Shown: piece by piece, positions 1 to 44,016 of the stretch
Layout: every line of letters starts with the position of its first letter
How positions within the stretch are numbered: position 1 is the first letter of the stretch
Sequence record: PZ379180.1
Source of the DNA: a phage
DNA length: 44,016 nt
Reading direction: 5' to 3' (one strand)
Notes under the pieces: generated by a model
Databases searched by the model: none
Told to the model about the DNA's origin: nothing
Seen by the model: only the letters and a program-made list of their open reading frames with translations
Made by a program: the position numbers and the translations under genes

Positions 1-87
1 TTAGAAAAGGCGTTATCTGTGGTACAGGAGCATCGTCGTGAATTGATTAACCGCTTCAACCTGAACAAAGGTGACACCAATGCCTAA
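1..87 (+). CDS. hypothetical protein, 3' end only (ORF enters from left edge)
   Basis: Open frame from base 1 to TAA 85-87; in frame with the ORF cut at the right edge if ends are joined. Confidence 0.3.
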   Translation, partial: LEKALSVVQEHRRELINRFNLNKGDTNA

Positions 88-364
88 AATCACAATCGCG
101 TCACTTGAGCGTCGTATTCTGGTCCTTGAGTCAGAGAAACAGACGTTAGGCGGGCAACTGTCAATTAACGGTGAGTTTCAACTGGAGGCGTTCCGTATAC
201 TCCTCGGCGTTATGAAGCAGGAACCCAGCGCATACGCGGGAGTGTTCCTTGACGAGGAAGGTTCGCAGACACTAAGTTACTACGCTACCGAAGAAGAATT
301 AGCGTTCGACGGCTCCCGCGGTATCTATCCCGCTGTTCGAAAACTGGATGGTGTACGACTATGA
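80..364 (+). CDS. hypothetical protein
   Basis: ORF track 71..364; ATG at 80 preceded by AAAGGTG. Confidence 0.5.
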   Translation: MPKITIASLERRILVLESEKQTLGGQLSINGEFQLEAFRILLGVMKQEPSAYAGVFLDEEGSQTLSYYATEEELAFDGSRGIYPAVRKLDGVRL

Positions 365-546
365 CTAAAGCGCCTGAACCAGTAGTTATCGATGGCGTCC
401 TGTGGAAGCCATACTCGGTTTACCACATCGACGCCGACGGGAAGAAGTTTAGCTTCTACATTTTTGCAATTAGCCGTGAGCACGCCGCTTGTGTGGTTGA
501 CGATATTCGAGAAACGGCGTGGCTTGGTGATGAGATAGCGGGGTGA
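361..546 (+). CDS. hypothetical protein
   Basis: 61 aa ORF, ATGA start-stop overlap with upstream gene. Confidence 0.45.
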   Translation: MTKAPEPVVIDGVLWKPYSVYHIDADGKKFSFYIFAISREHAACVVDDIRETAWLGDEIAG

Positions 547-633
547 GAGTATGAGTCTCGAGGTGGTTATCGGTCTGGTGGGTCTTAGTTACTTCATTGG
601 GCTGTTGGTTGGGTTTCTGTGGGGTAAATACTA

Positions 634-804
634 ATGTTCAGTGACATTAACGCGGCAATCGAAGAAGCAATCTGGCGTCGCTACAACGGCGAGCAACAAC
701 GGCATTTCTGCCTGGTGCAACGCGGTAACATGATTGCCGTAGTGCAGGACCGCGATAACAAATATCCGAATGCGATGTGGACAACGAGGAATTTTTTAGG
801 ATGA
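634..804 (+). CDS. hypothetical small protein (56 aa)
   Basis: ATG 634 to TGA 802-804, below ORF-track cutoff; coupled to next gene by ATGA overlap. Confidence 0.3.
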   Translation: MFSDINAAIEEAIWRRYNGEQQRHFCLVQRGNMIAVVQDRDNKYPNAMWTTRNFLG

Positions 805-1037
805 TTACCAGCATTCCGAACCTGATTAAAGAATTCGGCACGATGGCCGAGACATGCCGGCAAACCGGCATCAACGAAATGACGATTGCGAAGTACAGCA
901 AAGACGTTGATTGCGAGCGCCACGTAATTTATAACAATCGTCTGATGACACATGTTAAGACAAGCCCGGTGTTATTCACGCGCCGAGGTATCACTAAAAC
1001 TGAGCAACGCATTGCTAAAGGGGAGAGTGGGGAATGA
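801..1037 (+). CDS. small protein with HTH-like segment
   Basis: ATG 801 within track ORF 777..1037; segment AETCRQTGINEMTIAKYS resembles a helix-turn-helix. Confidence 0.4.
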   Translation: MITSIPNLIKEFGTMAETCRQTGINEMTIAKYSKDVDCERHVIYNNRLMTHVKTSPVLFTRRGITKTEQRIAKGESGE

Positions 1038-1216
1038 TTGAGATTTTGAGGGCTACGAATGTTGCTGGTGGCCTGGTGTTTTGGCTGGCCTTTCTCGGTG
1101 TGCTGATAAAACAACCGACTCTGTTTAACAGTCTCCCTCGTTACCTGTGGTGGCCTATGTTTTTAGGCATGGGTGTATCAGGCGTGGCAGGCATCCTTTT
1201 GTGGTTTTTCAAATGA
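1034..1216 (+). CDS. small membrane protein
   Basis: 60 aa, two hydrophobic helices (GGLVFWLAFLGVLI, MFLGMGVSGVAGILLWFF). Confidence 0.45.
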   Translation: MIEILRATNVAGGLVFWLAFLGVLIKQPTLFNSLPRYLWWPMFLGMGVSGVAGILLWFFK

Positions 1217-1318
1217 GACTACTAATCATCCCTAACGCCTGGGCCATTCCCGTAGCCAACGACCATTACGGCGGCGACGGTAAAAGAGCGCAACGACACT
1301 ACCTATACAACTGATACA

Positions 1319-1341
1319 AGCCCTCTACGGAGGGCTTTTCT
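1319..1341 (+). terminator. intrinsic terminator
   Basis: AGCCCTC-tacg-GAGGGCT stem-loop followed by TTTT. Confidence 0.6.
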
Positions 1342-1376
1342 GTACATCCCGCCCAATCCCCTTATATAATCTATTT

Positions 1377-1418
1377 AGACGCGTAGGGCGCGTCTGGTGC
1401 GCTCTGATGGTCAGACGC
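1377..1418. promoter_or_regulatory. nested inverted repeats upstream of terS
   Basis: AGACGCG 1377-1383, CGCGTCT 1389-1395, CAGACGC 1412-1418; TATAAT at 1365-1370. Confidence 0.4.
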
Positions 1419-1435
1419 ATATGCAAGGGGATTCT

Positions 1436-1945
1436 ATGAAGCTGAAACTTAAGCAGCCATCGCCAGAGGTGGTGCAAGCTGCACATGAAGAAGCTGTTAG
1501 CGCAAACCGTCGCCGTAAACAACCGCGCGGTAAACAGAGCCTTTATCAATCATCCCGTAATTCCGCTGCGCTGTGGGACCCGGACTATTGCGACGAATTG
1601 ATTCGTTTCTTTGACCGCACGTCGTGGGAGCTTGTGCCAACGTCTAAGGGTGATGAACGCCCACTGATTCAGGATAAGCCGCCGTCACTGGCCCGCTTCG
1701 CCTTACACATCGGCGTAACTATCCCGATAATTAAGCTGTGGCTGCGCGAGATTCCCGCATTTGCAGAAGCATACGAAACCGCCCAGGCTCTGGAAGAGGC
1801 ATACTTCACTGAGACAGGGGCTGCGGGCATCTCGGCTACGTTTGCTGCCGCGAAACTGGGCCTGAATAAAACAGTTGTCGCCGAAGAAGTACGCGACGAG
1901 CCAATCAGCGAAGTAACAATTAAGGTGGTGTCCGGTGAACGTTAA
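1436..1945 (+). CDS. terminase small subunit (putative)
   Basis: About 170 aa ORF directly upstream of and overlapping terL; ATG 1436 with AAGGGG RBS (track ORF starts 1397). Confidence 0.55.
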   Translation: MKLKLKQPSPEVVQAAHEEAVSANRRRKQPRGKQSLYQSSRNSAALWDPDYCDELIRFFDRTSWELVPTSKGDERPLIQDKPPSLARFALHIGVTIPIIKLWLREIPAFAEAYETAQALEEAYFTETGAAGISATFAAAKLGLNKTVVAEEVRDEPISEVTIKVVSGER

Positions 1946-3206
1946 TATCACGGCAACGGAGCCGCAAGGCGCGTTTCTCGGTATGCATTGCAAGTTTCCG
2001 GCATTCGTAGCTGGCTTCGGTACGGGTAAATCCGAAGTTATGTGCAACTCTGCACTACTCGACAGCATGGAAGGTGGTAGCGATTCTATCATCGCCATGT
2101 ATGAGCCGACCTATGACCTGGTGCGCCTCATCCTTGCACCGCGTATGGAAGAAAAGCTCACCGACTGGGGTATCCGGTACAAATACAACAAGTCTGACAA
2201 CATAATCTATACGTCTTCCGGACAATTTGGGGATTTTGTTCTGCGTACACTTGATAATCCAGCAAGAATCGTTGGCTACGAATCGTTTCGTGCGAAAATC
2301 GACGAGTTGGACACCCTTAACATGGAGCACGCCGAGCACGCGTGGAACAAAGTCATCGCCCGTAACCGCCAGTTGCCGCGGACATATAAACCTATTACAC
2401 CGAAACCTGCTAATACCGTTTCCGTGTTCACTACTCCGGAAGGATTCCGTTTCGTACATGACCGCTGGGTAGTCAAAAAGAATCCAGGCTACGAGATGAT
2501 TCAGGCGTCCACCCTGTCTAACCCGTTCCTGCCAGAAGATTATGTGCAGTCGTTACGCGACACATACCCAGGTCAGTTGATTGACGCCTACATCGACGGC
2601 AAGTTCGTAAACCTCACGTCCGGAACGGTATACTATGCTTACGACCGCAGGAAAAACAGCAGTCGCGAAACAATCAATCCTGGCGAGACTCTGTATATTG
2701 GGCAGGACTTTAACGTAGGTCACATGGCGAGCACGGTTTACGTGCAACGCGGTAAGGTCTGGCACGCTGTTGCCGAGTTGGTTGATATGTTCGATACGCC
2801 TGACGTAGTGCGGGCCATAACTGAGCGATGGAAAAGTAAGGGCCACTATATCGTTATGTACCCGGACGCCAGCGGCAAAAACCGTAAAAGCAACAACGCC
2901 AGCACATCTGATATCGCCCAGTTACAGCAGGCCGGCTTCGAAGTGCGCGCTAAATCGACAAACCCACCGGTTAAAGACCGCGTAGCGGCGATGAATAAGG
3001 CGCTTGAATCTGGTATGGTCATGATTAATGAACAGGCTTGCCCTGTTACCGCACGATGCCTGGAGCAACAGGCTTACGACAAGAACGGCGAACCGGATAA
3101 ATCAGGCGGTGTGGACCACCAGAATGATGGAACCACATACCCTATCGCGTATGAAATGCCGATTCGCAAACCAGTTATTAACGTCCCGGTGACTTTCGCA
3201 CTTTAA
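1935..3206 (+). CDS. terL: terminase large subunit
   Basis: Walker A GFGTGKS near N-terminus, C-terminal acidic nuclease-like residues (IGQDFN, YPDASG); GTG start with AAGGTGGTG RBS. Confidence 0.9.
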   Translation: MNVNITATEPQGAFLGMHCKFPAFVAGFGTGKSEVMCNSALLDSMEGGSDSIIAMYEPTYDLVRLILAPRMEEKLTDWGIRYKYNKSDNIIYTSSGQFGDFVLRTLDNPARIVGYESFRAKIDELDTLNMEHAEHAWNKVIARNRQLPRTYKPITPKPANTVSVFTTPEGFRFVHDRWVVKKNPGYEMIQASTLSNPFLPEDYVQSLRDTYPGQLIDAYIDGKFVNLTSGTVYYAYDRRKNSSRETINPGETLYIGQDFNVGHMASTVYVQRGKVWHAVAELVDMFDTPDVVRAITERWKSKGHYIVMYPDASGKNRKSNNASTSDIAQLQQAGFEVRAKSTNPPVKDRVAAMNKALESGMVMINEQACPVTARCLEQQAYDKNGEPDKSGGVDHQNDGTTYPIAYEMPIRKPVINVPVTFAL

Positions 3207-3218
3207 GAGGATTATTCA

Positions 3219-4046
3219 ATGTTAACTATGAACGGTCAGAATCAGGGTGTTAAGACAAAACACCGGGAATGGCTGCATCACTTCGATAAATGGCAGAAGG
3301 TACGCCACGCTCTTGAAGGCGACCTTATCCGCTATCTGCGTAACGTCGGGAAGAACGAGCCTGACCAGACCTACGCAGCACAGCGACAGGAAGAATACGA
3401 GAACGGCGCTATCTGCTACAATTTCACCAAACGCACGCTGGCGGGGATGACGGGGTCAGTGATGCGCAAAGACCCTGAGCAGATTATCCCGCCTGAACTT
3501 GAGTACCTGTTGCACAACGCGGACGGTTCAGGTGTCGGGCTGTGGCAGCACGCGCAGGATACGCTGATGGAGATTAACTCGATAGGCCGTGGCGGGTTGC
3601 TGGTGGACGCCCCGGAAACAGCCGCAGCAACGGCGGCAGAGCAGAACGCGGGATTATTAAACCCGGTAATCGCATTCTATACCGCGGAGAACATTATCAA
3701 CTGGAGACTCACCCGCATCGGTTCAGTGAACCGCGTGACGATGGTTGTATTGCGTGAGGCATGGGAATACTCGGAACCAGGCGCTGAGTTTGAAACAAAA
3801 TTCGGCGAGCAATACCGCGTCCTTGACCTGATTGACGGTCGCTACCGCCAGCGCATCTACCGCTTCGATGCCGAAGGTGGCGCACAGGATGAAGTAATCG
3901 AAATCTTCCCGGAACTCGGCGAACAGTTGCGCGGTAAAATCCCGTTCACGTTCATTGGCGCAAGCAACAACGACGCCACTATAGACGATGCGCCTTTACT
4001 GCCGTTAGCTGAGCTAAATATAGGACACTTCAGAAATTCGTACTGA
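3219..4046 (+). CDS. portal protein, N-terminal fragment (frame break near 4030-4046)
   Basis: Position after terL; 275 aa ORF ends at TGA 4044-4046 and the next frame continues from 4024. Confidence 0.7.
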   Translation: MLTMNGQNQGVKTKHREWLHHFDKWQKVRHALEGDLIRYLRNVGKNEPDQTYAAQRQEEYENGAICYNFTKRTLAGMTGSVMRKDPEQIIPPELEYLLHNADGSGVGLWQHAQDTLMEINSIGRGGLLVDAPETAAATAAEQNAGLLNPVIAFYTAENIINWRLTRIGSVNRVTMVVLREAWEYSEPGAEFETKFGEQYRVLDLIDGRYRQRIYRFDAEGGAQDEVIEIFPELGEQLRGKIPFTFIGASNNDATIDDAPLLPLAELNIGHFRNSY

Positions 4047-4047
4047 T

Positions 4048-4701
4048 GTGGAAGAGGCCAGCTTTATAGTAGGTCAACCGACACTGTTCATTGCCCCCGG
4101 CGAGAACATGAGCATGGAGCAGTGGAAAGAAGCCAACCCACACGGCATACGCATGGGGTCGCGTTCAGGCCACAACATCGGCTCCGGCGGAAATGCGTTT
4201 CTGGTTCAGGCGGCGGAAACTAACCTCGCCAAACAGAACATGCTGGATAAAGAGAATCAGGCCATCCAGATTGGCGCGCAGCTTATCACCCCGACGCAGC
4301 AAATCACCGCGGAATCGGCCCGCCTGCAACGCGGCGCCGACACGTCAGTCATGGCAACAATAGCACGTAATGTAAGCATGGCGTATACCGATGCGTTGCG
4401 CTGGGTTGCGGGTATGCTTGGGCTTAGTGAAGATACTGAGATTGAGTTCAAGCTGAATATGGAATTCTTCCTGCAACCGATGACCGCTCAGGACCGCGCT
4501 CAGTGGATGGCGGATATTAACGCTGGCCTGCTACCCGCCACCGCTTACTATGCTGCGTTGCGCAAGGCAGGTGTGACTGACTGGACAGATGAGGACATTC
4601 AGAACGCTATTGAAGACGCACCTCTGCCGTTGGGTTCTGTTGCTCAGGTAGCGGGAGAGATTCCGCAGTCGGCGCAGCAACAGGACACCACTCAGCAGTA
4701 A
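4048..4701 (+). CDS. portal protein, C-terminal fragment
   Basis: 217 aa ORF in +1 frame starting 1 nt after the upstream stop; frame open from 4024. Confidence 0.65.
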   Translation: MEEASFIVGQPTLFIAPGENMSMEQWKEANPHGIRMGSRSGHNIGSGGNAFLVQAAETNLAKQNMLDKENQAIQIGAQLITPTQQITAESARLQRGADTSVMATIARNVSMAYTDALRWVAGMLGLSEDTEIEFKLNMEFFLQPMTAQDRAQWMADINAGLLPATAYYAALRKAGVTDWTDEDIQNAIEDAPLPLGSVAQVAGEIPQSAQQQDTTQQ

Positions 4702-4711
4702 GTTCACCTAT

Positions 4712-4734
4712 AGCCCCGAAAGGGGCTTTCTTAT
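4712..4734 (+). terminator. possible intrinsic terminator
   Basis: AGCCCC-gaaa-GGGGCT hairpin followed by TTCTTAT. Confidence 0.4.
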
Positions 4735-4737
4735 AGT

Positions 4738-5814
4738 ATGCTATTAACTTTAGCGCCACAGGGTTTATCTATGAGCTTACTTACATCCCTAATCAGCCAT
4801 CAGATATGGCTGCAACGCACCGCATCCGGTGAAGTGAAAGACCTCACGCCGTTCATTCAGGAGATAAGGGATGAAATCAAACGGCAGGTGCTGTTATTCG
4901 GTGACGACGGTCGCAGCACTGCGCGACTGAATAAACTGTTACGCGACCTGGAAGAAGCACTAACCGGTATTACGGGTGACTGGCAAACAAAGCTAACAGA
5001 CGACCTTAAGGAACTGGCGGCGTACGAGGCTGAGTGGAACGTAAAGACACTGACCGCCAACGTAGACGCGGAATTTGTTACGCCTACCGCTGAGCAGGTA
5101 TGGGCCGCTGCCGAGTTTCAACCATTATCATTGAGCGACAAGCCCGTTGATTTCACCAAGCTGATGTCTGGATGGGGCGAAACGGAAGTAGCACGTCTTG
5201 TAACTGGAGTTAAGATGGGCTTTGTGCAAGGTCAAACCACACGGCAGATTGTTAAGAATGTTGTTGGCGCTGGTGGACTAGCCGACATCTCAGAACGTAA
5301 CGCGACTACGGTAATCCGCACCGCGCTGTCCCACGTATCCAACGAGGCCCGTAACGAGACGTACCGCCAGAACGACGACATCATCGAGAAATATGAGTGG
5401 GTGTCAACTTTGGACAGCCGTACCAGCACGATTTGCAGGGCCAGAGACGGAATGACGTGGGAAATCGGTAAAGGTCCGATGCCACCAGCCCATCCTAATT
5501 GCCGAAGTACCACTGCACCGGTAATCAGTTCAGAGTTCGACTTCCTTGATAAAGGCGCAAAACGCGCGGCTAAAGGCGCGGAAGGTGGCACTCAGGTAAG
5601 CGCAGACACCACTTACTACGAGTTCCTTAAACAACAACCGGCGTGGTTTCAGGACCAGGCGCTCGGCCCGGTGCGAGGTAAGATTTTCCGTAACAGCGGT
5701 ATATCGCCGGAAGAGTTTCGCGTAATATCTGTAGATGGTTTCGGGAATCCGCTCACGCTTAAGCAGATGGCGGAACTCGATAAACGTGTTGCTGATTATC
5801 TGAAAGGGGAATAA
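4738..5814 (+). CDS. head morphogenesis protein (Mu gpF / SPP1 gp7-like)
   Basis: 358 aa, position after portal, composition typical of minor head proteins. Confidence 0.65.
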   Translation: MLLTLAPQGLSMSLLTSLISHQIWLQRTASGEVKDLTPFIQEIRDEIKRQVLLFGDDGRSTARLNKLLRDLEEALTGITGDWQTKLTDDLKELAAYEAEWNVKTLTANVDAEFVTPTAEQVWAAAEFQPLSLSDKPVDFTKLMSGWGETEVARLVTGVKMGFVQGQTTRQIVKNVVGAGGLADISERNATTVIRTALSHVSNEARNETYRQNDDIIEKYEWVSTLDSRTSTICRARDGMTWEIGKGPMPPAHPNCRSTTAPVISSEFDFLDKGAKRAAKGAEGGTQVSADTTYYEFLKQQPAWFQDQALGPVRGKIFRNSGISPEEFRVISVDGFGNPLTLKQMAELDKRVADYLKGE

Positions 5815-6275
5815 TGATGGGCTTTTTCAAAGTAACTGACGTACCGTCTCGTCGCGTAGTCCAGTACGCCCGCGTGTCTGGCTCTGGCGAGAACGTGGTA
5901 TTTATTGGGGACGAAAGTGTACTCGGTACACCGGTAGATGATATGCCGTTTGCAGATAAAACCGGTATTGCGTTGCCCGCCGCCGGTATGCTTTATGAAA
6001 TTCCGTATCTGGCGGACGCTGGCGACGTGTATTTCTCTGCGCAACCGCAGGACGCTGAACTGGCGGGCGGCAGCGCAACCATCACTGTCGAGGTTAAGGC
6101 AGGCAAAGCGCCGTATTCTCTGACCTGGTACAAAGACGGTAAGGAAGTGGTGAATGCGCCTGAGGAGGCTCTGTCTCTGACGGTTAATGCGGTCGGCGAA
6201 TACTTCGTTAAAGTTACTGATGCCGATGGGGTAGAGGCGGTAAGCAAAGCGGCGAAGGTTACTAAGCCAGAATGA
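5814..6275 (+). CDS. Ig-like domain protein
   Basis: C-terminal segment APYSLTWYKDGKEV...GEYFVKVTDADG resembles Ig-like fold; motif shared with ORF 10544..10894. Confidence 0.5.
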   Translation: MMGFFKVTDVPSRRVVQYARVSGSGENVVFIGDESVLGTPVDDMPFADKTGIALPAAGMLYEIPYLADAGDVYFSAQPQDAELAGGSATITVEVKAGKAPYSLTWYKDGKEVVNAPEEALSLTVNAVGEYFVKVTDADGVEAVSKAAKVTKPE

Positions 6276-6278
6276 TAA

Positions 6279-6299
6279 AAGGCCCCGTTATGGGGCCTT
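6279..6299 (-). terminator. intrinsic terminator (minus-strand T-run)
   Basis: AAGGCCCC-gttat-GGGGCCTT hairpin; on the minus strand followed by TTTTATCATT. Confidence 0.55.
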
Positions 6300-6302
6300 A
6301 GC

Positions 6303-6596
6303 CTACTTTCCTGCCTCATGCGCAATTCGCGCCTCAGCGATAGAAAGATATTCCGAATCCATCTCAATTCCTATAAAGCGGAAACCTTCGCGCATGGCTG
6401 CTTTACCGGTGCTGCCACTCCCCATAAACGGGTCGAGAACCACTCCACCTGGTGGCGTCACAAGGCGGCAAAGGTACGCCATGAGGTCGGTTGGCTTGAC
6501 GGTGGGATGATTATTGGCCTCTCCTCTGTCCTTGCGGCTCGTTTTAGCGCAGTAGAAGAACCGGGCGGCGCTCTTGTCTGTCTCTACGCGCGGCAC
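6303..6596 (-). CDS. DNA N6-adenine methyltransferase, C-terminal fragment
   Basis: FFYCAK, HPTVKP and DPFMGSGST motifs; its frame is open upstream to about 6752 and reads VPANLIHDGSDEV. Confidence 0.8.
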   Translation of the reverse strand: MPRVETDKSAARFFYCAKTSRKDRGEANNHPTVKPTDLMAYLCRLVTPPGGVVLDPFMGSGSTGKAAMREGFRFIGIEMDSEYLSIAEARIAHEAGK

Positions 6597-7465
6597 ATAC
6601 TGCTTACCGTTGTCACTGGTGGCGCCGTAGCAGTTAGCCCGCGAGCGCTGGCTATCATCGCTTTTTCCCTGCTGACCTTTGGCTTCAGGGAAAGCGGTAA
6701 TAACCTCATCGCTTCCGTCATGAATAAGATTGGCTGGTACCAGCGTCCCAATTCATTGCCAGATTGAGGGCCACATGCGTAGGTTGATTCACTTTTTGCG
6801 GCGTGAAGCTGTCCGCCTTTGATGTTGTCTTTATAAGGTGTTCTTCTGGCCCAAACATCCCCCACCACCCGACACCCATCAATATTAATCGCACCTGTCC
6901 CCCACTCCAGCACGTTAGCCGCGACCGTACCTTTGAACGGCTTGCGGGCTACGGTGATTGGCTCAAGTGCTGGTTTGAGTGCGGTGCCCCAGCCGTTCCA
7001 CTGGCGGGCGGATTCGGTGGCGGGGGAGGCGATGTCAAGCCCTTTGCCGTACTCGCCATAGACGCCACCCGTCGTTGCGGTTGCCTCGCTGCGCCCCACC
7101 ACTTCACGCTCTGCGCCTGCCGCCTTGTCGATAGCCTTGCTCACATCCATACTTTTCGGAAAACCACTACCATATACCCATGCAATCATGTCACGAATCT
7201 CAAAACCAGCGTCCTCAATCCGCACAGCCATGCGGTGCTGGGTGCGAGTGCCTGCGAAGGCCAGTAGGTGACCACCTGGCTTCAGGACACGCAGGCATTC
7301 CTCCCAGATTGCCTGTTCTGGCACATCGTAATCCCACTTTTTACCCATAAACGACAGGCCATAAGGCGGGTCGGTGACTATGCTATCTACGGAATTGTCG
7401 GGAATACCCTTTAATACCTCAAGGCAATTCCCTAGATGAATATTGTATGGTTTAGTATAAGCCAT
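6584..7465 (-). CDS. DNA N6-adenine methyltransferase, N-terminal fragment
   Basis: DPPY motif near N-terminus, GTGAINIDGCRV, GRW; last 50 residues of the ORF are out-of-frame read-through; AGGAGG RBS. Confidence 0.85.
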   Translation of the reverse strand: MAYTKPYNIHLGNCLEVLKGIPDNSVDSIVTDPPYGLSFMGKKWDYDVPEQAIWEECLRVLKPGGHLLAFAGTRTQHRMAVRIEDAGFEIRDMIAWVYGSGFPKSMDVSKAIDKAAGAEREVVGRSEATATTGGVYGEYGKGLDIASPATESARQWNGWGTALKPALEPITVARKPFKGTVAANVLEWGTGAINIDGCRVVGDVWARRTPYKDNIKGGQLHAAKSESTYACGPQSGNELGRWYQPILFMTEAMRLLPLSLKPKVSREKAMIASARGLTATAPPVTTVSSMCRA

Positions 7466-7491
7466 TTTCAGCCTCCTGTTTAAGTTAACTG

Positions 7492-7505
7492 AATAGTACC
7501 CTATT
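7492..7505. promoter_or_regulatory. palindromic operator-like site AATAG-N4-CTATT
   Basis: GAATAGtaccCTATTATGTTGG; member of a 6-7 copy family. Confidence 0.5.
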
Positions 7506-7573
7506 ATGTTGGTGTCCGCAAACTATTTGTTCACGTATTCCAGTTATTCCGCTCAATTGTAAATGTCGGAATA

Positions 7574-7616
7574 AACTATTCGAATAGTTGACTTTTCACT
7601 GAAAATGTGCTAAGCT
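7574..7616 (+). promoter_or_regulatory. sigma70-like promoter with adjacent 16-bp perfect palindrome
   Basis: AACTATTCGAATAGTT 7574-7589 overlapping -35 TTGACT 7588-7593; 17-nt spacer; TGcTAAGCT extended -10 at 7608-7616. Confidence 0.5.
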
Positions 7617-7796
7617 CCACCTGAGCTTGTGAAGTATGAACAAGCGACCGCGGCGCGGGCAGGTAACGGAGCGGGACGTAAGTCCTGAGTGTAGTTACGC
7701 TGACGCGTTCGGAAGGGCCATACTCTATTGCTTGTGTAAAAAGTAACTGGTTTACTGAGATTACGCCGTTTCTATGTTTAAATGATAAGGACTAGC

Positions 7797-7820
7797 GCCC
7801 CGCTTTAAGGCGGGGCTTTA
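7797..7820 (+). terminator. intrinsic terminator upstream of late genes
   Basis: GCCCCGC-tttaag-GCGGGGC hairpin followed by TTTACTT. Confidence 0.5.
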
Positions 7821-7840
7821 CTTATCGAGAAAGGAGAAAC

Positions 7841-8227
7841 ATGAATCTTAAAGCAACCGTCGTAGCAGGAGCATGTTTCATCATCCTGGCTTACACACAC
7901 GGCATTTATCAGTACCGCAGCGGCTGGAGCGAAGGCCGGGCGAATCTCGTTTCGCAGCAACAGCAGAAAGCGCAGGCTGAGTTAGCGAAGAAAACACAAC
8001 GGCAGCAGCAGGACGAATCAAAGGCCGCCGCCGCCGACAACGAAGGCAAGACGAAATCAGAGGTGATTACCCGTGAAGTCGTTAAGTACATTAAAACGCC
8101 TGGTCGCAGCGGGTGCACTTTTGACCCTGAGCGCGTGCAGCTCAAGTCCCGCGCCGTCGCAAACGCTAATTCCATTACCGGATACGACGATGATGCAGCC
8201 TCCGTGCAAACTGGCAGCGCCAAGTAG
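7841..8227 (+). CDS. i-spanin (Rz-like)
   Basis: N-terminal TM helix, Q/A/K-rich coiled-coil region; AAGGAG RBS; overlapped by lipoprotein ORF in another frame. Confidence 0.6.
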   Translation: MNLKATVVAGACFIILAYTHGIYQYRSGWSEGRANLVSQQQQKAQAELAKKTQRQQQDESKAAAADNEGKTKSEVITREVVKYIKTPGRSGCTFDPERVQLKSRAVANANSITGYDDDAASVQTGSAK

Positions 8228-8336
8228 CGATGCTGACGAGGATTTGGCTATAGACGTTCAGAACGCCGAATGCGTGCGGCAACTGCGTCTGAAAGTATTC
8301 CAGTTGCAGGATTATGTGAGGAATATTCTGGAATAG
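8073..8336 (+). CDS. o-spanin (Rz1-like lipoprotein)
   Basis: Lipobox LTLSAC after signal peptide, Pro-rich mature part, starts inside i-spanin gene in another frame; GTG start with AGAGGTGA RBS. Confidence 0.6.
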   Translation: MKSLSTLKRLVAAGALLTLSACSSSPAPSQTLIPLPDTTMMQPPCKLAAPSSDADEDLAIDVQNAECVRQLRLKVFQLQDYVRNILE

Positions 8337-8418
8337 TTGCCTTGCATGTTGGAATAATTTATTCTTGACATGTAAATCCGGGTGGCCCGGGTTCCGACGT
8401 CCAGGGGACATACTGACT

Positions 8419-9120
8419 ATGAATCGTTTTTTACGTTATCCGTTCCAGGAAAAAGCTGGGGCAGAAGATAAAGCTGGTGGCGGTGACGCGCCGAAAATGT
8501 TCACCGCTGAAGAAGTTCAGGCGCTGATTGAGAAAGAAGTTGCCGGGCTTAAGGCTAATCAGGAAGCATTGTTGGCGGAGAAGAAAGAAGCCGCTCGCAA
8601 AGCAAAAGAGGCCGAAGAAGAACGGCAGCGCGCGCACCAGGAGGCGTTAAAAGCCGCTGGTAAGATGGATGAGTTCGAAAAGACGATTCGTAGCCAGTAT
8701 GACCCGGTGTTAGCCGAGAAAGACGGTCGCATCTCCAGAATGGCAGAGCGTATCCTCGGCAGCGAACGTAAAGCGGTGCTAGGCTCTTTCGCGGGTGACT
8801 TTATTACCCCAGAAGCAGTGGACATTCTTGCGCCGTTCGTTAAGACTGAGTTCGAAGGCGATGATGTGGTTACTAAGTTTGTTGGTGCAGACGGTAACGT
8901 AATCACGACTGACCCGGAACAGTTCCGCAAATACCTGCGCGAACACAAGGCGTTTTCGCATTTGATCAAAGCAAATGCAGCTTCCGGCGGCGGGGCTTCC
9001 GGTAGCAAAGGCGGCGGGGCCGCACCAGCGTTTAAAGACATGAGTGAAGCAGAGCGTTTAGCCCTGTATAAATCGAACCCTGCCGAATTTGAACGGCAAC
9101 TTAAAGCCCTGAGGAAATAA
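8419..9120 (+). CDS. scaffolding protein
   Basis: Coiled-coil rich (QEALLAEKKEAARKAKEAEEERQ), directly upstream of major capsid gene; ATG 8419 with AGGGGA RBS (track ORF starts 8365). Confidence 0.6.
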   Translation: MNRFLRYPFQEKAGAEDKAGGGDAPKMFTAEEVQALIEKEVAGLKANQEALLAEKKEAARKAKEAEEERQRAHQEALKAAGKMDEFEKTIRSQYDPVLAEKDGRISRMAERILGSERKAVLGSFAGDFITPEAVDILAPFVKTEFEGDDVVTKFVGADGNVITTDPEQFRKYLREHKAFSHLIKANAASGGGASGSKGGGAAPAFKDMSEAERLALYKSNPAEFERQLKALRK

Positions 9121-9122
9121 TA

Positions 9123-10172
9123 ATGGCAATTACCACTATCGGCGATATCGTAACTGGCAACATCCTGGTCCTGGCGTCTTATATGACCGAGGACCCGGTA
9201 GAAAAAACCGCGTTCTTCCAGTCTGGTATTCTGACCCCGACCCCGTACGCTGCCGAGATTGCCCGCGGCCCGTCCAACGTCGCTAATATTCCGTTCTGGA
9301 AAGCGATTGATACCTCTATCGAGCCTAACTACTCGAACGATGTATACCAGGACATCGCCACCCCGCGTAACGTGCAGACCGGTGAGATGATGGCCCGCGT
9401 TGCATACCTGAACGAAGGTTTCGGTCAGGCGGATTTGACTGTCGAACTGACCAGCCAGAACCCGCTGCAATCCGTAGCGTCCCGTCTGGATAACTTCTGG
9501 CAGCGCCAGGCACAACGCCGTCTGATTGCTACCGCGCTCGGTCTGTACAACGACAACGTAGCTGCTAACGATGCTTACCACGAGCAGAACGACATGGTTA
9601 TCGACGTGTCTGCTACTCTGGGCTTCGATGCGGGCGCGTTCATCGACGCTACCCAGACTATGGGTGATGCGCTGATGGGCAACGGCGGTGAAGTGCTGGG
9701 TGCTATCGCGATGCATAGCTTCGTTTATGCGCAGGCACGTAAGCAGCAGCTTATCGACTTCATCCGTGGCGCGGACAACAACACCATGTTCGCCACCTAC
9801 CAGGGCTACCGCGTGATTGTTGACGACAGCATGACCGTAGTCGGCACTGGCCCGACCCGTAAGTTCATCTCCATCATCTTCGGCAACGGCGCTATCGGTT
9901 ACGGTGAAGGTTCTCCGTCCAACCCGCTGGAATACGAGCGCGAAGCGTCCCGCGGCAACGGCGGCGGCGTTGAAACCCTGTGGACCCGTAAGACCTGGTT
10001 GCTACATCCGTTTGGTTACAGCTTCACCAGTGCAGTAATCACTGGCAACGGCACCGAGACTACCCCGCGCTCTGCTTCCTGGCAGGACCTGGCGAACGCC
10101 TCCAACTGGAACCGTGTGGTTGACCGTAAGCACGTACCGATTGCCTTCCTGGTAACTGGTGACGGTGCTTAA
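9123..10172 (+). CDS. major capsid protein
   Basis: 349 aa ORF after scaffold, strong RBS GAGGAAA, followed by strong terminator. Confidence 0.8.
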   Translation: MAITTIGDIVTGNILVLASYMTEDPVEKTAFFQSGILTPTPYAAEIARGPSNVANIPFWKAIDTSIEPNYSNDVYQDIATPRNVQTGEMMARVAYLNEGFGQADLTVELTSQNPLQSVASRLDNFWQRQAQRRLIATALGLYNDNVAANDAYHEQNDMVIDVSATLGFDAGAFIDATQTMGDALMGNGGEVLGAIAMHSFVYAQARKQQLIDFIRGADNNTMFATYQGYRVIVDDSMTVVGTGPTRKFISIIFGNGAIGYGEGSPSNPLEYEREASRGNGGGVETLWTRKTWLLHPFGYSFTSAVITGNGTETTPRSASWQDLANASNWNRVVDRKHVPIAFLVTGDGA

Positions 10173-10188
10173 GGTTAAGATATAATCG

Positions 10189-10212
10189 AGAGGGACTTCG
10201 GTCCCTCTTTTC
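10189..10212 (+). terminator. intrinsic terminator
   Basis: AGAGGGAC-ttcg-GTCCCTCT hairpin followed by TTTTC. Confidence 0.55.
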
Positions 10213-10231
10213 ATTTACTAAGAGGTAAATT

Positions 10232-10531
10232 ATGGCTAAGACCGGAAAAGGCTTGCCTCGCAGCCTTCAGAATGTCGACTTCGGCGACTTTGACATCCCA
10301 GTAACGCCGGCTACTACCAGCGTAGTTGGTGGGGTTAAAAAGTCAGCTACTGTAGCCGCCCCCGCGGCCATTACCGCTGCCGCCGGGTCGCAGTCCGCTG
10401 CGGACCCGACTAAGACCGAGTTCGATGCCCTTGTAGCCGAGTACAACAAACTTCGAACTGATGTAACCGCGCTGCGCACTACCGTAGCAAATCTGTTGAC
10501 TGCGCTTAAAAATGCAGGAACTGTAAGCTAA
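10232..10531 (+). CDS. hypothetical protein (possible head decoration)
   Basis: Ala/Thr-rich 99 aa ORF with AAGAGG RBS. Confidence 0.4.
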   Translation: MAKTGKGLPRSLQNVDFGDFDIPVTPATTSVVGGVKKSATVAAPAAITAAAGSQSAADPTKTEFDALVAEYNKLRTDVTALRTTVANLLTALKNAGTVS

Positions 10532-10543
10532 AGGAGCTTAAAA

Positions 10544-10894
10544 ATGGTTGATGTAATCAAACGTCGTATTACTGGTGTTTCTGATGATTCTCCTGCCGAT
10601 GGTCAGGTTGAAATCGATATGGCGAATATCTCGCCCGCATCTTTTTCTACCGCACTTGCCGCTACCACTACCAAGTCTACGGGGCAGACGATGACTCTTA
10701 CCGTAGCCGTAACTGGCGGTCTGGCCCCGTACACATACCAGTGGTACAAAGATAACAACGCTATCCCAGGCGCTACCGCCGCCACCTACGAGAAAACTTC
10801 GCTCGCTACTACCGATTCCGGTACGTATAAAGTGGTTGTCCACGATGTATATGGTAATATTATCTCCAGCAGCACCGTAGCAACTGTATCTTAA
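10544..10894 (+). CDS. Ig-like domain protein
   Basis: TLTVAVTGGLAPYTYQWYKDNNAI...GTYKVVVHDVYG Ig-like segment; AAGGAG RBS. Confidence 0.5.
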   Translation: MVDVIKRRITGVSDDSPADGQVEIDMANISPASFSTALAATTTKSTGQTMTLTVAVTGGLAPYTYQWYKDNNAIPGATAATYEKTSLATTDSGTYKVVVHDVYGNIISSSTVATVS

Positions 10895-10930
10895 TACCGC
10901 GGCCCTTCGGGGCCGTAATAAGGAAAGGTC

Positions 10931-11110
10931 ATGGCAGATAATTATGTAATCCGCGAAAAGTACACCCACGTTGATATTGTAGACGGTCAGGTGATGCCTG
11001 TTCGCGGTGTGGTAGAAGCGGATGAACTGGTTGCGACTCAACCGGACAACGAAGAAGCGCACAACAACGGCGGTGGTGCTAAGCGTCGTCGCCGTAAATC
11101 AGAGGAATAA
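10931..11110 (+). CDS. hypothetical protein (59 aa)
   Basis: ATG 10931 with AAGGAAAGG RBS, basic C-terminus; below track cutoff. Confidence 0.35.
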   Translation: MADNYVIREKYTHVDIVDGQVMPVRGVVEADELVATQPDNEEAHNNGGGAKRRRRKSEE

Positions 11111-11113
11111 TTT

Positions 11114-11626
11114 ATGCCGCTAATCGTGGAAGACGGGTCGATAGTACCTAACGCCGACAGTTACATTAGTCTGGCTGACGCCCGCGCGTTAGCGGCTAAT
11201 TACGGTCTTGAGTTACCCGCAGACGATACTGCCGCAGAGGTGGCACTGCGCAACGGTGCTACTTATGTCGGGCTTGCAGAACCTCAGATGTGTAGCTACC
11301 GCGTATCCGCCGAGCAGTCCCTGGCGTACCCACGTACGGGAACAACACTAAACGGCTTCACCGTAGCTGATAATGTTATCCCACCGCAGTTAATCCGGGC
11401 GCAGGTAATCGCCGCTGTTACGTATGGAGCGGGCACTGATGTTCGGGCTAACTCCGATGGACGTTCCGTGCAGACCGAGCGTGTAGAGGGTGCGGTAACA
11501 GTTACCTACTTCAACAACGGCAACAGCGGGGCCACAACCGCGATTACCGCCGCTGACGACGCCTTACGCCCGTTACTGTGTGGTGGTCTTAACAACGGCT
11601 TCTCATTTAATGTGTACCGGGGTTAA
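11114..11626 (+). CDS. hypothetical structural protein
   Basis: 170 aa ORF in head-tail joining region, RBS AGAGGAA. Confidence 0.4.
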   Translation: MPLIVEDGSIVPNADSYISLADARALAANYGLELPADDTAAEVALRNGATYVGLAEPQMCSYRVSAEQSLAYPRTGTTLNGFTVADNVIPPQLIRAQVIAAVTYGAGTDVRANSDGRSVQTERVEGAVTVTYFNNGNSGATTAITAADDALRPLLCGGLNNGFSFNVYRG

Positions 11627-11628
11627 AA

Positions 11629-12243
11629 ATGGCGAAGACTAAATCAGAGATATTCACGCTAATCGGTTCCGAGCTACCGGACAACACGACCGGACTTATT
11701 ACGCCTGCGAAGTTGCGCGGGGTATTAACCCAGATGGCTGACTCACCTATTTACGCCACTCCGGGTGTTAAAGAGGTTGAAGTTCTCCGTGCCGCGTCTA
11801 CGGTAACCCAAGCGCCTACCGCGGTAGATACGGCATTGCAGTTAACTTTCGGTGCAGCTCAGGGTAGTGCATCCGACCCGGTAATGATTAATGCTGCGGG
11901 GCTGGTTACATTCAACACCGCCGGTAACTACGCCGTTCGCATCAAGTTACAGGCAGGCCGCACAGGTGCCAGCGGAACGTCAATCCTGCTATCACGTATT
12001 TTAGTAAACGGCGCTCAGTACGGCTCACCTGCCGCCACGAAACTGGTAAGCGCGGACACCACAATCCCGATTGAATCTCGCGTTGTTATTAACCCAACAG
12101 CAGGCCAGACGTTTGCCGTTCAGATTATGCGGGATAGCGTCGGAACTAACTTCGGTGGTGTATACCCGCAAGCGGCTACCGTAACCGCATGGGGTACAGC
12201 CCCGTCCGCGTTGCTGGTTATTTCGAGACTGGAGGCCGCCTGA
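11629..12243 (+). CDS. hypothetical structural protein
   Basis: 204 aa ORF, tightly packed in structural operon. Confidence 0.4.
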   Translation: MAKTKSEIFTLIGSELPDNTTGLITPAKLRGVLTQMADSPIYATPGVKEVEVLRAASTVTQAPTAVDTALQLTFGAAQGSASDPVMINAAGLVTFNTAGNYAVRIKLQAGRTGASGTSILLSRILVNGAQYGSPAATKLVSADTTIPIESRVVINPTAGQTFAVQIMRDSVGTNFGGVYPQAATVTAWGTAPSALLVISRLEAA

Positions 12244-12470
12244 TGAGCACCGCTTTCAGTAAACGTATGCAAGGCGTGGGTACACGCCTGCTAACCAAAT
12301 TCGGCAGCACGGTATCTCTGGTTCGTGCTGGCTCGAAAGTGTGGGATGAAGTTCTCGGTGAGTACGTCTGGTCTGCGGATGAAGTGTTGCCGTTGAAAGC
12401 GGTTCCGGTTCCGGTTAATGCTGGACTGGTAAACGGTTCGACGATTCAGGCGTACCGACATGATTGTTAA
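12243..12470 (+). CDS. head-tail adaptor, N-terminal fragment
   Basis: ATG 12243 (ATGA overlap); frame breaks near 12440-12467. Confidence 0.45.
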   Translation: MSTAFSKRMQGVGTRLLTKFGSTVSLVRAGSKVWDEVLGEYVWSADEVLPLKAVPVPVNAGLVNGSTIQAYRHDC

Positions 12471-12603
12471 AGCCGATTACAGCGTCGTTCCGAAGATGGG
12501 AGACAAGGTTCAGTTTAGCGGCGCGCAATGGTCTATCGTAGCTATCGAGACGAAGATGGTTAACGATGATGTCGTGGCATATTTTATTCAGGTGAGAAAA
12601 TGA
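12460..12603 (+). CDS. head-tail adaptor, C-terminal fragment
   Basis: +1 frame ORF, KMGDKVQFSGAQWSIVAIE resembles the C-terminal motif of head-tail adaptors. Confidence 0.4.
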   Translation: MIVKADYSVVPKMGDKVQFSGAQWSIVAIETKMVNDDVVAYFIQVRK

Positions 12604-12995
12604 GTTTCGCGCTTGATGTCTCTAAGTTCGTGGAAAAGGCGAAGAAGAACCCTGAGAAGGTGATGCGTCAGGTGTCTATCAAGCTGTTTTCCGCTATTAT
12701 AAAGGCGAGTCCGGTAGATACTGGTCGGTTTCGCATGAACTGGATGGCATCTGGTGGTACTCCTGCTTCCGGGATTACGGATGCTACGGATAAATCAGGA
12801 AACACAGCAACCGGAAACGCTACAAGTTTCGTGCTGAAAGCCACCGACTGGCATGAGTTCACGCTGACAAATAACCTGCCGTATGCACAACGGCTGGAGT
12901 ATGGCTGGTCGCAACAGGCCCCGCAAGGATTCGTCAGGACTAACGTGTCCCGCTTCCAGCAACTCATTAACGAAGAAGCTAGCAAGGTGAGATGA
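12600..12995 (+). CDS. head-tail joining protein (HK97 gp10-like)
   Basis: 131 aa, VDTGRFRMNW motif region typical of gp10-like proteins. Confidence 0.5.
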   Translation: MSFALDVSKFVEKAKKNPEKVMRQVSIKLFSAIIKASPVDTGRFRMNWMASGGTPASGITDATDKSGNTATGNATSFVLKATDWHEFTLTNNLPYAQRLEYGWSQQAPQGFVRTNVSRFQQLINEEASKVR

Positions 12996-13408
12996 TGGGC
13001 TACTTTGAGGACTTAACAAAAGCGTTTGATGTGCCGCTGGTAGCCTTCGGAACCACCAACGGCATCAAGGTAGCGCTTGAAAACATCGACGCGCCGACGT
13101 CAACAGATACGCCGTATCTGGCAAGTTACATGTTGCTGGCGGATACCGAGCAGGCTGACTTATTCTTCACGGAACAACGCGCCGGTGTCTATCAGATAGA
13201 CATTAACTACGCATCGGTGAAAGGTAGCGCGCCAATCAATAAAATGGCAGACTTACTTAACACGGCGTTTAAATCAGGTAAGGCATTTTCGCGTAACGAC
13301 ATCTGCGCCGAGGTTCAATCGGTTAGCCTGGGGCCGCTGATTGTAGAAAACGGATGGGCCAAACGACCATTGTCAATTAACTTTATTGCATTCACCAAGA
13401 GGCTGTGA
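12992..13408 (+). CDS. tail completion/terminator protein (putative)
   Basis: 138 aa ORF between gp10-like and major tail genes. Confidence 0.4.
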   Translation: MMGYFEDLTKAFDVPLVAFGTTNGIKVALENIDAPTSTDTPYLASYMLLADTEQADLFFTEQRAGVYQIDINYASVKGSAPINKMADLLNTAFKSGKAFSRNDICAEVQSVSLGPLIVENGWAKRPLSINFIAFTKRL

Positions 13409-14577
13409 ATATGGCTACAACTCCTTTTAAGGGCGCGAATACCGCGCAATTCTATGTGGCGGAAACTACCCTGGGCGTAACACCGGCTAACCCTGTCTGG
13501 TCGCCGTTGCGTAACACTGGCGGTGTTCCTGCCGTAACCCGCGATGCGCTGACTTCCAACGAACTAGACGGCAGCCGTGAAACTACATCCATCCGAACCG
13601 GTAACAAACAGGTTAGCGGGGAGTACGCCATCGAACTTAGCTCTCGTAGCCAGGATGATTTCCTTGCGGGAGCGATGACTTCTACGTGGCAAGCTGGGGT
13701 AGAGATTACTGGCGCCGAAATTACGGTCGCCCCAGCAGGTAAAACATTCACCCGCGCTGCCGGTAGCTTCATTACTGACGGTGTAGAAGTTGGCGACCTT
13801 ATTGCGTTCACCGACTTAACCGGCGACAACGCAAAACCGTTTATCGTGACCGCGGTTTCCGCTCTGGTAGTTACGGGCGCAGGTATTCAGCACACGCTGA
13901 CAGCAGAGAAAGTAACCACTGACGCAAAAACTGGCGACAAGCTGGAAACCAGTAACGCGTGTAAGACGTTCTCCATCCTGACGTGGTTCAAGGGCCAGTG
14001 TGGTAACCCGGACGCGTACATGCTGACCAAAGGTGTGGAAATCTCTGGCTTTACCGTAGAGCAGGCGGTTAACGCCATGGTCACCGGCAGCTTCCCGTTC
14101 ATCGGCCTGAGTCAGGAGATTCTTACCGCGCCGCCGTCTGGCTCTGATTTCTCTCAGGTTACGTTCACCGATGAGCCGTTCTCGTCGGTAGATGTGTCGG
14201 TGTTCGATGGCTCCACGCCGTTGCGTTGCGATACTCTCACCATCACCAACGACAACGGAGCTTCCGCGCAGTTCGAACTCGGTAACAGTAGCGTGGCGTT
14301 CGTCGAACGTGGACGCGCAGCTAACACATTCTCTATCTCTGGCAAGCTGTACGACATGGCGATGATTCAGAAGTTTATCAACGAGCAGCAGGTAGAGATT
14401 AACTCTATTCTGGCAGGGGTAAACGGGGCTATGTCTTTCAGTTTGAAACGTGCAGAGCTTACGGCGGTTACACCTGAGATTGGTGGGCCTGAGTCAATCA
14501 CTCAGTCCATTGAAGGCCAGGCTACCGGCAATCAGTACCAGTCGTCTATCGTAATTCAACGTATCACCTACGCATAA
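13405..14577 (+). CDS. major tail protein
   Basis: 390 aa ORF preceding chaperone/tape-measure genes, followed by terminator. Confidence 0.65.
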   Translation: MNMATTPFKGANTAQFYVAETTLGVTPANPVWSPLRNTGGVPAVTRDALTSNELDGSRETTSIRTGNKQVSGEYAIELSSRSQDDFLAGAMTSTWQAGVEITGAEITVAPAGKTFTRAAGSFITDGVEVGDLIAFTDLTGDNAKPFIVTAVSALVVTGAGIQHTLTAEKVTTDAKTGDKLETSNACKTFSILTWFKGQCGNPDAYMLTKGVEISGFTVEQAVNAMVTGSFPFIGLSQEILTAPPSGSDFSQVTFTDEPFSSVDVSVFDGSTPLRCDTLTITNDNGASAQFELGNSSVAFVERGRAANTFSISGKLYDMAMIQKFINEQQVEINSILAGVNGAMSFSLKRAELTAVTPEIGGPESITQSIEGQATGNQYQSSIVIQRITYA

Positions 14578-14581
14578 AACT

Positions 14582-14605
14582 AAGGCCCCTTTCGGGGCCT
14601 TTTTC
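14582..14605. terminator. intrinsic terminator between convergent genes
   Basis: AAGGCCCC-tttc-GGGGCCTT hairpin followed by TTTTT. Confidence 0.6.
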
Positions 14606-15160
14606 TTACAAACCTAATTTTAAAGCAATGTCTATAACGTTCGATTTAACGTCACCCGGTATGATGTAGGTGTCGTAATCTTTTACACCACTAACATCGT
14701 ACAGATAGCCACGGCTATCGCAGATGAACGTATAGCCGTCACGATGGAGGCGGACGATTCGCACGTCATGCCCCGCGGCGACGATAGGGGCAACTTCACT
14801 GGCGAATCCACCATCGGACACTACAAAAACTTCGTCGCCGTCAGGCAAGTTTTCAGCAAGATACTTACCGAAATAATCATCGCCGAATACCGGTTTAATG
14901 AATTGCTCAGAAATGGCAATCATTAACCGGCGGCGGGACAACCCATTAAGAAAACCCTCGGGTTTTTCTTTCCGCGCCCGGTCGTCGTAGCCGTCGAGAA
15001 ATTCGTGGTAAGCATCCTGGCCTAACGCTGCCAAAGCAATATTGAACATTGGATTCTTGAAACTGGTAGTTCCTTTCGCAAAGCCCATTTCTACCAGCGC
15101 CATAGCAAGCGTGTCTTTCCCGCAACCCGCAGGGCCATTAAGAATAATTACCTTAGCCAT
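14606..15160 (-). CDS. deoxynucleoside monophosphate kinase (T4 gp1-like P-loop kinase)
   Basis: P-loop GPAGCGKDT and following PMFNIALAALG segment recalled as similar to T4 dNMP kinase. Confidence 0.55.
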   Translation of the reverse strand: MAKVIILNGPAGCGKDTLAMALVEMGFAKGTTSFKNPMFNIALAALGQDAYHEFLDGYDDRARKEKPEGFLNGLSRRRLMIAISEQFIKPVFGDDYFGKYLAENLPDGDEVFVVSDGGFASEVAPIVAAGHDVRIVRLHRDGYTFICDSRGYLYDVSGVKDYDTYIIPGDVKSNVIDIALKLGL

Positions 15161-15648
15161 TATTTATCGCTCCCGTGTGGTTTTAAGTGTGTAGAGTTCC
15201 CGTTACAGTCGTATTCGGTAACTGCGTGTGCGGTTATGCCGAGGTCACGGAAATGCTTTATTACCGCTGGAGAGTCGTCGAACGCACACAAGATTCTTTC
15301 CAGTCCGAAAGCACGCAACACCTCTTCTTTAATTACGATGTCTTTTCTGTTGTCGTGTTTGCTGCGCATGATTAGCGTGTCAAACCTAACGTTATTCTCT
15401 CGTAACCATTCGCGAGTCTCCTCCTCAGCGTCATCACTTCGCCCGGTAAGGATAATTATAGTAAGTCCGGAATGCCACAGTACGCTACACAAATGGATAT
15501 TGTCGTATATCGGAGCGTCATCTTTGCAGGCCATGTTAAATGGCTTCCACGCCCACGTTTCTCCGTAGTTATCTTTTGGTAACAGGTGTAAGCGATGGGT
15601 ACCGTCTACCAATGTCCCGTCTAAATCGAAAATTACAATATCTTTCAT
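15160..15648 (-). CDS. HAD-family phosphatase
   Basis: N-terminal FDLDGTLVD motif (DxDGT); start overlaps upstream gene stop. Confidence 0.6.
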   Translation of the reverse strand: MKDIVIFDLDGTLVDGTHRLHLLPKDNYGETWAWKPFNMACKDDAPIYDNIHLCSVLWHSGLTIIILTGRSDDAEEETREWLRENNVRFDTLIMRSKHDNRKDIVIKEEVLRAFGLERILCAFDDSPAVIKHFRDLGITAHAVTEYDCNGNSTHLKPHGSDK

Positions 15649-16775
15649 CCCAGCATCTCCGGTGAAATAGTTAAACGTGCGACCTCGCCATATTCGGCGC
15701 TATAAGTAATTACATTTGCACTGCGGCCCGACATCCATCCGCCGCGAGAGGCGTAGGCGTCTTTAGCCGCTAAGGTGCGGTGTTGCTCAACAATCATGTT
15801 ACGGCTTTCTACAATCTTCTGGTGGTGCAGATGGCCTACGTGGGCGTAGCTGTAAACACTCTCGCCGAACGCTTTACGGAACTTGGCAATCATAACCGGT
15901 TCGATAGCGTCGAATCGTGCTTTATGCCCGTGATGGAAGAACAGCGTCGTTTTGCCGTGTTGCACCATCTTGTAAACATCCGGCGACGTATCGACGAATA
16001 CACGAGGCTCGTTGTCGTACAGTGTGCTGAACATCTCCGCCAGCCAAATCATCCCGGATTCGTCGTGGTTCCCCTGAACTATAAGCAAGCGAACAGTTTT
16101 ATGCTTAACCAGAGCCATATCAACAACACGGCGGACCATGCGAATCATGTAGCGGACAAGTTTCTGGTAACGCGTGTCGGCGTCAAGGACATGACCACTC
16201 GCCGGTGTAACGGTGTCAAGACTATCGAAGTGAGCTAAGTCGCCAAGAAGATTAATAACCCCCGTACCTGCATCCGGTGCTTTCTGAAACGCAGCATCAA
16301 ACCAACGAGAGAATAAGTCCTCCGCGATTTTCATATCCCAGTCGTCGCCGCTCTCGTCAGCCCAGGCTAACATACCGAGATGGAAATCAGATACCGTGTA
16401 AAGATTGAGTAGTTTATCGTCACGTTTGGCTCGTGCCGGTTTAACAGGCGCAACGGGCGTAATCTCTGACTTCATGCCCTCTATTACGGCTTTCATCAAT
16501 TCAACCTGACGTTCGGCATCAGCGTCGGTCTTAACCCATTGCAACTTAGTGTTGCCGAACTCGTCCACCAGGGACGACGTTCCTTTAATCTTGTAACCGT
16601 CTGGTACAAGGTGACTAACGTCGCGCCCGTGGCCTACGCCTTTCTTAGCCAGCTTCGCTTTACGGATTCGGATAACGCGGTCTGAGATTCCGTATTTACG
16701 GGCGATATCGATATTCTTCATCCCGGCGTTCAATTCTTCCTGTAATTGCTCGTCGGTTATTTTCTTCTGGGCCAT
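15645..16775 (-). CDS. calcineurin-like metallophosphoesterase with N-terminal HTH
   Basis: Motifs DFHLG, LLGDLAHFD, QGNHDE, FFHHGH, GHLHH; N-terminal ARKYGISDRVIRIRKAKL; ATG at 16775 with GAGGAAG RBS (track ORF to 16880). Confidence 0.65.
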   Translation of the reverse strand: MAQKKITDEQLQEELNAGMKNIDIARKYGISDRVIRIRKAKLAKKGVGHGRDVSHLVPDGYKIKGTSSLVDEFGNTKLQWVKTDADAERQVELMKAVIEGMKSEITPVAPVKPARAKRDDKLLNLYTVSDFHLGMLAWADESGDDWDMKIAEDLFSRWFDAAFQKAPDAGTGVINLLGDLAHFDSLDTVTPASGHVLDADTRYQKLVRYMIRMVRRVVDMALVKHKTVRLLIVQGNHDESGMIWLAEMFSTLYDNEPRVFVDTSPDVYKMVQHGKTTLFFHHGHKARFDAIEPVMIAKFRKAFGESVYSYAHVGHLHHQKIVESRNMIVEQHRTLAAKDAYASRGGWMSGRSANVITYSAEYGEVARLTISPEMLG

Positions 16776-16813
16776 GCTTACTTCCTCGTGTTTAGGATTT
16801 GTCTTATAGTAGC

Positions 16814-17032
16814 CTACTTCTCTTTCACGTTCGAGTTGCAAGCCCAGATTAAAATGAATACCCACGGCAACAGAATCCACCCGAGAAATAAGTTAGCCAT
16901 GAATATCGCCAGCTTTGCTTTATGGTTACGCATATGTGCCACCAAAAACGGGATAAAATAAACGGCTACAAAAATAATTAAGAAGAACATAGTGATACCG
17001 GTCATAACATAACTCCTGATTTGAGATAACAT
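16814..17032 (-). CDS. superinfection immunity-like small membrane protein
   Basis: 72 aa, two TM helices, YFIPFLVAHMRNHKAKLAIFMANLFLGW recalled as resembling Imm-superinfection family. Confidence 0.45.
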   Translation of the reverse strand: MLSQIRSYVMTGITMFFLIIFVAVYFIPFLVAHMRNHKAKLAIFMANLFLGWILLPWVFILIWACNSNVKEK

Positions 17033-17034
17033 CG

Positions 17035-17063
17035 TTGGTGTAAGTGAATAGTACGCTATTATA
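17035..17063 (+). promoter_or_regulatory. promoter-like element with AATAG-N4-CTATT palindrome
   Basis: TTGGTG-16-TATTAT with palindrome 17047-17060 in spacer; minus strand reads TATAAT at 17058-17063. Confidence 0.45.
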
Positions 17064-17183
17064 TTGGGGAGTGCAAGTAGTGTGCTAGAATAATTTTGCG
17101 CCTAGTGTCGCACACGAAAAGCGGGTGGTTCCCGTCTGGCGCATTTCCTTTAACCAGTAACCTCTTAACCAAAGGATTAAAGA

Positions 17184-17600
17184 ATGAAACTTTCTGATTT
17201 TTATTACGAAGCGGAAGCCGAAAAGGGCGCACGTATGCCGATACCGCTAAAAGACGGTACTGATTCCGGGGAATGGCTTAATGTTGTTTCTCCTGAGGCG
17301 GACGTTGCCGTTAAGGCTATGCGCGCGTTCACCCTTGCATACCGGGCAGTATTAGGGAAATTAAAACCGCTTCGTGATAAGTGCGAAGAGATGAAAGATT
17401 TCTCTGAATACAACCTGAAGATGGAAGACGCGGCGACGGACCTTAACCGTCAGTTAGCGATTGAATTGGTTAACGGGTGGAGCCTTGACGACGAATTCAA
17501 TAAAGAGAATCTGAACACACTCCTGACGCAATATAAACGACTCGCGGAACTTGTTGTTGTGTTTCATAACGAACAACTGCACCAGCTACAGGAAAAGTAG
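17184..17600 (+). CDS. tail assembly chaperone (G-like)
   Basis: 138 aa acidic ORF immediately upstream of tape measure gene; -1 frame open 17570-17767. Confidence 0.5.
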   Translation: MKLSDFYYEAEAEKGARMPIPLKDGTDSGEWLNVVSPEADVAVKAMRAFTLAYRAVLGKLKPLRDKCEEMKDFSEYNLKMEDAATDLNRQLAIELVNGWSLDDEFNKENLNTLLTQYKRLAELVVVFHNEQLHQLQEK

Positions 17601-17748
17601 ACGCGTTGCTCCAGTTCGCCCGTTGGAACTTCATAACCCGCCACAAACGGCGGGAATTTGACAGTATCGCCGATGGGCATAAAGCCGCGCTAATTGCTAT
17701 GGGGGTTATGCAAGACGCGCCGGATGCAACGCAGGCCGCTGGGCCGGA

Positions 17749-17964
17749 ATGCCCCCTGAGCTACTAACCACATTTGAGAAGTACAGGGAAATTAAATTCA
17801 CCCGCCGAGTGGACGACGACGGCATCAAGATGTACCCGCGCGAGCAATTACGATGGTCAGATTTAGTGGCGTACAGCACCGTTTCAGGCCAGAATATAGG
17901 GATGTTCGAATCCGACATCATCATGAGCTTAGACGCTATTTTCGAGGGTAGAAACGATGGCTGA
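17749..17964 (+). CDS. hypothetical protein, possibly distal part of chaperone frameshift extension
   Basis: 71 aa ORF overlapping tape measure start; frame open from 17683. Confidence 0.3.
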   Translation: MPPELLTTFEKYREIKFTRRVDDDGIKMYPREQLRWSDLVAYSTVSGQNIGMFESDIIMSLDAIFEGRNDG

Positions 17965-19036
17965 TGTAGCTAGTTTAGTAGTAAAAGTAACAGAGCAAGG
18001 CGCGAAAGCCACATCAGACCGTCTTGACAACCTTTCAAAGTCCGCAAAAGTAGCGGGGGCCGCCGTAGCAGGCCTTGCTTCTATCGTAGCGGCTACCGCG
18101 TATAAAGCTGCCCAAGAACTGGTTGACTCACAGCGGCAACTGGACAAGATGTCCGCCAGTTTGAAGACCTTAACAGGAAGTACCCAAGGTGCTAAACAGG
18201 CGCTAAGTATCCTGCAAGATTTTGCCCGCGATACCCCATACGGACTGGAGCAGGCGGTGGAAGGCTTCCGTAAGCTGGTGGCCCTTGGCCTTACCCCATC
18301 CGAGGAGGCGTTGCGGTCCTACGGCAATACCGCATCGGCTATGGGCAAGGACCTTAATCAGATGATTGAGGCGGTAGCCGACGCCAGTACGTTTGAGTTC
18401 GAACGCCTAAAAGAATTCGGCATCAAAGCCAAGCAGAACAAAAACGACGTAGAGTTTACATTCCAGGGGACAACAACCGTAGTTAAGAAAAGCGCTGCCG
18501 ATATTGAGCAGTATTTACTTAATATTGGTAACGTAAATTTTGCCGGTGCCATGGCGGACCAGGCCAACACCCTTAATGGCGCTATCGCGAGCGCCAGTGA
18601 CTCATGGTCGCAGCTAAAAATGACGCTTGCCACCAGTCTTGATGTTGGCGCACTTGCGGAACCTATCAGGTATATCAATGACTTGATCCAGGAATTAAAT
18701 GCGTCTGTTGCTTCCGGTGAATTAGCCGCTGAAATGCAGATGTGGGGGAACATCGCGTCGGAAGTAGGAAGCGCTATCGAGATGTCATTCGACGCTGCGT
18801 TTGGCTTTGTTGGCGATGCCATCAACGGGCTTAATGAACTGTGGGATTTCAGCAGCAAGAGTATTACGGATAGCGGAGAACAAACGGCTACTACCATCGC
18901 TGAATCCACCGCCGATGCGCTTGACTTCATCGCGGAAGAGTTCACCGCGATGGAGAGATTCTTTGAAGATATGGTTAAAGGCGCGCAGGACGCGGGCCGT
19001 CTTGTACGAGCCGCTTTTACCCCAGGGAATCAGTAG
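17957..19036 (+). CDS. tape measure protein, fragment 1
   Basis: Ala/Gln-rich helical 359 aa ORF after chaperone; frame breaks between 18979 and 19036. Confidence 0.75.
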   Translation: MADVASLVVKVTEQGAKATSDRLDNLSKSAKVAGAAVAGLASIVAATAYKAAQELVDSQRQLDKMSASLKTLTGSTQGAKQALSILQDFARDTPYGLEQAVEGFRKLVALGLTPSEEALRSYGNTASAMGKDLNQMIEAVADASTFEFERLKEFGIKAKQNKNDVEFTFQGTTTVVKKSAADIEQYLLNIGNVNFAGAMADQANTLNGAIASASDSWSQLKMTLATSLDVGALAEPIRYINDLIQELNASVASGELAAEMQMWGNIASEVGSAIEMSFDAAFGFVGDAINGLNELWDFSSKSITDSGEQTATTIAESTADALDFIAEEFTAMERFFEDMVKGAQDAGRLVRAAFTPGNQ

Positions 19037-19074
19037 ACGTAGCTAAAAATATCAACTTCCAGCTTGGCCTGGCT

Positions 19075-19371
19075 TTGGATACCCAGCGCGATGTCGCCGA
19101 CGTTACGCGTAAAAGTTTCCGCGAACAGGTAGAAGCTCAACAGGATATTGTAGCGTTAAAACGCGCGGCGTATGACATCGATAAGGAGTCCGCAAAAGCT
19201 GAGGGGTTAAACAAATTTAAGGTAACCGGAACTGGCGGCGGTTCTGACGATGACGGGTCAGCCGCAAAAGCTGCTAAGAAAGCGGCGGACGCGTTCGAGC
19301 GCCAGAAAAAGCGGCGGAAGACTTCTACTATCAGTCAATCCATCTTAATGATGACGTATTTCAGAAAATAG
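19075..19371 (+). CDS. tape measure protein, fragment 2
   Basis: -1 frame open from 18979 to 19371; breaks at A5 run 19306-19310. Confidence 0.6.
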   Translation: MDTQRDVADVTRKSFREQVEAQQDIVALKRAAYDIDKESAKAEGLNKFKVTGTGGGSDDDGSAAKAAKKAADAFERQKKRRKTSTISQSILMMTYFRK

Positions 19372-19400
19372 AAGCTAACCAGGAAGAGCAACTGTCTAAG

Positions 19401-20294
19401 TTGCAGGATTTTTATAGCAATAAGCTTCTTAGCGACCAACAGTACGAAAACGCCAAGACGCAGATTATGCTCTCTGCCGAACAGGCCCGCCAGGAAGAAC
19501 TGGACAAGAAAAGGAAAGAAGCCCAGGAGAAGCAGCAGAAAGGTGATGATTTCATGGCTCAGATTATGGGCCAGAACGCCACCGAGCTTGAGCTTCTGGA
19601 TATTCAGGAACAGCAGAAACTGGCGGTAGCCGATAAGTACCAGGAACAAGGTCTGATTAGCGAGAAGCAGTATCAGGCCGCGCTTAACGCCATCAACGAG
19701 CAGTACGCAACCAAGCGTGCCGACGCAACGGCAACAGCTTTCGGTAACATGGCTTCAAACATCGGGTCTGCGTTGGGCGAGGCTTCTGGTGCGTACAAGG
19801 CATTCGCTATCGTACAGGCCACTATAGCCACGTACACCGCAGCTATCGAGGCGTACAAGTCAACGGCTGCTATCCCTGTAGTCGGTCCGTTCCTGGCCCC
19901 AGTAGCCGCTGCTGCTGCTGTTGGGGCCGGTATGGCGCAGATTTCCGCTATCAGGTCAGCACGTGAACAGGGTGGACAGTTATCCGCCGGGCAGGCTTCC
20001 ACCATCGCCGAACGCGGTAAACCTGAGGTAATTATGCCGGCGGGGGCGTCGCGAGTACGCACCGCGCAACAAATGAAAGAGATTATGGGCCAAAACGGGT
20101 CTTCTTCCGGCCCATCTAATGTTACTATCGTAAACAACACGAGTTCGCAAATCGGCAACGTATCCACCGAGCAGGATGATGAAGGCCGTCTGCGTATCAT
20201 CATAGAAGAGCAAGTTGCTGCATCTTTGCAGAACAGCAACAGTAAGATTAGCAAGGCCCGCAAGGCCACAAGAAACGCGCCGGGGTTTAAATAA
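19401..20294 (+). CDS. tape measure protein, fragment 3
   Basis: Frame open from 19278; Q/E-rich coiled coil and hydrophobic AAIPVVGPFLAPVAAAAAVGAG segment. Confidence 0.7.
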   Translation: MQDFYSNKLLSDQQYENAKTQIMLSAEQARQEELDKKRKEAQEKQQKGDDFMAQIMGQNATELELLDIQEQQKLAVADKYQEQGLISEKQYQAALNAINEQYATKRADATATAFGNMASNIGSALGEASGAYKAFAIVQATIATYTAAIEAYKSTAAIPVVGPFLAPVAAAAAVGAGMAQISAIRSAREQGGQLSAGQASTIAERGKPEVIMPAGASRVRTAQQMKEIMGQNGSSSGPSNVTIVNNTSSQIGNVSTEQDDEGRLRIIIEEQVAASLQNSNSKISKARKATRNAPGFK

Positions 20295-20794
20295 TGAGCG
20301 ACTTATACTTTCCACGTAGCCTTAAGCCGGTGGTATCAAAAGGCTACTCAATGACCAGACGTAACAACGTCTGGAGTGTAGATTTAGCGGGCGGCGGGGT
20401 GCGTCAGGGGCGCGACACGTATTACGACGTGTTCCCGATAAGCGTAACTCTGATTACATCGGCATTGGGGCGGCAGGCGTTTCTGTCGTTCCTAGAAAAA
20501 GTAGACGGCGGTGCGTCAAGTTTCTGGATGGCGCACGACTTCGGCATGGGTATTGAGGATTACCAGGTAACCATTACGTCCACTATCGCCGAGTCCACCG
20601 AAGACGGGATTAACTGGACGATTACTTTCACGGCAACCGCCGAGAAATCGCCGTTCCAGGACCTTGAGAACCAGTGCCTTGTTAACAATCTGCCGGATTT
20701 GTATGGTTGTTATGGTGACGGGTTGGGGTGTTTCCTTAAAGCCTACGGAACCGCACAATCAACGTTTCCACGAATTTGGGAACCGATGCAATGA
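20294..20794 (+). CDS. minor tail protein (M-like)
   Basis: 166 aa ORF directly after tape measure, ATGA overlap. Confidence 0.55.
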   Translation: MSDLYFPRSLKPVVSKGYSMTRRNNVWSVDLAGGGVRQGRDTYYDVFPISVTLITSALGRQAFLSFLEKVDGGASSFWMAHDFGMGIEDYQVTITSTIAESTEDGINWTITFTATAEKSPFQDLENQCLVNNLPDLYGCYGDGLGCFLKAYGTAQSTFPRIWEPMQ

Positions 20795-21306
20795 GCCAGG
20801 AATCAGTAGAAGCCGCCTATCGCCGTAAGCTGGCCTCCAACCCCGACGGCGAGATGGACTACATCACGTTGCAAATCAGCCACCCGTTGCTGTCAAAGAC
20901 GTACTATCTTGTGCGCGGGCTACAGGAACTTACGGCAACGCTGGAGACGGGAGAAACAATCACGTTCGAACCTACCCCGATGGAGGCGTCGGGGGCGGCT
21001 AACAACAGTGATATGGACCAGACGACAACATTCACTCTGCCGGATATTCTCAATCAACTGGATGATGAGATGGATAAAATCCCGATGAGTAATACCGAGT
21101 TACCGAAGTTCATATTCCGCCGTTACGTCAGCACTGACCTGTCTTACCCGGCTGACGGCCCTGTCGTGTACGAGTTACAGGCCATTAATCAGGAGAAGGG
21201 CGAGTTCTCCGCAGATGTCGGTACACCTATGCTGAACCAACGAAGCACTGGTATACTGATGACACCTAAAGAGATACCGTTATTACGCGGCCTGTTGACC
21301 ACATGA
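20791..21306 (+). CDS. minor tail protein (L-like, putative)
   Basis: ATG 20791 overlapping upstream stop; position in distal tail cluster. Confidence 0.45.
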   Translation: MSQESVEAAYRRKLASNPDGEMDYITLQISHPLLSKTYYLVRGLQELTATLETGETITFEPTPMEASGAANNSDMDQTTTFTLPDILNQLDDEMDKIPMSNTELPKFIFRRYVSTDLSYPADGPVVYELQAINQEKGEFSADVGTPMLNQRSTGILMTPKEIPLLRGLLTT

Positions 21307-21668
21307 ATATTAACGACTACACGGGAATACCTTACGACTTTCGCAAACGCAATTGCTGGCATCACGTTCGCATTGTACGGGCCGATGCCGGGTTAGAAAC
21401 CCCGGCGTTCGACGTTACAAGCCCAACGGCGATTAACGAAGCGTTCGACGAAGGCCATCGTGACACGAAGGGGCTTACGAAGATTGATAAGCCTGAAAAC
21501 TTCTGTGCGGTGCTTATGGGGTATCGCCGTGGCGGTCGTATCGTGTGGCACGCGGGAGTTTACTTCGACGGGATGGTGAGTCATTGCGAGCTTGCGTCCC
21601 GTCAGGTACGACTTGACCGGCTGGCGGACCTCAGAGACACGTACACGGAGATTGAATTTTGGCGATAA
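21303..21668 (+). CDS. tail assembly protein (K-like, putative)
   Basis: 121 aa with Cys/His residues (CWHHVRIV...H) in K-like position. Confidence 0.4.
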   Translation: MNINDYTGIPYDFRKRNCWHHVRIVRADAGLETPAFDVTSPTAINEAFDEGHRDTKGLTKIDKPENFCAVLMGYRRGGRIVWHAGVYFDGMVSHCELASRQVRLDRLADLRDTYTEIEFWR

Positions 21669-24226
21669 TCCTGCACTACACGCGAAATGCCGACGGGGCT
21701 TTCAACCGTACAAAACACGTCGGGATGCCGATGGAGTTTGTCGTTAACCGTATCCCGGACGGCGTTCCGGTACGCGTCTATCTTGGCGAGATTGGTGATG
21801 ATACTGATGTTACAGACGACTTCGACGCGCTCAAAGACGAGGACGCCGTGTACCACATTATTGAGGGCGCTGGCGGCGGCATTGGCGACGCCATCGGGAG
21901 TGTATTCAGTTTCATCCTTAAGCCAATCGCCAAATTGTTCGGGCTAAACACAGCGGCTAACGCTAATTATTCCGCTACCAACAATCAGGCTACGTCGCCT
22001 AACAACAGTCTCACCGACCGCTCAAACAAGCCACGACCTTATGAGCGTTCCTATGATATCTGCGGGACAGTGCAGACCATCCCCAATGACCTGATGCAAA
22101 CATATAAGGTGTTTAATGCCTCTGGGGTACTTATTGAATATGCGTACTATGACGCCGGTCGAGGGTATCTGCATATTGAGGAAGACGGTGTAACTGAGGC
22201 AGATACCCGAATCAGCGAGATAACTGGCTCGTCGGTGGCGGTGTATTCCCCTTACACTTCGCCGAATAACACCAACGCCCCACAATTGCATATTGGCGAC
22301 CCGATAGACCAGAAATTGTACGTTACATTTAAAAACGCCGATGTCGATGGCGCTGTTCTTCCCGCCCCTAATGATATCGCTATAGACGTGCAGGACTACA
22401 CTGTCCAGCGGCAGGGAACAACCGGCGTTGTAATAGGCGATGACGCTGGTTTCGATGAGTTTTTGGCTGTCGGAGACCTGGCATATTTCGATAACGTATA
22501 TGCGGACACAACTCCTGGGTCTTTAGGTAATGAGGTTAACTTAGACGGGAGGTACACTGTTCTTTCGGTTAGTGAAACCACCCTTATTGTGGACGTCAGT
22601 ACAAATCAATCAGTATGGAACCAGCTAGGGGCGTCTGTGTGGTTTATAGGTGAAGAGGGTAACCATCTTATAGGCCCGGCGGACACTTACGCGGCTTCTC
22701 TCTCTGAATGGGCGTACATCACCCGCGGTATTGTCGACCGTGTTGTAGCCAATGTCGCCGCCAGCAACGGCATGTATAAATACAACGGCGACTATAACCG
22801 CGCTTCAGTGACAGTGGAACTGCAATACCAGATGGTTGATGAGCTGAAACAGCCTGTAGGTGATATATTCACCGTGCAAGGCACTGTTACAGGGAGAAAC
22901 ACCGATTACACTGGTATTACCCTATACGGAAGCTTGCCTACCGCTTCCAGATTCCGCGCCCGTATGCGCCGTGTTTCCGATACTGATAAAGATTTTGAGG
23001 GTACTGTTAGCGACGAGGTTACTTTCACTAATATGTACGGGCAGTCACTGGATACAACCCCGCACTACGGCAACCGCACTACTGTACACTGCGCTCGTAA
23101 ACAAACCCCACGTGCCGCCGAGGTGTCAGAACCGGAACTGCGCATGATTGCTACCGAGATGTGCTACAAATACTTAGGTAACGGCGTATTCGATACGGTA
23201 ATGACACCGAACACTCAGGCCGTGCAGTCGCTAATCAGGCTGGCGCGTGACCCTGTGGTGGGTAATCTGGAACTGACAACGGCAAATATGGACAAGTTAC
23301 TTGCCGTGCAGGAAGAAATTGAGTCGTATTTTGGCAGTGAATTAGCCGGGCAGTTCTGCTACACGTTCGACGACTACGACACCACGATGCAGGACATCGT
23401 TCAGACCATCGCGGAAGCCGTTTTCTGTACTGCGTACCGTAAAGGTGCGGATATTATGCTGCGATTTGATCGTCCGGTTGCGGGGCCCGAAATGGTGTTC
23501 ACCCACCGCAGCAAAACTACTGGTACAGAGAAATGGACGCGCACGTTCAACGATTCGACAACCTATGATAGCCTGTCGTTCTCATACATCGACCCGGATA
23601 CTAACGTACAGGAAACGATTTATATCCCGGAAGAACTCGGCGCGAACACCGAGGAATATGAATCGAAGGGCGTACGTAACTATCAGCAGGCATATTGGCT
23701 GGCGTGGCGTCGCTACCAGCGCAACGCGTTAAGTAAAGTTGTCGTAGAGTTCGAAGCTACCGAAGAGGGTGCACTCGCTACACCGGGTGGTGTAATCAGC
23801 GTGGTTAAAGGTTCACGTATCGCGCCTCAGGATGGTTATGTTGTTGCCGTTAATGGGCTTACGCTGACACTGTCGCAACCTGTTACGTTTACCCCTGGCG
23901 ATGACCACTCCATCATCCTCAAGAAGCGCGATGGCTCCGTGCAGAGTATTTCTGTTATCAAAGGAAGCCACGACCGCGAGGTGATTATGCTCTCCGCGCC
24001 GGAGGAGGCAATCTACACGGGGAATAGCGCACTAAAAACTGAGTTTTCATTCGGCAACGAAGCAAGGCATAATGCTCAGAAGATAGTTGTTTCTTCAACC
24101 GACCCCGGCGACGACCGCACGGTCAAGATTACTGGTTACAACTATGACGACGGATTCTATAAATACGACGGCGTCGCGCCATACGGCAGCAGCTTCTCCG
24201 ACGGATTCAGCAATGGTTTTAATTAA
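21659..24226 (+). CDS. tail tip / host specificity protein (J-like)
   Basis: 855 aa ORF in J position; TTG start per ORF track, start uncertain. Confidence 0.6.
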   Translation: MAIILHYTRNADGAFNRTKHVGMPMEFVVNRIPDGVPVRVYLGEIGDDTDVTDDFDALKDEDAVYHIIEGAGGGIGDAIGSVFSFILKPIAKLFGLNTAANANYSATNNQATSPNNSLTDRSNKPRPYERSYDICGTVQTIPNDLMQTYKVFNASGVLIEYAYYDAGRGYLHIEEDGVTEADTRISEITGSSVAVYSPYTSPNNTNAPQLHIGDPIDQKLYVTFKNADVDGAVLPAPNDIAIDVQDYTVQRQGTTGVVIGDDAGFDEFLAVGDLAYFDNVYADTTPGSLGNEVNLDGRYTVLSVSETTLIVDVSTNQSVWNQLGASVWFIGEEGNHLIGPADTYAASLSEWAYITRGIVDRVVANVAASNGMYKYNGDYNRASVTVELQYQMVDELKQPVGDIFTVQGTVTGRNTDYTGITLYGSLPTASRFRARMRRVSDTDKDFEGTVSDEVTFTNMYGQSLDTTPHYGNRTTVHCARKQTPRAAEVSEPELRMIATEMCYKYLGNGVFDTVMTPNTQAVQSLIRLARDPVVGNLELTTANMDKLLAVQEEIESYFGSELAGQFCYTFDDYDTTMQDIVQTIAEAVFCTAYRKGADIMLRFDRPVAGPEMVFTHRSKTTGTEKWTRTFNDSTTYDSLSFSYIDPDTNVQETIYIPEELGANTEEYESKGVRNYQQAYWLAWRRYQRNALSKVVVEFEATEEGALATPGGVISVVKGSRIAPQDGYVVAVNGLTLTLSQPVTFTPGDDHSIILKKRDGSVQSISVIKGSHDREVIMLSAPEEAIYTGNSALKTEFSFGNEARHNAQKIVVSSTDPGDDRTVKITGYNYDDGFYKYDGVAPYGSSFSDGFSNGFN

Positions 24227-24238
24227 AGAGGACTCTAT

Positions 24239-26374
24239 ATGTCAAGCGGATGCGGTGACGTTTTAAGCCTGGCGGATTTACAGACCGCCAAGAAACATCA
24301 GATTTTCGAGGCCGAGGTTATCACTGGCAAATCCGGCGGTGTAGCTACGGGTGCAGACATTGATTACGCAACAAATCAGGTTACGGGACAGACCCAGAAG
24401 ACCATGCCTGCGATATTGAGAGATATTGGATTTGAACCCGCTTCTTTTGATTTTACCACAGGCGGTACCCTCACTTCTTCGGACCGAAATAAAGCCGTTT
24501 TGTGGCCTATGGCGGATGGTGGAGATGGGGATTGGTACTATTGGGAGGGCGCGCTGCCGAAGGTTATCCCGGCCGCATCAACTCCTTCGTCTACTGGTGG
24601 TGTCGCTGAGGGGGCCTGGCGTCCTGTCGGGGATATTCAACTACGCGCACAGCTTGCGTCTAGCGATGACGTGTTTGGCGACATGTTGGTTGCGGTTAAA
24701 CAGCCGTACTATGGTTCTGTACTCCAAACGCAACACAATAAAAACTCCCGAATCCTAGACCTTTACGATTTCAACGGCCTACCATCCAATGCCGATAACA
24801 CATCTGCATTGAATTCGGCCTTATCTGCCATTAACTCTATGGGCGGCGGCTTGCTGCGTATTAATATTCCTGGTGTTTATCTCATATCAGGGACGATAAC
24901 TGTTTACGCAAACACACATATAGTCATGGATGATGGTGTTGTTATTCGCCGAAACTACACAACAGGCGATAGTATGGTGAACCTTGCCCGCAATTCTGCT
25001 AGCAATGTCACTATCTCCGGCGGAGAGTTCGATGGCAACGCGCAAAACATGGGCGATACCGCCTTCAATATTATCTCCAGCACACTGAATACCGACCTCA
25101 AGTTTATAGGGGTTAAGTTCAGTAATGTTTGTGACTACCACTGCATCGACATCGCCGGATGGAAGCGCGTTGTCATTCGTGACTGCGTCTTTTCGGGATT
25201 CAAGTTAGTAGACCCATCACGAAACTATTCGGAAGCCATCCAGCTAGACCCAGGTGATATAAGCATCGGCACACCGACACAATGTAACGATTTGACAGTA
25301 GACAACTGCATCGTCATGCCAAACGCAAACTCTTCGCTCGGCAGTTTTGGCGCTTTGGTGGGAAATCACGCCACCTCATACGGCATACAGGATAACAATA
25401 TAAAAATAATCAATAACACCACAGAGGGGTGTCTTTTTGCCGGTGTTAGGGTTTTCAACTGGAGAAACTACCTTATTGCGGGTAATACATTCAGGGACTC
25501 TACCGGGCGCGGTGTGCACGTAACGCCGTATCCAAACTCAACTAAACCGCAGGGTTCGCGCCACGGTCGCATCGTAAACAATAATTTTATAAATGTACGC
25601 AACCCCGTGCTATTGGTCGCAGCTACCTGGCCCTTCACGGATGCCTCCGATGTTTGGCATGATTACATAGAGATAGTCAACAACTCCATGGAACTAAGTG
25701 AGACGCTCGCCTATGGGATAGATGCAAGATGGTGCCGTAATATCGTCGTATCTGGTAATACCGGTTCGGGCGGGTTGGGGCTTATGTCTATGAGGTTCCC
25801 TAATAAGTTCTCCGTGAAAAACAATACCTGGTCTAACGCTACGAATAATGGTATTTGGATTGCGGAGACCGATGCGACAACATTCATAGGAGCTGGGTTG
25901 ACGGCATTAGGCACTATAGAGGGGAATGTTTTCGAAAATATCGCCTACAATGGCATACATATTAACTGCAAGGCTAACGGCGTTACTATTCGCGGTAACA
26001 CCATGAGCGGTGTCTCTACGGCGGCAACATCCCGCTCCGGCATAACTATAGACTCTGGAGCGAGCAACGTCATAATATCAAACAATTGCATCATGGATAA
26101 TGGTGCGTCGATAAAACCGAACGTTGGTATCATTGCAACAGCTACATGCACAAATGTGCATATGGTGGATAACATCTCCTACGGAGGTGTTTCCCCTATA
26201 AATAACCAAGCCACAGGGAATAGCGTGCTCGTGCATACCGGACCAAATTCACCGATAACAGCAGGCATTGGTGCCCCGGTTGGGTCACAGTACCGTAGAG
26301 TAGATGGGTCCCCCTCAACTAGTTTTTACGTCAAAGAGTCAGGAACAAACTCTATTGGTTGGGTTGCTAAATAA
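24239..26374 (+). CDS. tailspike with right-handed beta-helix (pectate lyase-like) domain
   Basis: 711 aa, repeated N-x-G/T-rich coils (NNIKIINNT, VSGNTGSGG, IRGNTMSG, IISNNCIMDNG); AAAGAGGA RBS. Confidence 0.7.
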   Translation: MSSGCGDVLSLADLQTAKKHQIFEAEVITGKSGGVATGADIDYATNQVTGQTQKTMPAILRDIGFEPASFDFTTGGTLTSSDRNKAVLWPMADGGDGDWYYWEGALPKVIPAASTPSSTGGVAEGAWRPVGDIQLRAQLASSDDVFGDMLVAVKQPYYGSVLQTQHNKNSRILDLYDFNGLPSNADNTSALNSALSAINSMGGGLLRINIPGVYLISGTITVYANTHIVMDDGVVIRRNYTTGDSMVNLARNSASNVTISGGEFDGNAQNMGDTAFNIISSTLNTDLKFIGVKFSNVCDYHCIDIAGWKRVVIRDCVFSGFKLVDPSRNYSEAIQLDPGDISIGTPTQCNDLTVDNCIVMPNANSSLGSFGALVGNHATSYGIQDNNIKIINNTTEGCLFAGVRVFNWRNYLIAGNTFRDSTGRGVHVTPYPNSTKPQGSRHGRIVNNNFINVRNPVLLVAATWPFTDASDVWHDYIEIVNNSMELSETLAYGIDARWCRNIVVSGNTGSGGLGLMSMRFPNKFSVKNNTWSNATNNGIWIAETDATTFIGAGLTALGTIEGNVFENIAYNGIHINCKANGVTIRGNTMSGVSTAATSRSGITIDSGASNVIISNNCIMDNGASIKPNVGIIATATCTNVHMVDNISYGGVSPINNQATGNSVLVHTGPNSPITAGIGAPVGSQYRRVDGSPSTSFYVKESGTNSIGWVAK

Positions 26375-26378
26375 AACT

Positions 26379-26402
26379 AAGGCCCCGTTTGGGGCCTTTT
26401 CT
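26379..26402 (+). terminator. intrinsic terminator
   Basis: AAGGCCCC-gttt-GGGGCCTT hairpin followed by TTTTCTC. Confidence 0.6.
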
Positions 26403-26540
26403 CTACTCTTCTGATAACTTCTCCAGTACAAACGCCAGTTGCGCATTAGCGGCGTCTCTTTGCTGGCGTAATCGTAGAACCTCTTCTTCAAGTTCCTTGA
26501 TACGTTTTTGCAACGCCGGAATCGGGGCTGTGATGTTCAT
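26403..26540 (-). CDS. small coiled-coil protein (45 aa)
   Basis: ATG at 26540 overlapping upstream stop (ATGA); below track cutoff. Confidence 0.3.
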   Translation of the reverse strand: MNITAPIPALQKRIKELEEEVLRLRQQRDAANAQLAFVLEKLSEE

Positions 26541-27052
26541 TTGACAAATTTCCTCGCAAGATACGTTATTTCTTCTTCACAAAGTTCATCGAGGTCGTTA
26601 GATACAAATCCTCTGGTGAATGTTTTGCTGAACTTTAAGCCCGCTTTATCATTGTCACCGGCGCACGCCCAACCATACGGCAAAAGTGACATTTGCTGCC
26701 GTAAGTCAGCTGGTATGTTCGACCCCAATGCGCTAACTGCATTAAACCCACAATTCATCAAAGCAACAGCTTTAAATATGCTTTCGGTGACGAATACCAC
26801 CCCGCTACTTGGCAAATACTCAAGTCCCCATAAACACGGCCTTGTTGTTCGGGTAAAGTACCGCGCGTCTTTAGGGTTTTTACAGTTCTTTTCCGCATGT
26901 GGTTTGTAATGCTGGTACCCGCGTAGCTTACCGTCAAAGCCCCACAGGTAAAACGTAGCTACTCCAGGGCCTAAGACTACCTGGAGACGGTCTGCGTCAA
27001 AACCTCGTGACAGCAGATGCGCCTTAAGTAGTAACTCCTCGCCATCCATCAT
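26537..27052 (-). CDS. TOPRIM domain protein (primase-associated, putative)
   Basis: VFVTESIFKAVAL and CAGDNDKAG segments resemble TOPRIM acidic motifs. Confidence 0.45.
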   Translation of the reverse strand: MMDGEELLLKAHLLSRGFDADRLQVVLGPGVATFYLWGFDGKLRGYQHYKPHAEKNCKNPKDARYFTRTTRPCLWGLEYLPSSGVVFVTESIFKAVALMNCGFNAVSALGSNIPADLRQQMSLLPYGWACAGDNDKAGLKFSKTFTRGFVSNDLDELCEEEITYLARKFVK

Positions 27053-28473
27053 TTCTTACCTCGTCTCTTCATGTAATTAAGCAACTCTTCCTGTACCGAT
27101 TTCTTCTCGTCAGTACGTGTGGCAACAACCTCGTCCAGCGTGTCTTTAGCGACGATGTGATAGAGGAACACCGGTCGCTCGTGCCCCGCTTGTTTCTGGC
27201 GGACCGGGCCTATACGCTCAACAACCTGCAAATAGTGCTCAAGGTTCCAGCCTTGCGAGATGAACGCCAGATGATGACCCCCGTCCTGTAAATTCAAACC
27301 ATGCCCGGCTGACGCAGGATGCACGCATAAAATCTCGATTTCCCCACGGTTCCACGCTTCCATCTGCTTGTTACCCTTAGCCCCTTTGGCGAATGCCTGG
27401 GCCTGCGGGAATCGCTTAAGGATGCGCTCCAGTTCGTGCTTGAACTGATAAGCCACCAGCAACGGCGCGCCCTGTAACTCCTCGACAATAGACTCCAGCG
27501 CATCCAGTTTCGTGTCGTGCACTTTCTCCCATTCTTTGGTTGCTTCGCCGTCTTCGCCCGTCACATACACGGCACCGGATGCAATCTGCAAGCACTTTGA
27601 GGTCTTCGCCGCAGCGTTAGCCGCTTCAACTTCCCCGCTCTCCAGTTCTGCGAATAACTTCTCCTCCATATCTATGTACGCCTGACGTGCTTTCTTCGGC
27701 AGGTCGATTTCAACCGGCACGATAACAGGCGCTTCACAACCGAACCACTCGGCGGCGTCAATCGTCAGACTGATGTCCTTCATCTTCTGGTGAATCTCGT
27801 TATCTGCACCAGGGCGGGCGTGATATTCACGTGCCATCGCAGATTTTCCTTTCTGTACCGAATTAAACCAGCGGTCGGTGAATGCTGTATACGACGAACC
27901 TAGGCGCTCGCCAGCGTCGATAAACCAGTTCTGGCCCCACAAATCCTTGAGGCCGTTTGGTGACGGTGTACCAGTCAGGTTAATAAAACGCTTAACCCTT
28001 CCGAAAGCCACTTTACTAAGCGCCTTTGCACGCTTGCTACCACCTGAACGGCTGCGGAATGATTTAAGCTTCGTGCTTTCATCTGCAACGATAACCGTAA
28101 AAGGCCAGTCGTCTTTGCCGTAGTAGTCAATCAGCCACTCGATAACCTCATAGTTCGTGCAAACCACGTTAGCATCTGACTCCAGCGCCGCGATGCGGCG
28201 CTTCTCTGAACCAGTCGCATCTACAACACGCAGACATGGGAATTGCCATTTCTCTTGCTCTGCAGGCCACGTACCAGACGCAACCCGCAGCGGGGCGAGG
28301 ATTAACACGCGGTCGTCATCATTAAGTTGGTAGTTTCGGAACAGTCGGTTTAATGCCCACAGTACGCTGCCAGTCTTCCCAGCGCCCATGCTTGCCCATA
28401 TGTTGCAGCGATGGTGCCGCAGCATGAACGAAGTCATGAGCTTTTGGTACTCACGCCTTTGAAACTTACTCAT
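27049..28473 (-). CDS. SNF2-family DNA helicase
   Basis: Walker A GAGKTG, DEST box (VIVADESTKLKS), LTGTP, C-terminal helicase motifs. Confidence 0.85.
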   Translation of the reverse strand: MSKFQRREYQKLMTSFMLRHHRCNIWASMGAGKTGSVLWALNRLFRNYQLNDDDRVLILAPLRVASGTWPAEQEKWQFPCLRVVDATGSEKRRIAALESDANVVCTNYEVIEWLIDYYGKDDWPFTVIVADESTKLKSFRSRSGGSKRAKALSKVAFGRVKRFINLTGTPSPNGLKDLWGQNWFIDAGERLGSSYTAFTDRWFNSVQKGKSAMAREYHARPGADNEIHQKMKDISLTIDAAEWFGCEAPVIVPVEIDLPKKARQAYIDMEEKLFAELESGEVEAANAAAKTSKCLQIASGAVYVTGEDGEATKEWEKVHDTKLDALESIVEELQGAPLLVAYQFKHELERILKRFPQAQAFAKGAKGNKQMEAWNRGEIEILCVHPASAGHGLNLQDGGHHLAFISQGWNLEHYLQVVERIGPVRQKQAGHERPVFLYHIVAKDTLDEVVATRTDEKKSVQEELLNYMKRRGKK

Positions 28474-29395
28474 TTACCGCCCCCATGAATGCCTTTATAA
28501 ATTCAGCAGCTACTTGCGGGACGATGGCATTGCCGTAACCGCGCAATCGTCCCACTCTGGCGGGTATCCCATCAGCCAGCGGGAATGTGCCGGGTTCAAC
28601 TGGCCTGAATTTTCCATCCCGGCATCCGAGCCAGTCTGCCTCTGACCAGAAGCCGTGATGCGGATTGGTCGCGATATTTTCAGTCCCTGCTCCGTTGAGT
28701 AGTCCAGCCTGTCGAAAGTCCGGTCCTTTCCGTCCTTGCGAATCACTGTCTCTCCGCTCCCTCTGTAATCGTTCGCGGTCGGCGTCGCCCATGCCGTCAT
28801 CGCGGCGGCCCACCCCAGTTTGTTCGGTTTCGTCCTGCCGTCTGTGCTGCGCATGTTCACGTCGTTTGTTATCAGTGATACTGCTGGCGTGGGCCAATCT
28901 ATGCGCGCCGAAGAAAAGTCGGTCGCGTTTGTGCGGTGCGCCGACGCTACAAGCTGGGAGTACGGCAAACCCGACGGCGTAGTTTTCTCCTTCCAGGTGA
29001 GTTTGTAAATCGCACATCCACGATTTTGCAATTGCTGGCGCAACCTGCTCCCCAAAGAGGACTGGAGGGCGGCACTCGCTGATGAGGTCGAGGAACACAG
29101 GTGCGAGGTGTCTCGGGTCGAACTGTCCGAGTTGCTTTCCCGCTGCGCTAAACGGTTGGCAAGGCGGGCTTCCCGTCCAGAGAGGCGCATCTTCCGGAAC
29201 TCCCGCAAGTCTGAGCGCGAGAGGCCAGCCGCCGATACCAGCGAAAAAATGACACTGGGTGAATCCGTCGAGGTCTTCTGGCTTAACTTCAGTAATGCTT
29301 CTTTCATCTACAACTCCAAAAGGTATGTGACCCTGTTTTATTAATTCACGCAGCCACGCGGCTGCGCCTTTATCCCATTCGTTGTAATAGTTCAT
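28466..29395 (-). CDS. DNA C5-cytosine methyltransferase (central third apparently out of frame)
   Basis: Motif I FAGIGGW, motif IV GSPPCQPFSAAG, motif VIII APHKRDRLFFGA, motif X GNAIVPQV in this frame; TRD and motif IX lie in overlapping frame 28510..29307. Confidence 0.75.
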   Translation of the reverse strand: MNYYNEWDKGAAAWLRELIKQGHIPFGVVDERSITEVKPEDLDGFTQCHFFAGIGGWPLALRLAGVPEDAPLWTGSPPCQPFSAAGKQLGQFDPRHLAPVFLDLISECRPPVLFGEQVAPAIAKSWMCDLQTHLEGENYAVGFAVLPACSVGAPHKRDRLFFGAHRLAHASSITDNKRREHAQHRRQDETEQTGVGRRDDGMGDADRERLQRERRDSDSQGRKGPDFRQAGLLNGAGTENIATNPHHGFWSEADWLGCRDGKFRPVEPGTFPLADGIPARVGRLRGYGNAIVPQVAAEFIKAFMGAVNE

Positions 29396-29583
29396 TTTGC
29401 CACCAGAACTAACTCTTTACGCCCGAACGCCGTAACGTTACCGGTTACATCTTCGATAACCAGTTTACCGTTCGACTCGACGTACACCGTATCAACGGCA
29501 ACAGGCCGACGGGTCTTAACGTTGAAAATCATGTCGCCAGGTACGATGTCACGTGCTGGTTTGCGGTCATATTCGTGTTTCAT
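29392..29583 (-). CDS. hypothetical protein
   Basis: 63 aa ORF with AAGGAA RBS downstream of promoter-like element. Confidence 0.4.
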   Translation of the reverse strand: MKHEYDRKPARDIVPGDMIFNVKTRRPVAVDTVYVESNGKLVIEDVTGNVTAFGRKELVLVAK

Positions 29584-29613
29584 TTCTCAATTCCTTATAT
29601 TGTTGGTGTAGGA

Positions 29614-29937
29614 CTAACTATAATAGTTCGCTATTAGGGCGTCAACCTGTTTAAACGAACCAACGACAAAAACATTAGCACCACGCTTACGCATCCGCTC
29701 GTGCTCCCGTAACTGGTGTGGATCCGGCTTCGTGCTTTCGTCTTTCTTTATCTCGACGAACCAGATGACGCCGCCAGGGAGAATTACCAGCAGGTCAGGG
29801 GCGCCGGAACGTCCTTCGTAGGAAAGTTTACGAACGAGGCCACCAATGGCCTCGAATCGGTCTTTTGCGTATTTCTGTATTTTGCCCTCAGGCGTACTCA
29901 TCCACACACCCCTCACGTTTCGTATGCGCAATACCAC
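29614..29937 (-). CDS. VRR-NUC domain nuclease (putative)
   Basis: PDLLVILPGG...FVEIKK resembles PD-(D/E)xK core of VRR-NUC. Confidence 0.5.
   Translation of the reverse strand: MVLRIRNVRGVWMSTPEGKIQKYAKDRFEAIGGLVRKLSYEGRSGAPDLLVILPGGVIWFVEIKKDESTKPDPHQLREHERMRKRGANVFVVGSFKQVDALIANYYS
29617..29645 (-). promoter_or_regulatory. promoter-like element with AATAG-N4-CTATT palindrome
   Basis: Minus strand TTGACG-17-TATAGT, palindrome 29622-29635 in spacer. Confidence 0.45.
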
Positions 29938-29982
29938 AGCGCGGACAGATCCGGCGGTCTTCTTCGTAGAACCAGTAAATTT

Positions 29983-30114
29983 TCATTCCAGCACCCACAG
30001 ATAAATTGTTACTAACATACCTAATACGGCAACCATCATGCCGTATTGACCCTCGTGACAGTAGACACCGGCGGCGAATCCCGCCAGTACCGCAATAATC
30101 AGTTTACTTGGCAT
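29983..30114 (-). CDS. small membrane peptide (43 aa)
   Basis: Hydrophobic ORF MPSKLIIAVLAGFAAGVY..., below track cutoff. Confidence 0.25.
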   Translation of the reverse strand: MPSKLIIAVLAGFAAGVYCHEGQYGMMVAVLGMLVTIYLWVLE

Positions 30115-31492
30115 ATCGCTTCATCTCCGCACCTTCAGCTACAAGAGGGAACCCCTCCGCCCATTCCGGCAATTCGCACATCAACCGCTCAAGCTCTGCT
30201 ACATTGTATTCCGGTGAATCTGGTGTCTCGCAGATAATCTCATCGTGTACGTGAAGTACAATCGGGTAGCCGTTTGCTTCTACGTTCAGCAGGGCATTAG
30301 CCAGCAAATCACGGCACAATGCCTGAGTGCAGTTTTCCACCAGTTTACCCGAGTAGGTGTACTGGAACCCCCACTGACGGGTTAGCTGATTTTCGCCCTG
30401 GTACTTAATGCGCACGTTAGTAGACACCTTCCCGTCTCCATCTGTTTCTTTCGACACGCTCAACCCGACGCCCGGATAAGACATAACGCGACCCGACGGC
30501 AACGTCATGCGCAACCACCAACCAGCGACTTTGTTGCCGTTGTTGTCCGTTTCTACGTTACGCGAAAACTTAACACCCCGCGGTCCCGCAGTGAACTCTT
30601 TACCTGGATTGCGGATAGCCGCCATAGCCGCGTCTTCAATATCACGCCAGAAAGCTACTGTTTCCGGGTGTGACTCACGCCACATGCGCTTGATAGCGTC
30701 GCAGGTACGCCACACTTTCTTATCAAGAATATACGATGGTCGGTCATCCTTTTCACCTGGCCGCGGAGGTCGCTTGGCTTCCTGAATACGTGCCCATTCA
30801 TAGCCGCGTGCAGTAGCGGCCCATATATGGTTGGGGAATGTCCCGTCCATTGTTTTTGCCATATCAACCAGGTTTAAGCCGAGGTTCTTAGCAAACTGAA
30901 CGAAAGCACCGACACCACCAGCATAGCCAAGGCCCAATTCACATGCTTTACCTATCTGGCGTAGGTCACTACGGCTTTCGAGAATGTAATCAGGGTCCAT
31001 GCCGAACATCTTACCCGCGGTTACACAGTAAATATCCAATCCCGCACGGAAGGTATCGAGAGCGGTTTCTTCTCCCGCCAGCCATGCCAACCCGCGACCT
31101 TCAACGTTAGAGTAATCAGCTACGACAAACTTACGCCCGGCTTCCGGTATGATGCAGCTACGCACCGTCGATGCCGTTAGCTTGGCTACATCGAAACGGC
31201 GATGCGCGCGGCCTTTAAACAACAGGTCGATTCCGTAGGACAATGGGTGTGTTACCCTCCACCAGTCCTTCTCTGACATCCAGTCATAACGTACTTTCTT
31301 CTTTTTATTCTTCGGGTCGTCATGATAGTACCCGCGCGCCAGGTTCTGTGGCTGGAAGCCTTTACCCGCGAACCGTAACGTACGCTTTGCCCCACCGTAC
31401 TGGATACAACCGCGGCGTCGGTCGTCCGACGAGCGGCCTAACAGCAGCGGGTTATATTTCGTGGACGCTGTTGACGCGGCCCCGAGGCGCAT
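30104..31492 (-). CDS. DNA polymerase family A, polymerase-domain fragment
   Basis: Motif A VADYSNVEGRGLAWLAG, motif B RQIGKACELGLGYAGG, motif C LHVHDEIICE. Confidence 0.85.
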   Translation of the reverse strand: MRLGAASTASTKYNPLLLGRSSDDRRRGCIQYGGAKRTLRFAGKGFQPQNLARGYYHDDPKNKKKKVRYDWMSEKDWWRVTHPLSYGIDLLFKGRAHRRFDVAKLTASTVRSCIIPEAGRKFVVADYSNVEGRGLAWLAGEETALDTFRAGLDIYCVTAGKMFGMDPDYILESRSDLRQIGKACELGLGYAGGVGAFVQFAKNLGLNLVDMAKTMDGTFPNHIWAATARGYEWARIQEAKRPPRPGEKDDRPSYILDKKVWRTCDAIKRMWRESHPETVAFWRDIEDAAMAAIRNPGKEFTAGPRGVKFSRNVETDNNGNKVAGWWLRMTLPSGRVMSYPGVGLSVSKETDGDGKVSTNVRIKYQGENQLTRQWGFQYTYSGKLVENCTQALCRDLLANALLNVEANGYPIVLHVHDEIICETPDSPEYNVAELERLMCELPEWAEGFPLVAEGAEMKRYAK

Positions 31493-32370
31493 TTCGATAA
31501 TCGTGCGGGCGTCGTCAGGTAAATCATCATCGGTACCAGCAGGTCATTCAGCGTCGACTTCTGTGCGTTGTGTATGCGGTGTGCGGGGGCCAGTTCACGT
31601 AGAATAGGCAGAAAGTCCTTACCGGTAAGCGAGCCGCCGTATTTACGTTGAGCTTCTTCCTGTAACTGTGCCTTGTGCTTCTCTACGGCTTCAATCGCGG
31701 CTTCCGCCAGTGCGACGTCAACCTTAAATCCGCGGTCGTTGATTAACTGGTCAAGTTCCAGTACACGGTCTTCGAACTCGGAGTTACCCCAACGCGGCAG
31801 CTTATGGAAGACTTCACGCATCGCAGTGATGTCGCTCACGGCGTACCTGATGAACATCGCCCACTCGTCAGGGTGAGTTTCTGCGGTGTAGCGGCGGATT
31901 TTGTAGTTCTTCGGCGTCGGTTTAGAGAAACGCTTAATCAGAGCCTTGCCGCGTTTATCTTTCGCGTTGTCTGCAGACACGCCCAGCACTTCGCACAGCG
32001 CATCAAGAGAACCCGGCAGCGCGTGACGGAACGCCCAAATCATAGTATCAATGGTGTTACTTACCGGAATATCAAAGCCCCAGCAGTGTTTCATGATTAG
32101 GCGATCGAAAAGTCCACCGTTGTGCCATACCATCTTAATGCGACTGTTTGGCTTAACCAGACGGCGTAGAGCGCGGTGTAAATCCACGGGCATATCACTG
32201 CCGTCGGTGCAATCCCATACCTGTACAGGCTCGTCGTCAAAAGCGTAGGTACAGATAAGCACTTCGGTAGTTGGATGCTCGGCGTAAGCATAGGAGCCGA
32301 CTTTCTTCAAATCGGCTTCGGAGAATGTTTCAAAGTCTAAGTAAAGCAATGTGTTCATAGTCTGTACCAC
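31438..32370 (-). CDS. DNA polymerase family A, 3'-5' exonuclease-domain fragment
   Basis: Exo I motif LYLDFETFS; ORF overlaps the polymerase fragment by 55 nt in another frame. Confidence 0.8.
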   Translation of the reverse strand: MVQTMNTLLYLDFETFSEADLKKVGSYAYAEHPTTEVLICTYAFDDEPVQVWDCTDGSDMPVDLHRALRRLVKPNSRIKMVWHNGGLFDRLIMKHCWGFDIPVSNTIDTMIWAFRHALPGSLDALCEVLGVSADNAKDKRGKALIKRFSKPTPKNYKIRRYTAETHPDEWAMFIRYAVSDITAMREVFHKLPRWGNSEFEDRVLELDQLINDRGFKVDVALAEAAIEAVEKHKAQLQEEAQRKYGGSLTGKDFLPILRELAPAHRIHNAQKSTLNDLLVPMMIYLTTPARLSKCASGPRQQRPRNITRCC

Positions 32371-32633
32371 GTCTGATAGTCTGCTTCTGTGAGATGGTCG
32401 TCGCGATCTTGTTTCTTGTTTTTACCGCGTTCTATGATTTCTGCCCAAGTCCGGTCTGGGTCTGTGTCTTCTATTAAATGTTTATGCTCCTCGCATGCAT
32501 AGTGTTTATACCAGTCTCGTACACCGTAAGCTGGAGGGTATTTAGTCATCCAAATTGCTCTAACTTTTTTACCTTCTGCCTTACAAAATTTGCAGTATGT
32601 GATGCGTCTGTATCTCTTAAGTTCCGCTGCCAT
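32355..32633 (-). CDS. zinc-binding hypothetical protein
   Basis: CKFCK...C..EEHKH cysteine/histidine cluster. Confidence 0.4.
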   Translation of the reverse strand: MAAELKRYRRITYCKFCKAEGKKVRAIWMTKYPPAYGVRDWYKHYACEEHKHLIEDTDPDRTWAEIIERGKNKKQDRDDHLTEADYQTWYRL

Positions 32634-32651
32634 TATTTTCGACCCTTAGTA

Positions 32652-32674
32652 AAAAGGCCCAATGAAGGGCCTTA
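32652..32674 (-). terminator. intrinsic terminator
   Basis: AAGGCCC-aatgaa-GGGCCTT hairpin; minus strand followed by TTTTT. Confidence 0.5.
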
Positions 32675-32692
32675 GTTAAATTGATTCAGAAA

Positions 32693-33316
32693 TTAACGGC
32701 GGCGACGTTCGCGACGCGGTGCGTCTTCTTCGTCGTCTTCCAGGTCATCGACGCTTGCAGCTACTTTAGAACCACCGAACGCTTTACCTTCGCCTACGTA
32801 TTTAATCGCCAGCAGGTTAACGCCGAGGACTTTATATTTCTGGCTGAACCAGATTTCTACGCTTACGTTAGCAACGCAGCCGCTGTAAACCTGTTCACCT
32901 TCAATCTGTTCACCGTCTACATTGAAGTCCTGCTCTACCTGAGTCTCGCCTTTTTTAGAGGTTACAATCAGCGGTTGTTTCTGTGCCTTCGCTTTGAAGT
33001 AGAAGCCTTCCGGGAAGTCTTCAAACGGATTGTCGCGCTCGGCAATGTCTTTAATCGCGCATTTATCCATGTGCTTACCTTCACCGTAGTTGGACTTCAT
33101 CCATTTCTCGGCAGCGGCTGCGCCTAACGCTTCTTCAACTACAGCGTAAACGGTGTCGTAGAGTGCATCGATTTGAGCATGGTCAGACGGCAGGATGATA
33201 GTCGCGCTGTACTGGCCTTTAGTGATTGAGCCATCATCGTTTTCACGGTCTTTTTCACGTTCAAATACGTTAACCCATGCAGTGTTTACTTTACGCAGAT
33301 TCAGTTTAATACCCAT
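32693..33316 (-). CDS. ssDNA-binding protein (T7 gp2.5 / DUF2815-like, putative)
   Basis: 207 aa with acidic patch SVDDLEDDEED near C-terminus; position in replication operon. Confidence 0.45.
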   Translation of the reverse strand: MGIKLNLRKVNTAWVNVFEREKDRENDDGSITKGQYSATIILPSDHAQIDALYDTVYAVVEEALGAAAAEKWMKSNYGEGKHMDKCAIKDIAERDNPFEDFPEGFYFKAKAQKQPLIVTSKKGETQVEQDFNVDGEQIEGEQVYSGCVANVSVEIWFSQKYKVLGVNLLAIKYVGEGKAFGGSKVAASVDDLEDDEEDAPRRERRRR

Positions 33317-33384
33317 CGTGATTTCTCGCTTTTCAGTTTATATTTCAAAGTTTACTCCAGGAAGCTGCCCGGCCAGTGATTAGA

Positions 33385-33413
33385 ACTATAATAGCTAACT
33401 ATTCAGGTGTCAA
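33385..33413 (-). promoter_or_regulatory. promoter-like element with AATAG-N4-CTATT palindrome
   Basis: Minus strand TTGACA-17-TATAGT, palindrome 33390-33403 in spacer. Confidence 0.5.
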
Positions 33414-33447
33414 ATAAAATTTTGCAATAGGGATTATGTTCTCGAAA

Positions 33448-33603
33448 TTAAGCATATTGGTACGGTTCGAACTCATCCTCTACAGGGTAGTATCGCATCA
33501 TGGTACCGTTCAAGAACGTGAACGATTCCGAGTGTAGATACCCATCCCAGTGCCATACCATCAAAAAATCTTTATCAGTCGGCATTTCATTTACTTGAAT
33601 CAT
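33448..33603 (-). CDS. hypothetical protein
   Basis: ATG at 33603 with AGGAGG RBS (track ORF 33448..33633). Confidence 0.35.
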   Translation of the reverse strand: MIQVNEMPTDKDFLMVWHWDGYLHSESFTFLNGTMMRYYPVEDEFEPYQYA

Positions 33604-33920
33604 TCTAAATCCTCCTCTGTAACTTGATTCCACTCAGGACGTTTGTCATCCGCCGTTGCGACGCATGGCGCACCGGGCTTACGGGTAATGAAGTCTTTCA
33701 GTTCTTCTTCCGGTACAATTTTAACCGCTTCGGTCGGTGTCATAAGAACTACCTTTTGCAGCATAGTACCGTACTTCTCGAATACTGCATCGGTATCTTT
33801 CCACGCACGATTACCCGGGCGTCCTTCAACCAGTTTATACCCCGGCACTTTCTTACCGGAATGTAACGCAGCAGCCATAGCTTTCTCAACCTTGTCGATG
33901 TGCTGGCGCAACAACGGCAA
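33600..33920 (-). CDS. C-terminal part of Cas4-like nuclease (frame open up to about 34093)
   Basis: Same frame upstream encodes CQWCRFSEQC cysteine triad; C-terminus TEEDLE. Confidence 0.5.
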   Translation of the reverse strand: MPLLRQHIDKVEKAMAAALHSGKKVPGYKLVEGRPGNRAWKDTDAVFEKYGTMLQKVVLMTPTEAVKIVPEEELKDFITRKPGAPCVATADDKRPEWNQVTEEDLE

Positions 33921-34084
33921 CTTCTCATACTCAGCTACGAGTTGCTCTGGCGTAAGCTCAAGTGCAAAGTCGTCCTCCAGTTCTTCCGCCAGCCCCGCGT
34001 TAACGGTTTTTGTACGCGCTGCGCATTGTTCAGAGAACCGACACCACTGACAACCATCTACCGACGGCTTGAAGTCCGACGCTT

Positions 34085-34840
34085 TCAGGTTCTTTTACCC
34101 CGGAAATAGGCATCAAGAGCCAACAGCGCCCGTTTCTGTGCAAACTTAGCGAACAGTTCCAGACCTTCAACCGAGATGTCCCACTCCGATGCACCGCCAG
34201 CGTACGGCTGGAAGATGACCAGTCGAACGGTTGTTATGCTATAACGTCTCTTGAGTCGGCGATAAACGCCGAGAGCATAAAGCATAAGCTGCTTGTTTTC
34301 TTTCGCTTCGACACGATGCCGCCCGGTTTTCAGGTCGCAGATGATAAGCATGTGTTCGTCGGTGTTAGCCAGTTCCTGTATGGCAACAAGGTCAGCAGTT
34401 CCGAACGTCTCAACGCCTTCATACCCCGGATGCAATACCTCAGTAAGATTAACACGCATTTCCAGCTTGGCGTAAGTCGCTATATCGATAATCGCCTTGC
34501 AGTAGTCGGTGTACTTGCGCACCTGCTCAATCATGTCCGCCGTAATCAGTACCGCGCCTTTCATCGGGCTGATTAGTGCCTTAATCTGGCCTTTGCCTTC
34601 ATCCAGCACGTAAGCACCGACTTCACGCTCTAACGGCAGCGCAGTTCCGCGAATATAAGCGTTGAGATGGACCTCAGCTATGGTGTGCATTGCCGTGCCT
34701 AATACAGCGGCTTTACCTGACGTGTTAGGGGTATCTTTTTCACAGGCCAGTGATGCCGCGCAACTTAGCCACTTTTTAGCCCCTGACGGCGACAGTAAGG
34801 CATGTACATCGTTATTGCCGCCGCGTTCTTTAAGAATCAT
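34085..34840 (-). CDS. PD-(D/E)xK nuclease, Cas4/RecB-like (N-terminal part)
   Basis: ICDLKTG (D-x-K) and QLMLYALG (Q-x-x-x-Y) motifs; N-terminal Cys. Confidence 0.6.
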   Translation of the reverse strand: MILKERGGNNDVHALLSPSGAKKWLSCAASLACEKDTPNTSGKAAVLGTAMHTIAEVHLNAYIRGTALPLEREVGAYVLDEGKGQIKALISPMKGAVLITADMIEQVRKYTDYCKAIIDIATYAKLEMRVNLTEVLHPGYEGVETFGTADLVAIQELANTDEHMLIICDLKTGRHRVEAKENKQLMLYALGVYRRLKRRYSITTVRLVIFQPYAGGASEWDISVEGLELFAKFAQKRALLALDAYFRGKRT

Positions 34841-35199
34841 CGTAAACTCTCCAAATACAAGTTTAATGCCTGTAACTGTTCTTCTGTAGGAATGAAAGAA
34901 TCATCGCGATGTAAGTCGCTTAACTGTTGCAACATTCCTGCGAACTGACGTCTTGCGTCAACAGCGTCCATGTGATGCTTTTCACTTTTATATATTAATG
35001 TTTTCGGGTAATCCTCAAGCCTGCCAGACGATTTATTCACGCGGAGCGCACGAGCTTCATGCACAATGTGAATGTACTTTTTGCCGTTTTGTAACACAGT
35101 AGCTACGCCGCTGCTCTTTCTGCGGTCGCCGACTGTGTAAACCTTGTCGCCACTACGCAGATTAAGCCACCATTTATCGGTCATACCCTGTTCTCCCAC
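34837..35199 (-). CDS. hypothetical protein
   Basis: 120 aa ORF, stop-start overlap with neighbours. Confidence 0.4.
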   Translation of the reverse strand: MGEQGMTDKWWLNLRSGDKVYTVGDRRKSSGVATVLQNGKKYIHIVHEARALRVNKSSGRLEDYPKTLIYKSEKHHMDAVDARRQFAGMLQQLSDLHRDDSFIPTEEQLQALNLYLESLR

Positions 35200-35453
35200 T
35201 GGTCAATTAAATGTCGTGTCTGGTGCTGGCAGTGCATGGCCCAGCTATACATCGACTCGAAGACATAAAAGTCAGGCTTGGCAAAAGTCGTGCGCTTAAT
35301 CTGCGACACGTGACGGCCTATATCTTTGGGCCTGGGTACTTTGCCTAAGTACGCCATCTCTTCCATCTGGTGCGCACCGGAAGGAGCGCGCAATAGCCAT
35401 AGAGCCTCCGTGTTATCCCGTCGGTCAATACCTCGGTAGAGTTGGTAAATCAT
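35181..35453 (-). CDS. hypothetical protein
   Basis: 90 aa ORF in leftward operon. Confidence 0.4.
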   Translation of the reverse strand: MIYQLYRGIDRRDNTEALWLLRAPSGAHQMEEMAYLGKVPRPKDIGRHVSQIKRTTFAKPDFYVFESMYSWAMHCQHQTRHLIDQWENRV

Positions 35454-35495
35454 ATTACGACCCTCTGTTAAAGCGGTCAGAAGGCCGCGGGATAG

Positions 35496-35999
35496 TTATT
35501 CTTCTTCGAAATACTTGTTCTTAATCGCCGTCAGGCGTTTCAGGTATTCAGCCAGGTCTTCGTCTTTAATCGCGGCAATCTTCATTTTCTTACCGGTGAA
35601 CTCCTCCAGCAGTTCATCGGAATCGTCGCACGCAGCATCGCTAGGACCTTCGTTAATTGCATCGTCGATAGCCTGAATCTGGTCACGAAGAGACTGGTAA
35701 TCGACCTCTTCTTTCTCTTCTTCTGGTTCTGGAGTCGGCTCCTCTACTTTAGCTTTACGCGGCTTGCGTTTCGGCTTCTCTTCTTCTTCTGCTGGTTTAG
35801 CGTCAACGATGTCTTCACCTTCAACAGGGATTTCTTTTGTTGCTTCTTTTTCGCACTCAGCTACCGCTTCTTTGGTATACACTACCGTCTCTACTTCTAA
35901 CGGCGCTGCAACTTGTGCTGACTGTTTCGCACTGTTCGCAGCAATCAGTTCATGTGCAACTACGAAACGTTCCAGTAATTTTAAGAATTGTTCTAACAT
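35496..35999 (-). CDS. acidic hypothetical protein
   Basis: 167 aa, E/K-rich central low-complexity region. Confidence 0.4.
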   Translation of the reverse strand: MLEQFLKLLERFVVAHELIAANSAKQSAQVAAPLEVETVVYTKEAVAECEKEATKEIPVEGEDIVDAKPAEEEEKPKRKPRKAKVEEPTPEPEEEKEEVDYQSLRDQIQAIDDAINEGPSDAACDDSDELLEEFTGKKMKIAAIKDEDLAEYLKRLTAIKNKYFEEE

Positions 36000-36021
36000 T
36001 TGTTTCTCCTGTTTATTTAGG

Positions 36022-36249
36022 TTACTCGCCGTCGCCTTCTGTAAGGCTATCGTCTATTAATTCAAATTTACCGTTTGAGTGTTGGATAGCTTCTTGCCCG
36101 CAATGGTCGCAAACCACCAGTTTATCGAATCCGTCAAACTCGTCCCCGACTACGCAAGAAAGTACAAATTTATGTTTTGTACATACTTCTTGATGTTCAC
36201 CGAAAATTACCCGGAAACATTTAGTTATAGCTCCAGTGATTATGTTCAT
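36022..36249 (-). CDS. zinc-ribbon hypothetical protein
   Basis: CTKHK...CDHCGQ cysteine pairs; first gene downstream of leftward promoter; GAGGTG RBS. Confidence 0.4.
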   Translation of the reverse strand: MNIITGAITKCFRVIFGEHQEVCTKHKFVLSCVVGDEFDGFDKLVVCDHCGQEAIQHSNGKFELIDDSLTEGDGE

Positions 36250-36277
36250 ATCTTCACCTCTCGTTTGGTATGGGCTA

Positions 36278-36307
36278 ACTATAATAGCGAACTATTCATG
36301 ATGTCAA
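36278..36307 (-). promoter_or_regulatory. leftward promoter with AATAG-N4-CTATT palindrome
   Basis: Minus strand TTGACA-18-TATAGT, palindrome 36283-36296 in spacer. Confidence 0.5.
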
Positions 36308-36371
36308 TGGGCTTTTCTAAAATAATTAATATGGTACTATTCACACATCAACTGACTAAGGAGTAATTGAC

Positions 36372-36587
36372 ATGCAACCATCCGAACTAGGCATCCGTGT
36401 AGAGCAACGCCGTAAAGAACTCGGCATCTCCCAGCGCCGTCTGGCGGTCCTGACCGGCGTTTCCCAGGGCGCAATTAACCAGCTGGCTCTCGGTGTAACT
36501 CAGGACGTCCGCCCGGCAACGTTGTTTAAACTGGCGGAAGTGCTGGAAGTAGACGCTAAGTGGCTGGCGTTCGGTGAAGGGGCTTGA
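36372..36587 (+). CDS. XRE-family HTH regulator (Cro/CI-like)
   Basis: LGISQRRLAVLTGVSQGAINQL helix-turn-helix; AAGGAG RBS; divergent from leftward operon. Confidence 0.75.
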   Translation: MQPSELGIRVEQRRKELGISQRRLAVLTGVSQGAINQLALGVTQDVRPATLFKLAEVLEVDAKWLAFGEGA

Positions 36588-36603
36588 CGCCCCTTTCTTT
36601 TTA
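36577..36603 (+). terminator. intrinsic terminator
   Basis: AAGGGGC-ttgac-GCCCCTT hairpin followed by TCTTTTTA. Confidence 0.55.
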
Positions 36604-36798
36604 TTGCACCTTTATCGGGTATCTTTTGCGAAACTTACCTAACCCGCAGTACACGCTGTAAGCCTCTGTGTAACTGAACACAACATGATACCCGCGCCCA
36701 TAAGGAACTACGTTAAGAACTTCTACTACTTCGCCTCTGTGGTTGGTGTATTTATTACCTTTCAGTTCGTCGCTTACTTCTTTAAATTTACCGCTCAT
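36601..36798 (-). CDS. hypothetical protein
   Basis: 65 aa ORF coupled to primase gene (overlapping stop-start). Confidence 0.4.
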   Translation of the reverse strand: MSGKFKEVSDELKGNKYTNHRGEVVEVLNVVPYGRGYHVVFSYTEAYSVYCGLGKFRKRYPIKVQ

Positions 36799-39062
36799 TC
36801 CAAATCCTCCTCTGTCACTGTCAACATTTCATTCGGTTCGTATATTGTCTTTGGAATCTTGTTATCAGTTATTCTGGTGTTCAGCCTGTAACGACCTGGG
36901 ATTATCTGATTGTTTTCGTCAGTACCCGGAACAAGATACCCGGCCTCAACCATTTTCTTAATCTTCCCGCGTTCTATGGCTTCTTTGGAGTTAAACGCCT
37001 TTGCGTTTGGGTCTGACTGTGCGAGCTTATTCGCCGCGGCGACTGTGATGCCTTCGTTGCCGTTGTAGGTTCCTTCCGCCAGTTCAAACGCCGCGAGTAT
37101 CGTGGCCTCCGAACTGTTGACGGCGTTCTCTACGGTTTTACGTACATTTTCTTTACCTTCTTTCGTCAACCCTTCTTCCCGCTCTTTCTCCTCGTCAGTT
37201 TTGAACGGCTCGAAACCCCACGGCATCAACACAAGCGCCTTGTGTGGTTCAGGCAGGTCCAGGTTTACGATTGTGCCGTATTCCTCTGTGCTACCCAGGA
37301 ACTCAACCGCTCGGTATTCTTTAGGTGGCGGCGCTTCACGGAACTGTACCGACTCCAGCACCATGCCAACCGTCTTCTGCTGAGGCCCGTGCTTGAATTT
37401 CGAGTGATATACGTTTATCTGACGGTCGGTTGCACGTTCGATTGTCAGTTCCACATCAACACCCGCATACAGCGCCCCACTGCCGCGTGCTTTCTTTCCA
37501 CCCTTCGGCGTATGGTGGACAACGCCTACTGCGGCTTTAGTTGCATCGCGTACTTCTTTCAGAATGGCGATAACTTTACCCATGCCGATTGCTGTTGATG
37601 AACTGTTCTCGTCGAACTTATCAATCGTCAGTGCCAGGGTCTGGTTAAGGGTGTCGAACGCAACCATGCCAATTGGCTCGTCGCCAGCAGTTTCGCGCAT
37701 TAACTTAATCAGGCTTTTAAGTTTGCCGACTTCGCCCATATCGATGACATGTACATAATCTTTACCTTCCTCGCCGTATTTAGCCGCGAGCGCATCAATA
37801 CGTGTACGTGTGGCTGCCCCACCCTCGCCGTCGATATAGAAATGGTGACAACGCTGGGTGTCAGCCCCTGCAAACCGGTATCCGGCGGCGCTCAGGTACA
37901 TCATCCCCAGCGTATAGAATGATTTGTACGTGCCCGATTCTCCGACGATACCCCAGATACAATCCGACGGCATGTACCCCTCAACGACGAAATCAGCCTT
38001 TACCGGCTCCGGTAACTCGTCCTCCTCTGAGTCCTCGTCGTCTTCCAGGTCGTCGAGGCTGCATGAGACAGATTCACGCGCCCCCCAACCGATGGCCTCT
38101 GCGACTTCACTGAACGGCAGCCCGGTCGCATCGCACGCGTACTTCCACACCTCTTTCGGTGACAGGCCTTCTGTCGCCGTAATGTCTGTGTCGTGAATCA
38201 TGGTTACGTTTGGCGCTTCATACCCCTCGCGCGGGAAGCACAGCAGGAAGTCGTCCGGGCGCGGTGTCGGGTCGCTGTAGTTTTCGGCATGTTCCGGTGT
38301 GGCTGGCATCTTAAGGCCGCGCGGCGTCATGACGCCGCCGTACTCAAACGCCAGTGCTTCAAACGCGTCTGTAAACGCGGTGCGCAGTTCTTCCGGTATC
38401 TGGTAATCCGATGCGCTGCTAACGTCAACGGCTGGGATGCCTTCCAGTAACTCGTTCGGGTCGATCAGGTCGTTGCGGCGCGACCAGATAACGGTAGCGC
38501 CGACCGGCGGCAGGTACATCGGCTGCGACAGAGTGAACCCGCTGCGGTCCGCACCCATGCCTTTGAAGAAGTGCTCCAGCAACCCATGACGAACACGGAT
38601 GATATCACCACCCTCAACTGGGCGGGCCAGCGGCATGACGACGCGAAAGCGAGGCGACTCATCGGTATGTGATGCCGTGGTGTAGAGACACATCGCCCGG
38701 CGGCTGCGATTAACCAGGCGCACCGCTTCCTGGTACTCTTCCGGTGTTGCACTGTCGAAGTCCAGATACGCCAGCGACGATTTGCTCACAGACGCATCGC
38801 AGCGATAAAAGAAACCTTTACGCGCCTGCTTAAAGTCTCCAGTTTCCGGGTCTTTTACGGTGCTGTGCGTAGAGTCGCACGCGGCTGTGATGTAGCCAGG
38901 GGCTGTCTTCGGGTTAATCCCGTCACGAATGGCATCGAGCGGCTGAATTAACTCTTTCAGGTCGTCCAGTGTTGCCGTGTGTGTGGTTCTGACGTTTATA
39001 TCCTTTTTCTCTGCCCGCGCGTTGCGACGTGACCACGAGTAGGATAAAATTACATCGGACAT
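36795..39062 (-). CDS. DNA primase-polymerase / helicase (PrimPol-like N-domain plus RecA-like ATPase)
   Basis: LDFDS catalytic-like motif in N-domain, Walker A GESGTYKS, Walker B-like VAFDTL; 755 aa; C-terminus TEEDLE. Confidence 0.7.
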   Translation of the reverse strand: MSDVILSYSWSRRNARAEKKDINVRTTHTATLDDLKELIQPLDAIRDGINPKTAPGYITAACDSTHSTVKDPETGDFKQARKGFFYRCDASVSKSSLAYLDFDSATPEEYQEAVRLVNRSRRAMCLYTTASHTDESPRFRVVMPLARPVEGGDIIRVRHGLLEHFFKGMGADRSGFTLSQPMYLPPVGATVIWSRRNDLIDPNELLEGIPAVDVSSASDYQIPEELRTAFTDAFEALAFEYGGVMTPRGLKMPATPEHAENYSDPTPRPDDFLLCFPREGYEAPNVTMIHDTDITATEGLSPKEVWKYACDATGLPFSEVAEAIGWGARESVSCSLDDLEDDEDSEEDELPEPVKADFVVEGYMPSDCIWGIVGESGTYKSFYTLGMMYLSAAGYRFAGADTQRCHHFYIDGEGGAATRTRIDALAAKYGEEGKDYVHVIDMGEVGKLKSLIKLMRETAGDEPIGMVAFDTLNQTLALTIDKFDENSSSTAIGMGKVIAILKEVRDATKAAVGVVHHTPKGGKKARGSGALYAGVDVELTIERATDRQINVYHSKFKHGPQQKTVGMVLESVQFREAPPPKEYRAVEFLGSTEEYGTIVNLDLPEPHKALVLMPWGFEPFKTDEEKEREEGLTKEGKENVRKTVENAVNSSEATILAAFELAEGTYNGNEGITVAAANKLAQSDPNAKAFNSKEAIERGKIKKMVEAGYLVPGTDENNQIIPGRYRLNTRITDNKIPKTIYEPNEMLTVTEEDLE

Positions 39063-39119
39063 GTTGTATTTCCTTCAGCAAGTAATTTGGCCTCGGCGCT
39101 CTAACGTCGGGGCTTTCTT

Positions 39120-39353
39120 TTATTCCAGGTCTTCTAAAGTAGCGGTAATCCCGCGAACTTCAGCAAAGGCACTATATTTCCCGCCAACATTTTTCACGAC
39201 GCCAGATTTAACCAGCACTTTTAACGACCCTTCAATAATGACGGAACTATAGTACTTAAAATAACTACGGCGCAAGTCGATAACACTGCATGACCCTTTT
39301 TTACGTGTTAACGAAACGACCGCCGTAAATACGCGTGACTGGAACTCTGTCAT
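39120..39353 (-). CDS. hypothetical protein
   Basis: 77 aa ORF, C-terminus LEDLE. Confidence 0.4.
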   Translation of the reverse strand: MTEFQSRVFTAVVSLTRKKGSCSVIDLRRSYFKYYSSVIIEGSLKVLVKSGVVKNVGGKYSAFAEVRGITATLEDLE

Positions 39354-39553
39354 TTCACATTCTCCTTAATCCACGCTTCCACTTTCTCTGGGTCAAACGT
39401 ACCTGGCTGACGACGGCCCATAATGCGAATACAGCAATCAGGGAACTTCCCACTCTTTAGCCAGTTATTCAGCGTTCGACGAGTAACCCCAATACGCTCA
39501 GCTACCTCATTCTGCGTCATTCTCAAACCCTCATTATCAGTTAACGGAATCAA
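39350..39553 (-). CDS. HTH DNA-binding regulator (AlpA/Xis-like, putative)
   Basis: MTQNEVAERIGVTRRTLNNWLK helix-turn-helix; first gene of leftward operon. Confidence 0.55.
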   Translation of the reverse strand: MIPLTDNEGLRMTQNEVAERIGVTRRTLNNWLKSGKFPDCCIRIMGRRQPGTFDPEKVEAWIKENVK

Positions 39554-39769
39554 GTATACATTGCGAATAATGGGAAATCAAACATAATCGCACCTATTGA
39601 CATTATGAAAATATTCGTTTAAGGTGCTTCTATATCTTAGTTACTTTGATTCCTGTTCACCTTGTAATACCCGCTTGAAACGCAGCTGCGCCAAAGCGCA
39701 AGCGAAGTGTTAAGCGGCAGATTATTGAACATATGAATTATCGTAACTTTCCTTCCTTAGTATCTTAGG

Positions 39770-39782
39770 TTGCCGTGGGCAA
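39770..39782. repeat. 13-bp palindromic site TTGCCGTGGGCAA (copy 1)
   Basis: Inverted half-sites TTGCC/GGCAA; identical copy 71 bp downstream. Confidence 0.5.
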
Positions 39783-39840
39783 GCTCCATTCTCATCGGCA
39801 GCATATCTCTTAAATACCTGATAATTAAAAGTTTCTATAG

Positions 39841-39853
39841 TTGCCGTGGGCAA
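39841..39853. repeat. 13-bp palindromic site TTGCCGTGGGCAA (copy 2)
   Basis: Identical to copy 1, both preceded by TAG and followed by G; half-site TTGCCGTGG again at 40441-40449. Confidence 0.5.
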
Positions 39854-39877
39854 GGTAGAGAGTACTTCACTCCGCTG

Positions 39878-39897
39878 GGGTGGGCTAACGCCCACCC
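39878..39897. other. GC-rich hairpin
   Basis: GGGTGGGC-taac-GCCCACCC, no adjacent T-run. Confidence 0.35.
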
Positions 39898-39972
39898 ACT
39901 GCGTTGCGTACTCTTTTAAGAAACGAAAGAATCACAACGGCAACGTAACTATTCTCTTGCACACCCCAACAT

Positions 39973-39986
39973 AATAGGATACTATT
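39973..39986. promoter_or_regulatory. palindromic operator-like site AATAG-N4-CTATT
   Basis: Minus strand reads GAATAGtatcCTATTATGTTGGGG, near-identical to copy at 7491. Confidence 0.45.
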
Positions 39987-40020
39987 CACTTATCGAAACG
40001 AGACAGAGGAGTGAGGGTTA

Positions 40021-40196
40021 TGTTTAAGAAGGGTCAGTTGGTTAAAACTAAACGCGGAGGGCAATATGTATTAGTGTTGCAGGACGAGGATAATCTGGTT
40101 GACGTATGGGGTCTGGTAAGAAAGAAAACTGGGTTCGCCTCACGCGATAATTTAGAACTCATCGGCAACAATTTTAAATTCAAAGGGGCGAAGTGA
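40021..40196 (+). CDS. hypothetical protein
   Basis: ATG 40021 with GAGGAGTGAGGG RBS (track ORF starts 40011). Confidence 0.4.
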
Positions 40197-40413
40197 TGGA
40201 AGAATTAATTTGTATTGAATCCCGCCAGGATGTGCAGGATTGGTTTGTGAAAGGTAACAAATATTCGTCAGGAGTATATTACGACGGTACCGTCGATACG
40301 TTTTAGATGAAGACGGTGATGAATGGGATTTAGAGGACACTGCGGGCGAGACTTTAACCGTTAGTTTTCTTCAATGTTGTTTCCGCATCATTCACAACGG
40401 CATCGAATCATGA
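40196..40413 (+). pseudogene. hypothetical small gene with apparent frame break at T-run 40301-40304
   Basis: ATG 40196 frame stops at 40304-40306; -1 frame continues to TGA 40411-40413. Confidence 0.3.
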
Positions 40414-40495
40414 GGCTCGTGCCGACGACTCTGAGGGAGGTTGCCGTGGATAATATTTTAATTGTCAGCGCTGTTTATGTGGGGTGGAGGTTGAT

Positions 40496-40690
40496 ATGAG
40501 TCCATATAATGAATTCCGCTTACGCCGTCTTGTTGGTGGGCTGCGCGCCGCCGAGTTTGGCGTTGAATGTTGGGAAAAGGCGAAGTACACCCCATGGAAG
40601 TCGTGGAATTTGGCCCACGCTAAGGCGGTAGCGCAGTACCAGGAGTACAAGTTAAATAGTTTCCTAAAGCACCACGGGGTAGAGCTATGA
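40496..40690 (+). CDS. hypothetical protein
   Basis: ATG 40496 with GGAGG RBS. Confidence 0.4.
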   Translation: MSPYNEFRLRRLVGGLRAAEFGVECWEKAKYTPWKSWNLAHAKAVAQYQEYKLNSFLKHHGVEL

Positions 40691-40848
40691 GAGAAGCATT
40701 CGAACGGTGGGCCGTCGTCGAGGGTCTGCCGGTTAACAAGGGTTCAAAGAAAGAGTACCTGAACGTTAAGACGCGTCTCGCGTGGCGGGCGTGGAAAGCT
40801 GGTGCGAATGTAATGGCTGGCGCATTTGAGAAGAGAGGCGATTTATGA
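40687..40848 (+). CDS. hypothetical protein (53 aa)
   Basis: ATGA overlap with upstream gene; below track cutoff. Confidence 0.3.
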   Translation: MREAFERWAVVEGLPVNKGSKKEYLNVKTRLAWRAWKAGANVMAGAFEKRGDL

Positions 40849-41033
40849 GCAAGTGGATTAAGTGTAGTGAGCGGATGCCGGAGCCTTATGAATACGTTCT
40901 TGTAACTGATTGTTTTGTTGGCTGTGAGGTTATGCGTGTTAATTCAGATGGCTACTGGGGGCCTGCAAAGAGTTTATATCACGGTGATATAACGCACTGG
41001 ATGCCGTTACCTGAGCCGCCGGCGCCGGTGTAA
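40845..41033 (+). CDS. DUF551-like small protein
   Basis: C-terminal HWMPLPEPP motif recalled as typical of DUF551. Confidence 0.4.
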   Translation: MSKWIKCSERMPEPYEYVLVTDCFVGCEVMRVNSDGYWGPAKSLYHGDITHWMPLPEPPAPV

Positions 41034-41158
41034 CAGGTCAATAGTTTACTATTTGGCTTTGTGACTTACGCTGCTACACAGCAGCGTATCATTTTTCTCA
41101 TTTTTGTTCTATTTCACCAAACGCAACAATCGAAGCGACTATTGCAGGAGACGCAACA

Positions 41159-41386
41159 ATGAAAACGTTCACAGAGAAACTTATGGGGTTCGTTGCAAAG
41201 CGAGATGCTGCAGCCCGAAGTTACCGTAAATGCGCCAACTGCGGCAGCGAGCAGGTACAGTTAATCTCGTACTTAGGCGACCAGGTTGTGCACAAATGTA
41301 GAAAGTGCCGCCACGACTTTGAATACATATACCCTGAAAGCGGGGTGCACCGTCATTGTATTAAATGTGGATGGATAACCGAATGA
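41159..41386 (+). CDS. zinc-ribbon protein
   Basis: CANCGS...CRKCRH...CIKCG cysteine pairs; GCAGGAGA RBS. Confidence 0.45.
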   Translation: MKTFTEKLMGFVAKRDAAARSYRKCANCGSEQVQLISYLGDQVVHKCRKCRHDFEYIYPESGVHRHCIKCGWITE

Positions 41387-41586
41387 CCAGCATCTTATTT
41401 ATCTGGGTACTGTCCGCAGGCCAGATGCACCTGGCGGCATCAGAAACGTTTTACTCGATGGAGGCGTGCCAGTCAGCGGCACGCGCCGCTGAGAACGCGC
41501 ACTTTCTGTTTCAGGGTGACAAGCCCAACGATTCAGAGGTACGCGCTATCTGCTCACCTAAGAGACTTGGTAAACAGGAGAAATAA
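41383..41586 (+). CDS. small secreted/membrane protein (putative)
   Basis: ATG 41383 overlapping upstream stop; N-terminal hydrophobic signal-like segment. Confidence 0.35.
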   Translation: MTSILFIWVLSAGQMHLAASETFYSMEACQSAARAAENAHFLFQGDKPNDSEVRAICSPKRLGKQEK

Positions 41587-41587
41587 C

Positions 41588-41791
41588 ATGGTACAGAGAT
41601 ATTCTAAGTATGGGTCCGACAACCATTTCATTGACCGCCACGGGAAGTGGGTTAAGTTTGAGGACTACCAGAATCTTGACCTAAAGCTGTTGGAAGTTGA
41701 AGCCGAGTTACAGAAATACAAGGACCAGTTCCCGGATTACGTCGAGTGCGCGAACTGTGGGTCAGTTACACATGTGGGAGGGGTGGAGTGA
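41588..41791 (+). CDS. hypothetical protein (paralog A)
   Basis: ATG 41588 with GGAGA RBS; MVQRY...GKWVKFEDY similar to next gene. Confidence 0.45.
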   Translation: MVQRYSKYGSDNHFIDRHGKWVKFEDYQNLDLKLLEVEAELQKYKDQFPDYVECANCGSVTHVGGVE

Positions 41792-41970
41792 TGGTGCATA
41801 GATACGAAAACGACCACGGCGATATGTTTCAGGCCGCGGGAGGGCGCTGGGTCCTATACGAAGACTACGCGGAGCTGGCGCGTAAACTGCGCGAGCTTGC
41901 TAAGCAGGTAGTAAACAGTCCGTGCGACTGGAAGACGGATGAATTAGCGCGCGAGATTCTGGACCTATGA
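41791..41970 (+). CDS. hypothetical protein (paralog B)
   Basis: ATG 41791 overlapping upstream stop; MVHRY...GRWVLYEDY. Confidence 0.45.
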   Translation: MVHRYENDHGDMFQAAGGRWVLYEDYAELARKLRELAKQVVNSPCDWKTDELAREILDL

Positions 41971-42260
41971 GCCTTGCAACTGACATCCTGAAACGGAGCG
42001 GCCTTGCGCCGCTGTCGCCGAGAGCGAACACACGAATATACAAGCGCCGCCGTAATGCGCTGTACCCTGAGATTCAGGCCAGACGCAAAGCAGTCCGCGC
42101 CTGCGGATTCAAGAACGGGAAGGCTGTGAATCTCGGTGAGTTTAAAACAAAGGAACGTGCGGCTATCGCTAATCGGTTATTTAATTACTGGAAATCGCTG
42201 GGTTATGAAGATATTCCGACGAAACCACAGAGACGACAATACATCTGGCGTCATAAATAA
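41967..42260 (+). CDS. AP2-like DNA-binding domain protein (putative)
   Basis: GKAVNLGEFKTKERAAIA segment resembles AP2 domain. Confidence 0.35.
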   Translation: MSLATDILKRSGLAPLSPRANTRIYKRRRNALYPEIQARRKAVRACGFKNGKAVNLGEFKTKERAAIANRLFNYWKSLGYEDIPTKPQRRQYIWRHK

Positions 42261-42335
42261 ACCGTTATTGAGATAATTCCTAACCGTGCTATCCTCCAGT
42301 TACTGCATACTTAATACGCACCTGGAGGATTCATC

Positions 42336-42644
42336 TTGGATAAATTTACTGAAACAGTGACAGGCTGGCTTCTCGCTGCCGCGCTAGCCGGAGGGGTAAT
42401 CGGACTACGACAACATAAGTCCGTTATTTCTGGCCCCATCGACGGCTTCTGCTTTATTGCAACTGGCTTCACTTGCGCCGTATTCGGCGCACCTCTCGCG
42501 GCTCAATGGTTCGGTATTACCGGAGAGCGCGAGATAGCTGGCCTCGGATTCATCATCGCAATTCTCTGGATGCCCATCTATTCCCGTCTCTCCGGTATCG
42601 TCGCCGGAGAATACATCGCACGTCGAGGAGGCACAGATGAATGA
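42336..42644 (+). CDS. holin (putative, three TM segments)
   Basis: 102 aa, three hydrophobic helices, charged C-terminus; TTG start with GGAGGA RBS; upstream of endolysin. Confidence 0.55.
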   Translation: MDKFTETVTGWLLAAALAGGVIGLRQHKSVISGPIDGFCFIATGFTCAVFGAPLAAQWFGITGEREIAGLGFIIAILWMPIYSRLSGIVAGEYIARRGGTDE

Positions 42645-42909
42645 ATTATTCTGGTTCGGCGGTATGCTGGCAATCGGAGGCACATCGCTGTTTAATGTAT
42701 ATCACCCCAGCGTGGATGACGGATTATTTGGTAGTGTGCTTTATATCCTGACCGCTATTGTCTGCGCCGCAGGATGTATCCACCTGTTACAGGGCAGCAT
42801 GTCACCGACGCTGCCTGAGACATTAATCACATTAGTTGCGCTGCGTCAGATTCGTCAGGCGTGGCTGTCGTACGGAGGACATAAGCGTGTCTCGAAATAT
42901 TTCAGATAA
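42637..42909 (+). CDS. membrane protein (second holin/antiholin-like)
   Basis: 90 aa, two TM helices, GAGGAGG RBS, between holin and endolysin. Confidence 0.4.
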   Translation: MNELFWFGGMLAIGGTSLFNVYHPSVDDGLFGSVLYILTAIVCAAGCIHLLQGSMSPTLPETLITLVALRQIRQAWLSYGGHKRVSKYFR

Positions 42910-43375
42910 TGGGTTGCATTTCACTGCCGCGTTCGAGGGGTTCCGTGGCACTGCGTATCGCGCTACACCGAACGAGAAGTACCTTACGATTGGGTATGGT
43001 CACTACGGGCCGGACGTTAAGGCGGGGCAGACCATCACACCAGGACAAGGACTCCTGTTACTGAATCGTGATATGGCTAAGGCTGTAGCCGCAGTTGATG
43101 CGGCAGCACACCATTCGCTTACACAGGCACAGTTCGACGCAGTGTGCGACCTGGTGTATAACGCTGGTGCCGGTGTGATTGCGGCTACTACTGGCACAGG
43201 TAAGGCACTGCGTTCTGGTGACGTCACGACTCTGCGGGCTAAGCTGGCGCTGTTCATCAACCAGAACGGCAAACCGATACTTGGACTGCGTCGTCGTACC
43301 TCCGGTCGTCTGGCGCTGTTCGACGGTAAACCGTGGCAGGAGGCTGAGGCTATCGGGCGCGCGGTGAAAGGTTGA
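42887..43375 (+). CDS. endolysin (GH24 lysozyme-like)
   Basis: FTAAFEGFRGTAYRATPNEKYLTIGYGH catalytic region typical of T4/lambda-type lysozymes; GTG 42887 with GGAGGA RBS (track ORF starts 42836). Confidence 0.8.
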   Translation: MSRNISDNGLHFTAAFEGFRGTAYRATPNEKYLTIGYGHYGPDVKAGQTITPGQGLLLLNRDMAKAVAAVDAAAHHSLTQAQFDAVCDLVYNAGAGVIAATTGTGKALRSGDVTTLRAKLALFINQNGKPILGLRRRTSGRLALFDGKPWQEAEAIGRAVKG

Positions 43376-43439
43376 CACATAAGACTAATCCGACGATACT
43401 TAAACCACCTCCTGTTCCATCCCTCTGCTCTCCAGTTTT

Positions 43440-43471
43440 ATCCCAGCCCTGACCCAGCCGGGATTTTTTTA
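43440..43471 (+). terminator. possible intrinsic terminator
   Basis: Short hairpin ATCCC...GGGAT followed by TTTTTTT. Confidence 0.4.
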
Positions 43472-43492
43472 TCTATTTTCTGTAATGACTAG

Positions 43493-43521
43493 TTGACTAT
43501 TATCTACGGCCCTATTATATT
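43493..43521 (+). promoter_or_regulatory. sigma70-like promoter
   Basis: TTGACT-17-TATATT. Confidence 0.5.
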
Positions 43522-43554
43522 TACTTCATCGACAACGAGAACGGAGTAGAGAAG

Positions 43555-43632
43555 ATGAGTAACTTCCATAATGAACATGTGATGCAGTTCTATCGCAATA
43601 ATCTGAAAACTAAAGGGGTTTTTGGGAAATGA
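43555..43632 (+). CDS. hypothetical small protein (25 aa)
   Basis: ATG 43555 with GGAG RBS; first of four translationally coupled small ORFs. Confidence 0.3.
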
Positions 43633-43778
43633 AAATCACAGATATCGATGCATTCGAAGACGCGCAACTGATGGCACGCATCGCCGTTGGTAACCTTAGC
43701 GGTAATATCCCGGCAGACGCGTTCTGGGCCGCCGCGATGCAGGCACTGAAAGCAGCTTATGCAGGAGAGAAGAAATGA
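43629..43778 (+). CDS. hypothetical small protein (49 aa)
   Basis: ATGA overlap with upstream ORF. Confidence 0.3.
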
Positions 43779-43933
43779 GCGAACAAGGCCCAGTAAGCCA
43801 ACCACTACGGGTAGGCCGTAAAGTCAGCCACACCCCGTTCCCGACACGCGAGGAACTGATGAAACGTAACAGTTTCCCTGGGCCGGACAAGAACAAGTAT
43901 CTCAATCGCATGTGGGGAGAGCGTAAAGTATGA
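43775..43933 (+). CDS. hypothetical small protein (52 aa)
   Basis: ATGA overlap with upstream ORF. Confidence 0.3.
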   Translation: MSEQGPVSQPLRVGRKVSHTPFPTREELMKRNSFPGPDKNKYLNRMWGERKV

Positions 43934-44016
43934 CTGACCGCGAATACGAGAAGGCATGCGTAGAGTCGGCGCTAGGTATGTACGCTATTGAAGAGTGCGA
44001 CAAGACGATTGCCGAA
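43930..44016 (+). CDS. hypothetical protein, 5' end only (runs off right edge)
   Basis: ATG 43930 overlapping upstream stop; 29 complete codons to the window end. Confidence 0.3.
   Translation, partial: MTDREYEKACVESALGMYAIEECDKTIAE

Follow-up and report, generated by a model that had tools for sequence, protein, structure and literature searches.

A second conserved open reading frame nested in a phage C5-cytosine methyltransferase gene points to a probable two-chain enzyme

The C5-cytosine methyltransferase gene of the phage record PZ379180.1 is no damaged gene: nested within it, in a different frame of the same strand, is a second gene. The original prediction had placed the catalytic motifs in a 309-aa frame and the centre of the enzyme in an overlapping 265-aa frame. 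This two-frame pattern is confirmed as real. The interpretation attached to it is partly supported: the junctions and the frame of the centre hold, whereas damage by a +1 change that a –1 change offsets is not supported. Judged from sequence comparison, the locus probably encodes a two-polypeptide C5-cytosine methyltransferase from nested, out-of-frame genes. The two open reading frames (ORFs) are given below in the coordinates of the window, that is, the whole stretch of 44,016 nucleotides that was analysed. ORF B spans 86% of the ORF A gene, and the third frame at this and the related loci is open for 37 to 94 codons only.

28466..29395, minus strand: ORF A (alpha), 309 aa, predicted C5-cytosine methyltransferase catalytic subunit
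28510..29307, minus strand: ORF B (beta), 265 aa, entirely inside ORF A in the +1 frame of the same strand

ORF A consists of an N-terminal part that extends up to motif VIII, an unconserved spacer, and motif X. Motifs I, IV, VIII, and X, as originally predicted, can be read from the translation of the 309-aa frame, and motif VI is found there too.

29225..29248, minus strand: motif I, FFAGIGGW, frame A; aligned to FAGIGG of M.HhaI and Dcm
29147..29170, minus strand: motif IV, SPPCQPFS, with the catalytic Cys, frame A; read from the translation and the M.HhaI/Dcm alignment
29042..29059, minus strand: motif VI, LFGEQV (ENV-like), frame A; aligned to M.HhaI and Dcm
28910..28942, minus strand: motif VIII, GAPHKRDRLFF (QxRxR-like), frame A; aligned to M.HhaI and Dcm
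28652..28900, minus strand: spacer of frame A, aa 166 to 248; hydrophilic, unconserved, and variable in length
28601..28651, minus strand: frame A block FWSEADWLGCRDGKFRP, a possible second dual-coding zone that overlaps ITASGQ..TGSDAG of frame B
28511..28540, minus strand: motif X, GYGNAIVPQV (GNxVP), frame A; aligned to GNSVVVP of Dcm

Motif X of frame A is invariant across the family, and the block immediately before it (FW..C.DGK.RP) is conserved. The Pfam PF00145 match on ORF A covers only aa 68 to 186 (E value of 5.6e-17), the phrog_363 match spans the full length, and in PADLOC the ORF is matched by generic methyltransferase models only. None of the 25 PADLOC methyltransferase profiles listed extends past aa 191, and neither a target-recognition domain nor motif IX was found between motifs VIII and X of frame A with Pfam, NCBIfam, and PADLOC profiles. 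As originally described, the 309-aa frame has a centre that is rich in R/D/E, and no conserved domain lies there: residues 166 to 250 contain 34% R/D/E and 13% hydrophobic residues (17% and 34%, respectively, elsewhere in ORF A), no family-wide alignment of the spacer is possible, and the frame selected there is B. Block FWSEADWLGCRDGKFRP, on the other side of the spacer, is conserved in distant lineages, and frame B synonymous diversity over this block is 0.28 to 0.39, compared with 0.5 to 0.64 where only B is under selection.

ORF B begins with an unconserved leader (aa 1 to ~70), which is followed by a helix-hairpin (aa 76 to 126), a variable number of WxTPxAxD modules, and a motif-IX-like block.

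29305..29317, minus strand: start region of ORF B, with GGAG at 29314-29317 and ATG at 29305-29307
28930..29082, minus strand: dual-coding zone 1, helix and hairpin of frame B over motifs VI to VIII of frame A
28753..28896, minus strand: variable region of frame B with two WxTPxAxD modules, the putative target-recognition part
28876-28896, minus strand: module WPTPAVS, frame B
28753-28791, minus strand: module WATPTANDYRGSG, frame B
28552..28602, minus strand: motif-IX-like block QLNPAHSRWLMGYPPEW, frame B only; nearly invariant in the B family

At the start of ORF B, 6 nt separate GGAG from the ATG, the last three of them being a TAG in the +1 frame. We compared 53 distinct related genes (43 to 100% identical, GC content of 45 to 65%), and 52 of them have a B-frame ATG at gene nucleotides 62 to 107; in 52 of the 53, a +1-frame ATG lies before gene nucleotide 130 and 3' of the last +1 stop. 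An AGGA/GGAG/GAGG core is located 4 to 16 nt 5' of the B ATG in 25 of 52 genes versus 11% of background windows and is frequently formed by the AGG AGC codons of alpha; in about half of the 53 genes, a recognisable Shine-Dalgarno sequence is absent from this position. The leader of about 70 aa has no amino acid conservation of its own. The helix (aa 76 to 95) and the hairpin CAIYKLTWKEKTTPSGLPYSQLVASAHRT (aa 98 to 126) are the sole part of ORF B that is confidently modelled by AlphaFold (pLDDT of 75 to 85), and the invariant residues of the ORF include Y101, W105, K108, T110, P111, G113, A121, and R125. Mean pLDDT values are 50.1 for beta and 37.5 for alpha, both models being poor because the alignments are shallow. 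Relatives carry one to six WxTPxAxD modules, with the number rising with gene length.

The 265-aa frame had also been credited with a target-recognition-like region and motif IX; B is the selected frame over both, and the motif IX assignment is weakly supported. In block QLNPAHSRWLMGYPPEW, the spacing L-x-P-x5-[LV]-M-G-[YF]-P equals that of M.HhaI residues 271 to 289 and of Dcm LTPRECARLMGF, a match that is not significant alone; the block may correspond to motif IX. A profile alignment of an A-B-A mosaic is collinear with Escherichia coli Dcm over motifs I, IV, VI, VIII, IX, and X; in HHalign, the mosaic reaches 75% probability, and a profile of A only gives an equal score. Pfam and NCBIfam searches with the mosaic brought no gain over ORF A alone, and Pfam detected neither motif IX nor motif X in short mosaic and pure-A C-terminal segments. 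ORF B matches phrog_1008 (E value of 2e-59) and phrog_31772 but no family in Pfam, NCBIfam, or PADLOC. Searching the PDB sequences with a profile of the B family gave no match, and no counterpart of the WxTPxAxD modules or the beta helix-hairpin was found in Pfam or PDB sequences.

Purifying selection keeps both ORFs open, including their unconserved parts. Across the 53 genes both ORFs are open, except for one (L045) with an in-frame stop inside B. Codon-position entropy shows that the selected frame is A over gene nucleotides 1 to 495, B over 496 to 855, and A again over 856 to 930; the motif VIII region (nucleotides 436 to 495) still belongs to frame A. The switch from A to B thus falls at about nucleotide 495 (window position ~28901) and that from B to A at about nucleotides 850 to 856 (window ~28540-28546), in agreement with the junctions that had been predicted near 28896-28906 and 28544-28546. 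Stop codon expectations were derived from synonymous shuffles that preserve the encoded protein and its codon usage. The A centre (B codons 137 to 255, spacer included) contains 0 stops in the 53 genes versus 234 expected, and the B leader (A codons 37 to 100) contains 0 versus 55 expected; the corresponding control frames, with 437 versus 411 and 116 versus 138 stops, exhibit no stop avoidance. Such pooled counts overstate independence because the sequences are phylogenetically related, which is partly corrected by per-lineage products; over 11 lineages less than 60% identical, the centre has a joint probability of about 1e-21 and the leader one of about 1e-5. Frame A synonymous diversity drops from ~0.5 to 0.18 to 0.36 at A codons 100 to 150, where the B helix-hairpin is encoded, which shows that selection on B already acts ahead of junction 1. 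Along the overlap (220 to 424 codons among relatives), the constrained frame alternates, with one short doubly constrained zone, a possible second one, and selection elsewhere to keep the second frame open, which makes this gene pair a clean natural system for studying the origin and persistence of overlapping genes.

The two-frame layout was found in 463 phage records and in about 60 to 66 viral loci with identities as low as 43%, including phages of Escherichia, Klebsiella, Xanthomonas, and Rhodobacter; the stretch itself is 99.8% identical in five records. ORF A has more than 8,000 relatives (clusters at 90% identity), named "DNA cytosine methyltransferase." ORF B has 6,084 relatives, and query coverage among the matches listed is 67 to 100%, nearly all at 100%; B-type ORFs form 8,681 clusters at 50% identity. 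In some genomes, ORF B is extended by an in-frame Dam or HNH domain, and PF00145 was detected in 0 of the 10 longest B-type representatives. Full-length matches that appeared to be in one piece when a junction-spanning mosaic was searched against phages with tblastn proved on inspection to be frame-B ORFs or the same two-frame layout; a nonexhaustive search found no single-frame relative. The gene is located in the phage replication module.

Annotation of the locus is inconsistent. Golestan is annotated with alpha only, phiEc4 and NTEC3 are annotated with beta only, K1G and K1ind2 carry both, and the ST20 record calls the locus "hypothetical"; for an E. coli prophage copy in RefSeq, NCBI PGAP reports two pseudogene fragments. 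The warning that specificity predicted from the ORF as called would be misleading is supported, and most gene callers are unable to report a fully nested gene on the same strand. If the recognition part resides in beta, target inference from the called ORF relies on filler sequence, and REBASE-style assignments and the interpretation of phage methylomes are affected.

In the reading that we favour, alpha would provide the large catalytic domain, with motifs I to VIII in its N-terminal part, the motif X helix at its C terminus, and between them a hydrophilic spacer for which only the length class and the absence of stops would matter. Beta would have a separate ATG start some 30 codons downstream of the alpha start, and after a largely unconstrained leader of roughly 70 aa would present the helix-hairpin as a putative docking element for alpha; its variable WxTPxAxD array, the candidate target-recognition part, would then be followed by motif IX, and these parts together would be equivalent to the small domain in a monomeric enzyme. 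Alpha and beta would combine to form an active enzyme that methylates phage DNA, presumably against host restriction. That both ORFs are translated, that the chains assemble, and that labour is divided between them is what we infer. For the broader extension, that the alpha family of more than 8,000 clusters consists throughout of obligate two-chain enzymes whose specificity lies in a nested beta ORF of one to six modules, we see about even chances, and the odds are just as balanced that the annotated "variable region" of alpha is a spacer, the off-frame shadow of beta.

Alternatively, alpha could be a self-sufficient minimal methyltransferase and B an unrelated protein, for instance a DNA-binding or anti-defence protein, that merely shares its DNA. 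Alpha retains all catalytic motifs except IX, together with the conserved block before motif X, and B has no family in Pfam, NCBIfam, or PADLOC and is fused to other domains in some genomes; however, the segment of alpha that separates motif VIII from motif X contains no conserved variable region, the C-terminal block of B has the spacing of motif IX, and the A-B-A order is collinear with the monomeric enzyme. The strict nesting over thousands of genomes argues, moreover, for a common function, and we consider this alternative unlikely. It is nevertheless a stronger candidate than a single mosaic polypeptide (A 1 to 165, B ~137 to 254, A ~284 to 309) produced by two programmed ribosomal frameshifts, +1 after motif VIII and –1 before motif X, which we judge very improbable. 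The selected segments joined in order do yield a canonical monomeric C5 methyltransferase, but a slippery-site scan found nothing conserved at either junction: at junction 2, 12 of the 14 lineages lack an X XXY YYZ heptamer and no such heptamer is conserved, and the junction 1 codons vary at synonymous sites. Double frameshifting would also leave unexplained the stop-free A centre and B leader, the conserved B ATG and Shine-Dalgarno sequence, and the selection on B upstream of junction 1, and we know of no precedent for two efficient frameshifts within one gene.

According to the original prediction, the gene had undergone a +1 change offset by a –1 change, and resequencing of the two junctions was proposed as a check. 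The centre of the called ORF does resemble an off-frame translation, and PGAP treats the E. coli prophage copy as pseudogene fragments; yet a recent pair of changes, or of sequencing errors, leaving a functionless and decaying ORF is hard to reconcile with a layout that is shared by 463 phage records and 66 viral loci and by unrelated phage genera, recurs down to 43% identity, and is 99.8% identical in five records. Both frames are under purifying selection with stops actively avoided, frame B is selected even upstream of junction 1, and B has its own conserved start; hence neither a nonsensical ORF in the sense proposed nor a fault that resequencing would correct is supported, and recent damage has almost nothing to recommend it. 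A compensating frameshift pair may be the ancient origin of the layout. We give equally negligible credence to an ORF B that is open by chance or composition, as a by-product of alpha codon usage: its leader lacks amino acid conservation of its own, but shuffles that preserve the alpha protein and codon usage predict 55 to 105 stops compared with 0 to 4 observed, the remaining off-frame matches expectation, and the stop-free pattern holds from 45% to 65% GC.

The proposed two-chain enzyme resembles M.EcoHK31I of E. coli HK31 (YGGCCR), a rare bacterial C5 methyltransferase that is a heterodimer. The coding sequence of its beta subunit is contained in full, out of frame, in the alpha gene, and activity requires both subunits; its beta subunit tolerates the loss of some N-terminal residues, and translation can begin at internal Met codons (PMC2836561, PMC3404938). 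Compared by layout and description, the phage beta ORF likewise lies within the alpha ORF on the same strand in another frame, with motifs I to VIII and X in alpha and the weakly supported motif IX in beta. Unlike in the phage pair, where the modules lie in beta and the corresponding alpha region appears to be filler, the predicted target-recognition domain of M.EcoHK31I is on alpha; that enzyme is also part of a restriction-modification pair, whereas the phage gene belongs to a replication module. If the broader extension is true, the analogy suggests that the assignment of the M.EcoHK31I recognition domain to alpha deserves a second look. M.AquI (CYCGRG) is a natural two-polypeptide enzyme split in the variable region, the activity of which has been reconstituted, and artificially split monomeric C5 methyltransferases can complement each other (PMC3404938). 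M.AquI is similarly divided over two polypeptides, but its subunits are consecutive (motifs I to VIII plus part of the variable region; the remainder plus IX and X), so that its beta is not nested and motif X is on the second subunit, whereas in the phage pair alpha retains motif X and the whole of beta is nested. Monomeric M.HhaI and E. coli Dcm (PF00145) share the same catalytic motifs in the same order; in the phage locus, the small-domain segment is in another frame with its own start. Naturally split methyltransferases already serve as platforms for targeted methylation (PMC2836561), and this toolbox would grow with a large, diverse family whose recognition arrays are modular.

A partial literature search found no description of a phage nested-methyltransferase case; if the broader extension is true, few conserved overlapping gene pairs on the same strand in phages would be as long or as widespread. 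The lambda Rz/Rz1 pair likewise has one gene contained entirely in the +1 frame of the other, and their products function jointly. Rz1 is short, however, whereas the nested phage ORF covers 86% of its host gene, and along the methyltransferase DNA it is the functionally important frame itself that alternates.

Over 28300-29600, the window shares 99.8% identity with Escherichia phage Golestan and other genomes of Kagunavirus (Guernseyvirinae), and a sequence search with this region matched 463 phage records. The methyltransferase gene lies on the minus strand within the replication module and holds two overlapping ORFs, whose putative products are called alpha and beta:

28466-29395, minus strand: ORF A (frame A, alpha), C5-cytosine methyltransferase ORF of 309 aa
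28510-29307, minus strand: ORF B (frame B, beta), 265 aa, inside ORF A in its +1 frame

The ATG of the methyltransferase gene and the stop of the 63-aa ORF preceding it overlap (ATGA, 29392-29395), and the final 8 nt of the methyltransferase gene overlap the start of the helicase gene (28466-28473); this arrangement suggests a translationally coupled operon.

Motifs I, IV, VI, VIII, and X can be read in the translation of frame A. Pfam PF00145 matches this frame at aa 68 to 186 and TIGR00675 at aa 3 to 184, and neither these nor the 25 listed PADLOC methyltransferase models reach beyond about aa 190; the composition of aa 166 to 250 is 34% R/D/E and 13% hydrophobic. Frame B hits two PHROG families with a methyltransferase annotation and includes WPTPAVS, WATPTANDYRGSG, and QLNPAHSRWLMGYPPEW, the last of which has the spacing of motif IX of M.HhaI and Dcm, although this assignment is statistically weak. 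No Pfam family matched the B domain, even though B relatives are abundant. The variable region of beta is an array of WxTPxAxD modules, present in 1 to 6 copies among relatives, and differences in this copy number explain why gene length varies. The translations and profiles thus recovered the two ORFs, the motifs and low-complexity center of frame A, and the putative recognition and motif IX-like blocks of frame B described in the original prediction, and the C5 methyltransferase profiles leave most of the A center that it had called into question unmatched.

Selection by frame was assessed from codon-position variability in protein-guided codon alignments of 53 distinct genes. The third position of A is the most variable at gene nt 1-345, 436-495, and 856-930, and that of B at about 496-855. 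The selected frame switches from A to B (junction 1) at window position ~28901 and back to A (junction 2) at ~28540-28546, coinciding with the two places where frame changes had been proposed, and the pattern defines the functional pieces A (motifs I to VIII), B (variable region and motif IX), and A (motif X). Placed end to end in this order, the pieces are collinear with Escherichia coli Dcm in profile alignment (probability, 75%); an A-only profile obtained an overall score equal to that of the mosaic but left motif IX unpaired. Synonymous diversity of A drops from ~0.5 to 0.18-0.36 at A codons 100 to 150, which overlap a helix and hairpin of B (YKLTWKEKTTPSG...ASAHRT), the sole part of B modeled confidently by AlphaFold, the models being otherwise poor. 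Judging from these alignments, B is under selection upstream of junction 1. At 28601-28651, the alpha block FWSEADWLGCRDGKFRP, kept in distant lineages, overlaps the conserved beta ITASGQ..TGSDAG, and B synonymous diversity is lowered there; this may be a second doubly constrained zone.

The two-frame layout is widespread. A protein search with frame B returned 6,084 proteins; among the matches listed, relatives are 215 to 342 aa long, with 67 to 100% query coverage (nearly all 100%) and identity down to 57%. Cluster representatives (50% identity) that match the conserved portion of frame B number 8,681, with the match usually starting ~90 to 100 residues into a protein of 200 to 460 aa. Viral contigs scanned with frame A yielded 66 loci (43 to 100% identity; GC, 45 to 65%); in essentially all complete loci, frames A and +1 are both open over almost the entire gene, and frame +2, the control frame, is open for just 37 to 94 codons. 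The layout also occurs in Klebsiella phage SBP (Jedunavirus), the T4-like Krischvirus Delraymugoa, Xanthomonas phage PhiXhv-1, Rhodobacter phage RcSalem, and an E. coli prophage. One locus (L045) has a single in-frame stop within the B module region (gene nt ~680), and two from the same metagenome (L018 and L031) carry a 1-nt frameshift close to motif IV (gene nt ~246) that breaks both ORFs; sequencing error or decay could explain these exceptions.

The number of stops expected was estimated from synonymous shuffles holding the protein and codon usage of the selected frame. In pooled counts, which overstate independence as the sequences are mutually related, frame A has no stops over the B-selected center where 234 are expected (control frame, 437 versus 411 expected), and the B leader (A codons 37 to 100), where B amino acids are not conserved, has none where 55 are expected (control frame, 116 versus 138). 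Across 11 lineages less than 60% identical, the joint probability is ~1e-21 for the center and ~1e-5 for the leader. Indels in the highly variable center all keep both frames. All but one of the 53 genes have a B-frame ATG at gene nt 62-107, directly past the last B-frame stop; an AGGA/GGAG/GAGG core, often formed by the alpha codons AGG AGC (Arg-Ser), precedes it in 25 of the 52, versus 11% of background windows, and about half of B starts have no obvious Shine-Dalgarno sequence.

The original prediction of a lesion, in which a +1 change is compensated by a −1 change, is contradicted by the stop avoidance, the conserved B start, and the selection on B before junction 1, all of which a decaying gene would likewise leave unexplained. 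Frameshifting that produces a single mosaic protein would account for neither the stop avoidance nor the conserved B ATG; the B helix-hairpin, moreover, is under selection yet would be absent from any mosaic protein, and no conserved slippery sequence was found at either junction in a slippery-site scan. Stop avoidance, the B start, selection on B, and the lack of slippery sites are what translation of both full ORFs would be expected to produce. From sequence, we infer such translation, assembly of the two chains, and a role of beta in specificity. Alpha would be the large catalytic domain, with motifs I to VIII, a disordered spacer, and the motif X helix; beta would be the small-domain counterpart, carrying a dispensable leader, a docking helix-hairpin, the variable region, and motif IX. 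The two would assemble into the active enzyme, with the WxTPxAxD modules of beta probably setting sequence specificity. The proposed split matches the division of M.HhaI into large and small domains.

Some genomes have a B frame that lacks a stop and runs in frame into a downstream domain, namely, Dam (PF05869; P0267), DUF2800/PD-(D/E)XK (P0265), or an HNH/endonuclease VII-like domain (L023 and L067, 668-2026); if real, these fusions would be independent hints of frame B translation. In two viral contigs (L027 and L028), alpha reaches 478 aa through an extra in-frame, globular-looking insert of ~170 aa (AWEEIKSVCDAKKTRPGEALQQLRLSYGAQIKRFEQTRGF...; gene nt ~925-1430), located after the B stop, with the RPVE block on one side and motif X on the other, so the alpha spacer can accommodate a domain.

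M.EcoHK31I, compared here by published description, is a direct precedent for the nested layout: its beta chain, which bears motif IX, is encoded wholly within alpha in a different frame; activity depends on both chains, and residues at the N terminus of beta influence association (PMC2836561; PMC3404938). In the window, a second in-frame ATG at B codon 40 (Met40; 29187-29202), with GGAG 9 nt upstream, could be an alternative beta start, by analogy with the internal Met codons reported for M.EcoHK31I beta. However, for M.EcoHK31I the recognition domain has been ascribed to alpha, whereas in the phage pair the inter-motif region of alpha is filler and the conserved modules lie in beta. M.AquI likewise consists of two parts, encoded by consecutive rather than nested genes. 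No description of the phage family was found in the open-access literature searched, where the papers mentioning EcoHK31I are not about phages.

Public records disagree on how the window's close relatives are annotated. In K1G and K1ind2, both ORFs are annotated, one as "C-specific methylase" and the other as "Mte8-like protein"; in phiEc4 (L070, 575-1387) and NTEC3 (L071, 575-1237), frame B alone is called "methyltransferase"; and in Golestan (L003), frame A alone is called. A specificity inference from that called ORF alone would rely on spacer sequence. In the prophage of E. coli ECCTRSRTH03 (L119, 1378-2547), RefSeq (PGAP) lists two partial pseudogene fragments of a "DNA cytosine methyltransferase"; alpha is actually open throughout (389 aa), beta, with five WxTP modules, is open too, and an MT-A70 methyltransferase gene lies directly upstream.

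Follow-up and report, generated by a model that had tools for sequence, protein, structure and literature searches.

Polymerase locus

The window analysed here is the whole 44,016-nt stretch of sequence record PZ379180.1, the genome of a Kagunavirus (Guernseyvirinae) coliphage. A family A DNA polymerase gene on its minus strand is written as two ORFs that lie in different frames and overlap by 55 nt (31438-31492), as described in the first-pass annotation (Table 1). The placement of the exonuclease domain in one ORF and of the polymerase domain in the other is borne out by Pfam: ORF1 has a DNA_pol_A_exo1 match (PF01612; score 25.2 bits, threshold 23.6) and ORF2 a DNA_pol_A match (PF00476; score 57.7 bits, threshold 34.3). 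The 3'-5' exonuclease domain includes the Exo I DxE motif, LYLDFETFS, at the N-terminus. In the genome as written, the two domains are not on one polypeptide; they are in relatives, and also here once bases 31534-31535 are removed. The repaired polymerase contains motif A (VVADYSNVEGR), motif B (RQIGKACELGLGYAGG) and motif C (LHVHDEI).

Table 1. Features of the polymerase locus, methyltransferase locus and altered sites in the window
Feature	Position	Strand	Description
Portal gene change	4041..4046	+	CGGCCG in Bas73, CGTACTG here (+1)
Neck / tail-completion gene change	12449..12455	+	CGGCCG to CGTACCG (+1), frameshift
Tape measure gene, two 1-nt deletions	19018..19313	+	Gene broken into three ORFs
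Substitution form	28328..28333		TGGCCG to TGGTAG
C5-cytosine methyltransferase, alpha chain	28466..29395	-	309 aa; motifs FAGIGG, PPCQPFS, GEQV, HKRDR, GNAIVP
Candidate beta chain, nested ORF	28510..29307	-	265 aa, +1 frame, wholly inside methyltransferase gene
ORF2	30104..31492	-	462 aa; polymerase part, starts at a Met internal to the normal protein
Family A DNA polymerase gene	30104..32358	-	3'-5' exonuclease and polymerase domains; one gene without bases 31534-31535
ORF1	31438..32370	-	310 aa, GTG start, begins MVQTMNTLLYLDFETFS; exonuclease part, then 32 out-of-frame residues
2-bp TA insertion	31534..31535		Dyad of YGGCCR site; CGGCCA in relatives, CGGTACCA here
Small-gene change	33458..33464	-	TGGCCG to TGGTACG (+1); 3' end frameshifted, intact in relatives
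69-aa ORF change	40285..40292	+	CGGCCG to CGGTACCG (+TA); ORF broken here, intact in BEU33

The polymerase most likely starts at the ATG at 32358, upstream of which lies the GTG at 32370 that is listed as the start of ORF1. Relatives are annotated with this ATG as the start, and it overlaps the end of the upstream gene (at 32355) as ATGA. ORF1 ends in 32 residues (VPMMIYLTTPARLSKCASGPRQQRPRNITRCC) of out-of-frame read-through, and the ATG of ORF2 is a Met codon that lies within the normal polymerase (..ARTIIEMRLGAAS..).

The frame change is not within the 55-nt overlap but 42 nt upstream of it, at the TA insertion, which creates a GGTACC site. Alignment to the genes of related phages identifies this insertion as the only gap and the sole length difference across the gene relative to BEU33 (99.9% identical), Golestan and phiEc4. 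A tblastn comparison places polymerase residues 1-275 in one frame (99.6% identity) and residues 276-750 in another (99.8%). Deleting the two bases yields a 750-aa ORF, the same length as the polymerase of Golestan (Escherichia phage VB_EcoS-Golestan E1_39, ATS93263.1) and identical to it at 749 of 750 residues; the remaining difference is N509 versus D509. CGGCCA is found at this site in BEU33, BEU35, Golestan and fEg-Eco06 alike. The allele with the TA is unique to this genome: it had no exact match in IMG/VR, the metagenome collection or the genome collection, whereas the allele without TA was found. A Logan contig (L010) with an identical methylase and approximately 92% identity elsewhere ends within the polymerase gene, before covering the junction. 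No exact match to either ORF1 or ORF2 came from a collection of 15 billion proteins, a weak result since the queries carried the stop codon.

Polymerase genes of related phages

Homologues of the polymerase are present in 716 phage records, and in 698 of these 80% or more of the protein is covered at a single place. The layout of the gene was examined in 60 of the 716, sampled down the ranking: in all 60 it consists of one tblastn piece or has an in-frame intein interruption, and it is never frameshifted. The first-pass annotation had named the same two ORFs with independent start signals in relatives as what would refute its reading; the opposite is found: relatives have one gene, annotated in close ones as a single 2253-nt CDS. 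The Kagunavirus relatives Golestan, BEU33 and phiEc4 also share the ATGA start overlap and the same neighbours (a DUF2815 single-strand-binding-like protein, a VRR-NUC nuclease, a C5-methylase and a helicase).

Polymerase genes that are truly interrupted do occur in Jerseyvirus Salmonella phages (e.g., vB_SenS-Ent2 SEP2_gp37), whose homologous polymerases (approximately 78% identity) are intein-containing precursors and appear as two tblastn pieces. These interruptions are in-frame inteins of approximately 900 nt, which protein splicing removes, in contrast to the 2-nt frame shift observed here, which involves no inserted element.

TA changes at YGGCCR sites

The polymerase insertion is one of a series of TA-type changes at YGGCCR sites (Table 1). 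Only five such sites are intact in this genome (read normally at 844, 10365, 24570, 30758 and 33370), compared to 13-19 in eight relatives. TA changes are frameshifting at five sites and of substitution type at four. The frameshifting indels sit exactly on YGGCCR; such sites make up approximately 0.2% of the genome. The portal gene is split by its change into ORFs 3219-4046 and 4048-4701. Among the substitution-type changes, TGGCCG to TGGTAG recurs twice, at 42729 and at 15606 (opposite strand), and CGGCCG is replaced by TAGCTA at 11293. Across the assembly, YGGCCR is replaced by GGTACC, GGTAC, GTACC or GGTAG. In an unbiased 6-mer scan, CGGCCA was the one most often changed (26/35, p = 1.6e-12).

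Because five YGGCCR sites are read normally, an error at this motif would need to depend on context or coverage. Some losses of the motif are plain synonymous C-to-T changes (8724, 18885, 35474 and 38882), and these look like natural variation and not errors.

Additional frameshifts

A second group of indels involves single nucleotides. The two tape measure deletions are at 19024 (CCCCCGGGG to CCCCAGGG) and 19310 (AAAAAGG to AAAAAG); further 1-nt changes are found at 17751 (C6 to C5), at 34092 (T5 to T4, in a PD-(D/E)XK exonuclease) and at 314 (a +1 insertion away from homopolymer runs). Errors in homopolymer length break the tape measure gene (twice), a tail chaperone gene and the exonuclease gene. 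In total, the portal, neck, tail chaperone, tape measure (twice), polymerase and exonuclease genes and three small ORFs are frameshifted here, and all are intact in relatives. No lytic phage could replicate with such a frameshift load.

The ordinary substitutions are natural in appearance, with codon changes private to the window comprising 271 that are synonymous and 52 that are non-synonymous; the indels and TA changes thus form a separate class.

Interpretation of the polymerase split

From these comparisons, the split is very likely a sequencing artefact, and the phage would encode a family A DNA polymerase of the ordinary kind, a single chain of approximately 750 aa. The TA bases are very probably present in the assembly but absent from the phage DNA, in which case the true junction would read CTGGCCGATG. 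Several other essential genes are broken by errors of this kind, which makes the polymerase split almost certainly artefactual. Our analysis thus agrees with the first-pass annotation in ranking an indel artefact as likelier than a split polymerase; its second option, a genuine split, finds no support.

If the TA were real, the polymerase gene would be a truly frameshifted pseudogene in a defective or minority genome. Sequencing errors are more commonly of other types than a 2-bp insertion outside a homopolymer, and private mutations are to be expected in this genome, which is a distinct mosaic that copies no database record. This reading would, however, also require the frameshifts of the portal, neck, chaperone and exonuclease genes, and both of those in the tape measure gene, to be real, and it would require five indels to have arisen on a single 6-bp motif, all of one TA-containing form, which random mutation does not do. 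We consider it unlikely.

A polymerase in which the exonuclease and polymerase parts are made as separate polypeptides that work as a complex is highly improbable. Both ORFs are long and each has a complete Pfam domain, but the two-ORF layout is seen in no relative (716 records with a homologue, 60 sampled) and the gene is intact in BEU33 despite near-identity at the nucleotide level. The ends that the split creates also argue against it: ORF1 terminates in its out-of-frame read-through, and ORF2 starts at the internal Met codon with no upstream Shine-Dalgarno sequence (nothing GGAG- or GAGG-like in the preceding 20 nt, GACGCCCGCACGATTATCGAAATG). Programmed ribosomal frameshifting (-1 or +2) joining both frames into one polymerase is extremely unlikely: a short two-frame overlap is the usual geometry of recoding, but ORF1 contains no X XXY YYZ slippery heptamer anywhere, and the frame change is conserved in no relative, all of which read straight through. 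Relatives likewise lack a conserved slippery site followed by a downstream structure.

The polymerase should be annotated as one gene, and the value of this result is in quality control: the assembly should be regarded as having at least ten false frameshifts, which makes counts of its split genes, pseudogenes and novel small ORFs unreliable.

Methyltransferase and proposed origin of the errors

The YGGCCR changes together with the shortened homopolymers are the error profile of a long-read consensus from native DNA, and the sequencing behind this assembly was probably nanopore. Native DNA modifications are a recognised source of nanopore basecalling errors (PMC11649196; bioRxiv 10.64898/2026.01.14.699587). 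As in assemblies with modification-dependent errors, the changes here are focused on one short palindromic motif and on homopolymers, they create false frameshifts and extra CDSs, and the substitutions around them look natural (PMC11649196). The published examples are mostly substitutions, whereas a symmetric TA insertion at the GGCC dyad is observed here.

A candidate source of modification is encoded downstream of the polymerase (Table 1). The putative alpha chain has Pfam (PF00145), NCBIfam dcm superfamily and M.HhaI matches and is annotated as a C-specific methylase in relatives. Its PF00145 match covers only profile positions 60-182, with motifs I and X visible by eye. The ORF nested within its gene has 2244 homologues, with identities down to 45% among the 120 matches listed; more than 2000 of the homologues come from phages and prophages. 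A distant locus (L009) has the nested layout as well. Pfam and PDB sequence searches with the nested ORF gave no significant match. Its residues 233-254 align with motif IX of M.HhaI in the right place, at a non-significant hhalign E value of 0.13.

This layout matches that of M.EcoHK31I, a heterodimeric E. coli C5-methyltransferase that recognises YGGCCR and methylates its inner C, and whose beta chain is read from a different frame of the alpha gene (PMC2836561). In both systems the second chain lies wholly in another frame within the alpha gene, the alpha chain bears motifs I-VIII plus X (here putatively), and motif IX may be supplied by the second chain, here by the LMGYP of the nested ORF (the non-significant alignment above). 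The motif affected in this assembly, YGGCCR, is also the recognition site of M.EcoHK31I. The enzyme here differs in that it is carried by a phage and is an orphan (no restriction enzyme was seen in its vicinity), and the likeness drawn here is one of gene layout. No match named EcoHK31I is among the best 120 for either chain, and a search of E. coli genomes returned only prophage 'DNA cytosine methyltransferase' genes, which are uninformative on specificity. The beta chain of M.EcoHK31I is shorter than the 265-aa nested ORF, the length of which is counted from its first ATG.

We propose the alpha chain and nested ORF as the source of YGGCCR methylation. The phage would carry a two-chain C5-methyltransferase of the EcoHK31I type; on the indirect evidence that the anomalies fall on YGGCCR sites, the enzyme would methylate the inner C of this motif in both phage DNA strands, and a basecaller or consensus step would then probably misread the methylated palindrome symmetrically. 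It is slightly more likely than not that the miscalls reflect true YGG(m5C)CR self-methylation by this enzyme. We know of no published report of m5C in GGCC being called as GGTACC. The alternative that the TA changes are physically real, arising from a site-specific process or a bulky non-canonical modification, with proteins made from the interrupted genes by an unknown route, is very unlikely, and self-methylation is much more likely.

As a by-product of the quality control, the error pattern points to a methylation motif, YGGCCR, and to a phage methyltransferase with a conserved nested second protein. If the proposal is true, the methylases of the Guernseyvirinae gain a predicted specificity, and phage methylation motifs could be inferred from the motif-specific miscalls of flawed assemblies.

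Other differences from related phages

Several other features of the window were considered as possible errors and rejected. GGCC is not generally depleted (155 sites, compared to 154-162 in relatives), nor are Dcm sites (CCWGG). Nine of 11 CCSGG-to-CCWGG changes are synonymous, indicating natural divergence, and the change at 8245 has a similar allele in other relatives. A shortening of the tail-tip gene by approximately 930 bp is not a misassembly, as the same 166-aa ORF is present in an independent contig.

The DNA polymerase gene

The first-pass annotation described the family A DNA polymerase as two ORFs that overlap by 55 nt (31438-31492) in different frames. Both the ORF coordinates and the Pfam domains agree with this description: ORF1, the exonuclease part, scores 25.2 bits for the 3'-5' exonuclease family, PF01612 (cut-off 23.6), and ORF2, the polymerase part, scores 57.7 bits for DNA polymerase family A, PF00476 (cut-off 34.3). 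The polymerase stretch is 2267 nt in the window and 2265 nt in every close relative; the relatives' polymerase is annotated as a single 2253-nt CDS. The sole gap in the alignment is two extra bases, TA, at 31534-31535, 42 nt upstream of the overlap: the coding strand reads CTGGTACCGATG in the window and CTGG/CCGATG in relatives. Without these bases, there is one 750-aa ORF, identical to the polymerase of the related phage Golestan at 749 of 750 residues; by tblastn, Golestan residues 1-275 and 276-750 abut in two window frames without loss of any residue. ORF1 ends in out-of-frame read-through that runs to a chance stop. ORF2 starts where an ATG first occurs in frame after the preceding stop; in the normal protein, this codon is an internal Met (..DDARTIIEMRLGAAS..). 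The gene's true start is likely the ATG at 32358, which forms an ATGA overlap with the gene upstream.

Features and sequence changes in the window (changes are given as relatives -> window)
Feature	Coordinates	Strand	Break	Class	Change or remark
Polymerase ORF1	31438-32370	minus			310 aa from GTG, begins MVQTMNTLLYLDFETFS
Polymerase ORF2	30104-31492	minus			462 aa
DNA polymerase			31534	two	CGGCCA -> CGGTACCA
Portal	3219-4701		~4044 (split)	two	CGGCCG -> CGTACTG
Neck/tail-completion protein	12189-12600		12452	two	CGGCCG -> CGTACCG
Small gene	33402-33603		33461	two	TGGCCG -> TGGTACG
69-aa ORF, intact in phage BEU33			40288	two	CGGCCG -> CGGTACCG
Tail assembly chaperone	17606-17961		17751	one	C6 -> C5
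Tape measure protein (three ORFs)	17957-20294		19024	one	CCCCCGGGG -> CCCCAGGG
Tape measure protein, second break			19310	one	AAAAAGG -> AAAAAG
PD-(D/E)XK exonuclease	33600-34840		34092	one	T5 -> T4
Homopolymer	43463			one	T9 -> T7
Small gene	80-365		314
In-frame form	28328, 42729; 15606 (other strand)				TGGCCG -> TGGTAG
In-frame form	11293				CGGCCG -> TAGCTA
C5-cytosine methyltransferase (alpha)	28466-29395	minus			PF00145
Nested ORF	28510-29307	minus			265 aa, +1 frame inside methyltransferase gene
Minor head protein	4738-5814				358 aa
Tail-tip protein	20294-20794				166 aa

Frameshifts in other genes

Comparison of Golestan proteins with the window identified frameshifts in genes that are intact in relatives (see table). 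Every indel is private to the window and flanked by otherwise identical sequence. The split appearance of the polymerase is very probably an assembly artefact, the first of two options in the first-pass annotation. A real mutation or pseudogene is unlikely, since a lytic phage would not be viable with its essential genes for portal, tape measure, polymerase and exonuclease all disrupted. Gene counts or "split gene" calls from the window are unreliable.

Comparison with related phages

By megablast, the polymerase region matches 232 phage records, all of them Guernseyvirinae: Kagunavirus, Jerseyvirus and allied genera. Escherichia phages BEU33 and BEU35 (99.9%) rank highest, followed by SCS44 (99.5%) and Golestan (99.0%). 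Taken as a whole, the window is a Kagunavirus genome of mosaic make-up, identical to no record in the phage collection. By tblastn, the Golestan polymerase matches 716 records; in 698 of these, 80% or more of the protein is covered at a single locus. Contiguity was judged in 60 records sampled down this ranking: the match is in one piece except in Jerseyvirus-type genes, which are annotated as intein-containing precursors and interrupted by an in-frame intein.

The other option, a genuine two-chain polymerase, is highly improbable: in none of the 60 sampled relatives are the exonuclease and polymerase domains separated by a frameshift, and no Shine-Dalgarno sequence was found upstream of ORF2 (GACGCCCGCACGATTATCGAAATG). 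Recoding by programmed frameshift is barely credible, as no X XXY YYZ slippery heptamer occurs throughout ORF1 and relatives show no frame change. On these grounds, we reject both readings.

The Jerseyvirus "intein-containing DNA polymerase precursor" spans ~3090 nt, and the minor head protein of phage fEg-Eco06 (L006, 8894-10831) also bears an intein. Unlike these related phages, the window has no intein in either protein.

TA changes at YGGCCR sites

The indels sort into two classes: the first is mostly homopolymer shortening, and the second always introduces TA, exactly on YGGCCR. Such sites occupy ~0.2% of the genome, and by our own binomial estimate the chance of 5 of ~15 frameshifting indels falling on them is ~1e-10. 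The window has 5 intact YGGCCR sites, compared with 13-19 in eight relatives; together with 9 TA-type sites, of which five are the class-two indels and four the in-frame forms of the same pattern, this gives 14, a normal number. General depletion of GGCC was rejected (155 in total, compared with 154-162 in relatives). When all 6-mers were scanned without bias, the one most often changed was CGGCCA, which is TGGCCG on the opposite strand (26/35, p = 1.6e-12). The +TA insertions lie at the dyad and the site remains palindromic (GGTACC), which is what would be expected from systematic misreading of both strands; random mutation offers no reason for it. Both +TA insertions create KpnI sites (31532-31537 and 40286-40291), and GGTACC totals 7 in the window and 3-4 in relatives.

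Modifications of native DNA are a recognised source of nanopore basecalling errors and false annotation frameshifts (PMC11649196; bioRxiv 10.64898/2026.01.14.699587). On balance, we favour a chain in which a phage methylase would produce YGG(m5C)CR, which would in turn be miscalled.

The methyltransferase gene and its nested ORF

The apparent split is ordinary as a polymerase finding; the nested-frame methyltransferase is of more interest. The nested ORF has 2244 homologues, mostly on phage-sized contigs (~44 kb), with identity from 93% down to 45% among the 120 listed, and is not noise. In a distant relative (Logan contig L009), both frames are open and nested (2847-3812 and 2962-3777). In this comparison, the N- and C-terminus are conserved and the middle poorly so in the alpha frame (A), and the middle and C-terminus are conserved in the nested frame (B). 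The last ~55 codons are conserved in both, as would be expected of true dual coding.

This layout corresponds to that of the E. coli YGGCCR methylase M.EcoHK31I, in which beta lies inside alpha; alpha carries motifs I-VIII along with X and the target-recognition domain, and beta carries motif IX (PMC2836561). A nested-ORF profile aligns one segment with M.HhaI motif IX (KTRKLHPRECARVMGYPDSYKV) at the expected place, at a non-significant E = 0.13. Assignment to the M.EcoHK31I type is putative, resting on architecture and the coincidence of the motif.

The frame chosen in annotation of the methylase differs between phages: a 930-nt frame in Golestan, an 813-nt "putative methyltransferase" in phiEc4 and an "Mte8-like protein" in K1ind1. 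Three nested-ORF matches (P0008, P0011 and P0071) fuse the methylase N-terminus (frame A) to nested-frame sequence at differing junctions, and could be assembly indel errors or natural single-chain fusions. M.EaeI is a single-chain equivalent.

Probable natural variation

Window-private codon changes comprise 271 synonymous and 52 non-synonymous; this excess suggests that the base substitutions are mostly real divergence, the indel/TA class being the anomaly. CCSGG-to-CCWGG changes, also prominent in the k-mer scan, appear natural, most (9/11) being synonymous, and may reflect restriction-site avoidance. CCSGG occurs 76 times (94-109 in relatives), with CCWGG gained in step. GATC is very rare, with 8 sites in 44 kb compared with ~170 expected from length (8-9 in relatives).

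The tail-tip protein ("tail tip protein M" in fEg-Eco06) is 166 aa, compared with 472 aa in Golestan, and ~930 bp of BEU33 and Golestan are absent, with the junction near 20740-20791. Misassembly was rejected here: the independent Logan contig L010 (ERR2001083) carries the same 166-aa ORF, so the short gene looks like a natural variant.

Follow-up and report, generated by a model that had tools for sequence, protein, structure and literature searches.

The replication module of a Kagunavirus phage encodes four unrelated proteins that carry the short motif [DE]DLE: a primase-helicase, a DUF2800 nuclease, an ssDNA-binding protein (SSB), and the small protein orf77. The recurrence of the motif is real and far above chance. 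Comparisons across phage lineages make it likely that this peptide, specific to its lineage, docks the carriers to a hub encoded by the phage, which would extend the paradigm established by the gp4 and gp2.5 tails of T7.

Distribution of the motif in the replication module

The window (the whole stretch of 44,016 nucleotides that was analyzed) contains just five [DE]DLE sites among its 315 six-frame ORFs of at least 40 aa. All five fall within the replication module, and three of them are exact C-termini. The sequence-only reading had described near-identical acidic ends in three proteins (VTEEDLE in the primase-helicase and in the C-part of the nuclease, TLEDLE in the ORF at 39120..39353) and internal copies in the primase and the SSB-like protein; each of these was located. 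The motif sites listed below were read directly from the sequence, and the linker copy of the nuclease was placed by alignment with other genera.

30104..32370, minus strand: family A DNA polymerase, candidate receptor without an acidic tail (Pfam DNA_pol_A and exonuclease domain, intact homologue)
32693..33316, minus strand: T7-type (gp2.5-like) ssDNA-binding/annealing protein, PF10991, formerly DUF2815 (Pfam Enc34_ssDNA-bd, E = 1.1e-15)
32696..32722, minus strand: basic extension APRRERRRR that follows the SSB motif
32723..32755, minus strand: SSB motif SVDDLEDDEED, directly after the OB fold
33600..34840, minus strand: DUF2800/PD-(D/E)XK (Cas4-like) exonuclease gene (Pfam DUF2800, E = 6.8e-66, and PDDEXK_1, both obtained on the intact homologue L001:3898-5187)
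33603..33623, minus strand: C-terminal VTEEDLE of the nuclease (protein ends ...NQVTEEDLE)
33966..33989, minus strand: linker copy AEELEDDF of the nuclease, after the Cas4-like cysteine cluster
36795..39062, minus strand: primase-helicase, 755 aa (Pfam AAA_25 at aa 351-522, E = 1.3e-17)
36798..36818, minus strand: C-terminal VTEEDLE of the primase-helicase (protein ends ...MLTVTEEDLE)
38013..38060, minus strand: internal primase motif SLDDLEDDEDSEEDEL, in the linker that joins the primase part to the helicase part
39120..39353, minus strand: orf77, a 77-aa protein without assigned function (phrog_5169), just upstream of the primase-helicase
39123..39140, minus strand: C-terminus ATLEDLE of orf77

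The primase-helicase, whose relatives are annotated as replicative helicase-primase, consists of an N-terminal primase-like part, an acidic linker, a RecA-type helicase core (AAA_25), a C-terminal domain patterned as helix-helix-helix-hairpin, and a conserved tail of 20 aa. This domain pattern can be made out in the AlphaFold2 model, although the confidence of the model is low overall. Two genes of the module are interrupted in the window. In the nuclease gene, an A-run at ~34096 has lost 1 nt relative to the intact 429-aa gene of phage fEg-Eco06, which splits the gene, and the nuclease C-part (33600..33920, minus strand) is the 3' portion of this single DUF2800/PD-(D/E)XK gene. In the polymerase gene, 2 nt inserted at ~31535 leave two separate ORFs. 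The linker copy AEELEDDF is a weaker sixth copy, additional to those noted before. The internal primase motif and the SSB motif have 17 identical nucleotides in common.

In a greedy set of 75 putative genes that leaves out the nuclease C-part, the expected count of [DE]DLE is ~0.42 anywhere and 0.0023 at a C-terminus. The same set contains four sites, two of them C-terminal; with the nuclease C-part included, the numbers rise to five and three. Among 20,000 within-protein shuffles, at least four sites anywhere were rare (P = 0.0013), as was a single C-terminal site (P = 0.0024); three C-terminal sites never occurred.

Conservation and replacement among phage lineages

Conservation in homologues, proposed earlier as a check on the motif, was found at the protein level in ~40 IMG/VR relatives and ~120 protein clusters, as well as in three other groups of phages, which speaks decisively against the suggested refutation by tails that relatives lack. 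The primase tail reads TE[EDG]DLE in 40/40 IMG/VR relatives and VTEEDLE in 112/120 protein clusters, although the sampled relatives are mostly closely related, so that counts of loci do not represent independent events. The C-terminal domain of the primase is mosaic, and its alleles share only 33-44% identity, but the final 20 aa do not differ. In ~24 relatives, the primase gene ends in TAG or TAA followed by a hairpin and lacks a coupled gene; the tail is retained with synonymous changes (GAG/GAA, TTG/TTA, ACA/ACC/ACT). Likewise, the nuclease tail is [TS]E[ED]DLE whether or not a coupled gene follows, encoded by ACA GAG GAG GAT TTR GAA in coupled loci and by AGT GAA GAA GAT TTR GAA in front of a TTGACA-17-TATAGT promoter. 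The tail of orf77 (LEDLE in Kagunavirus-type loci, PEDLE in Jersey-type loci) uses yet another set of codons (GAA GAC CTG GAA). The slots downstream of the primase and nuclease genes vary, being occupied by different small genes, a hairpin, or a promoter. As judged from this variation, it is the amino-acid motif that is conserved, whatever constraints act on the nucleotides.

The internal copies are also conserved. In the primase linker, the core [ST]L[DEY]DLE is fixed and the acidic run after it is indel-rich; Jersey-like phages have C-DEEDL[ADG]DEE at this position, and the copy is doubled in L032 and eiAU-183. In the SSB, residues D191, L192, E193, D194, and D195 show no variation down to 62% identity, and DLE is still present at 48%. 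The earlier description of the motif as an acidic tail needs correction: the conserved core is D-L between acidic residues rather than the acidic run, which varies. Judging from these alignments, a free C-terminus is not required, because the copies in the SSB and in the linkers lie inside their proteins and the C-terminus of some nucleases is ...DLEA or ...EEDL.

Jerseyvirus-like phages, Dhillonvirus, Eiauvirus, and vB_SenS_SE1 have the motif at equivalent positions, namely at the C-terminus and interdomain linker of the primase-helicase, at the C-terminus and internal linker of the DUF2800 nuclease, and at the start of the SSB tail. Copies include SATDEDLKD, EATDEDLSNE, and SCSDEDLDNDDE in Dhillonvirus; TSEEEDLEN, VCQDEDLMDEPC, and PATDNDLAN in vB_SenS_SE1; and SATNSDLED, TDEDLEDEPS, PVKDDDLVD, and TATDDDLSDDDD in Eiauvirus. 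The aligned nuclease linkers read TDEDLGDD (Dhillonvirus), ESDLEDD (SE1), and ADDLRDE (Eiauvirus), and even primase-helicase homologues with 30-40% identity end in acidic-D-L-x-acidic.

Other lineages with a DUF2800–DUF2815–PolA module have a different common tail. In phage Chi (tail ...DEV), ...D(E/D)(D/E)V ends the primase, nuclease, SSB, and gp4. The tail is of the DFDD... type in APSE-like prophages and in a Staphylococcus phage, which combines a nuclease ending in ...SAEDDFDKL with an SSB carrying ...SAAEDDFDEL...; a large prophage-like group combines ...NDFDDVSDDALAADLI in the nuclease with ...DDFDDISEGADADALI in the SSB. Across 18 lineages, the tails of nuclease and SSB co-vary (matched pairs, 25.4 versus 20.9 ± 1.15; P = 4e-5, permutation); some of the lineages compared, such as the Xylella phage Salvo, have no clear match between the two. 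The comparison of these sequences shows that, in other lineages, all carriers jointly switch to a different peptide. An acidic tail of PolA was found in none of the lineages compared, where its C-termini are ...RY[AR]K-like.

Candidate receptors, rival readings, and a dual-coding cassette

In the proposed mechanism, (D/E)-D-L-E would be a short linear motif located in disordered tails and linkers, in which acidic residues surround a single conserved leucine. It would serve as a shared address label by which each carrier plugs into one phage-encoded receptor site. By docking, the helicase, nuclease, and SSB would stay tethered to the fork or to recombination intermediates. Co-variation between non-homologous proteins across lineages is the pattern predicted by a common, co-evolving receptor. 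The AlphaFold2 model of the primase gives a pLDDT of 24-36 for the linker (aa 327-380) and the tail versus 69-85 for the adjacent C-terminal domain, and each motif coincides exactly with one helical turn. Since both single-chain models are of low confidence (mean pLDDT 39.5 and 50.3), this is a soft structural hint of disorder.

We infer that the motif binds a partner, with the family A polymerase and a neighboring SSB as candidates. By analogy, the receptor may be the polymerase, which alone among the core proteins always lacks the tail and which has a precedent in T7. Slightly less probable is the concave β-sheet of a neighboring SSB: crystals of T7 gp2.5 and of three DUF2815 proteins, Enc34 ORF6 among them, show the acidic tail docked in trans in the concave seven-stranded sheet of a neighboring molecule, a crystallographic contact whose biological role was stated to be unproven (PMC5686142). 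The two readings are mutually compatible, and essentially all loci that have the module contain both PolA and SSB, so that phyletic patterns cannot separate them.

Alternatively, each tail may fold onto the DNA-binding surface of its own protein as a DNA mimic and so gate DNA binding, as described for T7 gp2.5 and T4 gp32, with no common partner involved. Such autoregulation in cis would suit the fact that all carriers are DNA-binding proteins, and there are precedents: deletion of the tail of Enc34 ORF6 alters the discrimination between ssDNA and dsDNA (PMC5686142), and the tail of gp2.5 competes with ssDNA for the OB fold (PMC10359462). We nevertheless regard this explanation as unlikely. 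Four unrelated folds would each have to recognize the same D-L-E core, a generic DNA mimic needs no invariant leucine, and the concerted change of the motifs of nuclease, SSB, and primase fits one receptor rather than independent cis sites.

It is still less probable that the tails recruit or evade a conserved protein of Escherichia coli or Salmonella (for example, a chaperone, a protease adaptor, or a partner of SSB), even though short peptides are a means by which many phage proteins hijack host hubs. The motif tracks the lineage of the phage replication module, and phages of the same host differ in their motifs (Chi versus Jersey-like phages in Salmonella, T7 versus Kagunavirus in E. coli), which suggests that the receptor is probably phage-encoded. 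The motif also appears to resemble neither the clamp-binding consensus (QL[SD]LF) nor the tip of the host SSB (DDDIPF).

The near-identity of the tails noted by the sequence-only reading stands at the amino-acid level, but at the nucleotide level it has a separate cause, which that reading had missed. A single 21-nt cassette, ACAGAGGAGGATTTRGAATGA, with a strong ribosome-binding site, encodes the two VTEEDLE tails; its two copies, again read from the sequence, are identical at 20/21 positions.

36795..36815, minus strand: cassette copy ACAGAGGAGGATTTGGAATGA, with an AGGAGG Shine-Dalgarno (SD) sequence, a 7-nt spacer, and an ATG (36798..36796) that overlaps the TGA of the primase
33600..33620, minus strand: cassette copy ACAGAGGAGGATTTAGAATGA, with an SD sequence, a 7-nt spacer, and an ATG (33603..33601)

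In this phage, the primase-helicase and nuclease genes both finish with six dual-coding codons, GAG-GAG-GAT-TTR-GAA-TGA, which also provide the SD sequence, spacer, and ATG of a translationally coupled small gene. The gene downstream of the primase-helicase (36601..36798, minus strand; phrog_36357) has an annotated 4-nt overlap in fEg-Eco06, and a small gene follows the nuclease (33448..33603, minus strand; phrog_6314). GGAGG-plus-start sites of this kind occur only at these two positions on the minus strand of the replication region. Plain translational coupling has the same arrangement of an internal SD sequence and an ATGA overlap; here, the SD and spacer codons also encode a conserved, putatively functional peptide, and the synonymous switch between GAG GAG and GAA GAA tracks the presence of the coupled gene (GAGGAG in 16/17 coupled versus 0/16 uncoupled nuclease loci).

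The shared cassette, its restriction to two sites, and the match of codons to coupling would all be expected if the tail were a functionless by-product of coupling, the upstream-frame reading of AGGAGG + 7 nt + ATGA. As the sole explanation, this is largely refuted and very improbable. Relatives without a coupled gene keep TEEDLE or SEEDLE in non-SD codons (e.g., GAA GAA or GAA GAC), from which it follows that, on the sequences compared, the cassette accounts for codon choice and not for the motif. In other genera, where the downstream context differs, the motif is likewise retained, and neither the internal copies in primase, SSB, and nuclease nor the tail of orf77 overlap a start codon; no gene overlaps the orf77 stop, which lies 57 nt from the primase ATG. 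Least probable, and disfavored, is a relic of recombination at mosaic junctions or a chance match of acidic low-complexity sequence, which would accommodate the variable downstream slots, the mosaic primase domain, and the 17 nucleotides common to the primase and SSB motifs but not the synonymous variation under amino-acid constraint within and between genera, the probability of ~0.002 for even one C-terminal match, the fixed D-L amid varying acidic flanks, or the persistence of the motif upon exchange of the flanking block.

Comparison with known docking systems

A common docking peptide would follow the same logic as in T4, where gp43, gp33, and gp55 share a hydrophobic C-terminal peptide that binds the gp45 sliding clamp: unrelated proteins bear the same short end peptide for one hub. 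Unlike that hydrophobic peptide, the motif of the present phage is acidic, and its replication module showed no clamp gene. In E. coli, the C-terminal tip of SSB (DDDIPF) is an interaction hub and docking handle in replication and repair. There, too, an acidic-plus-hydrophobic peptide resides on a disordered tail, a type of docking handle described in general terms (PMC10359462), but the arrangement is inverted: one tail serves many receptors in E. coli, whereas many carriers here display one peptide, presumably for one receptor.

The SSB of the window belongs to the same Pfam family as Enc34 ORF6, which makes the crystal contact a concrete candidate receptor site. The Enc34/Chi tail (...WDEDEDWEDEV) differs from DLE, and its presence on the primase and nuclease of the same phage, seen here for Chi, was not reported with the structures (PMC5686142).

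A close parallel is T7, which likewise combines a family A polymerase, an SSB with the gp2.5 fold, and a fused primase-helicase. Its gp4 (...NDTDF) and gp2.5 (...EDGDF) have tails that bind basic patches on gp5, tethering the polymerase and supporting exchange (PMC12593628); the gp6 exonuclease is without such a tail. In both phages, non-homologous proteins carry a common acidic tail with one key hydrophobic residue. In the Kagunavirus phage, by contrast, a basic RRERRRR extension comes after the SSB copy, the nuclease and the 77-aa protein are additional carriers, and further copies reside in internal linkers. T7 tails end in D-F-COOH and need the C-terminal aromatic residue, whereas the D-L-E motif has its leucine at position -2. 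Together with the internal copies in the SSB and linkers, this implies that the mode of recognition must differ from that of the terminal aromatic residue in T7.

Motif copies in the replication module

The acidic (D/E)DLE motif spans the replication module on the minus strand, in a region that matches siphophages of Kagunavirus (Guernseyvirinae). Identity to the window is 99.3% for Escherichia phages BEU35 and BEU33 and 95% for the annotated phage fEg-Eco06.

Genes of the replication module
(-), small HTH protein
39120..39353 (-), orf77, phrog_5169, function unknown
36795..39062 (-), primase-helicase (755 aa), Pfam AAA_25
(-), small genes and a cro-like gene
33600..34840 (-), DUF2800/PD-(D/E)XK exonuclease, hereafter the nuclease
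32693..33316 (-), T7-type SSB, Pfam PF10991 Enc34_ssDNA-bd (formerly DUF2815), match at aa 5-198, E = 1.1e-15
30104..32370 (-), family A polymerase (PolA), DNA_pol_A and 3'-5' exonuclease domain, assigned from an intact homologue

The sequence-only reading had listed the tails of the primase-helicase and the nuclease (both VTEEDLE) and of orf77 (ATLEDLE) together with internal copies in the primase and the SSB (SVDDLEDDEED), and had proposed a common docking motif for one replisome partner; each of these copies was found again at its coordinates. Among all six-frame ORFs of at least 40 aa, [DE]DLE is restricted to these sites. By chance, about 0.42 matches would be expected in any position and 0.0023 in C-terminal position; shuffling gave P = 0.0024 for a single C-terminal match, and three were seen. 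A weaker additional copy (AEELEDDF) lies in an internal linker of the nuclease. The TEEDLE of the helicase-primase and the SVDDLEDDEED of the SSB are similar acidic tails, and both are kept in relatives.

The DNA encoding the internal motif of the primase (~38030..38046, (-)) and that of the SSB (~32730..32746, (-)) shares 17 identical nucleotides, GACCTGGAAGACGACGA, and the orf77 tail has GACCTGGAA in common with both; this identity may reflect codon preference or old sequence transfer. The SSB does not end in acidic residues, and its acidic tail is followed by a conserved basic extension, APRRERRRR (32696..32722, (-)). Dhillonvirus (...APRKRRRR), Eiauvirus, and SE1 have SSBs with similar basic or mixed-charge extensions, which those of phage Chi, the Staphylococcus phage, and T7 lack.

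Two genes of the module are each split into two ORFs relative to fEg-Eco06, the nuclease by a 1-nt deletion in an A-run at ~34096 (GGGGTAAAAG against GGGGTAAAAAG) and the polymerase by a 2-nt insertion of TA at ~31535, which creates GGTACC. These interruptions could be assembly errors or genuine pseudogenisation. The module also encodes a very acidic protein of 167 aa (35496..35999, (-); phrog_3127), which contains KDEDLAEY internally and whose end is hydrophobic-acidic (...KYFEEE). ORFs resembling it in their ends and syntenic position are present in Dhillonvirus (...YFELED), SE1 (...YYEIEE), and Eiauvirus (...FFEFEEE). Between the 167-aa protein and gp4 of phage Chi, no homology was detected.

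Conservation and sequence context of the motif

Searches with three queries returned only close relatives; distant homologues were recovered by a representative search and tblastn. The motif proved to be retained in relatives, including Dhillonvirus, SE1, and Eiauvirus. Dhillonvirus SM_S22, vB_SenS_SE1, and Eiauvirus eiAU-183 keep its positions at the C-terminus and in the linker of the primase-helicase and at the C-terminus and in the internal linker of the nuclease. In SM_S22 and eiAU-183, a further copy opens the SSB tail; the SE1 SSB (gp22) yielded no [DE]DL site, and the polymerases of all three phages are without the motif. Primase-helicase homologues of 30-40% identity still end in an acidic-D-L-x-acidic pattern (e.g., DEDDLSDD, TDDDLKD, SEADLE, and NADLED).

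Within the proteins, the core is more stable than its surroundings. In the primase linker, [ST]L[DEY]DLE does not vary, in contrast to the acidic run behind it, which differs by many indels; SSBs keep D-L-E-D-D unchanged down to 62% identity and still have DLE at 48%. Such a conserved core within fast-evolving flanks is a mark of short linear motifs (SLiMs), as are the recurrence of the motif in non-homologous proteins and its co-variation with lineage. Some relatives carry the linker motif as a tandem duplication (CDEEDLADEEDLAD in locus L032; ADEDLYVCTDEDLEDE in eiAU-183, L046), and its copy number may therefore matter. The low-confidence AF2 model of the primase-helicase (44 sequences; whole-model mean pLDDT 50.3) has a pLDDT of 24-36 at aa 327-380 and 730-755 versus 69-85 at aa 650-729, with each motif occupied exactly by a single helical turn, a pattern weakly suggestive of a disordered linker and tail. 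The tail of the Enc34 SSB is disordered in the crystal (PMC5686142). The AF2 model of the SSB (9 sequences) is also of low confidence, with a mean pLDDT of 39.5.

The last 20 residues of the primase-helicase are the same across alleles (K[IR]PKTIYEPNEML.VTEEDLE). The domain preceding them (~36861..37150, (-); aa ~640-734) has a helix-helix-helix-hairpin pattern that looks winged-helix-like. Close relatives carry at least three alleles of this domain, with mutual identities of 33-44% and identical flanks; by its sequence, the domain is a mosaic, possibly an origin-specificity module. A winged helix may likewise be suspected in orf77 from its sequence pattern. The idea that orf77 represents the C-terminal domain of the primase as a separate protein was dropped, as neither BLASTP (no hits) nor hhalign (probability 2.8%) indicated homology to that region, and a profile search of the PDB produced zero matches.

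Codon usage at the dual-coding tails

Both VTEEDLE tails are encoded by ACAGAGGAGGATTT[G/A]GAATGA, a cassette in which a 7-nt spacer separates a strong Shine-Dalgarno sequence (AGGAGG) from an ATG that overlaps the TGA stop. The two ATGs open small genes (36601..36798 and 33448..33603), which have matches among the PHROG families and for which the fEg-Eco06 annotation gives 4-nt overlaps. Translational coupling is expected where a Shine-Dalgarno sequence lies 5-9 nt ahead of a start codon overlapping the stop of the preceding gene, and the presence of this cassette at both tails therefore first raised the suspicion that the motif is no more than a side effect of coupling.

Relatives with and without a coupled gene provide a natural comparison (42 IMG/VR relatives, with a readable primase tail in 40 loci). 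The primase tail is TE[E/D/G]DLE in all 40, and in more than half of the loci a TAG or TAA stop is directly followed by a hairpin, without a coupled gene; here the peptide is kept with synonymous changes. Nuclease tails read ACA GAG GAG GAT TTR GAA TGA when coupled and AGT GAA GAA GAT TTR GAA TAA when they precede a TTGACA-17-TATAGT promoter. Among nuclease tails, 16 of 17 coupled ones have the GAGGAG string and none of the 16 uncoupled ones does; the corresponding primase counts are 11 of 13 and 9 of 22. The orf77 tail uses other codons and overlaps no gene. Codon choice therefore tracks the use of the Shine-Dalgarno sequence, and the amino acid motif is selected independently. The comparison leads to the rejection of coupling as the cause of the tails, while coupling itself is a real second coding layer. 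The overlap represents a clean natural example of one DNA stretch with two functions, in which codons switch with the need for the second, and any experimental truncation of the tails must reckon with it.

The slots downstream of the primase stop (36601..36798) and the nuclease stop (33448..33603) are variable across the compared loci (L002-L043). They hold any of several unrelated, ATGA-coupled small genes or, where no gene is coupled, a GGGGC-GTTAA-GCCCC hairpin on the primase side and the TTGACA-17-TATAGT promoter on the nuclease side. In the primase linker, an internal start was sought by analogy with T7 gp4B, but the Shine-Dalgarno-like GAGGAGGA has no start codon at a suitable spacing.

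Candidate receptors and comparison with other replisomes

The best-supported reading of the shared motif is that of a common docking peptide. The tails would dock on the polymerase, on a neighboring SSB, or on both, as in T7; the choice between them is inferred. The polymerase is the sole core component that never bears the tail. For the SSB there is structural precedent, since in four crystal structures DUF2815 tails dock in trans, on a neighboring molecule's concave sheet (PMC5686142). PolA is present in 69 of 80 loci, most of the others being truncated, and the phyletic pattern cannot separate PolA from SSB because the triad of nuclease, SSB, and PolA is nearly always complete.

In other lineages that possess this triad, a different peptide is common to the carriers.

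Acidic peptides of replication proteins in other lineages, with T7 as control
Phage Chi (L047): primase ...FDDEDEV; nuclease ...WDDEDDDDEV; SSB ...WDEDEDWEDEV; gp4 ...EEDDV
APSE-7 (L048): nuclease ...NDFDDV...; SSB ...EFDDL...
Staphylococcus phage phiSa2wa (L051): nuclease ...SAEDDFDKL; SSB ...SAAEDDFDEL...
Large prophage-like group: nuclease ...NDFDDVSDDALAADLI; SSB ...DDFDDISEGADADALI
T7 (control): gp4 ...NDTDF; gp2.5 ...EDGDF; gp6 exonuclease without acidic tail

Across 18 lineages, the similarity of nuclease and SSB tails was higher for matched pairs (mean score 25.4) than for cross-lineage pairs (20.9 +/- 1.15; permutation, P = 4e-5). Different motifs occur in phages of one host, which argues for a phage-encoded, co-evolving receptor over a host receptor. 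Many unrelated phages and prophages (L047, L048, L051, and L088-L131) have a lineage-specific tail that the DUF2800 nuclease shares with the DUF2815 SSB and often with the primase. In phage Chi, helicase gp10 (...VWDDEE) and gp4 also have acidic ends of the Chi type.

These patterns allow a tentative generalization, which we consider plausible but somewhat less than an even bet: a "tail code" of the widespread DUF2800 nuclease–DUF2815 SSB–PolA module, in which every non-polymerase part would bear a lineage-specific acidic-hydrophobic peptide (DLE, DFDD..LI, W/F-DDED..EV, or DF) for insertion into a single site, co-evolving with it, on the polymerase and/or a neighboring SSB. Its carriers would be primase-helicase, nuclease, SSB, and small uncharacterized proteins (orf77 or Chi gp4, for example). 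If true, the sequences of thousands of phages and prophages not yet characterized could reveal replisome membership and partner specificity. For specialists, the main point is that, given co-variation across whole lineages, the wiring of the replisome can be predicted and tested. The literature found on these phages consists of genome reports, without mention of the motif, and no biochemical data on tail–polymerase binding were found.

The closest comparison is with T7, whose tails bind basic patches on gp5 (PMC12593628). Shared with T7 are an SSB of the gp2.5 fold, as judged by its Pfam family (PF10991 has been placed in the T7-type SSB group; PMC5686142), a family A polymerase with a fused primase-helicase, and similar acidic tails on helicase-primase and SSB. 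The primase-helicase is likened to gp4 by its fused architecture, its helicase core being of the RepA/AAA_25 type. By contrast, the C-terminal aromatic residue (Phe-COOH), a key contact in T7, is missing here, as the tails end in Leu-Glu rather than ...DF; the SSB motif lies within the protein, ahead of a basic extension; and the nuclease and orf77 are extra carriers, in addition to the internal copies. Should the motif prove to be a docking handle, the T7 model would widen in three respects. To its two carriers (helicase and SSB) would be added a recombination nuclease and small unknown proteins; in place of a C-terminal Phe there would be a D-L core that can also be internal; and the model would apply beyond a single phage, to a module whose sequenced phage and prophage carriers number well over a thousand (1,487 phage records contain the nuclease). 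Replisome components such as orf77 could then be nominated from sequence, and their specificity could be tested by swapping tails between lineages.

Follow-up and report, generated by a model that had tools for sequence, protein, structure and literature searches.

A one-base homopolymer undercall as the probable cause of a split DUF2800 nuclease gene in a Kagunavirus genome sequence

The 44,016-nt stretch of phage DNA analysed here (PZ379180.1, referred to as the window) is a complete Kagunavirus (Guernseyvirinae) genome in which a PD-(D/E)xK nuclease gene looks split because the sequence is short of one A. Comparison with relatives makes it highly probable, at roughly 0.9, that the split arose from a homopolymer undercall of one base in an assembly rich in errors, whereby a single A would have been lost from an A5 run at 34093-34096 and one gene would read as two. 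To judge from its sequence, the product is an ordinary 413-aa DUF2800 nuclease encoded by a single gene, and thus of an already known kind.

As written, the minus-strand ORF 34085..34840 encodes 251 aa with the C-terminus ALLALDAYFRGKRT (...DAYFRGKRT), followed by TGA. The frame lying one base back opens directly after a stop with KNLKASDFKPSVDGCQWCRFSEQCAARTK, reads through CQWCRFSEQC and reaches its first stop at TGA 33600-33602; its translation (KNLKASDFKPSVDGCQWCRFSEQCAARTKTVNAGLAEE...) takes in the program-listed ORF 33600..33920. The two frames join at a coding-strand A4, GGT AAA AGA ACC TGA, which is T4 on the plus strand, and the nuclease span measures 1241 nt in the window versus 1242 nt in relatives (Table 1). 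A preliminary description made from the letters alone had placed the ORF end, the -1 frame and the T-run exactly, and the cysteine triad that it located in this frame, running on into ORF 33600..33920, is confirmed by translation. Its proposal of one nuclease of about 410 aa agrees both with the 413-aa coding sequences of relatives and with a joined translation that extends to the last position of the DUF2800 profile.

Table 1. Coordinates of the nuclease gene, its key residues, neighbouring genes and frame-breaking indels in the window.
Feature	Position	Strand	Remark
Complete DUF2800 / RecB-like nuclease gene	33600..34840	-	413 codons plus stop with one A restored
Apparent 251-aa ORF	34085..34840	-	residues 1-249 authentic; R and T out of frame; then TGA
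Missing-base site, A4 run on coding strand	34093..34096	-	A5 in BEU33 and BEU35
C-terminal 164 codons, one base back	33600..34093	-	Fe-S ligand motif, helical linker, C-terminal domain
Nuclease stop codon	33600-33602	-	TGA
C-x2-C-x5-C motif	34023..34052	-	Cys264 34050-34052, Cys267 34041-34043, Cys273 34023-34025
Cys27	34760-34762	-	within 251-aa ORF, which also holds H52
D150	34391-34393	-	within 251-aa ORF
D169 / K171	34334-34336 / 34328-34330	-	within 251-aa ORF
Q184 / Y188	34289-34291 / 34277-34279	-	within 251-aa ORF
Gp2.5-like / Enc34-type ssDNA-binding (annealing) protein	32693..33316	-	PF10991 E 1.1e-15; PHROG 112 E 6.1e-42
DNA polymerase I gene	30104..32370	-	split in window into 462-aa and 310-aa ORFs
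Portal break	~4040 (4040-4048)		275-aa and 217-aa ORFs
Neck protein break	12452		window-only indel at GGCC site
Second tail chaperone break	17752		C6 to C5
Tape measure break 1	~19025		C5G4 to C4AG3
Tape measure break 2	~19311		GG to G
DNA polymerase I break	31532-31533		2-nt insertion; ORFs of 462 and 310 aa
hyp42 (small gene after nuclease) break	33462		insertion at GGCC site
Nuclease break	34093		T5 to T4 (plus strand)
Further window-only indel	43464		T8-9 to T7
Further window-only indels	314, 40288		insertions at GGCC sites

Profile searches place the two pieces end to end in one family. The upstream ORF covers positions 1-205 of Pfam DUF2800 (E 2.8e-42), and the downstream 164 aa, taken by themselves, account for positions 221-368 (E 6.2e-22), a half-and-half division of one profile that lies far beyond chance. 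In the joined protein, residues 13-402 align with DUF2800 (PF10926) positions 1-368 of 368 (E 2.9e-67; 227.9 bits, the curated cut-off being 21 bits), and matches to PDDEXK_1 (PF12705, E 5.7e-10) and to PHROG 69 'exonuclease' (E 4.7e-121) were also obtained. The nuclease-family match of the joined translation, for which the preliminary description had suggested a profile search, does continue past residue 250, and it reaches the end of the model.

A full-library search returned 11,182 relatives at E<=0.001, the best 150 representatives of which are mostly 360-450 aa long and match residues ~12-403. In a conservation alignment of 145 diverse homologues with 30-59% identity, C27, G48, H52, G147, D150, D169, K171, G173, Q184, Y188, C264, C267 and C273 are invariant (145/145). 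These include the catalytic motifs, namely D150 (motif II), D169-L-K171 (motif III) and Q184-xxx-Y188 (motif IV), and a cysteine layout consisting of C27, N-terminal to the nuclease core, together with C264, C267 and C273 in an exact C-x2-C-x5-C spacing. The triad highlighted in the preliminary description is therefore conserved in every homologue aligned. A C-Xn-C-x2-C-x5-C arrangement binds a [4Fe-4S] cluster in AddB, Dna2, EXO5 and Cas4, and by analogy the four cysteines constitute a presumptive iron-sulfur 'staple'. In the C-terminal domain, G329, G334, K336, V338, G340, R345, W347, D399 and R401 are conserved. Residues ~329-401 (window 33639-33857) carry a near-invariant G-x4-G-x-K-x-V-x-G-x4-R-x-W ... 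D-x-R pattern and are confidently folded in a structure model of an orthologue; the corresponding part of Bas14_0045, the DUF2800 nuclease of phage Bas14, is described in a recent preprint as predicted to be disordered.

This distribution of conserved residues bears on a reading in which the window encodes two separate genes, namely an independent nuclease of 251 aa and a protein of 106 aa starting at TTG 33920, both of which do appear in the mechanically compiled ORF list. Between its opening stop and TTG 33920, the downstream frame contains no ATG, GTG or TTG, and for this reason the cysteine motif is not translatable on its own as written. Two genes would thus strand 58 conserved codons in untranslatable sequence, including those for every invariant cysteine but C27, in an architecture found in no homologue and with an exact 251-aa product that matched no database record, which makes such an arrangement extremely unlikely.

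The gene is intact in the relatives of the phage. Over positions 33400-35000 the nearest records are those of the Escherichia phages BEU33 and BEU35 (99.8%), which are themselves unverified and unannotated, followed by phiEc3/phiEc4 and Golestan (96-97%). At the nuclease position, phiEc4, Golestan and phiEc3 each carry a single 1242-nt coding sequence of 413 aa, labelled as a PD-(D/E)XK nuclease, an exonuclease or a DUF2800 protein. BEU33 and BEU35 read GGT AAA AAG AAC CTG (GKKNL), an A5 in place of the window's A4, and Golestan and phiEc3 encode the same residues as GGC AAG AAG AAC CTG, free of any homopolymer. Once repaired, the window gene and its BEU33 counterpart disagree at a single nucleotide out of 1242, and all 163 codons beyond the break agree. 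Codon changes relative to Golestan in the C-terminal part comprise 22 synonymous and 3 non-synonymous ones, from which purifying selection on the downstream frame in this lineage follows. Lengths of 412-429 aa are found for the 120 closest proteins in the database, at least 80% of the nuclease lies in one place in 1481 of 1538 phage records, and none of the 145 representative homologues ends before residue 300. Exact-pattern scans of IMG/VR returned no match for either the A4 or the A5 version.

Interrupted versions of this gene exist elsewhere in the databases. In the Kagunavirus records PQ474795 and OR061068 the nuclease is annotated as two to five small 'hypothetical proteins' with breakpoints unlike that of the window, and in a database fragment, P0145, the frame shifts a few codons upstream of the window's break site. 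Since all three break elsewhere, there is no recurrence at this exact site, and error-fragmented copies of the nuclease gene are, on sequence comparison, evidently common in public records. A different kind of variation is found in Jerseyvirus, whose orthologues are 474 aa long (Salmonella phage T102, NC_073211, locus 301-1725): just past the Cys motif, following residue ~288, 51 aa are inserted in frame into the linker, which is also the internal segment in which the structure model is least confident.

Both frames might in principle be used if the A run caused a programmed -1 shift of the ribosome or slippage during transcription, giving products of 251 and 413 aa. The shift needed is indeed -1, and the site is A-rich with the rare codon AGA following it; however, the sequence there (G GGU AAA AGA) does not form an X XXY YYZ heptamer, since a shifted tRNA-Lys would need to pair with UAA, and a run of four A's falls short of what transcriptional slippage requires. 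The RNA of 121 nt comprising the site and downstream sequence has a minimum free energy of -33.3 kcal/mol versus a shuffle mean of -33.55 (z = 0.08), and its folding is thus not better than that of shuffled sequences. Moreover, the gene occupies a single frame in every relative examined, in some of which the homopolymer is replaced by AAGAAG, and the fact that other assemblies break it at different places likewise argues against a programmed event, which can hardly be entertained.

The nuclease break is not the only one of its kind. When 46 Golestan proteins were compared with the window by tblastn, abutting matches in different frames were detected at seven other sites, with protein identities to relatives of 97-100% on either side of each break. 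In alignments of each break with BEU33, BEU35, Golestan and phiEc3, the indel was peculiar to the window every time; the tape measure, for instance, appears in the ORF list as pieces of 359, 98 and 297 aa. With the portal, tape measure, DNA polymerase and further genes all broken, the phage could not grow, and errors of the consensus are the economical explanation of the breaks. The nuclease break would then be one instance among about eight or more of a residual consensus error of the homopolymer-plus-motif type. At 31534, 40288, 33462, 12452 and 314, the GGCC (or GGC) of relatives has become GGTACC, GGTAC, GCGTACC or GGCTCC, and the portal site at ~4040 has a similar insertion with GTAC, in a less conserved stretch in which the original motif is presumed. 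These GGCC-associated insertions look like an error signature tied to a motif. Among the genes of the phage is one for a C5-cytosine methyltransferase (28469-29395, PF00145), for which comparison gave a generic M.HhaI/dcm match, and given this enzyme, miscalling of modified bases is a possible origin of the insertions at GGCC sites.

The shared signature has to be weighed against the alternative that the nuclease, unlike the other genes, underwent a genuine 1-nt deletion that inactivates or truncates it, as a recent loss-of-function allele that could have been selected, for example, if the nuclease triggers host defence. Such loss is biologically conceivable: phage Bas14 stays viable when Bas14_0045 is truncated, and then evades retron IX (bioRxiv 10.64898/2026.07.14.737667). 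Because loss of a DUF2800 nuclease is tolerated there, a real frameshift in the nuclease alone keeps a small probability, homopolymer runs being natural mutation hotspots. Nevertheless, around eight other frame-breaking indels with the same signature affect essential genes, for which a single cause is the simplest explanation, and the identity of the C-terminal 163 codons to those of BEU33 reveals no decay, so that a genuine deletion is considered improbable. It is very improbable that the window represents a real loss-of-function allele whose nuclease would lack three of the four Fe-S ligands and possibly escape a defence system such as retron IX.

With the undercall as the favoured explanation, the restored protein can be compared with structurally characterised nucleases. 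An AlphaFold2 model was made of P0001, an orthologue with 97% identity, and it is confident (pLDDT 92.4, pTM 0.85): pLDDT drops under 50 in just the first 9 residues, is ~73 in the linker at 281-300 and lies mostly above 90 in the part after the break. Foldseek searches of the PDB retrieved, in this order, the AdnA nuclease domain (6ppr, E 1.7e-5), MGME1, Dna2, AddA/AddB, EXO5 and Cas4. Sequence profiles likewise detected AdnA (6ppu, E 6.6e-5), as well as 9iac, a Cas4-sized PD-(D/E)XK protein whose CxxC...C aligns with C264, C267 and onwards, and phmmer with the joined protein against PDB sequences gave no matches. Like AdnA/AdnB, AddB, Dna2 and EXO5, the phage nuclease combines a PD-(D/E)xK core bearing the D / D-x-K / Q-xxx-Y motifs with one N-terminal and three C-terminal cysteines. 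It differs from these enzymes, with which it shares 12-18% identity, in being a stand-alone protein of 413 aa without a helicase domain and in possessing a conserved C-terminal domain of ~90 aa that they lack.

The relationship to Cas4 is more distant. Cas4 (PF01930) belongs to the same superfamily, shares the C-Xn-C-X2-C-X5-C arrangement and gives a fold match (type I-C Cas4 8d3q_J, E 1.1e-3), but this match is weaker and ranks below five other RecB-type families, and the phage protein is about twice as long and is encoded within a replication module of the phage instead of beside cas1/cas2. In a Pfam scan of the joined protein at E<=0.01, only DUF2800 and PDDEXK_1 were matched and Cas4 (PF01930) was not; cas genes are absent from the gene annotations of the annotated relatives. 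Of the Cas4/RecB-like Fe-S nuclease put forward in the preliminary description, the RecB-type likeness in sequence, predicted fold and cysteine triad is thus supported, whereas identity with Cas4 is not, the protein being closer in sequence and fold to end-resection nucleases of the RecB/AdnA/AddB type. In a survey of PD-(D/E)XK proteins, DUF2800 was classed as RecB-like (PMC3424549).

The nuclease gene is followed by a small gene, the gene for the Gp2.5-like protein, a 92-aa ORF and polA; the companionship of PolA and an SSB-like protein, as predicted in the preliminary description, is therefore present. The nuclease stop and the start of the small gene overlap as ATGA (33600-33603), which suggests translational coupling. 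A duf2800-gp2.5-polA module has been reported in phages that infect Firmicutes and Gram-negative bacteria (PMC8093625), and the window shows this arrangement. The DUF2800 exonucleases Golestan gp43 (YP_009620123), phiEc3 gp43 and Bas14_0045 have the same full-length profile match and lie in the same module. The Kagunavirus orthologues, which have the same length of 413 aa, 95-97% identity and also Gp2.5-like SSB and PolA neighbours, are set apart from the window only by the A missing from it at 34093-34096. Within this module the nuclease would resect DNA ends and feed the Gp2.5-like annealing protein and PolA in recombination-dependent replication, a putative role.

Other parts of the window also depart from the relatives. 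At 20294-20794, the homologue of Golestan gp26 (labelled a hypothetical protein in Golestan and a minor tail protein in phiEc3) has 166 aa versus 472 aa in Golestan, and between window positions 20740 and 20791 about 0.9 kb that BEU33, BEU35 and Golestan contain is missing, possibly owing to a genuine deletion or to a collapse during assembly. The helicase-primase region at 36798-37988 shows ~33% protein identity to Golestan gp50 amid flanking genes at 95-100%, a pattern that suggests a replaced replication module (mosaicism). The tailspike is closest to that of vB_Eco_K-01.

Taken together, the annotation at this locus should be one 413-aa DUF2800 exonuclease. With at least seven other genes split likewise, the entire 44-kb sequence should be polished before weight is given to oddities at the ORF level, and 'unexpected stops', 'overlapping ORFs' and 'split genes' in the window are suspect and should be compared with relatives first. 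The nuclease itself is an unremarkable component of a recombination module common among phages, and it has attracted some recent interest as a trigger of retron IX defence.

Follow-up and report, generated by a model that had tools for sequence, protein, structure and literature searches.

What does a small Cro-like gene control in a lytic phage, and which promoters lie between it and the operon that runs away from it? The question is raised by a 122-bp gap (36250-36371) in a stretch of phage DNA of 44,016 nucleotides (PZ379180.1; called the window hereafter), in which the start of a leftward 75-aa ORF faces the ATG of a rightward 71-aa HTH_3 gene. As judged from the DNA, the gap is probably the hub of a Cro-only circuit in which a single repressor acts genome-wide in an obligately lytic phage. 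For this circuit, we infer which protein binds, that it represses by occluding promoters, where transcription starts, and in which direction and when regulation takes place.

For the 2-kb stretch around the gap, the nucleotide identity is 99.9% with the Escherichia phages BEU35 and BEU33, between 88 and 98% with many Kagunavirus genomes (K1G, Golestan, fEg-Eco06, and others), and between 80 and 90% with hundreds of Salmonella Jerseyviruses. Because of these nucleotide identities, the window is placed in the Guernseyvirinae; by its sequence, it is a Kagunavirus, an E. coli siphophage. Siphophages of the Guernseyvirinae have been described as virulent. The gene order is that of K1G, with a rightward structural block followed by a leftward replication/recombination block, which lies between about 39.5 and 26.5 kb and contains a single rightward gene, the 71-aa Cro-like gene.

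The leftward operon that starts in the gap encodes recombination and replication proteins and runs into exonuclease, SSB, and polymerase genes. Its first ORF of 75 aa is present in only some relatives; in most of them, it is absent and the 167-aa gene (here 35496-35999) directly follows the leftward promoter. Neither Pfam nor PHROGs gave a function for the neighboring proteins of 75, 167, 90, 65, and 77 aa. On the other side of the gap, the helicase-primase block is inverted in Kagunavirus and Jerseyvirus. Therefore, the Cro-like gene is left monocistronic in these genera and has its own terminator. As the T run of this terminator is present on the plus strand only, leftward transcripts of the helicase-primase operon may read through the gene as antisense RNA. 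A second HTH gene within the gap was not found in the window or in annotated relatives, and no known RNA family was matched in the region with Rfam.

The leftward promoter, P_L, is one of only two 11/12 matches to the sigma-70 consensus that a consensus scan returned for the 44-kb window, and its transcription start is predicted near 36271. Of the 18 spacer positions, 14 are taken up by a putative operator, O_L, which also covers the first two bases of the -10 element. The -35 and -10 elements of P_L and the arms of O_L are invariant in relatives, and the sigma-70 spacing of 16-18 bp is kept: the spacer is 17 or 18 bp long, the indel being located in the 2-3 bases between O_L and the -35. In 36 distinct relatives, the half-sites of O_L are invariant and the central 4 bp vary. 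Two further elements of the gap were discarded. TATAAT on the plus strand (36280-36285) was rejected as a promoter element without a -35 partner. An 8-bp inverted repeat, ATGTCAAT/ATTGACAT (36301-36308 and 36366-36373), was treated as chance because its second arm is not conserved among relatives.

The rightward promoter is less obvious. The hexamers TTCTAA (36315-36320) and TATTCA (36338-36343), spaced by 17 bp, match 3/6 consensus positions each (6/12 in total), the latter lacking the final conserved T, and the pair is not among the matches of the consensus scan. A better candidate for the promoter of the Cro-like gene, P_R, lies 3 bp upstream and consists of an extended -10, TGgTACTAT. Its hexamer matches 4/6 positions, there is no usable -35 (CTTTTC at 36312-36317), and the scan does not report it either. 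We placed P_R here because TG and TACTAT are kept in 36 distinct relatives, the base between them being G, A, or C, and because Jerseyviruses have TTGC(G/A)(T/C), i.e., TTGCGT or TTGCAC, 17 bp before the same TACTAT. TGgTACTAT thus appears to fit the comparative data better than TTCTAA-17-TATTCA, and transcription would start near 36347.

P_R is covered by a second putative operator, O_R, which lies 45 bp to the right of O_L in the window. O_R is the weakest of seven strong palindrome sites in the window and is nearly invariant in 37 relatives. Two palindrome copies within 122 bp are far beyond chance because about 1.2 copies with at most two mismatches are expected in the whole window. The distance between O_L and O_R differs between the genera (44-45 bp in Kagunavirus, 55 bp in Jerseyvirus); hence, it gives no argument for cooperative looping.

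A sequence-only reading of the gap had described a divergent intergenic region upstream of an XRE/Cro-like gene, with a leftward TTGACA-18-TATAGT promoter holding a palindrome in its spacer, a degenerate copy of the palindrome in front of the Cro-like gene, and two promoters back to back. All of this stands: the gap is bounded by an ORF and a gene that diverge from it, and each of the two predicted promoters is overlapped by one palindrome copy. Its choice of TTCTAA-17-TATTCA as the rightward promoter was not confirmed, and the extended -10 seems the better candidate. The coordinates are compiled in Table 1.

Table 1 Predicted and annotated features of the window; promoters are predictions from the sigma-70 consensus or, for P_R, read from the sequence, and operators are putative
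Feature	Position	Strand	Details
Promoter P_L (predicted)	36278-36307	-	TTGACA (36307-36302), 18-bp spacer, TATAGT (36283-36278); 11/12 consensus match
Operator O_L (putative)	36282-36297		TAATAG-CGAA-CTATTC; 1 mismatch to TAATAG-N4-CTATTA; about -26 to -11
Operator O_R (putative)	36327-36342		TAATAT-GGTA-CTATTC; 2 mismatches; covers the rightward -10, about -20 to -5
Promoter P_R of the Cro-like gene (proposed)	36332-36340	+	Extended -10 TG-g-TACTAT; TG 36332-36333, hexamer 36335-36340; read from sequence
Ribosome-binding site	36358-36363	+	AAGGAG, 8 nt before the Cro-like ATG; conserved in Kagunavirus relatives and Jerseyvirus
Cro-like gene, proposed operator-binding repressor	36372-36587	+	71-aa single-domain HTH_3/XRE protein, 434-Cro-like (Pfam, PDB, fold, PHROG)
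Intrinsic terminator of the Cro-like gene	36576-36606	+	GAAGGGGC-loop-GCCCCTTT, then T run; T run on plus strand only
First ORF of the leftward operon	36022-36249	-	75 aa, PHROG 32657, unknown function; accessory
Promoter with putative operator in spacer	33385-33413	-	TTGACA-17-TATAGT, 11/12; operator TAATAGCTAACTATTC (33389-33404); upstream of ssDNA-binding (DUF2815/Enc34) and DNA polymerase genes
Promoter with putative operator in spacer	29617-29645	-	TTGACG-17-TATAGT, 10/12; perfect operator TAATAGTTCGCTATTA (29621-29636); upstream of methylase and helicase genes
Promoter with putative operator over -10	39957-39987	+	TTGCAC (39957-39962)-17-TACTAT (39980-39985); operator TAATAGGATACTATTC (39972-39987); before small rightward genes starting at 40020
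Promoter with putative operator over -10	17046-17076	-	TTGCAC (17076-17071)-17-TACTAT (17053-17048); operator 17046-17061; before superinfection-immunity, exonuclease, polynucleotide-kinase operon
Promoter with putative operator over -10	7491-7521	-	TTGCGG (7521-7516)-17-TACTAT (7498-7493); operator 7491-7506; would drive the inserted DNA methyltransferase unit
Weaker operator-like site with promoter	43487-43521	+	GACTAGTTGACTATTA, 2 mismatches; centre and right half form the -35 of TTGACT-17-TATATT; conserved in K1G and wksl3
Small HTH_17 gene	39350-39553		Second small HTH gene of the genome, outside the gap

The palindrome is not confined to the gap. No other gapped palindrome is nearly as frequent in the window as AATAG-N4-CTATT, which has seven exact copies (three for the runner-up). 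With at most one mismatch, this 14-bp core has 11 matches versus 1.13 expected. The 16-bp form TAATAG-N4-CTATTA has 10 matches with at most two mismatches versus 1.22 expected, and 0 of 100 shuffles reached 10. When the palindrome was given a 5-bp centre, nothing above chance was found; the correct centre is 4 bp. The strong copies (n = 7) start at 7491, 17046, 29621, 33389, 36282, 36327, and 39972, and weaker ones at 4731, 41039, and 43487. Each of the strong copies lies on a predicted promoter core, and at least five promoters besides the gap pair carry the palindrome.

Every promoter named here is predicted from the consensus, and promoter-like hits are no more numerous in the window than expected from shuffled sequence; therefore, weight is given only to the quality and surroundings of individual hits. 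Between 20 and 40 kb, the three best sigma-70 matches (11, 11, and 10 of 12) all hold the palindrome in their spacers. The promoters fall into three classes. In class 1, TTGAC(A/G)-17/18-TATAGT promoters have the palindrome within the spacer (at 36307, 33413, and 29645, all leftward). Class 2 is TTGC(A/G)(C/G)-17-TACTAT with the palindrome over the -10 (39957-39985 rightward; 17076-17048 and 7521-7493 leftward) and takes in the extended -10 version at 36332-36340. In class 3, the centre and the right arm of the palindrome supply the -35 (TTGACT at 43493). As the palindrome stands in three registers relative to the -35 and -10 elements, we argue for a bound protein and not for a fixed promoter element. 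Such shifts would be expected of a repressor site, which may stand at any position where polymerase is obstructed.

The sites were followed through related phages. In Kagunavirus (37 loci from IMG/VR), invariant arms combined with a variable central 4 bp are found at three separate genomic positions, the pattern of the gap recurring at sites about 3 kb to its left and about 3.6 kb to its right; at the site starting at 39972, the half-sites are invariant in 33 relatives. Homologous sites are present in K1G, wksl3, and Smarc3 for the copy at 33389 and in K1G and wksl3 for the copy at 29621, and the site at 39972 has counterparts in wksl3 and Smarc3. The Jerseyvirus wksl3 has 10 matches to the motif versus 1.88 expected, located at homologous promoters that include both of the homologous gap, and its counterpart of O_R is likewise the weakest strong site. 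In the Serratia phage Smarc3, promoters of classes 1 and 2 carry the motif at homologous sites; upstream of the Smarc3 Cro-like gene, no operator with at most two mismatches was found, only degenerate candidates.

The ZS lineage of Salmonella phages has replaced the canonical motif by TAATAC-N4-CTAATA, with four exact sites versus 0.28 expected; in the homologous divergent gap, a less exact fifth copy is located at 26238. These sites use the class 3 register, as does the site at 43487 in the window. ZS and Jerseyvirus have Salmonella as a common host, and the motif has nevertheless changed coordinately in both arms, which indicates a phage-encoded binding factor and not a host factor or the polymerase. 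In ZS and Smarc3, the Cro-like gene heads an operon containing the helicase-primase, and the divergent operon encodes the 167-aa protein, a Cas4-like exonuclease, SSB, and DNA polymerase. This corresponds to the lambda order of recombination genes behind PL and of cro and replication genes behind PR, except that nothing separates PL from PR.

The product of the 71-aa gene had been called Cro-like from its sequence, and the designation proved apt. Residues 11-65 of 71 match Pfam HTH_3 (E = 2.3e-12; 47 bits with a cut-off of 23), and the protein falls into PHROG transcriptional repressor families. Among solved structures, phage 434 Cro is the top match both by sequence (71 aa; phmmer E = 2e-6, residues 6-68) and by fold: the AlphaFold (AF2) model has five helices (pLDDT 81.5), and its best Foldseek match in the PDB is 2cro (434 Cro; TM 0.79, 38% identity). 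C.AhdI and C.BclI are also among the fold matches of the model. Operators of phage 434 are 14-bp dyads in which the central 4 bp are not contacted, and the core AATAG-N4-CTATT has the same 5+4+5 geometry. From sequence and model, the protein thus looks like a member of the 434-Cro type in every respect that could be compared, i.e., in size and single domain, in the five-helix fold, and in an adjoining dyad with a non-conserved centre.

Homologues of the protein have 49% identity in the Jerseyvirus wksl3, 42% in Smarc3, and 41% in the ZS lineage. In the temperate lambdoid phage CobraSix, a homologue of 38% identity (tblastn) stands at the true cro position: a 210-aa CI-like repressor is encoded divergently on one side, and a CII-like gene and replication genes follow on the other. 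Dyads of the 5+4+5 geometry also adjoin the genes of homologues, namely ACAGT-N4-ACTGT in CobraSix, ATAAC-N4-GTTAT (three copies) in Burkholderia vB_PL1, and TGTAG-N4-CTACA (three copies) at an IMG/VR locus (L060).

The sequence comparisons point to the Cro-like protein as the binder of the palindromes, which we consider quite likely. Its gene is present in all four motif-bearing lineages, and it is the only HTH regulator common to all four. Two sites lie directly before this gene in Kagunavirus and Jerseyvirus; in both genera, the poorest of the strong sites is the one on the protein's own promoter, as expected for an autoregulated repressor.

A circuit can be outlined on this basis. The 71-aa protein would act as a 434-Cro-type dimeric repressor on the 16-bp operators TAATAG-N4-CTATTA, whose half-site centres would lie one helical turn apart and whose central 4 bp would not be read. 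Dimers bound at promoter cores would exclude RNA polymerase. With O_L in the spacer and at the -10 edge of the strong P_L, the recombination/replication operon would be turned down. The better sites (O_L, 29621, 33389, 17046, 39972, and 7491, with 0-1 mismatch each) would be filled first, and at least five further promoters would be controlled via an operator over the -35, the spacer, or the -10. O_R would be occupied only at a higher protein concentration, leading to negative autoregulation. As O_R has two mismatches, we propose that it is filled last and thereby caps the synthesis of the repressor itself.

The timing of such a circuit can be compared with the only RNA-seq study of a Kagunavirus, phage K1B4. 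In this study, the ortholog of the Cro-like gene is, by its coordinates, gene 004 (3386-3601, plus strand, 216 nt) with the class "middle," and the ortholog of the HTH_17 gene is gene 008 with the class "early" (PMC12645636). The immunity protein gene 045, the methylase genes 053/054, and the DNA polymerase gene 057 are named among the genes of the class "late" (PMC12645636). If gene order is used for the mapping, operator-bearing promoters precede these late genes. Read in this way, the late classes would be explained better by operator-controlled operons that are expressed with a delay than by a simple late shut-off; a simple early shut-off does not predict them either, and a delayed derepression or another mode may be at work.

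The Cro-like protein could therefore bind the palindromes as a timing device, either by an early hold that lasts until replicating genomes titrate the protein or as a dual activator/repressor in the manner of the controller (C) proteins of restriction-modification systems. The late genes behind operator promoters and the early, operator-free HTH_17 gene in the K1B4 data would agree with this, as would the fold matches to C.AhdI and C.BclI and the methyltransferase unit (6303-7521) with an operator at its promoter. We nevertheless regard it as improbable. The RNA-seq classes are coarse (three bins over 120 min), the operators are centred at about -12 or -18, which are repressing positions, with none upstream of the -35 as is usual for activation, and the near-consensus class 1 promoters need no activator. 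The titration idea could be extended, although this too is improbable: a whole subfamily of obligately lytic siphophages, the Guernseyvirinae and their relatives, might conduct much of its gene expression via one Cro-type repressor with about eight operators in promoter cores. The ranking of operator affinities and the titration of the repressor by replicating genomes would then set the timing, forming a replication-coupled clock derived from a lambdoid immunity remnant without CI.

Another phage protein, either HTH_17 or a DNA-binding protein that was not recognized as such, might bind the palindrome instead, and the targets of the Cro-like protein would then be different or local. Between Kagunavirus and Jerseyvirus, which have the motif in common, HTH_17 is 82% identical and the Cro-like protein only 49%, and the K1B4 RNA-seq study has only four early genes, of which the HTH_17 ortholog is one. 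The recognition helices give no clean covariation with the motif: Kagunavirus (SQGAINQ) and Jerseyvirus (SQSLITH) have different helices yet the same motif, and ZS (TQSAISH) resembles Jerseyvirus in its helix but differs from it in its motif. Since helix and motif do not track each other cleanly across the three lineages, the identity of the binder is not proved by covariation. However, a homologue of HTH_17 was not detected in ZS or Smarc3, both of which keep promoter-embedded motif copies. The 16-bp dyad with its 4-bp centre also matches 434-Cro-type dimers and the operators beside homologues of the Cro-like protein, whose own gene is preceded by two copies in both genera. A different binder is thus unlikely.

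If the palindrome were an intrinsic part of a phage promoter type that host RNA polymerase reads alone, no repressor would be needed at all. The arms do resemble -10 hexamers on both strands, with CTATTAT, TACTAT, and TATAGT overlapping them, and a predicted promoter coincides with every strong copy. Against this stand the three different registers of the palindrome, the free variation of the central 4 bp between invariant arms, and the coordinated change of both arms at the four exact sites of ZS in spite of the common host. Hence, we consider a promoter element read by polymerase alone very unlikely.

The sequence-only reading had likened the gap to a lambda PR/PRM-type switch in the absence of a CI-like repressor or an integrase. 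The absence is confirmed: an integrase was found neither in the 29 window proteins scanned nor in annotated relatives, and a CI-like or S24-type repressor neither in the window nor in annotated relatives. In 5,426 complete E. coli genomes, the 2-kb region had no match that would indicate a prophage copy. Neither the likeness to PR/PRM nor the term "switch" is supported. The leftward operon is a recombination/replication operon without a second repressor, each promoter has a single operator of its own where overlapping PR and PRM would have three in tandem between them, and the palindrome is not private to the gap. A bistable lambda PR/PRM-type switch with a hidden second repressor and a cryptic temperate lifestyle has in its favor the divergent promoters, the operator copies, the Cro homologue, and the leftward proteins of 75 and 167 aa without known function, but it is highly improbable, given that domain and family searches found neither an HTH nor a peptidase S24 domain in the leftward proteins, that the 75-aa ORF is missing from most relatives, and that of a second divergent repressor, a triple tandem operator, and a temperate lifestyle no sign was found in the window or annotated relatives. 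As the operon opposite the cro-like gene is one for recombination/replication, P_L is the analogue of PL and not of PRM. Lambda PL and PR, which Cro represses both, placed back to back without cI would therefore be the better analogy for the layout.

A Cro-only circuit of this kind would have several implications. Jerseyvirus and Kagunavirus phages are among those proposed most often for biocontrol and therapy of Salmonella and E. coli, and the annotation "repressor" in Guernseyvirinae regularly raises the question of whether it marks a temperate lifestyle. Our analysis provides an argument that the Cro-like gene encodes a regulator of the lytic cycle and not a lysogeny repressor, and it offers a map of one Cro-like protein, a putative operator of 16 bp, and some eight promoters as its targets. 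A further suggestion concerns lambdoid early regions, which may persist and spread their operators after the loss of cI, or without ever having had cI. The compact repressor/operator pair with its natural ZS variants could possibly serve as an orthogonal genetic part. A description of this operator or regulon was not found in the searchable literature, and the authors of one Jerseyvirus genome paper describe Cro as absent (PMC5217580).

Among known systems, Cro of phage 434 (together with Cro/C2 of P22) stands closest; 434 Cro has the same single HTH_3 domain, 71 aa, and five-helix fold. The 434 OR/OL regions also resemble the sites of the window: both are dyads whose arms measure 5-6 bp and whose central 4 bp vary, and both are placed over promoter cores, including that of the protein itself. 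Phage 434 differs in that the window phage has no partner CI and no lysogeny and uses the half-site TAATAG, not ACAA. Moreover, 434 has three tandem operators, whereas the window phage has one per promoter and further operators genome-wide.

The analogy to lambda Cro at PL/PR would consist in a small repressor between a leftward recombination operon and a rightward operon that starts with its own gene. In lambda, cro heads the replication genes, and in ZS and Smarc3, the Cro-like gene likewise heads the helicase-primase operon. The window phage differs from lambda as its promoters stand back to back with nothing between them and its Cro-like gene is monocistronic; lambda Cro itself has a different fold.

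One repressor with many scattered sites, mostly in or near promoters, is known from P1 C1, the "stoperators" of mycobacteriophage L5 gp71, and the conserved inverted repeats of the phiC31 repressor. These repressors maintain lysogeny in temperate phages, whereas the window phage is obligately lytic and its repressor is Cro-sized, without a C-terminal domain. The C proteins C.AhdI and C.BclI have the same small XRE fold, autoregulate via paired dyads before their own gene, and have a timing role. Their C-boxes, however, lie upstream of or over the -35 and serve the activation and then the repression of one operon, whereas the sites of the window occupy repressing positions at many promoters. 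Protein p4 of phi29, at the divergent A2b/A2c/A3 promoters, offers the example of a virulent phage in which a small DNA-binding protein re-programs transcription from a divergent promoter region. In contrast, p4 has an unrelated fold, activates the late promoter, and has no genome-wide regulon. Taken together, the gap and its related sites form a real, conserved regulatory module, which resembles the action of Cro at PL/PR and whose new trait would be a scattered regulon in an obligately lytic phage.

The predicted terminator 3′ of the Cro-like gene (region 36576-36798) is without a T run on the minus strand, and the leftward helicase-primase operon ends at 36601. Owing to the missing T run, leftward helicase-primase transcripts could therefore continue, antisense to the Cro-like gene, into the operon of P_L, the predicted leftward promoter. 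Such antisense read-through would be a possible source of transcriptional interference. The Salmonella phage lineage ZS and Serratia phage Smarc3 are free of this conflict because the genes are co-oriented there.

Only about 5 of the 36 distinct relatives carry the small cysteine-rich ORF behind P_L; where it is absent, P_L is directly followed by the gene for a 167-aa acidic protein. The C-terminal two-thirds of the helicase-primase of L005 (4427-5761), an otherwise near-identical relative, are only 32% identical to the versions in Kagunavirus K1G and the window. The divergence shows a mosaic exchange adjoining the conserved Cro-like gene.

Four genes are broken by a frame change (see the table), and the exonuclease gene is unbroken in the close relatives L005 and L010. 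We consider all four frame changes to be probably indel errors of the source assembly and not biology. The promoter region in front of the Cro-like gene (36250-36371) is unaffected by them.

Coordinates of features in the window (PZ379180.1) discussed in this part
Feature	Position	Strand	Remark
Portal gene	3219-4701		frame change
Operator-like TTATAGTATGCTATTA	4731-4746		1 mismatch; wksl3 (L002) 42385-42400
Methyltransferase unit	6279-7521	-	DPPY motif, PHROG 67
Its predicted terminator	6299-6279	-	
Its own predicted promoter	7491-7521	-	operator-bearing
Tape measure gene	17957-20294		frame change
DNA polymerase gene	30104-32370		frame change
Exonuclease gene	33600-34840		frame change
75-aa cysteine-rich ORF	36022-36249	-	PHROG 32657; immediately behind P_L
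Leader ATCGAAACGAGA	39992-40003		immediately 3′ of predicted class 2 promoter at 39972

The operator-like TTATAGTATGCTATTA, which is kept in Jerseyvirus, lies immediately 3′ of a predicted terminator, where it overlaps the start annotated for the head morphogenesis gene. The DNA methyltransferase unit is oriented against the rightward structural operon that encloses it. Its gene is divided between two frames (6584-7465 and 6303-6596), and the unit is absent from K1G.

At 17095-17159 (+), an Rfam match to the int-alpA RNA scores 36.6 bits (E = 4.6e-4), which barely exceeds the gathering score of 35.8 bits. It is located in the divergent gap that separates the operator at 17046 from the gene for the tail assembly chaperone, at 17184.

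The 15-bp GTTGCCGTGGGCAAG, which contains the dyad TTGCC-N3-GGCAA, is present twice (39769-39783 and 39840-39854) at a spacing of 71 bp. The pair falls within a 470-bp divergent gap, which has the small rightward genes on one side and, on the other, the operon of the helicase-primase and HTH_17, the other small HTH gene. The repeated sequence may serve as a second operator, perhaps that of HTH_17, or as a replication-origin element.

ATCGAAACGAGA also follows a class 2 promoter in wksl3 (near 8660) and, three times, class 2 promoters in Smarc3 (near 100, 3800 and 27540). It is a conserved predicted 5′ leader.
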